Assembly: GCA_018398765.1 (NCBI GenBank) | Contig: JAHBMJ010000199.1 | Coordinates: 1-55,219 of the forward strand | Direction of reading: 5' to 3' | DNA from: Chromera velia | Taxonomy: Eukaryota | Length of the DNA stretch: 55,219 nt | Shown: piece after piece, positions 1 to 55,219 of the stretch | How positions within the stretch are numbered: position 1 is the stretch's first letter | Layout: every line of letters begins with the position of its first letter | Program-made: the position numbers and the translations under genes | The notes under the pieces: generated by a model | What the model was told of the DNA's origin: nothing | Database searches by the model: none | Seen by the model: only the letters and a program-made list of their open reading frames with translations

Positions 1-489
1 TTTGGAGCAAACTCATGAAGAAAGCAACCACAAATAGTGCGTTTTCATAAAAAAGAAAAAGAAGAAAGAATGAAACAAAAGAAAGCTTTTTTTTATTTGT
101 ATTTTTCCTCTGAGCAAGGGCAAGTAAGGATGAGTGAGGGCCTGATCTCAAGGCTCAGAGCCTAGCCCCGTCATATACCCTAGCTCTCTTCTTCACTCAC
201 CCCCTAGCTCACCCCCACACACAAAATGATAACGGAGGATAAAAAAGAAGAAGAAGAGAAAGAAGAAGAGGAGAAAGAAGAGGAGAGAGCAGGCTCCTTA
301 CAGACTTTGTCTCACTCGAAGTTTAACTTAAAAATCGACCCTGCTGCAAAGAGAAGAGGTACTCATACTCCAATGGACTTGATTCCATGCAGCGCATGCA
401 TGCGTTGTCGAACGTGCGTTCAGTGACCTCTGTATGCATGTAGCCGATTTTAAATTTTTCTCAAAAATCGGCTGATTGGATTTGTTCCG

Positions 490-562
490 TATGCGTGCAC
501 CGCGGCCCGGCAACACGCGCGTTTGGGGCCGCGGGGAGCCGCAGGGGCGGGGCAGCGGCGTG
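490..562. promoter_or_regulatory. Short GC/CpG-rich island preceded by TGCATG motifs (candidate promoter or transposon terminus)
   Basis: CGCGG/GCCGC-rich patch in AT-rich surroundings, similar in composition to the islands at 18140-18365 and 35940-36030. No associated gene was identified. Confidence 0.25.
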
Positions 563-1289
563 TTGCAAGGCCATAACGCTGACACTTTTCACCCAATTCC
601 ATTCAATCAGGTGCAAAACAGGTGCATCAGGTGCATCTGGTGCAAAACAGGTGTATCTGGTGCAACTTCTTGTTTTATACCTTTTCTGAGATGCACCTTT
701 TCCAAGCCCTAAAAATGAAATGAACTCTAGAATGAACTGCTGTTCTAGACTGTCGTTTGATTTGATTTGATTTAATTTAAGGATAGACTTAACCTCATTG
801 AAATCAAATCTGGCTGTTTGACAAGACCTGTCTAGACCCGCTTATCAAATCTTAATCAAATCTGGATCAAATCCTAGATTAAATCTCTAGCTAGATCTTT
901 AGTCGAATCGATCTGCTTTTGAACCTAGTTTTGAACTTTAAACTAGACCTTAAATCTGAGCTGGTTGGGGATTTTAGAAAGGACCAGAGAACGCTAGAGA
1001 GAACGGAACCGTCGAAACGCTATAGAACGCCACCGTGGCACGGCTTTGCATACCAGTGGTGCATACATTGTTTACTTCAGCTTGGACTTCAACAGTTATT
1101 GCTATAAAAAAAAGTTATAAGAACTCTTGATGAGCCAGTCTTGCAGCTTGCCTTTCCAGACCTAGTTCCACACCGATGATACTGCATAGAACTGCTAGGG
1201 CCGCTGGGCTCTAGAGACTAGTATCTAGGCTAGTATAGAACTATTATTTCATTAGTATAAGTGCGTATACTAGTATGTGATATTTTATT

Positions 1290-1721
1290 AATATGATGAT
1301 TGAGGATTAAATCCTAGATCCGCGATGCCACATCCCAAGCCACTAACAAGGCTTTGAGGATAACCTAAAGTACACATTCATGGGGGGAGGTGGGAAGTGG
1401 AAGAAGCTTGCATGCTAATCAAAACGATTCTACTCAATTTACCTGATTGACATAATGAACCCTTTTGAGACAGTTGGCTAGTGCTTTTGAGCCGCTTCAC
1501 GGCAGGATCGTGTACAACAGCAACACTATCTCCTTTATTTTCTTCTCATTATTTGAAGTGCCTCTCCCTGTTGCACCCGCAACGCGTTGTATGATTTTTA
1601 CTCTTATATCAATAAACGTTCTCTGCTTTACAATTTCATACAGCTCTTTCAACCTGCTCTGCTCCCTTTTGGAGTCTTTACATTCCGTCAGAATATGAAC
1701 CTCATCCTTGATCATATGCAC
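1290..1721 (-). mobile_element. 3'-terminal fragment of a LINE (C-terminal Zn-knuckle half plus 3' UTR)
   Basis: ORF 1497..1721(-) contains KDEVHILTEC, matching EDKIHVLTEC in the C-terminus of the plus-strand LINE at ~9960-9992. The left boundary is approximate. Confidence 0.5.
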
Positions 1722-3207
1722 GCGAAGGGGACAAACATTTATTACAAAGACGTTCTGGTTGAGTCCTATCTATATCTTCCCCTATGAGAGCCCTGAGAAG
1801 CGTACGAAAGCCTGCGGAGGACTGCAACAGACTCTTTGGAAGAGAGGAGGCAAGGCAGAGATTCAAAAGAATGGAAAGAATCACAAGTTAGCTGGCAGAG
1901 AAAGGAGGAGAATGGAAGCTATGGAACCAGCTGAGCAAAAAGAAAGAGGTAAGAAAGGAAGATTTGCTGACTGAAGAAGAGATAGTAAGAGGGTGGGAAA
2001 AATAGTGGAAGAAAGATGAAAACAAAGACGCAGAAGAAGAAATTATGAAAACCATCTCATGCATCTTCGAAACATTGACAGAAGCAAAAGAATGGAGGAT
2101 AGAAACAAAGAAGGTGCATGAAGGATTGAAAAAAAACGGAAACCCTAAGAAAGCGGCAGGAAAAGATGGCATGCCTCTGGGTGTGCATGGTGTAATGGCA
2201 AAGTCGGCAACAGTGGTCGAGTGTTACCATGTATTGATAAATGTATATGCTCGTTTCACATGGTGGCCATCTGGATAGAATGATCTCGTGATCTTCGTAC
2301 TTCCCAAACCAGGGAAGCCGCAGAACATTCAAAAAGGATGGAGACCAATCCACTTAGACTTAGCCGATACAAAATGGAGGGAGTTGTACGTGAAGGATGC
2401 GGTAGAGACGGAGGGAAGGCAGAAACGGAACCATATGCAGTTCGCCCACAGTAAAGGGGTAAGAACCTTGAATGCAATTTTTCTTTTGCTTCAATCGATC
2501 ACTCGTCTCAAGATTTTTTTTGTTTCTTTTATTGATTTTACAAGTGCATTTGATGAAGCATCTCATAATAGAATGCCTGAACAGTTGGGAAAGCACGGGG
2601 TATAGGAAGAGACCATTAAGTGGGTATGTGAGTCGCTGCAAAATATCAGAGCAAGGGTGAAGGGGAGTGATTTCTGGTTTTGGAAAGAAAAGGGGTCAAA
2701 GCAGGGAGGTCCGGCAGGACCTTCTCTGTTTAAAAGATATATAAATGACATGCTAGCAGACATTGGAAGGAGGGCAGGCCTTACTGGGAGGGGTCCCAAG
2801 CTCCAGAAAGGCCCCAAGGGTGCGTAAAAGAACTTGCCTGTCGGGCTTTTTGCTGACGACACGTACCTTTAATCGATAGAGACTGGAAAGGCTTCTGAAG
2901 GCCGCACTGGAGGAGTATGCGAGGCCTTTGAAGCTCTTTCTGTCAGATAAGTCAAAAATAATGAAGTTTGGACAGAAAGTGGGGGAAAAAAGAAAACGAT
3001 TCACATTGGGTGGGGCAGAGTTAGTTTAGGCAAGTAAATATCTGTACCTTAGCCTTCTTTTAACAGAAGATTGCTCCACAGATGCAATGATGAGAGAGAG
3101 AATGATTATAAGGCAGAAATACTCTTTTTTGCATTGAAAAATAAGATCAGTGCAGGAGCCTTAGGAGAGATCCCACCTGCAACTTGTTTTTAATGGTTCA
3201 GGCAGAC
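1722..3207 (+). mobile_element. Decayed non-LTR retrotransposon (LINE), RT region; left part of the element interrupted by the Gypsy insertion
   Basis: Ordered non-LTR RT motifs across stops and frameshifts: KAAGKDG, LPKPGK..GWRPIHL, FIDFTSAFD, GVKQGGPAGPSLF, LFADDT. The 5' boundary is approximate. Confidence 0.9.
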
Positions 3208-3503
3208 TGTAAACAGAATACGGGGCTTAGAACTCTCAATGCTAACGATGTGCATTCAGAGTTTATAGACTATAAGAGTTTGACCTAGAGAGGTTCGTAT
3301 ATTGTTCCTTCGATCAAGCCAGTCCAACGATCGTTAGCACTCGTTAGCTAATTCAAATGCATGCAGATCGATGTCACTTTATTCAGTCCTATGCCAGGCC
3401 ACACTTATTGAAGTCCGTGCGCGCATCGCCGCGGCGCCGCCGGCCTCGCGGCTCCGCCACTCTGCGGGCCCATCGCGTACTCGCCGCTCGTAGCCGGTCT
3501 ACA
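3208..3503 (-). repeat. 3' LTR (296 bp)
   Basis: Direct repeat of 8783-9081 with 18 substitutions and one 3-bp indel; TGT...ACA termini. Confidence 0.96.
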
Positions 3504-3518
3504 CCTGCCCGTTGCTTC
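3504..3518 (-). other. Polypurine-tract-like primer site
   Basis: GAAGCAACGGGCAGG on the minus strand directly abuts the 3' LTR. Confidence 0.7.
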
Positions 3519-3843
3519 GAAACCGACGTCCACGCTCGGTTCCAGTGCCTGCACATATCCATAACTAATCAACCTCGTGGCATTGATTGATAACATGCAC
3601 CTGCACACTTTATCGAACCATAAATGAACGAAACAAGTCGGAATACAGAGTCTGACACCCACACTGCCACCCTGCATCTATGCATGATGTAGGATAAATT
3701 TGCTTTCTTCCTCGAATTACTTACCAGGGAATTTCATCTTCCCAAAACTCGCACACATGCATTCCACTCCACAAACTTCTTAGTTCTGCCCATACTGATT
3801 TCACCTCTCTACTTCTTAATTGCCACCTACACCTGCCCGTTGC

Positions 3844-6800
3844 TTACTTCTCTTTCTCCTGCTGTCTCTTCTTTTCTTTGAAGGCATGTAATGCCTCCTT
3901 TGCATGTGTCAGGTTGACAGCAGGCTCCCATAATGCATTCTCTTTACTTTCTCCTTCTCACCACACCAGGTAGTATACCTCTTTGTCTATCTTTCTGTGG
4001 TCAAGAATCTCTTTTACTTTATACTCAATCTCTTTTGATACAGGCAACCGAAGAGCAGGCAGAGGATCATCCTTCCTTCTCTCATACTTCTTCAGGTATG
4101 ATACATTAATCACATTGTGACCCTTCATTCTTGCAGGGAATATGAGCTCATACGCGTTGCTCCCCACCTTTCTCTCTACCTTGAATGGTCCATAAAATAC
4201 AAGCTCAAGCTTCCCGCTTGGCTTCCTGCTTCCCTTAAAATATGCATTGCGTACAAGCAAAAAATCCCCTGGAGCAAATGAAACCTCTTGTCTGTGTGGA
4301 TCTACTTGTCGAGCTGCTTGTTCTCTTACTTGTTCAAGTCTCTCCTTTGCTCTCATGATTTCTGCTTCTCTGCGATCTACAAAGTCTGCTGCTGGCAGAC
4401 AGAATGACTTAAAACGTACAGAGACAGAAGGCAGGCAAATCGGGTCACGTTCGTACAGAAAACGAAAAGGAGACATACCTGTAGCTGGATGCACCGAATC
4501 ATAATACGCAAACTGACAAGAACACAACCACTTCAGCCAGTCCGTTTGATGCTCGTTCATGAAACAATGCAATATCTGTTCGATGGTCTGGTTGTCTCTC
4601 TCTGTCTGTCCATCTGACTCAGTCTGTGGGTGTCTTCTTGTGCTCATATTCAATTTTGTGCCCCACAGCCGAGCGAGTTCCTTCCAAAATGCAGAAAGAA
4701 AACGAGGATCACGGTCACTGACCACTGATTAGGGCATCCCGTGCTCGCAGACAATCCTTTCAAAGACTACCTCAGCTGTCCCTTCCACTGTAATCTCTTG
4801 TGAGACTGCAGTAAAGAAAGGAGTTTTAGAGAGGTGATCAACCACAGAGAGGATTCTATCTACCTCTTCTCCTTTAAACACCACCCTTGAGAATCCAAAT
4901 ATAAAATCAAGAGAAACCTTGGAAGAATCAGCCGCAAATGTCGAGGACCAGGCACCTCTTTCTCAAAGTTTTTGTCAGGGTCTTCAATTTGGAGCCTTGC
5001 TTCAAGCACTTCCTTCACCTCCGTCTAGAATTTCTCTTCTTCATATCCTTTCCTTATCCTTTCCAGTAATTTCTCATCTGGCTGCACTCTTGATTCCATT
5101 TGCAACAATTGACACACTTCTTTTCTTTCTTTATCTTTTTCTTCTTTCTGAGCGTTCACCCCAGGGCACCTGCTCAGCGCATCTGCCATGCGATTCCGAG
5201 CACCGGGCATGTACCTTGGGGTGATCCCGATCTCGTCGAACATGCTGATAAATCTGCGCATATGTAGAGACATTAAGGTGCGGTCAGCGGACACATTCAC
5301 ATATTTGAGAGACTCATGATCTGACTACACCTTAGTTGTGTGACTAACGTATGGTCTCCACGATTTGACCGTAAATACGCAGGAAAGAAATTCTTTATCT
5401 CTGATCGGATACTTGAGCTCTGCTTGTGTCATTCTACGTGATGTGAATGCATATGGACGGAGCCAGCCGATCTCAGGATCTTCCTGCATGAGCGCGGCAG
5501 CGAGCGTTTCTGTTGATTTGCACGCATCCATAAAAATTTCGAAGGGACGCACAAGGGCAGGAATATAGAGTTCGACAGTATTCTTCACTGCTTGTTTTAC
5601 TGCTTTAAAGCTTTCTTCCTCTTTCTTCTCCCACTCAAACGATTTGTTTCCCTTTAGCAATGCATATAAAGGGCCTGCTTTCTCACTGAATTGCAAACCC
5701 AATTTGCAAACCGCAAAAATGAAAGCACTTCATTTCGGTTCTTGGGAGTAGGCTACTTACTGACTTGGTCTGTCTTGCTCTGCTCGGGCCGCACTCCGGT
5801 CCTGGAGATCTTCAGCCCGAAAAATGTCACCTCATTCTGCATGAAATGGCATTTCAACAATTTTGCATACAATTTATTTTCACTCAACAAACGCAAAACA
5901 ATTCTGATATGTCTCTTGTGTTCTTCTCTTGTACGTAAATAAATCAGAATGTTATCCAGAAAAACTGAAACAAAACGGTCAAAACAAGAGTAAAGAGTAA
6001 ATTGAATCAACCTCATCGCTGCAGGAGGCGTGTTTGTCAACCCAAAAGAAACAACCAGCCACTCAAAAGAACTATAGCGTGTAGTAAAAGCTGTCTTTGG
6101 GATGTCTTCTTCTCTGACCCTCATTTGGTGATAATACTGCCTGAGGTCCAGTATCATGAAGAACCGGGCCCCATGCAATCGATCAATCAACTCTTGCGGG
6201 TGAGGGAGAGAATGCTTGTCTTTGATAGTGATGCGATTGAAGCTAGTATAGTCACAAAACATTCTCATTGAGCCATCTTTCTTTTGTATAAAAAGAACAG
6301 GCGCAGCATAAGGAGAAGCAGATGGTCGGATGAATCTTTGTTCAAGGCATGTATCTATCTGTCTTCTCAGCTCATCTGTCTCTCCCACTGACAGCCGATA
6401 AGGCGGACGGGCAGGAGGTGAATGACCGGGCTCAAGTTCGATTTTGAAATCCAAATGAGGTCCTCTTGATGGTGGCAGATGAGAGAGATGATCGGGAAAA
6501 AGAGACGCATGATCTGCCACAATTCCTTTCACATCTTGAGAAACATCCGCATCTGGTCGAGAGAGAAAAGCACGCACGTCCAACAAATCAGGGGCCAACC
6601 AAGCAGGATGATCAGACGGAAGAGAAGAGAGAAAGTCAGAAGAAAGAAAATCAGAACTTACATTCCCTCCATCATTCATTCTCCCCTTTCCTTTTCCCTC
6701 ACTCACTTCAGTTGTATGCACGAAGCACTCCTGTTCCCCCTCTCCTGCAGGCCAGTGTGCCGTCTCCATTCTCACGATGTGGCAGACAGTACCTTTTTGA

Positions 6801-8703
6801 ATTGCTCGTTTGGCCTACGCAGAAGAAAGGACAGGAGGGCAAGGTCGATTCTCTTCACATGCACCCCCCCAAATAATGACTTCCTGGCCGTTAAAGAAGA
6901 AACAAAGAGAACGAGACCAATGACCAAGTTCTGGTTGGTGAACGTCACTCCATTTTCTTCCTAAGATGGCATCATAGTCGTCCAGGTCAGCCAGCAATGC
7001 ACCGACTGTCTCTTGATACCCTTGAATATGAAGGGGAACATGCATCTTCACTGACTTCTCATCCTCTGGGCTCCTTCATGGCCACCCTACATCTCATCGG
7101 GGTCCCAAACCTGCGAATATGCAACTGACGCAGGTATGCAAACTTGCTATCAATGAAAATATTATCAGCTCCAATGTCATACAAAACTCTGACTGGAGCA
7201 CCCGCAACAGTACCGTGATAAACAAAACCAGTGTCAAACGAATCATCCTCATTATCCTCTTCCTTACTTAATTCTTCATCTGTTCTCTGCCTTTTATCTT
7301 CCTCAACTTCATAACGTACCGTCAGGTCGGGTTCGACCATGGTCTCGTCATTCTCGTTTCGGCCTCTGATCGTCCTCACCCCAGCTACCCGTCTTGATCC
7401 AGCCTTGCACGCTGGTTGATGTCCACTCAGCTGAGGTTGAGACGATCCACCAAAGGAGAGAGACAATGCACGTCTTCTGTCACCGGAGCCAAAGCCTCTT
7501 CCAGGTGACATGGGTGAACTTAGACTGTCACCTCTCTATCCAGACCTCCCTCTCCCCCCTGTAGGTTGAGTGACTTGATTGATGGAATATGGGAAGGGAA
7601 GGAATGGGTAAAGAGGAGGTAGCCAGGGGTACCCAGGCGTTGCCCCAAAACCCGGAACGAAAGGGGCAAGTCCTGGAGATGCCCTGGGTGGCCACGGAGA
7701 TCTGGATTGAAACGTCGTTTCAATGGTCCACATATATAGAGGAAGTTGAGGTCCATTCCTATACGCAGCCATCATGTGGGTGTTCTTCCCACTGTGTTAC
7801 ATAAAAGACACCGATTCAGTCTCCCCCTGCTCTCCCACACCGTCTGTGGAATCAATGGGTATCGGGGTGGAAGTCTTCTCAAAGGTCGCACCCCAACGCC
7901 ACACAATTCCATGGGAGCCGGTCCTGTGGGATTAATCACCGGACTCGGATCAAATGGGGGTCCTCACGACCAACGGCTTCAAGAGCGCGAACTGGCCTGC
8001 TTAAGCCAGATTTCACTGTCCAACGCCTTCTCCATTGCTTTGTCTAATGTTGCCGGCTCCATTCTGTCAGTCTCATACATATTAATCCTGGGCGGCAAAC
8101 CCTCAATATAATTCTCTATGAGATCCTCCTCACTCGCATTTGTGATCTTCACCGCGAGAAGGGAGAATTGCTTGTTGTAGTCGTTGACCGTTCCTGTGCA
8201 CCTGAGGGACAACACCTGCTTTCTCGCCTTCCTCCTCTCATGTTTCTCTTTATACCTGCATCGTAGCACCTCACGCAATGCAGGCCAGTCTGCAAACCCC
8301 ATGCCTCTCTTCATACGTAAGTCGAACCAGTCCCTCAGCTCCTTGCACAGGAAGGACTTTGCGAGGCCAAGCTGACGATGAGGAGCAACATTCGCATTGG
8401 TAAAGTAGTCCGACTTGTTAGTATCCATGATAAACCTCTCCACAGTGTCGCGGCGTCCATGCAGTGAACTCGTCCGGCTGCTTCAGTGCAATCTAGGGAA
8501 GCTGCTCTCGCAGATCAGGGCCCTGAGAGGGCATGACAAGCTGCTGTGTACCCTCCTCACTCATTGGCAGCACCTGAGGAGGCAACTGTGGGGGTGGAGC
8601 TGCAACCCTCGCCACCAGCCCCTCCATGGTCTGCCGCATCATCTCTTGGGTCTGCTGCAGGCTGTTCGTTTGTCAAAGGAGCCAAGACTGGAGGTGGTTC
8701 CAT
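3844..8703 (-). pseudogene. gag-pol of the chromovirus, disrupted by stops, frameshifts and an apparent deletion
   Basis: Gag-like ORF 7979-8443; protease VLYDIGA (degenerate D-S/T-G); RT motifs SPYAAPVLF, KTAFTT, FGLTNTP, FLDNIL (degenerate YxDD); RNase H motifs DAC..L..ALMQ, YPIRDKE, ADALSR; integrase motifs SDRDPRF, HPQT..DGQTER, GPFKV; chromodomain YKVKEILDHR..YYLVW*EG..ENALWEPAVNL; terminal TAA at 3844-3846. No HHCC zinc finger is visible between RNase H and the integrase core (~4925-5020). Confidence 0.93.
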
Positions 8704-8761
8704 GACAACAACAGAATTCAGACTGAATACAAACGAATCAAAAAGCCTGTTCGAAACAGTT

Positions 8762-8779
8762 ACCTGGCTCTGGTAACCA
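8762..8779 (-). other. Primer-binding site resembling the tRNA-iMet type
   Basis: TGGTTACCAGAGCCAGGT lies 3 nt inside the 5' LTR and is close to the classical iMet PBS TGGTATCAGAGCCA (one extra T, one substitution). Confidence 0.75.
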
Positions 8780-8782
8780 GAT

Positions 8783-9081
8783 TGTAAGCAGAATACGGGG
8801 CTTAGAACTCTCAATGCTAACGATGTACATTTAAAGTTCATAGACTAATATAAGAGTTTGACCTAGAGAGGTTTGTACATTGTTCCTTCGATCAAGCCAG
8901 TCCAACGATCGTTAGCGATCGTTAGCTAATTCAAATGTATGCAGATCGATGTCACTTTATTCAGTCCTGTGCCAGGCCACACTTATTGAAGTCCGCGTGT
9001 GCATCGCCGCGGCGCCGCCGGCCTCGCGGCTCCGCCACTCCGCAGGCCCGTCGCGTACTCGCCGCTCGTAGCCGGCCTACA
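8783..9081 (-). repeat. 5' LTR (299 bp)
   Basis: Direct repeat of 3208-3503; adjacent to the PBS. Confidence 0.96.
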
Positions 9082-10676
9082 CAGATAGTGTGTGCAGTTT
9101 GGTCATACGGCTATGAAGTACATTCACACTCGCAGGATTCAAAGCGTTTGCAGAGTCTGACAGACTGCAAAGAAGATTTATTCGATGGATGCTGCAATTG
9201 AGAGAGAAAGAAAGCATACTCACTACTTTCCTTGAGGCAGGCCTTCTTCCTATCGATCTAGTAGTTGTACAGAGAACCCTGACATGGACAAAGAAGGTAA
9301 TCCAAAAAGGAAGAAACACACCGATAGGCCATGCACTCATTCAATCATTACAAAAAGGAGTCGATTCAGAACTGAGAAGAAAAAAGCTTCACCCCTTTCA
9401 TTTTTTTCCCCACTTAAAGAAATGTGTTGAAATACTTTTTACAAAGATAAGAAGCCATCCCTTCTAGATAGGAAGAGAACCAAAAGCTGCAGGCAGACAA
9501 CCTTCCTTTAAGAGAAGAGACAGAATAGTAAGGTGGATATTAGAAGCGCTGAAAAAGGAAGAAATTACAAAAAGGAAAAAGGAAGCATTTGCAGAGAGAG
9601 TTGAGAGGTCAGTACAGAAAAGAGGAAAGGCTGAAAGGGAAGAGCTGAGAGAAGATGTCATGCATCCTATCCATGCGTCTCTATCCAACGGAAATTGCCT
9701 AAATCTGTGGCTTCACAACAGCAAAAATAGAGAAGATACAGACAGAAGCATTTCATTAGATAGAGATAAGATAAGGAGAACTCCCATCTGCTATACAAAG
9801 ATAGCTCCCTGGCCTATCCACAGAAGAAGGGCTGTATTTCGGGTGGGAAAGAGAAACTTGAAGGTAAACAGGGGGAAGTTCTCAATAAAAGGAGACAGAG
9901 GGACCCCATTGACAGAAAGGAAATGTATGGTTTACTCTGACTTGCTTGACATTCAAGCAGTCGAAGATAAAATTCATGTGCTGACTGAATGCCCTCTGCA
10001 TGATGGAGAGAGGGCAGATTGCTTACAAGCTTTGATGACATATTGGAGTTCGGTGAAAGGGAGAGAGGAGAGAGCTACAAATAGCAACAGATGGAAAGTG
10101 GGTAGTGAAGGGAAGGTAGACAAGATCGCTCTATTCTCTTTTCTTTTAAATGAGGCCGACAAGAATGTCGATACCTTTTTGAAAGACGTCATGATCAAAA
10201 GACAGGTAGTGAGAGAATAGAAAAGAAAAAAGGGAGACAATTTGAGTCAAACTTTAGGAAGAGAGTTCGATAGGCTGCATCATGAGACTTGGAAAAGTGA
10301 AAAAGAAAGAGAGGAAAGAATTAAAGAGTATAAAAGGGTGTGGAGTAATATAAAGGAAGCAAAAAAGGAGGGAAAAAGAAGGAGGATGGGATGTTGGGAG
10401 GTTTTGGAACTTGCTTTGAGCCGTTTATCTACAATTCTGGGATCGTTCCCTTGCAAACCCTACTTTGGAATGGAGTGAGCCCTCTCGCATACACACGCAG
10501 GTGATTGACTGTTCAATATGATCTGTTCGCGGCACAGGCTAGAGTTGCTAGACCTATGCGGGCTGGCTAAGGAGGTCTGATGCGTCTAGGCGCTTTCCCT
10601 AAAAGCCGTACGTCGGACATTCGGCATTGGGGCAGGAGGCCAATCCTCCGGACATTAATCCTAATCCTAAATCCTA
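9082..10676 (+). mobile_element. Right part of the interrupted LINE: post-RT region, C-terminal Zn knuckle, 3' UTR and (AATCCT)-like tail
   Basis: Purine-rich coding-like sequence resumes directly after the TSD; RKCMVY...EDKIHVLTEC is a degenerate CCHC motif; ends in TAATCCTAATCCTAAATCCT. Confidence 0.82.
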
Positions 10677-10864
10677 AAATAATTAACGCACTGGGTTACG
10701 CTGGGTATGGAGTAAGACAATGGTCTTAAAAAAAGCAAAGATGGATGATTGTGTGCCAAATGAACCGTGTTTTTACAAAAATTATAAGTTGAAGTCCTCG
10801 GACCAGGACCGTTGATTACTAGGTTAATCAAGAGATTAAAGGTAGTCAGGCTTAATCAAAGATA

Positions 10865-10919
10865 AACATGATATGGACTGCTAGGAGCTCGGCTCCAACG
10901 GCTTAGTCATTCATTCATT
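10865..10919 (+). mobile_element. Retroposon 3' tail, GGAGC-NNN-GCTCC hairpin plus (TTCA)n family, divergent copy
   Basis: ATGGACTGCTAGGAGCTCGGCTCC...TCATTCATTCATT resembles 39316-39401 and the reverse complement of 32238-32330. Confidence 0.55.
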
Positions 10920-10927
10920 TGCCGTAT

Positions 10928-11144
10928 ATCTATGGGTCGGCGACTATTGCAATAGTTAGAATAGTGAACCATTTTAACTATTTTCTGATAGTCGCTTCAT
11001 TTTTAACTATAAAATAGTAAGAATAGTAACTATTTCAACTATTTTTTCTAGTTCAAGTTATAGTTTACTATTTTGACTATAAAATATAAAGGTATAGCTA
11101 TAGTTGCTATAGTCAACTATTTGTTGACGAACCGACTCATAGAT
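10928..11144. mobile_element. MITE-like element (~217 bp)
   Basis: 13-bp terminal inverted repeat ATCTATGGGTCGG / CCGACTCATAGAT (1 mismatch); AT-rich interior with many ACTAT(T)/(A)ATAGT motifs. Confidence 0.65.
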
Positions 11145-12020
11145 GACTAGCAGTTGCCAGTCTGGCTGATATTATTCTATACAGACTAATATAATACAGT
11201 GCTGTACTAGTAGGGCACCACTAAATTACTAATAACTAATCACTAATATTTATTTACTGAATCGATCAAAAAATCAAACGTGTGATTTGAGGAACAACTC
11301 TTTATGCATGCACTGAGTAGATGAAAAAAAAAACACTATTCTGCTAGTTATTCTGTCGAATTGAAGTGCACCCACCAAGTCAGCCAGCCAGCCAGCTCTG
11401 TGGCCTTACGCTTCTCCTGCCACCTAAAATTGAATATACGCGTGTATCATTATACTATCATTTCCTTCCTCATCATCTCCTAAGCGCTGCGTCTTCCCCA
11501 ATTCAAGACGCACCAAGAAAATCGATCACCCGGCAACAGCGTAACAGCTAGAGAGTTGCAGTCAATCGTCTGCCACATTCCTTCCTGCCTCACTATTTGC
11601 ACCCCTTTCCGCAGATCCCCACATACCCCTCGGGGAATGAAAGGGCTTGCATTGAACCAATGAACGCTTACTTATTCTTCTCTTCATTCATCGAGCATGC
11701 ATGCAGCCCCATGCATCCGCCCAGAATCCGGAAAGATGGGACAGAAGGATCAGTGGCTCGCTCAATCGATCGATTGATGACTAAGTGAACGAATCAGACA
11801 GACCGACAGGAAGGCAGAATGGCCGAGGGTCTTCTTTTCATGTAATCTCTTCGATAACCTTTCCTCCGCCCAAGTATTTTATTTCAGAAAAAGTCCCGTC
11901 CTCGACCTTGCTCAAGGCTTCAAGCAAGCACTTTTTCTTCTGCATGTTCTTCATTTTCTTCCTTTCTGGATACATGCAAAACTCATCAGATCAGACCAAA
12001 CCAGAGTAGATCAGATCACA

Positions 12021-17872
<5,852 letters not shown>

Positions 17873-18139
17873 CGCTGCAACTTCAGGACCAGCAGAGCAG
17901 ACTATCCGCTTTTGTAGATGGGCCCTTGCATGCAACACGAGACGCTGCGTCTCCGTCTCTCGCAACGACAAAGCCACTAAAAGACTCTCTGATGCCGCAC
18001 AGAGAAAAGCCAGATCCCAAACTCCAGAGGAATTAAAAGCTTCCTTCGATCAGTTAGAGGCTTAGAGCCAACTCATCTAGCCAACAGCAGCTTGAACAGC
18101 TACCAACTTCATACAGTGCGGCCGGAGACAGGGACGTCG

Positions 18140-18365
18140 ATCATGCACTTTGCGATATCCGCGGCGTCGTCGCGGCGTCGCGATTCGGCCCGGCGATCGA
18201 TCCCCGGCCATGCATGCGCATTGCGCATGCAGGGCCGCGGCCGCGGCTGCATGGCGCGGCCGCTCGGCCCCGCGGCCTGCATGTCCGATGTAGGTGGCCG
18301 GGGCCGCCGCGCGCGGGGGGGGCGGGATCGATGCGCATTCGCAGGCCGGGGCCCGGCGCGCGATG
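18140..18365. promoter_or_regulatory. CpG-rich island, probable bidirectional promoter
   Basis: Very GC-rich block with TGCATG motifs, centred in the ~910-bp gap between divergent start codons at 17872(-) and 18782(+). Confidence 0.65.
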
Positions 18366-18781
18366 AACAAAAAAGAAAATCATGCATGCTCTGTCCAGCT
18401 GAATCATGCTGATCACATACTGATCACGAATCGATCGACAATCTTCGACACTCAGTTCATTATCGGACCAGATTGATCGACACAGCCACCGAAGAGAATT
18501 AAGGACATTTGCAGCGCACATGCTTAATAGTAAGCGATACACGAAGTCCGCTGAGCTTTGGTGTGTGGGCGCCTTGACCGGGGGTCTGCTCACAAAAGGG
18601 CCGCCTTCTCTTTCTCCATTTGTCTGAGGAGGGATTCTGCATTGGGAAGGTGTGTGAGAGACCTCCTTCTCAGCCTCCATTTGTTTGCGAGGTTTTGTAA
18701 GAGACGCTTTCCACTGATATCCTGGAAAGAGGATCGATCGATTCCCGAGACGGTGACCGTTCGCGTTCGATTCCTGTGACC

Positions 18782-21700
18782 ATGGATGCTGACCGTTCGC
18801 TTGTTGTACAGAAATATCCAGCGCCTTCGGACAGTGCTGGAAGAGGGCAGGGTTCATTGGAAGACCAGGCAACGTGTTTGGAAGTCACAAACGACGGACG
18901 TGTTGCAACCATTCGGTATCCGTCGGGGGTTATTGCAGTCAGGTCCGTTAATTGCGACTGTCAGACGAACCTTTCGAAACAACACGGAGAGAGACGGAGT
19001 GCGTGCTTGGGATCATCCAAGAGAGAAGAAATGCTTTCTCTTCAACGCCTTTTCCTCATCTGTATTGTGTCTTCCAGAACTCAGAAAGCTTCTCCGTAGG
19101 GCCCTTTCTCTTCGTTTTCTTCTCTCACGGCATCGGTCCCTGTTCGTTCTCTTGTCTGTTGACCTGTGTATGTACGTAATTGTGCATGTTGCGTCCTTGA
19201 GCTTCGCTCGCTGAGCACAGCTCTCGCCATACCTTCCCTTCCTCTGGCCCTGCGTTTCCCTCCCTCTCTCCCTGCGGTAGCGCATGTGACTCGAGGTTCG
19301 TTGGCGGACTCAAGTGCTGATCCGGTCGCGTAGAACACTCCATCGACACTTCGCCGAGTCTTTGGGGAAGAAATCTGCGTGGGAAGAAAGTTTTGTGCGT
19401 CTTCTCTGGCCGCTTCTTCTCTTCCTTCCCGTCTGTGTGCAGGTACGAGTTTGTGAACCTGCCCTACCAAGGAAACTGCTCTCGGCTGTATGCGGCCTAT
19501 GAGGATGGATCAGTGAGTCCGTAGATAGAGATCTGAATGAATATTCGACTGACTGAGTGAGCGAGTGTGTGACCGGTAGAGAGACCGATCGAGTGACTGA
19601 CTCCTTTCACGTTCAGAGATTAGCATATTGATTTGATGAACAAATCGACCGACCTACTGATCAGCTGCTTGTGGCCAATTTCAGACCGGACAGCGCAGAG
19701 AAGTGATGTGAAGTGAGCAAGTCGATCGATCCATGTTGAGTCTCCCCCATCAGATCTGATCTCTTATTTCTTCTATTTGTTTGCCTGGCCCTCATTCAAC
19801 TGGTTTGTTTCCACTTCTTGTTGCATTCTGAAGCTTTCTCTTTGGTTCCTTCCTTCCTTCTGCACTTCTGCTCTCATCTTTCTTCTCTCTCCGTGACTGT
19901 CCGAGTGCGAGAGCCAGGTGAGGTGAATGCCAGAGCCTTGTGTGAATCTGCATGCATCCATCCCTTCGTTGTTTCCGTGTTGCAGTATGTCGAGCTAGGG
20001 CGTCCCTTTTTTCTCTCCTGAGTCCTTTTTTGTCCTTTTCTCTGGGCCAATCAATTTTCTGGATTCTTTATCTCCGCGTGTGCTTGGTCCGTCCAACTGA
20101 ATGAAAGAAATACTGGATGGATGCCTCCCGCCACTTCGTTGTCTGCCTGCGTAACTATCGACCTTACCTAAATCTACCTACATTACAAAAAAAACATGAT
20201 TTGCAGCTGGCCGCGGACTGGTACGACAAGGGGTTCTGCATCGCCAAGCACGCAGGCGGCAAGGGGGACACGCTGCTGTCTCACCAACCGTCCGCAATGG
20301 GAAACCCCGCTATGGTGCGCTTTTTGCCTCCCTGCCGATTCTCTCTCTCTCTCTCTCCCTCCCCCCCCCCCCCCCNNNNNNNNNNNNNNNNNNNCCCCCC
20401 CCCCCCTCTGTGTGTGTGTGTGTGTGTGTGTGGCTGTCCGAAAGCGCACTGAGATTGATGAGAGAGAGAATTGACTGAACATGCCTGAGTGTACGGATCG
20501 ATCGACGGATCGAGAGAAAGGAATGAAGCGGAATTCGTTTTTCTCTTTTGATTTCTTCCGGATGAAAAGCTAGAATGAACATTGGTTGCCCTCCTGCCTG
20601 CCTGCCTGCTTGCTTGCTTGCTTGCTCTGTTCCTTCCGTTCAGGGAACGGGGGCTCTCTTCGACGGTGAGGGCAGGGAGGTGGATAGATGGGACTGCCCT
20701 GCCGAGAAGGCGAATGCAGCTTTCCGGGTCCTCACAAAAATGCAGCAGCAGCAACAACAACAGCAGCAGAACGGGGGTGGAGGGGAAGGAGACCCACCTA
20801 ACAGAAACCCTCCGTCTTCTTCTTCTTCTTCTTCTACTTCTCTTCTGTTGAGTGAGGAGGATGAAAAGGCGGTGACGGGTTGGCACCCTCGGACTGTCCA
20901 GTTGTCGTCCTTTCTTGCCTTCCGGCTCGAACCTCTTCGTGGCCTCTTCTTCTGCTTCGTCAGTTCTTTCTTTCTGTCTTTCTTTCTTTTTTTCTTTCTT
21001 CCTTCCTTTCTTTCTTTCTTTCTTTCTGTCTTTCTTTCTTTCTTTCTTTCTTTCTTTTCTTTCTTTCTTTCTTTCTTTCTTTCTGTCTTTCTTTCTGTCT
21101 TTCTATCTATCTGTCTTTCTTTCTTTCTTCCTTTCTCCCTGCCTTTGATTGATTGATGTGTGTTTGTGTCGTGTTTTGTTTGCCTTGGCTTCACGAGTCC
21201 TTCCGGCAAATTGAATGCGCATCTTCAGCTTCGGCCTTCAATCGTTGTCTGTATGCAATCTGTGGCTGCCGCTTTTGTATTAATAACGGGCGGGGGGGGG
21301 CAAGGAGGGTGGATGTTTGTTTCTCTTGTAACGGAAGGGTGGAAGGGAGGAAGAATATGAAACCGCCCCTAGTTTCCCCTCCCAGGCCTGGCACCAGACG
21401 GCGTCCTTGAGAGCTGGAAGGAAGGAAGGAAGGAAGGAAGACAGACTCATGAATCCGACCGAAGCAATGCATGCATCAATCAATCAAATCATTGCAGCAC
21501 CACGGGGACTTGAGGTACATGATCAACTTTGGTGCCCCCGCTCTGTTTTCTGTGATTGGGCGGATCTATTGTTCCCTCTGGCCCTTCCAAGACGATGTAG
21601 CGGCGCTGCAGCACGCACAGGACCAACAGAAGAGAGCGCTGATGTCCGCAGAGAGAGGAGACACGGGAGAGCCGCAAGAGGACCCCATAGCCGTCGTCCA

Positions 21701-24700
21701 TGAAGGTCAGTCAGGGGGGGGGTCTGCCTGTGGATTTCAGGTTAGTGCTTTTTGTCTGTCGGTCCCTTGGCTGACTTCTTCTTCTTCTTCCCATGATTCC
21801 TCCCTCCCCTACCCCAAAATTTGTTCATGTGGATGCTGAGAGTAGTGAGTGAAACGGCTGTGAAAGCACATCGTGCAAGGGTTTGGAGAAGCGAACAAAA
21901 CAAAGAAACAGAAAGGGAAGGACAAAAACAGAGAGAGAAGGAGACGGAGTGAGTCAACATTTCCATCTGGTTTCCCGATACCCTTTTTGGAGGGGATTCT
22001 GTCGAAGATTTGAAAGAGGGAGGCTTTCTGAATTGATTTTTCCGGCCTTCCTTGTATGGTTTGCTCCGCTTGTTCAGTTTTCTCTGTCCCCCCCGACCCC
22101 CGACCCCCCCCCCCCCCACACACACATACATAACCGAGGCATGTACATAGCCCCAGCTTGCCTGCTTCGCTTCCCTTCCCTTCCCCTCATGCAGGTCTGA
22201 CGAGCGGCTCCCGGGTCTTCGAGGAGGCCACAAGGAAGCAGTGCCTTGTACAGCAGCAGCAAGGTCTGTCTGTCTGTATGTATGTATGTGATTTCTGCGT
22301 TTCTTCTTTTTTCCTTCGCTCACCGTTGCGTGATTCTGCCTTCAGATGATTTCGTTTATCTTGCAGTCCTTCAGAATACTTCTGATAGGGGTGGATTTAT
22401 CTTCCTCTGCGGCTGCCTGCACGGGACCCATATGACGGGCCCTGATAGGGGTGGATTTATCTTCCTCTGCGGCTGCCTGCACGGGACCCATATGACGGGC
22501 CCTGATAGGGGTGGATTTATCTTCCTCTGCGGCTGCCTGCACGGGACCCATATGACGGGCCCTGATAGGGGTGGATTTATCTTCCTCTGCGGCTGCCTGC
22601 ACGGGACCCATATGACGGGCCCTGAAGAGAACAGAGATGACTTCGTTTCTCTCATTCACCCCAAATGACTTTCTTCAGCTTTCTCATTCTCTTTTCCGGG
22701 GTGCATTCAGCCTCGTCTACTCTCTTTCCTTTCTTTTCCTTTCCTTTCCTTTCCTTTCCACCTTACACCATTTGCCTCTCCACCCTTGCAGGGGCCGAAG
22801 CCGCCTTGGGTGCTTACTCAGATGCTCTTTCGTTACTTTCAGCCAGCCGAGGAGGCGGCGGGGTGGGGGGGGCATCGGATCCCCTGCATGGGGTGTGCGG
22901 GGGGGCGTCGACGAAGCTGGAGGCCCTCCCTGAAGGCAGCGACGAGGACGGGTGCAGGTCCTCCCGGATGGAGCGGAACTCCGCGGGGGGGGAGGCAGAG
23001 AGGTCTCCTGGTTTGATTTCCAATTCCGTCAATTCCATCTGCCTGAGCAACAGCAGGAGGCAGCAGCATGGGAGTTTCCCTTCGATTTCTCACCCTGGAG
23101 ATGGAGACGGAGACGTGGAGGAGGAGTCTTGCTACAAACCCCCTCCTGATGGTGCCGCTTCGTCGTCTTCGTGTAGGATAAAGGGTGCATGGGAAGAAGA
23201 CGGGAAGATTGGAAAGTGTGCAGCGGAAGGGGGTGGACAGAGGGGAGAAGACAAAATGGATACATTAGTCGAAAGTGGGACTGACGATGGGGGGGCTCTG
23301 CTGAGTCACCCTGTGTCAGCAAAGGGCGAGAGGGACAAAGACAAAGAGCGGACACCTTCTGTTCATGGAATGTGGCTCCAGTGAGTTGTGTTGCTGCTTT
23401 TTTCTATTGATTCTATTTTCTTGTTTTCCTTCAGTCTTTGCTCATGGCAGTGAGGGCAGGCAGGCAGGAATGTTTTCCTCTCTCTCTCTCTCTCTCTCTC
23501 TCGCTTGTTTCATCAGCGTCGCGACAGACGACACATGGGATGACGCGGTTTCCTCCTTCGGTACCCTTTTTTTTTTTTCGGCTGATTGATTGTTTTGAAA
23601 CCACTCAACCAAATTTGCTTTTTCGGTTTGTGAGAAGAAACATGGTACGGTCGCCGCGTTGTGCCCGGTGGCATGAATGGTCTTTGTTTTTTGCCGTTGT
23701 TTCTTTTTTTCTGTGTACACATGTATGTGTGCGTGCAGAAGAGAGACTCGCAAGGCTGCAGAGCGTCTGAACGGGCTGACGGACGTCTCGAAGAAAAGCC
23801 TAAGAGAGAGAGAGAGAGAAAGAGAAAGAGAGAGAAATTCAAGAGGAGGGGGAGGAACGGCGGGGGGCACAGGAGCGGCAGTCACTCAAGAAGGGGGGGG
23901 AGGGGGAGGGTCATCTACAGGTATGAGGTCAAAGACGGCGGGTGGGGTGGGTAAGAGGGCAAGTGCGTCCCAAGACAAGGAGACAACGCCAGGGGTGTCA
24001 CGAAAGTCGTCAGGGGCGATAGTCCACCGTCGTACCTCCAGGCCCGCCCCGCCGCCCCTCAAAGACCCAAAAGAAAGAGGATCCTCTGAGCCTTCCCAAG
24101 CTCCAGAAGAAACAAACGAAGGTGGGCCGCTGGAAAATCTTTCCAACAGCTTTTATTCCATACACTTTGTGCTTTTGGAAAGTTCTTGTCTTCAAATAGC
24201 ATTGATTGATTGTCATCTTCTCACCCGTCTCATCTTCTTTCAGTCAATCATCCGTCTTTCTCTTTCTGTCTCCTCTTTGACTTTTCGCGTGTCGGTAGGT
24301 TTTTGTCTCTTGGACTCATTCATCAGCTGCTTTCCGCATCTCCTTTTTTTTGACCTCCGCCTTTCATGTCTCTTTCCCCTTGTTTCGACCAACCAACCCC
24401 TCTGATATCACGTTGTGAACCTCCACACTGCGCGCTCTCTCCCTGTGCAGCTTCGCAGACAGCACACCGAGTGCAGGGCGACGACGAGAGGAGGCAGCTC
24501 CGATCCTCGTCACACGGGGGAGAGGGAGGAGAAGCTGAATCCCCCGAGCCTTCTCCTCCTGGACGAAGATCAAGAGACGCTGCTGTCACACTACACAGAT
24601 CAACGGCGCGCTCCCAGAACGGAAGCGCGAACGAGAACGACCGGAGGACGCGCTCTCGATCCCGGTCCTGTTCCAGAGGCTGTGGTGGAGACAAAACGAC

Positions 24701-27700
24701 GCCAGAGAGAGAAAATCAGAATCGAAATGTCCGCACTGGGGCAGCAGCACGAGGTGGATCATTCGCACCAAAAGTAAAACCCAAACTGAAACCTCAGGTC
24801 TCTGCCCCCACCCCGTCACCCTCGCAGTATCTTCGCAAGAAGAAGTCAGCCTCCGCTTCCATCGGGGGGCCAAGCGATGAGAGTGCCGGGACTGGGACTG
24901 GGCCCCAGCCGGTATCCCCTCCCAGGCTCTCCGCTTCCCGGGGGCAGTCCGGGCCCTCTACAAAGGCCTCCCGGGGGCATGCCGGGGTCCACGTGGATTC
25001 TGAGGAGAAATCTGAACCAACACAGACCCCCTCAAGGTCCCCCCACCCCTTCCTTCGCCGAAAATCCCCTCCCCCTTTTCTTGCAAATGCCCCCGGATGC
25101 CGCAAGCGTCCGAATTCCTCAAGTCCCCCTCCCTTCCGTGACGCTTCTCGAAACCTGAAAGATGAGGAAGAAAACAGGAAAGCAGGAGAGGATGTGGTAG
25201 AACCTTCCGGAGAGAAGGAGATGGAGAGGAAAGCTGAGAATGTTCCAGCCCCTTCCCAAAAGAGAGAAACTGACCCTACCCCCCGCCCCACTGCATCATT
25301 CGAACCTCCCCTAACAGATCTGCAGCACTCGCAGACGACGACCCACATGATGCACAAGGTCACAAGGACAAGAGCGGGCGCCCCGGTCTCTGGAGGAACC
25401 CATTCTCTCTCCCGCTGTCTCTCCAGAGAAAAAAAGGCAGCCCGCTCGGCAGAACTGCCTGACTCATCTCTACCCCCAGACGCCCCTGTGGCACCCTTAT
25501 CTGGGGGGGACCGTGTGCAATCACACAGAGAGAAAGAAAAGAAAAAGGAAAAGGACGGAGGGGCAGTCAAACCACGGTCCCTCATGTCGCTGCACGAGAA
25601 GAAGAGAAGCCCCCGAAAGTCGGTACCCCCCGTCGGTTCCTGGACCAACAACTCGGGTCTCAGTCAAAGCCAAAAAGCCCAGCAGCAGCAGCAGCAGTCG
25701 CACCTGCTCTCCTCCACCTGTGCCCCTTCCTCTGTTGCACACTCTCAATTGCACCAACAAAAAAACCTGACTGCCTCGACAAACGAGGTGATCCGAGAAA
25801 GCAATCCTGAGGGGGCGGGGCAGACTACGGCCCCAGAGCATCCCCTCGCTCCATCGCCTGAATGGGAAGATGGTACACCCGGTGGGGGGGATCTGCATCA
25901 TCATGTCGAGGAAGGGAGAGAGGACGTCCCTGACGGGGCCGTTGAGCAGAAGCCAACAGCAGAAGCAGCGGGTGTTCGCGAAGAGCTGTGCGTTCATATT
26001 CTCACGGACAGTGGGAATGGTGGCAAATCGATGTCCCCCCTTCTGTCGCACAGTGCTCTCAAATCATTCCAAGAGAAGGCGGCAGTGGCATTGGATGCGT
26101 CTGGAGCTGCTGCATTCACCCTTGGCCTTCCCGGCCCCCCCTCAGCAGACGAATTGAAGGAAGGGGCGAAAGCGCGAAAAGAAAAGCAGCAAGAGGCACC
26201 AGTGCGTGTAAAGGCCTCTAGAGGCCGAAGCACCACGTCGTCTGGTCTCTCTACAAAACCCGTTGGTAAGGGATCCAGCAAGGGTACGAGCACAGCAGCA
26301 GCAGCAGCATTTGTTGGCCCTCCGCGGGTGGCTGGTCTTTCCATTGCCGCCCTTTCAAACTCTCGGGAGGAAGCTCTCACAGGGCCACCATCGATTGCCA
26401 AGTCGGCCACCCGTGTCACGCGCACGCACCATGCAGGAGGGCCATCCCGCGTGACGCGCACCCTTACTGGCCCCCCGCGCACCCATTTGAAGTCCGCAGA
26501 GAGGGAGAGAAGTCGAGTGAAGAACACGACAGGAGGAGAGAAAGAGGAAGGTAAAGAAGGGGAAGAGAAGAACGTCAAACAAGACGTGACGGCACCCATT
26601 CGACAAGTAAAAACTCTCGTTGCCCCGTCAAGCGCCCATGCGGAGGAACACCCTCCACCTCCCGCGACCCAAGGAGACGGCAGTAAGCAGTCCGGCAAAG
26701 GGACGATGGGGGGAAGGGGTTTGTCTTCCGCTTTGCGACGGTCCCGTGACGATTATTCCCGTCCGTGGCGGGCTGCAAATGGAACGTCGCGGTCCGCTGG
26801 GGGGACTTCTGTAGGTGGTGCAGGTGGTGCGAGTGGTCCCGGAAATCGAAATTCCGCCCGGCCGAAGTCCGTTGATCGCCTGCCATCAGTAGCAGCGCGG
26901 AGACGTTTGTCCCGTGCGCGTCGCATGGCGGAGACGCTGGCCCCCGTCGGTCTCGGGAGAGGGGACAGCGACGCAGACCCCAATGAAGTCCCATCTCCTC
27001 CTTCCATGCAGTCTCCAAAGTATTCGCAGGAGCAGGGGGCAAAGTCCAAAGCGCCAGCAGCAAGTGATCAAAAGAGTCCAGCAGTCATGATCGCTGCAGG
27101 CCAAGGACCCATGCAGGCCCCGGCAAACGCGCACCCCTCTTTTGGAGTCACGTTCCCCTTTGTGCCCCCCCCACCGCATACCCAGGCATCACCCCCGTCT
27201 CAAGCCTTCGTTCCGCATCTCCATGCTGTCACTTCGCCTGTGGGGCCCATGGGGGGACTGCATGGGGGGATGCAACAGCAGCAGGCGTACACAGACCCCA
27301 CGGGGGGCGCTGCACACGCTTTCTCGGCATACCGCGCTCCCCCCTCGCACGAGCGTGTGCAGTCGAACGCACCTTCTGCCTACCGTCACGTCGATGCTCC
27401 GACTGCAACTGCCCCCCCACCCCCTCCCTCTGCTGGGGTCAATCCTTTGCTCCCCAACGTCCTTCCGTACATCCACGCATCGGGACTGCACCCCCACACA
27501 GTGTCTACTGCCGGGGCCCCTGGGCCTCTGCGAACGAATTTCAGTCCCCCCCCAAAAGGCCTGTCTTCAGCCTCGCCATCCGGGGTGATACCGTCAATGT
27601 CGTCACCCCTGAAGCCCACCCCAGCAGCAGCCCAGTCAGCTGTGCTGGTTCGCCCCCCCTTTGCAGTCGTCCGGCCAAGTGGCCAGGCGGCTGCTGCCAT

Positions 27701-29328
27701 TCCGCTCGTGCCTGCCCCTGTGCACGGGGACACCCTCCCGTCCTCCTCCCACAGTCACACAGCGCACTCACACTCACACCCGAACGCCTCCGTCGCCGTC
27801 CCCCTTTTGCGTCCCTCTCGGCCCCCCTCCGCCTCAGCAGCCCAGGCCTGCGATGAAGCTGCAAAGGCACCCCCCCAGGCGGAGGTGTCCAACGTTGATT
27901 CGATTTCAGCGAAGAAAATGGGGGTTGAGGTCAAAGAAGAAGCATCACAGGAGAAGGAGAAGGGGCCTCACAGAGGGGCCTCCCAGGTCTCGCCCTCGGC
28001 TCATCTGCCCCCCGACTCCTCTCTAGGGCGAGGGGGGGAGGGAAGCAAGCAGAACCCGACAAACAAAACTGAGACAGCCTCTGTTCAGAGGGCAGCCTTG
28101 CAAGGCCAAAGGGAAGTCGCGGTCGAGGGAATGCAGCCAAAGAGCGGGACGATCCTCCGACAGGTGCCAATGCACGCCCAGACCCAGCATCAAGCAGTCC
28201 GTCACGTCATTACAACAGGGGCGATATCTCAAGGCGCAACCGTTCAGCAGGGTTCAGGGGGGCATTGGGGGAAAGAGGGAATACAGAACAGGCCCAAAAG
28301 CGGCACCCGTCTCGGCCCGGCACTGCAGTCTCACCACCAAACTGGCGCTTTCACGCACTACCCCGTCCCCTATTCTGTCTACCCCCAGGCAGCCACATAC
28401 ACACACGCGCAGCAGCCCTCGGGCTCCAACCTCCAGTCTCCACATGCGAACGCCCACCGCCTTGCCTCCGTCCCATCCCGCCTGTCCATGCCAGCGCGCT
28501 TCGCAAGCACCCGATACTACAACGCAAATGCGGTTGCTGTTCAGCAGCAGCAGCGCAGCCAGCACCGCCATGCTGCGATGCCGTTTGCGCCAGCGGTGCG
28601 ACAGGGGGCGGCTGGGCCCGGGGCCGTGGGTGAGTACGCAGCCCAACAGCTTCCGACTGCGCCTGAAGAGAAGGAGGACCTGTCTTTGGAAGCTCCCAAA
28701 AGAAACAGAAGTGCTCCAGCCGCAGCTGCACTGATGATGCCCCCCCACCGTGCAGCGCCAGCCGCAGCTGCACCGCTTACACACCCGCAGCATCACGCGG
28801 GACTGGTACATTTGTGGGGGGGAGTTTCCGGAGGGACGTCAACAAGCCCGTATGCCTTCGGGATGGGGGGAGTCCGCGTCCCGGGTGGGGACGGGGGCGC
28901 TTTTCCCTCCCCGAATCGCCACGCGGGGGGGTTTGTGACGACGTACGGAAATCCGGTGTCGCCCGCCTCCTCGGCGTCTCACTCGTACTCTCACTCTCAC
29001 TCTCCTGTGTATCTTCTCAGGGCAGCAGCAGCAGCAGCACATCCTCACCCTCAGTCTGCAATGGGTGCAACGGCACACATGCCGATGAAAAGGGTTGCCG
29101 GTTCTCTCTTCTTTGGAAGCAGACAACGTCCGGCTCCGACTGGAGCTGCAGCGTCTATGGCTGAAGGTGTGCACCCATACAGCGGGGGGCAGGTTGAGGG
29201 GGCGAGGGTAATGGCATCGTCTTCATCTGGAGGGCGGTTGGGGGCGCGATTGGTAGAGGCTGAGGGGGAGGGCAGAAAGTTTGGGGCCCTCGTTCAGTGG
29301 GCGGCTGGACGGGAGAGCCGGACGGGGT

Positions 29329-29330
<2 letters not shown>
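18782..29330 (+). CDS. Large hypothetical protein (~2260 aa) with FAM194/ERICH6-like N-terminal region and long low-complexity C-terminus; exons 18782-18942, 19443-19512, 20207-20314, 20644-20958, 21498-21705, 22195-22263, 22792-23380, 23739-24121, 24451-29330
   Basis: GT-AG junctions are phase-consistent and the exons sum to 6783 nt; the terminal exon is a 4.9-kb open frame. The family call rests only on recalled motif resemblance (IRYPSGVIAV; GTGALFDGEGREVDRW; VQLSSFLAFRL..FFCF..INFG) and is less certain than the gene model. Confidence 0.75.
22382..22625. repeat. Perfect 60-bp tandem repeat (4 copies) inside an intron
   Basis: Unit CTGATAGGGGTGGATTTATCTTCCTCTGCGGCTGCCTGCACGGGACCCATATGACGGGCC repeats identically on consecutive 60-nt lines. 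Confidence 0.97.
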
Positions 29331-29365
<35 letters not shown>

Positions 29366-31271
29366 ATAGGCAGAAGGTCTCTGTTCGTTGGTTGCGAAAG
29401 AGGCAGAAGAAGGAAGAGAGAAAAAGGAGGGAGGAAATGAAGTGTTTCTTTCTGTCCTTTTTTTTGCCCGCCCTTTCTTTTTTGGTTTGTTTCTCTTCGT
29501 CTGTCTGTGCATGAATTCGTCTCGTTCCCTTTCTGTCTGTGTGTGTTTGCGCCTAGCTTCTCTGTCCGCCTCCTCATCTGCATCCATCCATCCATCTGGC
29601 GGAGAAAAATCGAGGAAAGGAAGGACGATGGCTGTGCTGCTGAGCGAGGCGACCGGTCACCTTCTTCTTCTTCTCTTTTCTTCTGTTCGCTTCTCTTTCT
29701 TGGTCGTTCTTTCTGGAAGGAGGTGGGGAGATCATTCGAGTCTGTGAGGACGTTTAGACGTCCGTGTTGTGTAATGTCTGTCTGTCTGTCTGTCTCAGAA
29801 TTCCTGTCTCTGTGCGTCCGATAGACAAACGGAGGGCAAAAAAAAAAGGAAGGAAAGGGACATGATCCTGCGAATGGAGAGAGAAGGGAAGCAAGAGAGA
29901 GAGACAGAGAGGTCCTCAGCAGCTGTCTCGTTGTGCTTGGTCTCATGTGACAGCGATAGCCGCAGGGACGGCGACAGGAGTCGGGCGAGAGTTGTTTGTT
30001 GCCTGCCTTTTTGGTTCCTTCCTTCCTTCTTTGTCTCTGGCTGGGATTACTCCCTCCCTCCCTCCGTCTGTTTCTTTCATGCATCCTCTTTTGCTCTGGT
30101 CCGTTTGTCGAGGGAAAGACGGAGGGGGGGGAGCGTGGTTGATGGCACACACACTCCCTGCATGGTTGGTCGGTCGGCAGCTCTCTCCTTCATCTTATTC
30201 ACGCTTTCCTCCTGCCTCCTCCATTCATCTGTCTGTGCTGTTTGTCTTCCCTCCTTGTTTTGTATATTCTCGTTGGATTGACTGATGGATCGAAGCGAAG
30301 AAGAGAAGAGAAGCGCTTGTCGACAGAATCCATTCATTCAAGGCTTTCATTTTTGCGTGCATGCTTGTTTTGTTTTGTTGTGTGTTGTGGCGTCGTGTTC
30401 TTTCCATGCATTCTTGTATGCCCAACCAAGAGAGAGCCAAGACAGCCTTGCTGTCAATAGGAGGGAGGGACAGGTGGGGCTGGGACGAGTCCGTGCAGAG
30501 TGGGTGGGTGCACGTGTATCCTTCCTTGCTCTTGTTCAGCAACTGCATGGATGCATGAAATCAATCAAGTGTTTAATTGTCTGCATGCATGTAGGTTGCA
30601 TGGTTGGACTAGTAAAAGCTGCGTCCCTTCCTTCCTCTCTCTCTCTCTCTCTCTAGCTCTTTCTTCCGTCTCGTGTCTTCCTCCTTTCCTTCCTTTTTCG
30701 TTTGTTGTAGCCCCTCTTTGATTCATTCATTCTTTCGTTTCTTCATTCCTGTCGTCCGCGAAGAAAGGGGGGAGGGAACAAAGTGGATGGAAAGAATCCG
30801 ACTGACTGAAGGAGAGGAAAAGGAAAGTTTGGGATTCTCCCCCCCCTTTCATCTCCGCTCCTTGTCGAAATCACTCGCCCCTCTTCGCTTTCTTTCCGTC
30901 CATCCACTGGCAGTCCCTCTCTTGCCCCGTTTTTCCTACAAATCGTCACTCATCTCGTTGCTCTTCATTCCATCGATGAGTCTTACAGAGTACCCCCCCA
31001 TGCTAGCCGCACGCTCCCTGGACTCACGTGAGATGCGCGAGATGGAAGAAAACGAAGAAGAAAAAGGAAGGAAAGATGGAATCACTCACGCCGCCCCGGT
31101 CTAGCGGTGTGAAGGATTGTGTTGCATGCGTTGCGAGGAAGCTGCGCATCCATTGGGTGAACTGAACAGAGGTGGCATTCGCGTCTTTCTTTGTCCTTAT
31201 TGCTCACTGTTTGCGTGAAATGGATGGACGGGCATCCCTTTTTTTCTTTCTCTCCTCGCTTTCTGTCATGC

Positions 31272-31310
<39 letters not shown>

Positions 31311-32140
31311 TCCCTTATTCTCCATTTCTGTGCAACTTCATGTACTCGTTCTTGACCATCTTCGCCGGGTAATTGACCATTGTATTTGCTTAATTGATCT
31401 GTTGCCTTTTCTCTTTTGCTCCTGCCGTGTACCATTACATGCATAGGTGCGTAAATAAGTTTGTGGTTGCATGCGTGGTACATACAGGACGAAAGGGACG
31501 GACGAAAAGAATTCATTCAAAGTGTGTGTCTCATTCTTTGCACTCGGCAAGCGGTGGAGCGCCCCCCCGCTCTGTTTGTGGAACGACCGAACCGAACAAG
31601 ACGGCACCTGGGCAGGCTGGGCTGGGGTCGGGGGGAGGGTGGGGGCTGTATCATTCTTCCATTTGAGTCTTCAGGAATGCAGGGAGGGAGGAAGGAGAAC
31701 AAAGGTAAAGGTCGGTTTCCTTCCCTCCAGAAGCTGAATTCGTGGGTGCGTTTGCATAGATTGATCAGAGACGGCTTCATGCTGATTCAAATCCGCGGAA
31801 ATCTGGTGATCGTTGTAGAGAGCTACAGGTAGAGAGAATACAGGGTGCGAGAAAAAGAATTCAAAGAAAGCTTAAAACATGTTGAACGTGCGTATGAAAA
31901 TGCTTTCAAAAAGATCTCTGAACGGCTAGGTTAAACATTGATATAGAATTCATCTCATTAATTCAAATTAATGCTAGTGCGCGTCAAATAGCCCAACTAG
32001 GCAAGGATTCTACATATAAATATATATATTATATTTCGATTAATATATATATATATATATATAAACTAGCATGGGTAGTATTATAGTAAAATGAGACACT
32101 AGATGAGACACAGAGACAATATGTTTTTCAATATATTTTT

Positions 32141-32199
32141 CATTTGTCTCTGGTTTCAGAGACTCTAGGCTTAACCACAATTAAGTAAGTAAGTAAGTA
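32141..32199 (+). mobile_element. Retroposon-like 3' tail ending in (AAGT)n, copy 1
   Basis: CATTTGTCTCTG...TAGGCTTAACCACAAT.AAGTAAGTAAGT recurs at 32646-32701. Confidence 0.6.
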
Positions 32200-32237
32200 T
32201 ATTATATTCTCGTTTAGAAAATATATAGAGAAATATG

Positions 32238-32329
32238 TGAATGAATGAATGAATGAATGAAGTTGGCTTTGCTAGAGTGGAGCCGTGCTCCCAGCAGCCC
32301 ATGTTCATGCAAGAGATCGTCAATCACTC

Positions 32330-32330
<1 letters not shown>
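32238..32330 (-). mobile_element. Retroposon 3' tail, hairpin plus (TTCA)n family
   Basis: The reverse complement matches 39316-39401 over ~85 bp; hairpin at 32279-32291. Confidence 0.7.
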
Positions 32331-32412
<82 letters not shown>

Positions 32413-32415
<3 letters not shown>

Positions 32416-32453
32416 GATAGGATTGGATAGGATAGGATTAATGTCTGGAGGAT
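32413..32453 (-). mobile_element. Extreme 3' end of the LINE family seen at 9082-10676
   Basis: The reverse complement ATCCTCCAGACATTAATCCTA matches 10643-10663 (ATCCTCCGGACATTAATCCTA, 20/21) and is followed by an (ATCCT)n tail. Confidence 0.75.
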
Positions 32454-32645
32454 ATATTATATTAATCGAAGCTTGTTTAAAATTGAAATGAGTACATGCA
32501 CGTCTTAGCGCGTCTTGTGTAGTCGTTCAGCTTAGCTTTAGTTTTAGTCTAGGCTCTGAAGGGTCGTGGTTATTCATGTTTATGCGGAAGCAGGCTAAGC
32601 TCCGGCGGCTTGCTCCTTTTGTTTACAACTGCATGCATGGGTTGC

Positions 32646-32701
32646 CATTTGTCTCTGATTTCGAAGACCTTAGGCTTAACCACAATCAAGTAAGTAAGTA
32701 A
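32646..32701 (+). mobile_element. Retroposon-like 3' tail ending in (AAGT)n, copy 2
   Basis: Direct repeat of 32141-32199. Confidence 0.6.
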
Positions 32702-33846
32702 TTACATTATATAATCCAGGCCTAGCAAGTGAAAGTGGAAGTCTTGATTTCTAAAGTGAAATCAATGTTACTTTAGTTTCAAGTTTAGAAAACAATCAAA
32801 ACATATATAAATGTTATTCTAGATATTATTATGTTAGTTAGTTATAAAAAAGATTTTAGAATTACGGTTCGATTACCCTAGCCGATTACCCTTAGTTATG
32901 TGATAATTCGAGAAAACACCGTCACTGGCTAGGTCAATGGCCCATCGACTCTGCGCCTAGGTCTACGCCACACACCGGCAATCATCATACTCAATGAATA
33001 AAGGAATTGAGGCAGTTAAAGCCGGTGAGCACACCACTTGGGGCCGTCTTGGGCTCTGGCCACCTGCGGGACATAATTGTCACAAAGAGTCTGAAGGATT
33101 CTAGCTCAAATTGAGCGGAAGCCTTGTCTCGTAAAATTAAAGCGAGCTGGTCAAAGTTGTCATTTGAAAGACCGAGACGAAATGACAAGATTGGGCGAGT
33201 GCTTTTCGGTTCTTGTATGTTCCCTCGTGCTAGATCGAGCCCATCATATCTTTTCTCTGCATCGTTCTGTCTCTACCTCCCTTACTCCCTCACTCCCTTC
33301 CTCCATCCCTTCATTCCTTCCTTCGTTCGTTCAATCTTTCCCTCCTAAGGCTTACTAAGGCTTCAGAATCAAAGTTCAGATGAATGAAAGTTCCCTGCAG
33401 AAATAAAAGAAATCCCCCCTCCTTCTCTCTCTTTCGTACATGAGGCTTCTCGTATGCATGTCGTACGTCGGATATGACACTAATCGATACTAATCGGCCG
33501 TCTGCCTTCGTCTTTTTTCAGACTGAGACTCGAGTCTCTTTATAAAGGTCAAGCCCCTTCTACTATGTATCTTGTCTCAAGTCATGTCAGCTTCGACTGA
33601 AAAGCCGGCAGCAATTTTCAACGCGCACCACCCCACATAACAATGCCCAGACTTCTGCATACACGAATTGCCGCTGGGCACTCTCGAGATAAGTGCCGAA
33701 TCGACCCCCAACAATGCACTTACCACCATGTGTGCATGCCCGTGCTTCACAGATGTGTCAGAGACATGGACATGGATATCCTCGCCCGAACCAAAGCAGA
33801 CAGTAGCCAAGAGTAGACGGTTGAAGATGCATATGAAGAAGTTGGC

Positions 33847-34206
33847 TCACGCGCAAGTGATGCTTGCGAAGCAATCACAGGCCCCGTGGTTTTCTGGATT
33901 GCAAATAGTCCCAGACGAGATGACCTTTGTCACTCTTTCCGAGCAAGGACCTTCCTTCAGAAAACTGGAGGCAAACGATGATGATCCGTTCCGACGTCTG
34001 CAATAAGCGTCAGCCGCACTCTGTCCACAGCCAGCCGCCCAGCGGTAACACCAGTCGAGCCTAATCCCGTCGACTCGAGGGCGGGTGATGTACTGGAGAG
34101 AGCGCTTGGGTGCCTCTGAAACTTCTGAGGCCACTGGAGCCGTCATCCCAGTTGCATGCAAACAGATCGCAAAGAGGGTAAAGAACTGTACAACCCAGCA
34201 AGACAT
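33847..34206 (-). CDS. Small secreted cysteine-rich protein, 119 aa, apparently intronless
   Basis: Hydrophobic signal-peptide-like N-terminus followed by a compact domain PRVDGIRLDWCYRWAAGCGQSAADAYC...ICNPENHGACDCFASITC with 8 Cys. Confidence 0.8.
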   Translation of the reverse strand: MSCWVVQFFTLFAICLHATGMTAPVASEVSEAPKRSLQYITRPRVDGIRLDWCYRWAAGCGQSAADAYCRRRNGSSSFASSFLKEGPCSERVTKVISSGTICNPENHGACDCFASITCA

Positions 34207-34424
34207 TCTTCAATGAATCTTGAGACTTGTGATCTGGCTGGATTAGACACGTGGGCTCAGTGCACACAGATCTGAATGTGGAGGAGAGGTCCTGACAATT
34301 GATGACAGTCACAATGTCACTCGGGAGCTGTAGCCACTAAGGAGTTGAAGCAGATTGAACTTGACTGATAATAATTCATTTTCTTTCCTCAAGTCAAAAT
34401 TTTCTTTCATGAAATCATATTGCA

Positions 34425-35625
34425 TTTTTTTTTTTTTTTAATATATATTTTACGGGATGCACCCAACCACTTGGGTGAGTGCCTCGGGGGGGTCCGCTAA
34501 TGATGATTGAGGTTTTTGTTATTATTTGTTATGCATGCTGCGATCCGCTAATTGATGCACACCATCTGGGGCTTGGGCATGTCTAAGTTGTGTGCTGCAA
34601 TGCGGCGGGGGCCACGGCAGCGAAGTATGCTTTTCGGGACCGCGCGCGCGTCATATATCTCTTTAGTGTCTCTCTGGTCCTTTGTCAGGCCAGTATGCAT
34701 CTTACCTAGGCATAGGTCCTGTCCGTCTATTATGGCTAATCTGTTACAATCGCAAGCCCCTCAGACTAGGCCGCTGCACCTAGCTTATACTACTCCACGG
34801 TGGATAAAAATTAATACCTTTCATTCTCCATATGTTCACGTAGTTAACTTTGTCTATTTATGGATAAGCGTTGTGGTCTTCCTTTTCCCTTCCCTAACTT
34901 CTTCTTCAATAGGTTCCTTAGTCAGTTAAAAAAAATTGTTTCTTCTCAACATTTCTTTATTAAACCTTTTCTTTACATCCATAAATTCTTTTGCACGTTT
35001 AGCGGCTTTTAGTTCTTTTGTCATGTTTCTTCAATCTGATGTTGTCTGGCTCTTCTCTCCGTTTGTATCTTTTCTATCTCTTAAACATCAAAGTGGTTTT
35101 TCTCTTTCTTTCAATTCTCTTGCAAGCGCCCCTGCTGGCTCCCCCCTCTTCTTTTACTCTTTTTTCTCTGCAAGGCCCACGTAGGCTGAAAACTCCTTCC
35201 CAAGCAGCATCTCTATAACCTGTGTACCGCGTGCACCGCGGCTTGCCTGAACAGATGCTAAAATTGTAGATGCTGCTACTTTCTGAACCGCTACTGACAA
35301 CGTTTTCCACCACCTGTCAGCAATTTTCTGACGTGCTAACGCATCATTCATCTTCCCCAACCTTTCTGTAACCTGTTTCACCATCTCTTTCACGAACCTC
35401 ACTATCCCCCCCCCAGGCCTTCCGTAGGTCTCAAAAACCAAAGGGATAAAACGAATGCCCACAGCTCTGCAGACATCATCATAGTGGGTGTGTTTCTTCC
35501 CCTCCTTCTCTCTAGCTGTAACCCCTACTTTCTTGGCGTTTCTGTGCAGGCGGGTTGTATCCTGGATTGGGTGGATCAGAGCCACATCCCCTAGAACGGA
35601 GTCCCCATTTGGCATCATCGTATAT
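34425..35625 (-). mobile_element. 5'-truncated non-LTR retrotransposon with restriction-like endonuclease (CRE-like clade)
   Basis: ORF segment ~35620-35154: VLGDVALIHP...REKEGKKHTHY...RFIPLVFETYG...LSVAVQK, the RLE C-terminal pattern; ~700-nt 3' UTR; hairpin CACCCAA-N4-TTGGGTG at 34460-34477; poly(A) tail seen as T15 at 34425-34439. Confidence 0.85.
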
Positions 35626-35939
35626 GCATGTGCAACTTTGTGTAAGTTACTTAAGGGGCACGCATGCGTAAAGTAATTAAGGCATGCATGTATGATCGCG
35701 GCTCCGTTCGAGTTGCTTGAGGGACACATTTTAAAACTTGGGCGACACTGACCGTGACGGAGATAGAACCGATCCCCCCCCAAAAATGAAAAAATGCGTT
35801 ATGCGAGTGTGTGCGATCTCAGGGCCTCTCGGCTGATCTCAGCAGAGCTGAGCTGCCCCCCGAGGCGATTTTGTGGTCGTTTTTGTTAGATGCAAATAAA
35901 TGCTAGGCCTGCCTAGGGGCCTAAGCCTAGTCATATTGC

Positions 35940-36030
35940 ATGCATTGAATGCGCGGGGGTCGCTGCGTGCGCCTCGCGGCTCGGATCGCCGCGCGCGCGC
36001 CCCCGCGCGTGCATGTACGGCCGCTGCCAC
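35940..36030. promoter_or_regulatory. CpG-rich island upstream of the 467-aa ORF
   Basis: GCGCGC-rich block bracketed by TGCATG motifs, ~200 bp upstream of the ATG at 36230. Confidence 0.55.
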
Positions 36031-36229
36031 GCTCGAAGCGGTTGACTTGCCACGTGAAGCACTGTTGAAGCACATTCAAGCCCGACAAAGCAACGACGCC
36101 TCAAACAGCAGTCGCCGTGAGTTGCTTGTGTGGGAATGTGCTATAGGGAGAACCTGTTCGAAACGTTTGAGCCAGGCAGTGTGAGTTGACACGTCTCTCG
36201 ATCTAGCTCTCCTACGTGCACTTAATTCA

Positions 36230-37633
36230 ATGATGGGGGCCCGATGCACCAGAGACATTAATACGGAGCCGAAAGACGCAGACGGAAAGACCCTACGGGC
36301 TGCCGTCGTGAGTCTGGCCAAAGCTGCGAGTGAGCTAGAAGCTTTCCTCTTGGCCAGCAGGGAAGATGTGGAAGGTGATGAGTTGAGCAAGAGGGCGCAG
36401 ATTGAAACGCCCAGGACAGATGTTGCCCTTCAAGAGGAGACGGAGGAATATCTTCGTCAGGCAGTTAGAGAGGCTTTGGAGACTTTCAAAGAGGCCTCAG
36501 TTGACGACGGTAAGATTGTTGACTTCTCTGCCACAGAGAAGCTGAAGGAGGACGAGAGAAGGCAGGTTGTTGCTGAGCTGTGTCTGGCTCTGCTCAGATC
36601 CGCTGCCTATTGTGCGGTTGGCCCCCACGATGGCATTTCTCTTCTGCACATGGCAAGTTACCTTGTGTGCTCTGTGGGTGCTGATGAGAACCTTTTGACC
36701 CGACAGAATGCCGAACTTGGCTCTGTGGGTGCTGATGAGAACCTTTTGACCGGACAGAATGCCGAACTTGGCTCTGTGGGTGCTGATGAGAACCTTTTGA
36801 CCCGACAGAATGCCGAACTTGTGCTAAAGTTTATTGAGAATATTGCAGTTCGCACAGTGCCTGAGTTGGCGGTGGAGTTGTTGGTTGGATCGTCAGATCA
36901 GACATTGTGTCCTCCCTCCATGACTTTTCTGTCCCGACACCTCGACCTCCTCGCATCATGGAGAAAGACCCACCCCCGTGTGATGCACATGATCACGTTG
37001 GGGAACGGAATGTTGCGTGAGCTCTTGCTGATGCTCGTTGACGAGGAGATCTTATTCCTCCACTGGGATGAGACGAAGGGCGGGTTTGATTTTGGGCAGA
37101 GGGTCAGATGGAGGGGGTTGTTCTCAAATGCGGACATGCGACTGCAGGCTCAGCAGTTCTTCCCGTCCCAGATGAGACCGGGCGGATTCATGGAGATGAT
37201 GTGTTGGACTGCGGTGAAACAGCCGCAGCACCTTTCGGGTGCTCAGCTGATGCGGTCTGCGCACCGCGTGTGGGGAGAGGGTATTCCCAACGACATCGCG
37301 TCTTTTGAGGAATGCGGGAAGGTGGTCGTGTTCTTCAAAGGAGCCGTCGAAAGAATCGAGAACGGAGCCCACACATTCCCCGCCATTCGCTCGTTGGCAG
37401 AGGCCGTGGGGTCTCCCCTGAACGAGAAGGCTCTCGTCTCTCTGAAGGGTCGGATGGTCGAGGCAAGCGATGAGGTGTTCGCTAGCTCGTTGGAACATCA
37501 GATGGAGAGGGGGGGGTCGGACGACCTTCTGAAACCGTTGGTTGATATGGCAAGGAAGGCGGCCAGGCTGCAGGGGGGGGTTCGAGGAAAGATTGTTCAC
37601 GTCGTGCAGTCGTCTGATGTTGACCTCGCTTGA
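36230..37633 (+). CDS. Hypothetical protein, 467 aa, single long ORF
   Basis: Uninterrupted non-low-complexity ORF with helical-type composition, downstream of a CpG island. No family recognised. Confidence 0.75.
   Translation: MMGARCTRDINTEPKDADGKTLRAAVVSLAKAASELEAFLLASREDVEGDELSKRAQIETPRTDVALQEETEEYLRQAVREALETFKEASVDDGKIVDFSATEKLKEDERRQVVAELCLALLRSAAYCAVGPHDGISLLHMASYLVCSVGADENLLTRQNAELGSVGADENLLTGQNAELGSVGADENLLTRQNAELVLKFIENIAVRTVPELAVELLVGSSDQTLCPPSMTFLSRHLDLLASWRKTHPRVMHMITLGNGMLRELLLMLVDEEILFLHWDETKGGFDFGQRVRWRGLFSNADMRLQAQQFFPSQMRPGGFMEMMCWTAVKQPQHLSGAQLMRSAHRVWGEGIPNDIASFEECGKVVVFFKGAVERIENGAHTFPAIRSLAEAVGSPLNEKALVSLKGRMVEASDEVFASSLEHQMERGGSDDLLKPLVDMARKAARLQGGVRGKIVHVVQSSDVDLA
36670..36820 (+). 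repeat. In-frame 51-bp tandem triplication (SVGADENLLT[R/G]QNAEL[G])
   Basis: Three near-identical units with one internal substitution (CGA/GGA). Confidence 0.95.
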
Positions 37634-39315
37634 TTGATTCAGGGAGGGGGTGTTTGGTTTGACGACTGACGCTGCTGAGGGGGTGTTGTGTGATTAGGAT
37701 GTGCTGCTGCGTACTGTTGGGATCTGCATGCAACATTAAAGTTCAAGGAGGTGCTGGCTATGTACATATCTATATGGAGGGAGGGAGAGAAAGAGAGAGA
37801 GAGGTTCCGATCGAGTCATTTACTGCTTGACCGCTCCTTACGTTGTCCTTCCCCCCTTCGTTTCTTCCTTCCCCTAGTCCCTTCCTCTCTGCATGTATGC
37901 ATGCAACAGTCAAGCGAAGAGAAGATTTGGGGGTGGGGGGGGATTCCTGCGACCCGGAGGAATGAAAATGAAACAAGAGAGAAAACAAGCGTGCACAAGA
38001 GAGAGAAGGGGGGGGGAAGAGAGAAAGCAAAAAATGAAGTAGAAAAGAAATGAGCGTACTGGCTCAGGACAGGTCAAGACTGCGACTGCAGGAAGGAAGG
38101 AAGGAAGGAATGGGTGTTTTGGGTACCTTCTTTTTTATCCCCACAGGTACAATCTGTCTGTTTTTGTTGTCTGTGAGTGGTCAAAGAGTGTGTGTACGAG
38201 TTACGATAGAGTTGGGTTGAGATTATTCATACTGTATGTATGGATGCGTGGATGCGAATGGTATGGTATCGGTGCGCGTGTTTTATTCGAGCCGACAGGT
38301 CGCTTACAGCTGACTGTCTCCATTGTCTGCAAGAAGGAGGAAAGGAAGGAGAGGTAAGCAGCAGTTTGAGAAAAGTTCGGTGATCGCGAGGAAAGATATA
38401 GTCATGCAGACCTGAGGGATCTTCTTTAAGCTAAGTCAGCAGGGATTGCAATGATGCTTCCTCCTGCCAGCCAAGTTTTTGAGTGACGAGTGATGTTCAC
38501 CTTTTTCATTCTTGTTTCTTTTCTGAGCCTTGTTGTGCTGCTACGTGTGTCACACTCGTTCCTTCTTTTATGACATCGCGGTCTTGTTGCTGTTGGTGCT
38601 ACGTGATTCATGCTAAGCTTTGGCTGACCTCAGCGACTCTCGATGGATTTGGGCACGCGGGCGGCAAGGATGCAACTGAGGTAAGGAAACGGTACGAACG
38701 AGTCGACATCTCTGATCGAGTCTGTCCTGAGTTGTTATGTCTGTGTGTGTACGTGCAAGCCTGTGTGTCGTGTTTTTGACGATGAGCCTGTCCCGAATTG
38801 TGTTGGGTTCCGCCGGTTGTTTTTTTCGAACTGACTTGACGTTTGATTGCCGATCAGATTGAGTGCTATTTGGGACGGGTGCGTGCGTGTTCGATTTCAA
38901 ATCTTTTCTGCTGGAACGTGCATGACTCCGAACCTAGCTCCGAACGTTTTTTCTACCGTGGTTAGGTGTTGCTGCTGTGTGAGCTAGTGTGTGAGCTGTT
39001 TTTAATTATTATTCAGTAAGTCCTCTTTAATACTCATCATGGCTAGTGAGATATGACTCCCCACTGTGATTAGCAAAGATACTAAGAAAATGATCTTCTC
39101 TAAATTCTAGTCTAAATTACTACAAAATTCGTTCTTCTAAATTCCTTTAGATTCCTCTAGATTCTAACTCTTTAAATTACTCTAAATTCTTAATTGTCTA
39201 AATTCTTAATTGTTTTAATGACATTCTTCTAAATTTTTAGGCAACGCGCATGCTGCTCGTGAGCTCACCAAGCAAGCACTTCAGGGGATCTCGTGTTTAG
39301 CCTTATCTCTAGAGT

Positions 39316-39401
39316 TGAGTGATTGATGATTTCTGGCATAAACATGGGCTGCTGGGAGCACAGCTCCACTCTAGCAAAGCCAACTTCATTCATTCATTCA
39401 C
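39316..39401 (+). mobile_element. Retroposon 3' tail, hairpin plus (TTCA)n family
   Basis: Inverted copy of 32238-32330; hairpin GGAGC-ACA-GCTCC at 39355-39367. Confidence 0.7.
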
Positions 39402-41811
39402 GTAAAAAAAATAAATAAGTAAATTTAGGCTAAAACCTGAATTACTAGTAGTTTTTTTATTTTTTTAATATAATAATTTTTTATTTTTGTGCGTCAGCCG
39501 GGCTTTGAGCTTCGTATTTGAAGTGTCTGGTTCAAAAAAATAAATTAAAAAAAAAAGTAAAAGTGATTTTGGGCAATTATAACTTTTTTTATTTTCTTAC
39601 GTATAGGGAGCCTAGCTAAATTTCTTGGTCTTAATTTGCGGTCTGGAAAAATAAGTTTTAGAATCGAAAGTGATTTTGAAAATGTTTTTTCCTTTTGGGA
39701 GCACTTGCAATAAAAAAATAATATTAAAAAAAATTAATGACACATCTATTTTTTTTTTCTATTTACGGCGCCTAGATCGGACTAAATCGGACAGTATATT
39801 CTATAATTTTTCATATTTTCTTACCTACCGATAAAACCATCTATACTTTAACCTAGACTTTGACATAGCATGGCATAGCATAGCATAGGCTACATAGTAT
39901 TGATGTATATTGATGTTCTGGGTTTTGCATAATTAAAAATGTATACACAGATAAGATTTAATCTAGGGTTCAATACCTACAAAATCGTGCACACATGCAG
40001 CCTGAGGGACATTGCCCTCGAGATTTAATGAATCTAGGGGCATTCAAAGAAGAAACAGCCAGTAAATCATTCACAACCCCCCCCAACAGTTTTTTTCTGC
40101 TCGATTCTGCTCTTGTCTCAATTGATCTCATCAGAGCGAAAGCCATGGATCAGGGTGCCAAAAAGAAAAGTACGATCGGTATAAGCAACGGAAGGAACAA
40201 CTGCAATTAGAAATATCGGAGGACAGATCCCCTTCTCCCTCCAGCTCAGTTTTCCTTCTTCTCTTCTCTTCTCTTCTCTTTTCTTCTCTTCTCTTCTCTT
40301 CTCTTCTCTTCTTTTTGAAGACACGGCAGAGAAAGTATGCCAAGTTGTTTGCTTAACCTGCATAAAACGATGCAACAAAAGGAAGGGGAAGGTTCTACCA
40401 TTATTATGAAGCACAACAGCCTCCAAGATACATGTGGAGAACCTGGCTCCCCGAATCCCTCAATTTGACCTATATATATACCTTCACTTGCATGCAATCT
40501 CCTATCTAATCCCCCATGCAACCACCTCTTTCCCACTTTCCTTCTCTCTAGCCCCTCACTCTAGAAAAAACCCTCTCAGGCACTCTTGCGACTTCAACGA
40601 TGACATCTATCTGTACAGACATATGTAGATCTGGTATGGATGGTAATATTAATATAACATGCACTTATGAGTTAAATGTAAAAATCTTTCGGGGCCTCTT
40701 TGGTTGTTCATGCATGTGGATGTCGCCTCGGAGGGCAAAGCAGACGGACTTACCACACGTACTCTTGAGAGGTGTGTATCTCTATTTTTGTGACAAAACA
40801 ACGTAACATTTTTTCTGCCGGAACGCGTAGGGGGTCTGAACTAAACAGATACCGAGGCCCTGGGCCCCGGCATCCTTTATACATGACTTCAAAATATTAA
40901 ATTATTAATACGATGTTTCTGAACAGTTACTATAGTCTTCTTTTCACTTCTCACATGCTTATTAAAGGGGTCGATCGAAAAGCGGAGTTTTTTTATGGCA
41001 GAAAAAGGTTCCTTGTCATGGAGCCGTCTGACAGACTTTGCATCAGAAAGACAAACATTTTCACTGAAATTATCAATATAATACCGATATACTCCAAGAG
41101 TAGTTGAGTAAGTTCTGTGAGTTCTTCCCTCATGCCCTGAATAATTTCAAAGGGCTCAAAAAAAGAGAATAACCAGTGGACCTTCGTACCTAATGAAATC
41201 TCTGTTTGTCTGAGTGATCCAAAGAACACCTAACTATAAATTTGATTTCAATGTGCGTGGAATCGGGTTTTTCTTCCCCGCCAAGTATTACCCTCGACTT
41301 CTGTAGTCGCACTTCTGTAGTCGCCCCTCACCGCCGCCTAGCATTGCCACCCCCGACCGCCCGGGGCGCTTCCCCACCAAGTATTATTACCCTCGGCAGC
41401 ACGTACACGTATACACGCTTCCACCACATCTGATCTTCACATTCGTAAACAGGATTATCATAGTATTAGAGGGCGCCGGAAGGCAGTAGATTAGAAAGTG
41501 AAGACGGCGCCAATGCAAAAATTCTAAGAGGGACAGACAAACTCATTCTGACAAATCCCCGTTCTTCAAACTCTTACGCAGTTTCACCGTTTCCTTTTTC
41601 TCTCGTTTCTCTTTCACGTTGCCTTGAAGTTCGTTTCCCTTGAAGCGAGATGGAAAAACAAAGCGTCTCCCATACCTCCGTGGTCTTAAAACAAAGACGC
41701 AGATCGAACACCACCAACAACAAAGTGATTAAAAAGAAAAAGTTGGAACCGGCGGAAGGAAAGAGGTAGCCAACTCTGTTTCCCAACTTCGTTTCACCTT
41801 CTCTTTCTCTC

Positions 41812-41868
<57 letters not shown>

Positions 41869-43303
41869 CTCAGACCAGCCTGCCAGAAGGAAGCAGGCAA
41901 CAGACGAAATAGTACACGTATAACCAATCCCCTTCTAGCTCTCTTTTCTGAATGCAAGTAGATGGGCAAACGGAGGTACGAACAAAACGTAAAGAGACAG
42001 AGAAACGGGAGGATGGCAGCAAAAAGCCTCACGCACATATATGTTCACACACAATATCATTTATTCACATCTCTTCCTCCTCTTTGGTCTATTTCAATTC
42101 CTTCCCGAAGACTGCATGCGCGTCTCTTCGCTTGTTGCTAGGCTTGTTGGCAATAACACCGTAGATTAACTGAACATACAAGAACAGATATCAACAAATG
42201 AATGGCACCCGGTCAGAATTATCGGAGGGAGACGCCTGCCGGCATACCATTTGGCTCCACGCAGATGCATGCGCAGAGATGGCTGGCTCCACCAAGGCCG
42301 CCATCCAGGGCTCCCATCAACTCCCGTGCTGCGAAGGCTAGTGCGAGGGGGAAAGGCGATACCCAGAGAACCCAGAAGGCCTCCAAAGCACCGGTATCCC
42401 GCTGCAGGGAGAAGATGCAGAACGGATGCTAAGACATGCACGGGCTGTCCCCTCGTTTTTTCTCTTTTTTTCTTTCTTATTCAACAGACATCTCTTTTAA
42501 GATTTCTTCTCTCTTTGCTCCTCCTCTACTTATTCTTTCTCCGCCTTTTCCAGTCTCTTTTTCTCAAAGGAAGAAACTAGGGATAATCTGAAACGTTTTA
42601 AAGCAGCAGAAGGAAACGAGAAGGACACAACGAATGAATGCGCCCCCTCGTACGCTCGTACGTTCAGCTACACGAGGGGTCTGACTCCCAAGCCACGTAC
42701 AAAACAAAGCCAAGAGAAGCCGTGAGCAAAGAAAGGTCACTCTTTCAAAGGGAGTTCCAGAAGTTCCGAATGCGCGGCACGTGTAGCGCTCGACTTGTCG
42801 TTCTCGCAGTCTGCCTCTTTGACGCTCAGCTTTATAATGAGCTCAATCCTTCCCCCAAGTTCAGTGCAGGGGCGCAAGGGCGGTCCCAGGCAGTCGCAGG
42901 CACGCGCAGGCATAAACGCATGGCGGCGGCAATCAGGCAGTCCTCTGCCCATGTCTCAATATAGCTGATGTCGGCTGACGTAGGGGTAGGCAATCGACTT
43001 CGAGTTCTCATTGACAGAAGGGCTTGGCCATCTCATTAAGCACAAATGCATTTCGTGCGTGTCAGTGGCTGCATAAAGGGAGGGAGGGAAGGGACCAAAC
43101 ATATTGCAGACTGCCCCGCTGGTCTCTTTCTATCTCGCCTCTTCTTTCTGTCCCGTTTCATCTCCTTGCTGCTCCTTTCGACACATGAACTCTCAACTTC
43201 GGACAAAAGATGCTCCAGTCACATAGTAACTCAGTCGCTAGTACTTTATATGCTCGTAGCTAGCCTCGATTCGATTCGCCCCCCTAACTCCGAAGCAACC
43301 CCC

Positions 43304-45092
43304 CTCTCCCCCTTTTTCCCCCTCTTTCCCTCCCTCTCCCCCCTTCCCCATTGTCCCCCCTTCTCCCCCTTCCCCCATGACCCGCTTTACCCTTCCCGAT
43401 CCCTGTTAAAAATTTTGCCGGTGCCGGCGAAAGATGAGGTGGCAGCTGCCGTATGCCCTACTCTGTCTGCTGTGACCCTTCTGCCTCTTTTACCATCAAG
43501 GGCAGGCTCGATGTTATTTTGTACCCCTTCCTTACTTCCCCTCCTTCCTACTCCAGGCTCGCCACATTGGGTTCCGGAGTAGAAGGCCTTCCCCGGCTGG
43601 CATACCGGCCGTCACTACATTGGTCCATGTGGTATGCCGCCATCCGTCCCTTCTATCTGTTTAACATGCAAGCAGAGTCTCGTACACCCGATCAAACGGC
43701 CACTCATTGAATAATCCACACGACAGACGGACAGCCAGAAGCGACAAGCTTTCTCTCGGAAGAAAGTGACAACCTTGCAGACATATAGGAGAGGCAAAGG
43801 GCGTCTTCTTATGTTTGGACGCTGTCGGAGGACCAGTCCAGACAGACCCAAACACGCTGGAGGCGTTTGCAAGCCACGAGGGTGGTCAGCCTCGCGCAGA
43901 CAAGCAAACAACCAACAGCAAAGACAAGTGAAGGTGATCAGCCGACACTCGTCCGGAAGACGGAGACCGACGGAGACAGTTGCAGAATTAAAAGGCAAGA
44001 AAAGCACTCTACTGGCCATTTGGGTTACAATCTGCTTATAGGTGGCATTCTCAATGAAATTAAGCTCCTCGAAGTCCCAAGCAACACCAAGTAACGTCTC
44101 TACCATCGGTTTTGGTGACCTCTAACAATCTTCGGGCTCTTCACCCAAGGACAAAGGCAAAGTCCAGGATCAGACTCGAAAAAGATCTCCAAAAGATNCT
44201 CTCCCCCTTTTTCCCCCTCTTTCCCTCCCTCTCCCCCCTTCCCCATTGTCCCCCCTTCTCCCCCTTCCCCCATGACCCGCTTTACCCTTCCCGATCCCTG
44301 TTAAAAATTTTGCCGGTGCCGGCGAAAGATGAGGTGGCAGCTGCCGTATGCCCTACTCTGTCTGCTGTGACCCTTCTGCCTCTTTTACCATCAAGGGCAG
44401 GCTCGATGTTATTTTGTACCCCTTCCTTACTTCCCCTCCTTCCTACTCCAGGCTCGCCACATTGGGTTCCGGAGTAGAAGGCCTTCCCCGGCTGGCATAC
44501 CGGCCGTCACTACATTGGTCCATGTGGTATGCCGCCATCCGTCCCTTCTATCTGTTTAACATGCAAGCAGAGTCTCGTACACCCGATCAAACGGCCACTC
44601 ATTGAATAATCCACACGACAGACGGACAGCCAGAAGCGACAAGCTTTCTCTCGGAAGAAAGTGACAACCTTGCAGACATATAGGAGAGGCAAAGGGCGTC
44701 TTCTTATGTTTGGACGCTGTCGGAGGACCAGTCCAGACAGACCCAAACACGCTGGAGGCGTTTGCAAGCCACGAGGGTGGTCAGCCTCGCGCAGACAAGC
44801 AAACAACCAACAGCAAAGACAAGTGAAGGTGATCAGCCGACACTCGTCCGGAAGACGGAGACCGACGGAGACAGTTGCAGAATTAAAAGGCAAGAAAAGC
44901 ACTCTACTGGCCATTTGGGTTACAATCTGCTTATAGGTGGCATTCTCAATGAAATTAAGCTCCTCGAAGTCCCAAGCAACACCAAGTAACGTCTCTACCA
45001 TCGGTTTTGGTGACCTCTAACAATCTTCGGGCTCTTCACCCAAGGACAAAGGCAAAGTCCAGGATCAGACTCGAAAAAGATCTCCAAAAGAT
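43304..45092. repeat. Apparently identical 894-bp tandem duplication (43304-44197 / 44199-45092) separated by a single N; likely assembly overlap
   Basis: ORFs repeat with an offset of exactly 895; N at 44198. Confidence 0.9.
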
Positions 45093-46106
45093 GATTCCAG
45101 GCAGCTTGGAATACAAGGGGACGCTGAATTCCCCCACTTACGGTCTTTGCCTGACCACGCCTATATTGTTGCAATCGGCTTTCAACTGTTGCGCAAAAGG
45201 ATAGGTCTGATCTCCATCACAGAAGGTACACGAGAATCGATACTCATCGAGCTGAGCGTTCATCACAATGCTTTGTCCCTCCTGTCCGGCCACATTATGG
45301 CGTCCACTAGGGCGTTCAGAGAGAAGGTAAAGCGAGGATAAGAACGCTAAGGAAGGTTAAGAGAAGAAACGTGAGCAACACTAACTCAAGCAACACCTTA
45401 CAGGTTCACGTATTACTAAACCAGGTCTCAATCTTATTTTGACTCTCAGAGGTCCTATCAAGCTTTGTCTTCAGACTTCCGATTCTATAGATTCAATATA
45501 ATTCAATGACTTTGGCTGACGTACTTCAACTCAAACCTGCCATAGGATGTTGCTCAGACAACATGTTGCTAAAGAGGCCATGTAAACGTAGACTTGCATG
45601 TATACGCAGAGCTTTGAGTACGACACGTACAGACAAACTACGTATACGTGCAGCGGCGGAGCATGGCGTCAGCATGCGGGCTCATTCAGATACAGCATAT
45701 GCGAGGGTCCAAAAGGCGGTGCCACAGGATAGGACTCCATAAAACAATTAAGCAGGAAAACTTTTCAGATCTTTTTCAGGTTGGTGTTGTGACAGAACAT
45801 AATAGGAGGCAAACCAGATACTAGAAAAGGCCGTCAAATACTGTATGCATTCCTCTTTCAAAGTTGTACGTGGCAGTTGTCTATCCATTGGCTAGGCTAT
45901 AATTGAAACATAAATTCTTTAATCTTCCTTACAAAACCAGGTTAAATTCTCTAAGAATTTACTGAAATTTTTAAAAAAATTACTAACTAGCTTATTAAGC
46001 GGATTATTATTAAGCGGAATTTAGTTAATTTCTAGGTTAATTTACCGTGCAATCTGCTTAGAAAAGCTTTTAGAGAATTTAAAATTATAGATTCTACACA
46101 AACAGA

Positions 46107-46367
46107 TTTTACGCGTAGACTCAGCCCTTAGCCGATTTGTCTGGAATTTTTTGTACTGATCCCGAAGTTAGAGGGGTCTGGGACCCCTAAATAACCTTAA
46201 ACAGCCACTTTTAAAATTGTTTCTAATGAGTTCCTAATAGTTCCTAACCATACATCAACCCTTAAAAACACTTTAATAAGCCTCCAATATGCTATTTACA
46301 CTAGCTGATCCTGAAGTTAGTCTATGTAGACAAATTGGCTAGGTTAATTCTGAGTCCACACGTAAAA
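46107..46367. mobile_element. MITE-like element with imperfect ~36-40-bp terminal inverted repeats
   Basis: Left arm TTTTACGCGTAGACTCAG..TAGCCGATTTGTCT versus reverse complement of right arm TTTTACGTGTGGACTCAG..TAGCCAATTTGTCT; internal direct repeat CTGATCC(C/T)GAAGTTAG. Confidence 0.65.
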
Positions 46368-47529
46368 GTAAATCCTATCATATTCTAATTTTCCAGCTTA
46401 ATTGCTATCAAAAGTAATTATAATTAAGAGTTGGGAAATTTAAAATTATAAATTCCTGGTCATGGAATTCAAAATTCAATTCGATGCATGTAGAACTTGA
46501 ATTCACTTGAGTAGATTCCACGGTAATTTCATTAAAATCCTTTGAATTCTCTCTAGAATTCTTTAGTAAATTCTATGATAGACTATTAGGATGGAGGTTG
46601 GCTAGCGTTGAGTGATTCACAGAGATTGACATACACGTGCCCGGTATAATTAACCTGGTAACACGAGTCCTAGGACTGTCAAAGAGGGAATAACAAGAAG
46701 AGAGAGGCTTCAACCAGTTGGATACACTTCGATCAGAGCAAGTAGAAATAGTTGTTTCCACTCGTCGCGGCTGAGTCAGATGTGACCTCCGAGTCTTTCC
46801 ATACGCGGACTTAGGAGACTTCTTTTCTTTCTGTTGTTCTCCCCCTTCACCACATCTTTTCATCATAACCTTTTCCGTTTATTATTTGCTCTTGTTCACT
46901 TTCTTCCTTCCAACTCGCCTTTTTCTCTGCTCTCCTCTGCTGTGCTTCTCCTGCCTCTTCACCAGGCCCCGCACTTGTACCCTAGCTTGTACCGTCTCGC
47001 CTGTTTGTCCTCTTCCCGCTCTCTTTGGTGTGCAAACCTAATCGGCTGCTTCCCGATCTCGGTTCATACCCACACACCTTCCTGCCCTCCGACTGTCTGA
47101 AGGACGGGCACAAAGAAACACCAACCCTCCCTTTACGGCGCTATCCACGACTTCCTATAAACAAAAGAAGATCACTTTTTGCGATTAATAATAGAGTGAA
47201 ATATGTAACAAAAACTAAGTCTTCTTCTCCCTCCACGGGTTTGTCTGCCGCAATTGACTGAAGAAAGGGTAAAAAGAGGGAGAGATGTTACTTTTTAGAA
47301 AAAAAAAAAAAACGAAATCTGCAGAGTTCTTCTCCTTCGTTTTTTTCTTTCTGGGCAAGAAAAACGGTGAACAAAGGAAGGAAGCAGGGAACAAAGAAGT
47401 GGCAGAAGAAAGAACAGTAGGGTGGAGAAAGGAACGAGGACATAAGAAAGCAAGTAACAAACATTGGTTGTCAGAATGAACAGACAGAGCACATTGCTGT
47501 GCACTTAGACACCCACACCCACAAACACC

Positions 47530-47581
<52 letters not shown>

Positions 47582-47618
47582 CATACACATACACATACAC
47601 ACAAACACATACACACAT

Positions 47619-47663
<45 letters not shown>

Positions 47664-47767
47664 GAAAGAGAGAGAGAGAGAGCTAGAGAGAGATGAAAGG
47701 AGATAAATCCACGGAATCCGATATGCTCATAAAGAGATGGAAACATTGAGTCAAATATATGACTTAC

Positions 47768-48803
<1,036 letters not shown>

Positions 48804-48926
48804 CTGGCGGAGAGAAAGGAAGACGAGGGACAGGGGAGGGGGAGAAAGCGACACATAAGGGGTGACATATACATGTAGGCAAAGACACGCTAATGATGGC
48901 ACACATCTTACGCATTGATTCAAAGT

Positions 48927-49073
48927 CACACACACACACACACGCACATGCACATGCATACACATATTCATACGCACGCACGCACACACGCACGCCCACC
49001 CGCCCGCCCACGCCCATGCCCACGCCCACATATACAGACACATGCCTATACACACATACACACACACACACAT

Positions 49074-49136
<63 letters not shown>

Positions 49137-49167
49137 TATATATACACACACATACACATATACATAT

Positions 49168-49209
<42 letters not shown>

Positions 49210-49227
49210 ATACATACACACACACAT

Positions 49228-49292
<65 letters not shown>

Positions 49293-49324
49293 TACACACA
49301 CATACATACACACACACATACACA

Positions 49325-49360
<36 letters not shown>
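48927..49360. repeat. Long (CA/TA)n microsatellite in intron-like sequence
   Basis: Visible array; a second CA/GA array lies at ~47510-47690. Confidence 0.95.
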
Positions 49361-49362
<2 letters not shown>

Positions 49363-49711
49363 TATACATATACTGAGAGACTTTGAGAGGGGGGGAGAGA
49401 TGAAGAGAAGGAGAGACAGACTATTATAGACGGACAGGCAAACAGTGAGACTGTATGTTTTAAATTTCTTTTTCTTTTTTCTTGTTTCTCCTCCATGTAG
49501 GAAACAAAACAAGGATTTTAAAAAGGAAAACTAAAGAAAAGCAAACTAAAAGGACAGACAGATGGATAGAGAGACAAGAAGTTGCGTCATTCAAATCCTT
49601 CCCTCTCCTTTCTTTTCTTCCCTCCGAGTAGTACTTACGAGAGCACAGCTCTTTCTTCTCTGCAATGAAACACTGTATCATGCTGTTATAGAAACAATCA
49701 CTCGTGCTCAC

Positions 49712-50243
49712 CTCCTTTCCCACCACGTTGAAATTCATCTAGATGATCATCTTGAGGGTCTCGTTGACGTTGATGTGCTTCACTCTGAGCAAAGTCGCAG
49801 CTTCCCGCAGGAACTGGACCGAGTCGTTCAGGACGGCGAAGAAGTTCTTCAACTTTTTGATGCACATTACCGGCGGGACCGGAAACAGAAGGTCCTTCGC
49901 CTTCCAGACCTCCGTATCTGCACCAGGGGAGGAATATCAAAAATTACACTACACGCACATATTCTGGTACGAAAAGAAGAGACGCTCTACCGATGGACCG
50001 CCCTGATAAGGCAAAACAAACATGTATGAGGCCATACGCTTGCACATTGATGCAAGTGTGTGTATTAAGAGTTGAAAGGCAGAGAGAAATACAGAGACCA
50101 AACTGGGGGCACTCAAGAAGACACGCACAAATGAAGCCCGGGCAAATGCACATGAGACCACAGAGGCAGACAGAACTGGACTAAAAACGTACACGATGAC
50201 GATTTGGGGGATCGACTTACCCAGTCCCAGGTGGATGGCAGGT
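49712..50243 (-). pseudogene. Two exons (50243-50221, 49917-49712) of an unidentified gene, with an in-frame stop
   Basis: AG/GT-bounded and phase-compatible, giving PAIHLGLDTEVWKAKDLLFPVPPVMCIKKLKNFFAVLNDSVQFLREAATLLRVKHINVNETLKMII*MNFNVVGKE; strongly C/G-ending codons; TAG at 49739-49741. Confidence 0.6.
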
Positions 50244-51396
50244 CTTTGCAAGGAAATCAAAAAGAAGAGCCGGGATGGCGGTTTTCGATTTCTTTGCCCC
50301 CTTTTAGCCGGCGCCTGACACCTCCTGTGACCGCTTCATGCTTCGTGTACTACCTGCCGATCTTCTATCTGTCAATTTAAGTGTTCACGCAAATTAATCG
50401 CGAAGTCGAACTGAAAGTGACAGAACACCTTGAAACCGACAGCACAGTTTTAACTCCATATTGTTCTATCCCAGCAGCCTATCACCAAGTTACCCAGGGA
50501 CTTTTTTCTCTCTTTCTCCCTTTCTTGGACTTCCTACTTGCCGTCTCGTTAGTATTAATCTGCTCGCAATTCAGTCTTCACACCTGAGTAAGCGACAGAG
50601 CGCAATATCCATTTGTGACTGACTGTGACTAAATTAGCCTAACAGCCAGACTCAGCTGCTGTCTTCACAGACTTCTTGGAGGCTTTTCTGATTTAAATTC
50701 TGAATCTGTGAGGAAGAAAGATATGGATTCAGATATTAATATATAGCAAATTTTATCACACTTTGCCCATTTTGTGGTGGTCCGCGCAAGCAAAAAATTG
50801 AGTACAGGCAATTGCGGGGCCACGAGCTTGACCGAGCTCGACTTGTTTCATCACATGCATGCAAATTAAACTGCATGCATACAATAATCAGATATACATA
50901 ACTCTCCCAATCAGTGAGTTTAAAAGAATGAGTCTTCCTTCAGATGTCAAGTAGTGATTCTGTACATTGCAAAGGCTCCATAAGTATAAAACAGATCCTG
51001 ATGCATAGAACAGAACCAAATTCTATCATTTTTTTTTTTTTTAATAAAGAATGATGAAGATAGACAGTAGGCAGAGCTAGTTTTATGGCTGGGCAAACTG
51101 GCGAATGTCTTTTTTCCAATATTACAGCCCTGTCCGTGACTTTGCTTATCCTGCTCTCTTATTGAAAGAAGGGAAACATAGAAGGACGTAGAAGTAGGAC
51201 AGAAGTTCTTGAAACAATAGTTTTTGTTCCAATTCAACAGCTTGTCAGTTGGTCGCTTGAAGAGCTTGTTTGTCAGCAGCCTATCTCTTCCTTTTCTCTT
51301 CCTTCTCCTTCTAAAGTTCCCTTGCACTAAAACAAGAGGAGTCTTAGTTGTGAGCTGCGGGGGCACATCATCATGGGGAACATGGAACGGTAACTC

Positions 51397-51535
51397 TCGG
51401 AGTGTTCCAAGCTTAGGACCTAAAATCGGACTGTATTTTACGGAGTATATTTTCGGAGTGTGTCAATCGGAGTGTGTCTATTGGAGTGTATATAAGCGGA
51501 GTGTCACACAAGCTAGACTTATTATCGGAGTGTGT
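51397..51535 (+). repeat. Cluster of ~8 CGGAGTGT-like motifs
   Basis: TCGGAGTGT and variants recur at ~13-27-nt spacing. Confidence 0.75.
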
Positions 51536-52780
51536 TCTCTAAATTAAACCACCTATGATTTTTTTTTTCAAAAAAAAAAAAAAGAATCATTTTTTTTATA
51601 ACTTGAAGTAGGTAGCTTGGTTTATTCTTTAGATTTTCTAGGGAAAAAAGTTTATGGAAATCTATCTTTATAATTTTTTAATTCAGTTTTTATATGATAA
51701 GTGTGACTGTACATATGTCTCTCTATGTTTTTTAGCGTCTTCTGATTCCCTTAGCACAACCCCTTCCTCTTCTCAGACTCGCTTTGCCCTGATCCCAATC
51801 TTGATCTTCATCATGATCATCTGATAACAAGGCATTTTTTGACTCGCTATCAACAGTCCATTGTGATCTCTTCTTTTTTTGTGCTTTTACTTGCGCCATT
51901 TCCTTTTTCTTTTCATGTTGTTTGCTTTTCTCCACAGTTGCCTTCTCTTTCGGCAAAAAACCAATCAACTCACCTTTTTACACCCAAGACCCTTCATTGT
52001 ATTTCTACTTTACTTTATATTTTTTCTTCCTTCCTTCTTTCCTGGCTACTAGCAACTTTTTGACTACCCATACTTCTTGGTTCTTGCCATCTTTTTCCAG
52101 AGACTTTCTCACTTCATTTGGATAAATGATGTGCTACCCGGTTGTGCCTCGTTGTACCTGGTAGCAATCAAGTTGTTTTATTTTTTCCAGTGTTCTCATT
52201 CTATCTCCTACTCTGTATGAGTCTTGAGACCTATATGTTGCTCTGCATTGCTCTGTACTATGCTTTCTGCTCTTGTGATCCTTCTTTGTAGAACAATGAA
52301 CAACCAGAACTTACCAGGACCTGTCTTAGGCGCGGTGGCCGATTAGCCTCCGCACGAGCAGGCAGCTCTCCATGAGCTTGCTGCGCAGCTCATGCAGGCA
52401 GGGATTGGGGGGGCGGGAATCTAGGCAGGAATGCAGACTGCCTTTAACGAAGGGTTCAGGAGGTAGAGTCCTACAAGCGCGTCTGTCTAGGTCCGGTGTG
52501 TGTGGTGCACAAAGTGGTTTTCTGTTTTTGGCAGATGAGTAAATGAAGTGCTCCAGTTTCAACTCTACTACTTGCAGGACCATACATAGGACGTGTGCCC
52601 CCAACACTATCACTGATTATAAAAAAATCTTCTAGATAAATCTAATTTGTCTTAGTATAGCTCACGTGGCCTCTACATCACCTATTTTTGGTGTGTATCA
52701 CCTTTATTTGCATACGTTGGTACCACCAAAATCCGGAGTGTGTACCACCATTGCTGGAGTGTCAGGTTTCCTAAATATTG

Positions 52781-52886
52781 GGGACCAGAAAGAATTTATA
52801 CGCACACGCCGAGCGATAAAGAAAGCGCAAGGCGGGACCAGAAAGAACTTATGCGCGCACGCCGAGCGATAAAGAAAGCGTAAGAC
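52781..52886. repeat. 53-bp tandem duplication (2 copies, 5 differences)
   Basis: 52781-52833 versus 52834-52886. Confidence 0.92.
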
Positions 52887-55219
52887 AATGTCAGGCAGTA
52901 AGCACCACGCGCACATGCAGAGTGCTCATGCAGTTTACAATGCATGCATAAATACATAAAAAAAAAAATACTACAGAAGTGAGTTTATACAAAACGGAAT
53001 GACACAGAGACAGAACAGACGCTAGGGTATTCGACTATTTCAATTACGATTAAGATTTTATAGGTAAGATCATACAAAACATATAATAAAAACATAGATT
53101 ACATAAACATTTCAGGCTAAAGGAATGTAGTTCATCTTAAAAAGCTTAAATCCGGTGAAATTAAGTGTGATTACGGGAAAAAATAATTATATGCCCCCCC
53201 TTTTATGGTATGTCTCTTACAACTGATTACAGATTACGAGATTATGGCATCTTTTGAAAGACTACCAATTATAATTTTTTTCCTTGTATGCCGTTACCCA
53301 TCTCCCAGAAAGCACAAGGCTTCCCGCTGTAGCTCATACAAAAGACAATAAAAATTATTAATTCTCTTCTTTTGCAGTCTTTTGAGCGCCTATCAGGCGC
53401 TATCAAGGATTCAGGCTAGGGATTTAGGGGCAAAGAGAGGGGGGGAGACTGATGGAAGAGGCGTTGAGTTAGCTACTCGGCCTCTCTCGGGAGGCCGCAG
53501 AGCAACAGCAGCCGCCGCGAGCCTAGTTCTATTGCAGCCTAAAATTTGCCTTAATATTGTTGGTCTTGCTATTGTTTTTATTGGTTGTACCATGCAAAAG
53601 TCGTAGAAAAAGGCTAGAGAAAAAGTTTATTCATGGAGGAGGATGAGCAGGTTGCTGCAAAAAGTTGAAGAAGCGTTCAAAAAGCTCCTCATGAAGGACC
53701 TTGATGTTGTCATCGATGTTGAGATTGAAGTCTAGTGATGACATTATCGCATCATGACGGTTTTCTTTTATTTTTTGAAGGAGGGTCCAGAGAAGGGGGC
53801 TGTTTACTCTATTTTACTATACATTACAGATTATGAGTTTATGAGCCCTTTCTAGATATCACCTGGAGACAAGACTTTCATCACAGATTGCAAGCGAACT
53901 ATTGAGCATTTTGACGAGATGTTGACTTTGTTTGAAGTAATTTAATGTAATAAGTCCTAAAAAAATCGTTTTTAGTGTAGGGGTGACGTTAAATACTAAC
54001 ATACCCTATGTGTAACCCTTAAAATTCATCTAGTAATATTTTAAGTCGATTACCCTAGGAACAGACGTCAGAAAGAGGGACACAGCAAATACAGAGGTGA
54101 CATGCATTTAAGTGGACCGATACAGATAAATACCATACTATATGCATAATGCGTGCACGCATGCAGTCTGACTGACCGATCGTATCTGTTCTGAGTAGCC
54201 AACCTGGAATCTCTCTAAAAAGAGTCGAAAGATGAACGACCAGACAAACAGACCTTGGCGTAGATACACGTAAGTAGAAGTTGTAGTCCTATATGCTAGC
54301 CCTACGTATGCTCAACAAACTGGTTAGCAGAGCATTTTCTTTCTGACGGCCTCATTGGTGTCTGCTCGCAGCCATTTTGGGTGCCACTCGCTCTGGCCGG
54401 AGATACCTCAACCCGGCGCTTCTAGCAAACAGGTCTATGCCCTTATAAATGGACTTTTGCCCTCAAGTCAGACTGCAATATTGTGATACCCTAAAAATTA
54501 TTCTAGACATTATGATTTAATAGCAAAGAAATACTAACAAAAAATATGATGAAGTAAAACTAGATTACCCAAAGTAATATAGAGCCTTTTATATCATCTA
54601 CAATCGTTACTTCTGCGCAAATCTGCTCAAATATGCTTAAAAGGCTGGTTGATTAGCTAGGGTGCATGGTGGGAAAAATGATGATCACCGCGGCACGTAG
54701 AAGTTAGTGAATGTTACCTGAAAAGAAATACACAGAAACAACACTAATAAATACGCTCAAAAGCAACGTTTAACACCGCCAATCAAGTACAAAGAATTGC
54801 TTCTTCTGTAAGGGAAACAGTGCAGGAAGGAGGGCTTCATAGCTAGGCTAGTCAGACCGGACAGGAGGTAGTCAGCAGGGGTCGAAGAGGATTCCGAAGA
54901 ACAGAGCACAGAGACAACATAATCCTATTCACAAAGAACTCACACTACACGGCGTAAAAGCTTGCAAATCCTTCTGTGTGTGTCAATGAGAAGCTGTGAA
55001 AAAGAAAGACAAGTCCGTGGGTAGATCCAGATGTTCAGAGGGAGACTAGTACGGAGTGCCACAAATGAGAAAGGATGAACGAGTAAGGAGCACTTGCGTC
55101 GGGATAGTATGGACCGCTTTCAAAGACTGACACACACGGAGCAAGTGGAAGATATTCAAATGCATGAAAGCTGAGCGATTGGTCTGAGGTGAAAAATATC
55201 TGGCACGACTGAGAGCTGT

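What the first reader, a model, noticed from the sequence alone, without database searches (positions are those of the whole stretch)
3203..9086. RIP-like C>T hypermutation recorded in the LTR pair: 17 of 18 substitutions are transitions, mostly at CpG and CpA
Seen: hand alignment of the two LTRs, which were identical at insertion, gives 18 substitutions and one indel. 17 are C/T or G/A. Taking C/G as ancestral, 8 fall in CpG, 6 in CpA/TpG, 2 in CpT and 1 in CpC, and both LTRs carry derived alleles. The TSD mismatch (CAGAC vs CAGAT followed by A) and the chromodomain stop (TGG>TGA) fit the same pattern. Established: fungal RIP produces repeat-targeted C>T, classically at CpA, while ordinary 5mC deamination gives mainly CpG>TpG. 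Inference: this apparently non-fungal, chromerid-like genome may have a repeat-targeted cytosine methylation or mutation defence acting beyond CpG. I do not know of such a system described in this lineage, but I cannot search the literature.
Basis: partly seen in the sequence, partly recalled or inferred. Interest (0 to 1): 0.9.

Follow-up and report, generated by a model that had tools for sequence, protein, structure and literature searches.

The report
Chromera transposons decay by C-to-T mutation
In the alga Chromera velia, a free-living relative of malaria parasites, retrotransposon copies have gained several times more C-to-T changes than a nearby single-copy gene, mostly at CpG and CpA, which likely reflects repeat-directed cytosine methylation rather than fungal-style repeat-induced point mutation (RIP).

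Summary
The counts are exact: the LTRs (3208-3503, 8783-9081) differ by 18 substitutions, 17 of them transitions (CpG 8, CpA 6, CpT 2, CpC 1). The host is Chromera velia. Alone, the context skew is not significant (p=0.18). Larger samples support a repeat-enriched C-to-T excess. A single-copy control, compared between strains, gives 27 transitions to 22 transversions (p=0.003 against the LTR pair). In 15 other copies of the family, private changes are 47 C>T, 7 T>C and 13 transversions, on both strands. Two further LTR families agree. Over 94 pooled events, CpG and CpA mutate 2.7 and 2.3 times faster than CpT/CpC. It is not RIP as defined: RIP indices fail, decay is about 3% per LTR, and copies show no bursts. 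The most likely cause is steady deamination of 5mC in silenced repeats; neither 5mC nor the enzyme could be tested, and the control is one transcribed region. My searches found no description for chromerids. The scan earlier noted similar LTR patterns in a fungus and a reversed one in diatom-like genomes, none in Chromera.

The parts
3203..3207 (.). left target-site duplication, CAGAC (likely the ancestral form)
   Evidence: empty-site joint 3207>9087
3208..3503 (-). left LTR (3' LTR of the minus-strand element), 296 bp, CpG o/e 1.35; carries 9 of the 17 derived transitions
3504..3517 (-). purine-rich tract next to the 3' LTR (inferred PPT)
   Evidence: sequence
3958..4728 (-). integrase C-terminal part with Tf2-type SH3 domain, ending in a TGG>TGA stop (3958-3960) inside a chromodomain-like motif (motif name recalled, not a Pfam hit)
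5325..5729 (-). RNase H fragment
   Evidence: PF17919 and PF17917
5753..6814 (-). reverse transcriptase fragment
   Evidence: PF00078
7056..8663 (-). gag and protease-side region, broken by stops and frameshifts; template for the comparison with 15 other copies
   Evidence: PF03732 on 7979-8482
8783..9081 (-). right LTR (5' LTR), 299 bp; carries 8 of the 17 derived transitions
9082..9086 (.). right target-site duplication, CAGAT (CpA>TpA, likely derived)
1700..3202 (+). host repeat, left part: decayed LINE-like ORF into which the LTR element inserted (boundary approximate; class from recalled motifs)
   Evidence: translation; multi-contig empty site
9087..10400 (+). host repeat, right part: continuation of the LINE-like ORF (boundary approximate; no Pfam hit for 9468-10220)
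22800..31900 (+). single-copy transcribed region used as control; not part of the element
   Evidence: X2 shows no listed difference at depth about 25; X6 differs at 49 places

Best explanation
Retrotransposon copies in Chromera velia gain C-to-T changes on both strands several times faster than a nearby single-copy gene, most often at CpG and CpA, likely because silenced copies carry 5-methylcytosine that deaminates steadily to thymine. Shown: the excess, its direction (C>T, not T>C), its two-strand symmetry, its context order (CpG >= CpA > CpT ~ CpC), that it acts after insertion (LTR pair, TSD, unselected codon changes) and that it is even across copies. Inferred: that 5mC is present, that it follows silencing of repeats, and that the writer is a non-canonical DNMT. 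The best candidate is a diatom-type DNMT4-like enzyme such as the one reported in the sister chromerid Vitrella; one of the four Chromera proteins tabulated as DNMT2 is a second candidate.
For: LTR pair 17:1 against single-copy 27:22, p=0.003. The same run, X6, gives 352:56 on the element and 27:22 on the control, p=1e-6. Of the 40 of 797 difference rows shown, 32 are window-derived C>T, 4 are T>C and 4 are transversions. The C>T rows in ORFs are 16 non-synonymous to 8 synonymous, as expected without selection (32% synonymous expected). In 15 other copies, private missense changes are 47 C>T, 7 T>C and 13 transversions: 15.4, 2.7 and 0.92 per 1000 opportunities, with 25 coding-strand C and 22 G. 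C>T per transversion opportunity is 16.6 (9.3-32) against at most 4.3 in the control, a fold of at least 3.9 (1.7-9.1). T>C per transversion opportunity (2.9) is close to the control's overall 2.45. Two other families, classed by amino-acid pair, give 22:1:7 and 22:7:4. Pooled 94 events: observed/expected CpG 1.65, CpA 1.40, CpT 0.66, CpC 0.57, p=0.0003, with no 5' preference and no CHG excess. Precedents: all-context 5mC on repeats in Naegleria (PMC12344493, section read); Vitrella CEM15752 groups with diatom DNMT4 (PMC10538959).
Against: No 5mC data and no enzyme were seen. One survey lists Chromera with 0 DNMT1/3/4/5/6/DIM2 and 4 DNMT2 (PMC12344493 Supplementary Table 1). That table also shows all zeros for Phaeodactylum and Vitrella, which other papers report to have DNMTs, so its zeros are weak. 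The control is one transcribed 8-kb region, mostly exon, with 49 unpolarised differences to one other strain. CpG is also raised there (7 observed against 4.3 expected of 21), so only the overall excess and CpA separate repeats from genes, and the CpA contrast is borderline (3 of 21, p=0.053). The LTRs remain CpG-rich (o/e 1.35) and CpA is not depleted in the element. The protein-level data come from predicted gene models, which favour copies with few stops, and are polarised by majority.
Confidence: 0.5

Rival explanations
1. Regional, methylation-free effect: ordinary deamination of unmethylated cytosine is poorly repaired in silent or untranscribed DNA, while transcription-coupled repair, GC-biased gene conversion or selection keep genes free of it. 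Repeats would be hit because of where they lie, not because they are marked.
For: The only control is transcribed. Repeat-rich parts of the window have lower GC and higher TpA than gene-rich parts. One survey finds no canonical DNMT in Chromera. All four contexts are affected. CpG elevation without methylation is known in yeasts (recalled, no call).
Against: The contrast holds when only C<>G and A<>T transversions, which gene conversion does not bias, are the baseline (352:28 against 27:11, p=0.0002). It also holds at non-synonymous sites alone (54:13 against 9:8, p=0.03) and is not seen at fourfold sites of the control (5:6). The 8 shown rows downstream of the long exon give 3 transitions to 5 transversions. 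A CpA preference over CpT/CpC suggests an enzyme (inference).
Confidence: 0.28
2. A weak RIP-like system: a DNMT4/RID-type enzyme detects duplicated DNA and converts C to T directly, in rare rounds tied to the sexual cycle.
For: Repeat-enriched, post-insertion, two-strand C>T with a CpA excess. A DNMT4-classified protein is reported in Vitrella.
Against: RIP indices fail: element interior product 0.55, substrate 1.45, composite -0.90 against >1.15, <=0.75, >0 (PMC7882544, passages). No overdispersion over 15 copies (p=0.73), and C>T scales with transversions between the older window copy and the others (p=0.43). Each LTR carries both C>T and G>A (5+4 and 5+3). The TSD base outside the LTR also changed, though it lies in another repeat. 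The link of the Vitrella/diatom clade to fungal RID held in only one of two trees.
Confidence: 0.12
3. Replication artefact of the element: reverse-transcriptase errors or a cytidine deaminase acting on cDNA, plus selection in active lineages, make copies differ by transitions.
For: Differences between copies include changes from unsampled active lineages; 21 changes shared by two or more copies were all C>T.
Against: The LTR pair and TSD are identical at insertion (established) and show the strongest bias. Both strands are hit equally (25:22; 19:13, p=0.38), with no TpC or CpC preference. Window-private changes are unselected and include stops.
Confidence: 0.05
4. Chance plus the genome's ordinary transition bias.
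For: The context skew of the 17 LTR changes alone is not significant (p=0.18).
Against: The control has ts/tv 1.2, and the independent samples agree (small window repeats 11:2, p=0.06).
Confidence: 0.05

Closest known systems
Deamination-driven decay of methylated transposons (plants, fungi, diatoms; all-context repeat 5mC in Naegleria gruberi, PMC12344493)
   Same: Steady two-strand C>T excess in transposon copies, highest at CpG, reaching non-CG contexts.
   Different: CpA is nearly as mutable as CpG and CHG is not favoured. No 5mC or canonical DNMT is reported for Chromera in what I could read.
Repeat-induced point mutation (RIP) of Pezizomycotina, RID/DNMT4-dependent (PMC7882544 passages; PMC2621366 search listing only)
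   Same: C:G>T:A changes enriched in repeats, with a CpA component, that create stop codons.
   Different: Indices fail, intensity is low (about 3% per LTR), there are no bursts, and CpG is at least as mutable as CpA. A homology trigger and premeiotic timing are untested.
RIP-like TpCpG hypermutation of Pucciniomycotina (PMC3318451, passages)
   Same: Inferred from alignments of transposon copies; CpG-containing target.
   Different: No 5' base preference here (p=0.82), and CpA is also raised.
Diatom-type DNMT4, with Vitrella brassicaformis CEM15752 (PMC9998398, PMC10538959)
   Same: A candidate writer in the sister chromerid; function stated as unknown in diatoms.
   Different: No Chromera orthologue was shown; one survey confines DNMT4/RID to fungi.
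Ty3/Gypsy LTR retrotransposons with a chromodomain-type integrase tail
   Same: TG...CA LTRs, 5-bp TSD, gag-RT-RNase H-integrase order.
   Different: Nothing unusual in the plan; this copy is dead, and family contigs from RNA-like runs look spliced.

Membership tests
Fungal RIP | C:G>T:A excess in repeats over single-copy DNA | tested here: met
   17:1 and 352:56 against 27:22; one control region only
Fungal RIP | [quoted passage not shown] | tested here: not met
   interior 0.55/1.45/-0.90; left LTR 1.00/1.06/-0.06; right LTR 1.11/0.97/+0.13; LINE flanks about 0.7/1.5
Fungal RIP | CpA as the dominant target | tested here: not met
   CpG 1.65, CpA 1.40, CpT 0.66, CpC 0.57 observed/expected over 94 events
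Fungal RIP | dense, episodic mutation that differs sharply between copies (feature recalled) | tested here: not met
   chi2 10.4, 14 df, p=0.73 over 15 copies; gene models may under-sample heavily hit copies
Fungal RIP | triggered by homology whatever the sequence (young host duplicates are hit) | tested here: inconclusive
   no young Chromera host paralogue found for the one family tried
Fungal RIP | RID/DNMT4 enzyme and premeiotic timing | not testable with these tools
   no genome held; the papers conflict
Methylation-driven transposon decay | directional two-strand C>T excess after insertion, CpG highest | tested here: met
Methylation-driven transposon decay | 5mC present on the repeats | not testable with these tools
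   only assembled contigs were available
Methylation-driven transposon decay | a DNA cytosine methyltransferase in the proteome | not testable with these tools
   one table: 0 canonical, 4 DNMT2, with false zeros for other species
cDNA-editing cytidine deaminase (APOBEC type) | one-strand bias and a 5' base preference (feature recalled) | tested here: not met
   25 C: 22 G on the coding strand; 5' base p=0.82
Ty3/Gypsy LTR retrotransposon | LTRs, TSD, gag-RT-RNase H-integrase order | tested here: met

The most novel reading that the evidence does not exclude
Chromerids, the closest free-living relatives of apicomplexans, run a repeat-directed cytosine modification system written by a DNMT4/RID-like enzyme with CpG plus CpA specificity, and it mutates transposons to death. 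This would be functional evidence for a RID-type genome defence outside fungi.
Probability: 0.22. Interest if true: 0.85.

Novelty: new variant of a known kind. Interest (0 to 1): 0.5.

Why it matters
Chromera holds about 30 Mb of transposons against 1.5 Mb in Vitrella (PMC4501334, passages), and how it restrains them is not described in what I could find. Whether apicomplexans methylate DNA is disputed (PMC10164579, abstract). A mutational footprint of repeat-directed cytosine modification in their free-living relative gives a direct, cheap test (EM-seq or nanopore on a cultured strain). It also gives a substrate prediction (CpG >= CpA > CpT ~ CpC) for the diatom/Vitrella DNMT4 clade, whose function is stated to be unknown. 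If no 5mC is found, a 4- to 8-fold repeat-enriched C>T process without methylation would itself need explaining.

Tried and rejected
No whole genome is held, so genome-wide LTR pairs and a methyltransferase search could not be run. The RT homologue search returned only 40-54% relatives. The metagenome scan with gag gave 7 loci with short weak matches and no family copy. A host multigene control failed: the ORF at 36185-37633 has one named Chromera paralogue at 46% among the 10 of 22 hits looked up. Runs X4 and X5 did not cover the control. No RNA holder was listed on record; X3 and X6 are RNA by guess only. The 894-bp perfect duplicate around the N at 44198 was not used as evidence, being a likely assembly artefact. 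Reverse polarity (T>C as the main process) was rejected by family majority. CHG-type and TpCpG-type targeting were rejected. Literature: searches naming Chromera with methylation terms gave 4, 0, 0, 1 and 2 papers, none on Chromera DNA methylation by title or abstract start. None of the 20 listed of 113 mentions Chromera. RIP-outside-fungi searches listed fungal papers only (20 of 138; 2). Vitrella + DNMT4 gave one work. PMC5890265 and bioRxiv 2024.10.28.620566 do not mention Chromera in the main text. Only 12 of 23 supplementary files of PMC9998398 were searched, with no hit; the other 11 may bear on the enzyme question. Subscription papers are outside the library.
Full report
Observation. 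The element is a minus-strand Ty3/Gypsy retrotransposon (gag, RT, RNase H and Tf2-type SH3 hits), bounded by LTRs at 3208-3503 and 8783-9081 and by the TSD pair CAGAC/CAGAT. The LTRs differ by 18 substitutions and one 3-nt indel; 17 are transitions, with contexts CpG 8, CpA 6, CpT 2, CpC 1. Normalised to available cytosines (54, 33, 38, 29 per LTR), the skew of these 17 is not significant (p=0.18; CpA among non-CG p=0.04).

Host. A 90-aa GARS exon at 16350-16619 is 100% identical to a Chromera velia CCMP2878 protein, with Vitrella at 61%. The element sits in a decayed LINE-like ORF (translation; class from recalled motifs). Contigs join its two flanks without the element, with more summed depth for the CAGAC form.

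Direction and timing. Contigs of four runs were laid on 3100-9200. Places by kind give 532 transitions to 91 transversions in X1 and 536 to 89 in X2. The tool showed 40 of 797 rows, the best supported, where the window differs from most other copies. Of these, 32 are window T/A against family C/G, 4 are the reverse and 4 are transversions. The 24 C>T rows in ORFs are 16 non-synonymous and 8 synonymous, matching the 32% synonymous expected without selection. They are therefore changes in a dead copy, not lineage evolution. The RNA-like runs X3 and X6 are richer in C/G than the window (104 against 43 and 220 against 132 places).

Other copies. The gag search and cluster listing gave 18 predicted Chromera proteins from 15 loci of this family. 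They were placed on window codons by tblastn, keeping segments of at least 70% identity and 25 residues, and well-aligned sites. In columns with three or more copies, private single-step changes were 47 C>T, 7 T>C and 13 transversions. Set aside were 3 multi-step, 9 ambiguous and 21 shared changes (the shared all C>T). Rates per 1000 opportunities are 15.4, 2.7 and 0.92; by context CpG 31, CpA 23, CpT 10, CpC 9 (p=0.002; p=0.056 with five or more copies); 25 coding-strand C and 22 G. The window's own 37 private sites are 28 C>T, 2 ambiguous stops, 2 T>C and 5 transversions. Counts are evenly spread over copies (p=0.73). Two other LTR families, classed by amino-acid pair only, give C>T:T>C:transversion of 22:1:7 and 22:7:4, with 11 and 12 ambiguous or multi-step changes set aside.

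Control. On 22800-31900, run X2 shows no listed difference at depth about 25, so the region is single-copy and X2 matches the assembly there. X6 differs at 49 places over about 8 kb: 27 transitions and 22 transversions. In the 30 shown rows within the long exon, fourfold sites give 5:6 and non-synonymous sites 9:8. The LTR pair (p=0.003), the 40 rows (p=0.0004) and X6 on the element (p=1e-6) all differ from it. Even if every control transition were C>T, the repeat excess is 3.9-fold (1.7-9.1); it is about 8-fold if half were. T>C is not raised. Limits: one region, transcribed, one strain pair, unpolarised; 40 of 49 rows seen.

Context. Pooling 17 LTR, 30 internal and 47 other-copy events gives observed/expected CpG 1.65, CpA 1.40, CpT 0.66, CpC 0.57 (p=0.0003). 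CpA makes 32 of 65 non-CG events (p=0.0009). There is no 5' preference and CHG is not raised. The control's 21 shown transitions (CpG 7, CpA 3, CpT 2, CpC 9) fit this model poorly (p=0.013), but the CpA contrast alone is borderline (p=0.053) and CpG is raised there too.

Not RIP as defined. Product, substrate and composite indices are 0.55, 1.45 and -0.90 inside the element. Neither LTR meets the product or substrate cut-off (thresholds from PMC7882544). Divergence is about 3% per LTR, both strands are hit in each LTR, and there are no bursts. Repeat-rich parts of the window are lower in GC and higher in TpA than gene-rich parts, which fits long-term C>T loss but also native transposon composition.

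Mechanism. The simplest account is steady deamination of 5mC on silenced repeats, with CpG and CpA the main methylated contexts (inferred, 0.5). The main rival is poor repair of ordinary cytosine deamination in silent DNA (0.28), which a transcribed control cannot exclude. A weak RID-type system (0.12), RT or cDNA editing (0.05) and chance (0.05) follow. The enzyme is open. One table gives Chromera no canonical DNMT and four DNMT2 (PMC12344493), but it also zeroes Phaeodactylum, which has DNMT3/5/6 (PMC9998398). Another paper places Vitrella CEM15752 with diatom DNMT4, a clade that splits from canonical DNMT4 in one of its two trees (PMC10538959); Chromera does not appear in its text or searched supplements.

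Papers seen. PMC12344493: passages, section 7, and part 2 of 2 of the supplementary table. PMC10538959: passages, section 17, supplement hits. PMC9998398: passages, 12 of 23 supplements searched. PMC4501334, PMC7882544, PMC12543289, PMC3318451: passages. PMC10164579: abstract and outline. PMC5890265 and bioRxiv 2024.10.28.620566: term searches without a Chromera hit. The literature searches are listed under Tried and rejected; none showed this pattern described for chromerids.

Verdict. It is best filed as a mild, repeat-enriched C>T process with CpG plus CpA preference in a lineage where I found none described, not as RIP. Interest 0.5; 0.85 if a DNMT4-like writer is shown.

Noticed in passing
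window 4806-5214, 5249-5764, 5835-6706, 6815-7055, 7111-7319 (minus strand): Contigs of the RNA-like runs X3 and X6 skip parts of the element; all five skipped parts checked start with GT on the minus strand and three end in AG as cut. Family transcripts look spliced in ways that remove RT or RNase H sequence. RNA status is a guess.
   Followed up: partly
window 3827-3845: A second copy of the 19 bases that span the LTR end and the purine tract (3499-3517) lies about 330 bp inside the element.
   Followed up: no
window 8756-8782: The region next to the 5' LTR contains a short inverted repeat where the primer-binding site is expected; self-priming is a possibility, untested.
   Followed up: no
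gag region 7056-8663, other copies: T>C changes at TpA are 3 of 238 opportunities against 4 of 2381 elsewhere (p=0.02, uncorrected, n=3); mis-polarisation or a weak reverse process.
   Followed up: partly
window 3208-3503 and 8783-9081: The LTRs are CpG-rich (o/e 1.35) in a window at 0.72.
   Followed up: no
window 32246-32330 / 39316-39400 and 32141-32207 / 32646-32712: An 85-bp inverted pair and a 67-bp direct pair in AT-rich DNA; together 11 transitions and 2 transversions, and in the inverted pair all four transitions have C/G in the same copy.
   Followed up: partly
window 43304-45092: An 894-bp perfect tandem duplicate around a single N at 44198, likely an assembly artefact.
   Followed up: no
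window 1-12000, 32000-35000, 38000-42000, 45000-55000 against 16000-31000: Repeat-rich parts have lower GC and higher TpA o/e (mostly 0.5-1.2) than the gene-rich part (mostly 0.2-0.5).
   Followed up: partly
window 16350-16619: GARS exon; the matching Chromera protein is 446 aa with GARS domains only, while the Vitrella hit is a 1720-aa fusion.
   Followed up: no
window 35154-35798 (minus): ORF that resembles the C-terminal endonuclease part of a non-LTR retrotransposon by recalled motifs; no Pfam hit.
   Followed up: no
window 36185-37633: Unnamed protein with scattered relatives at 28-46% identity, some from other protists, no Pfam hit, and a 51-bp triple repeat.
   Followed up: partly
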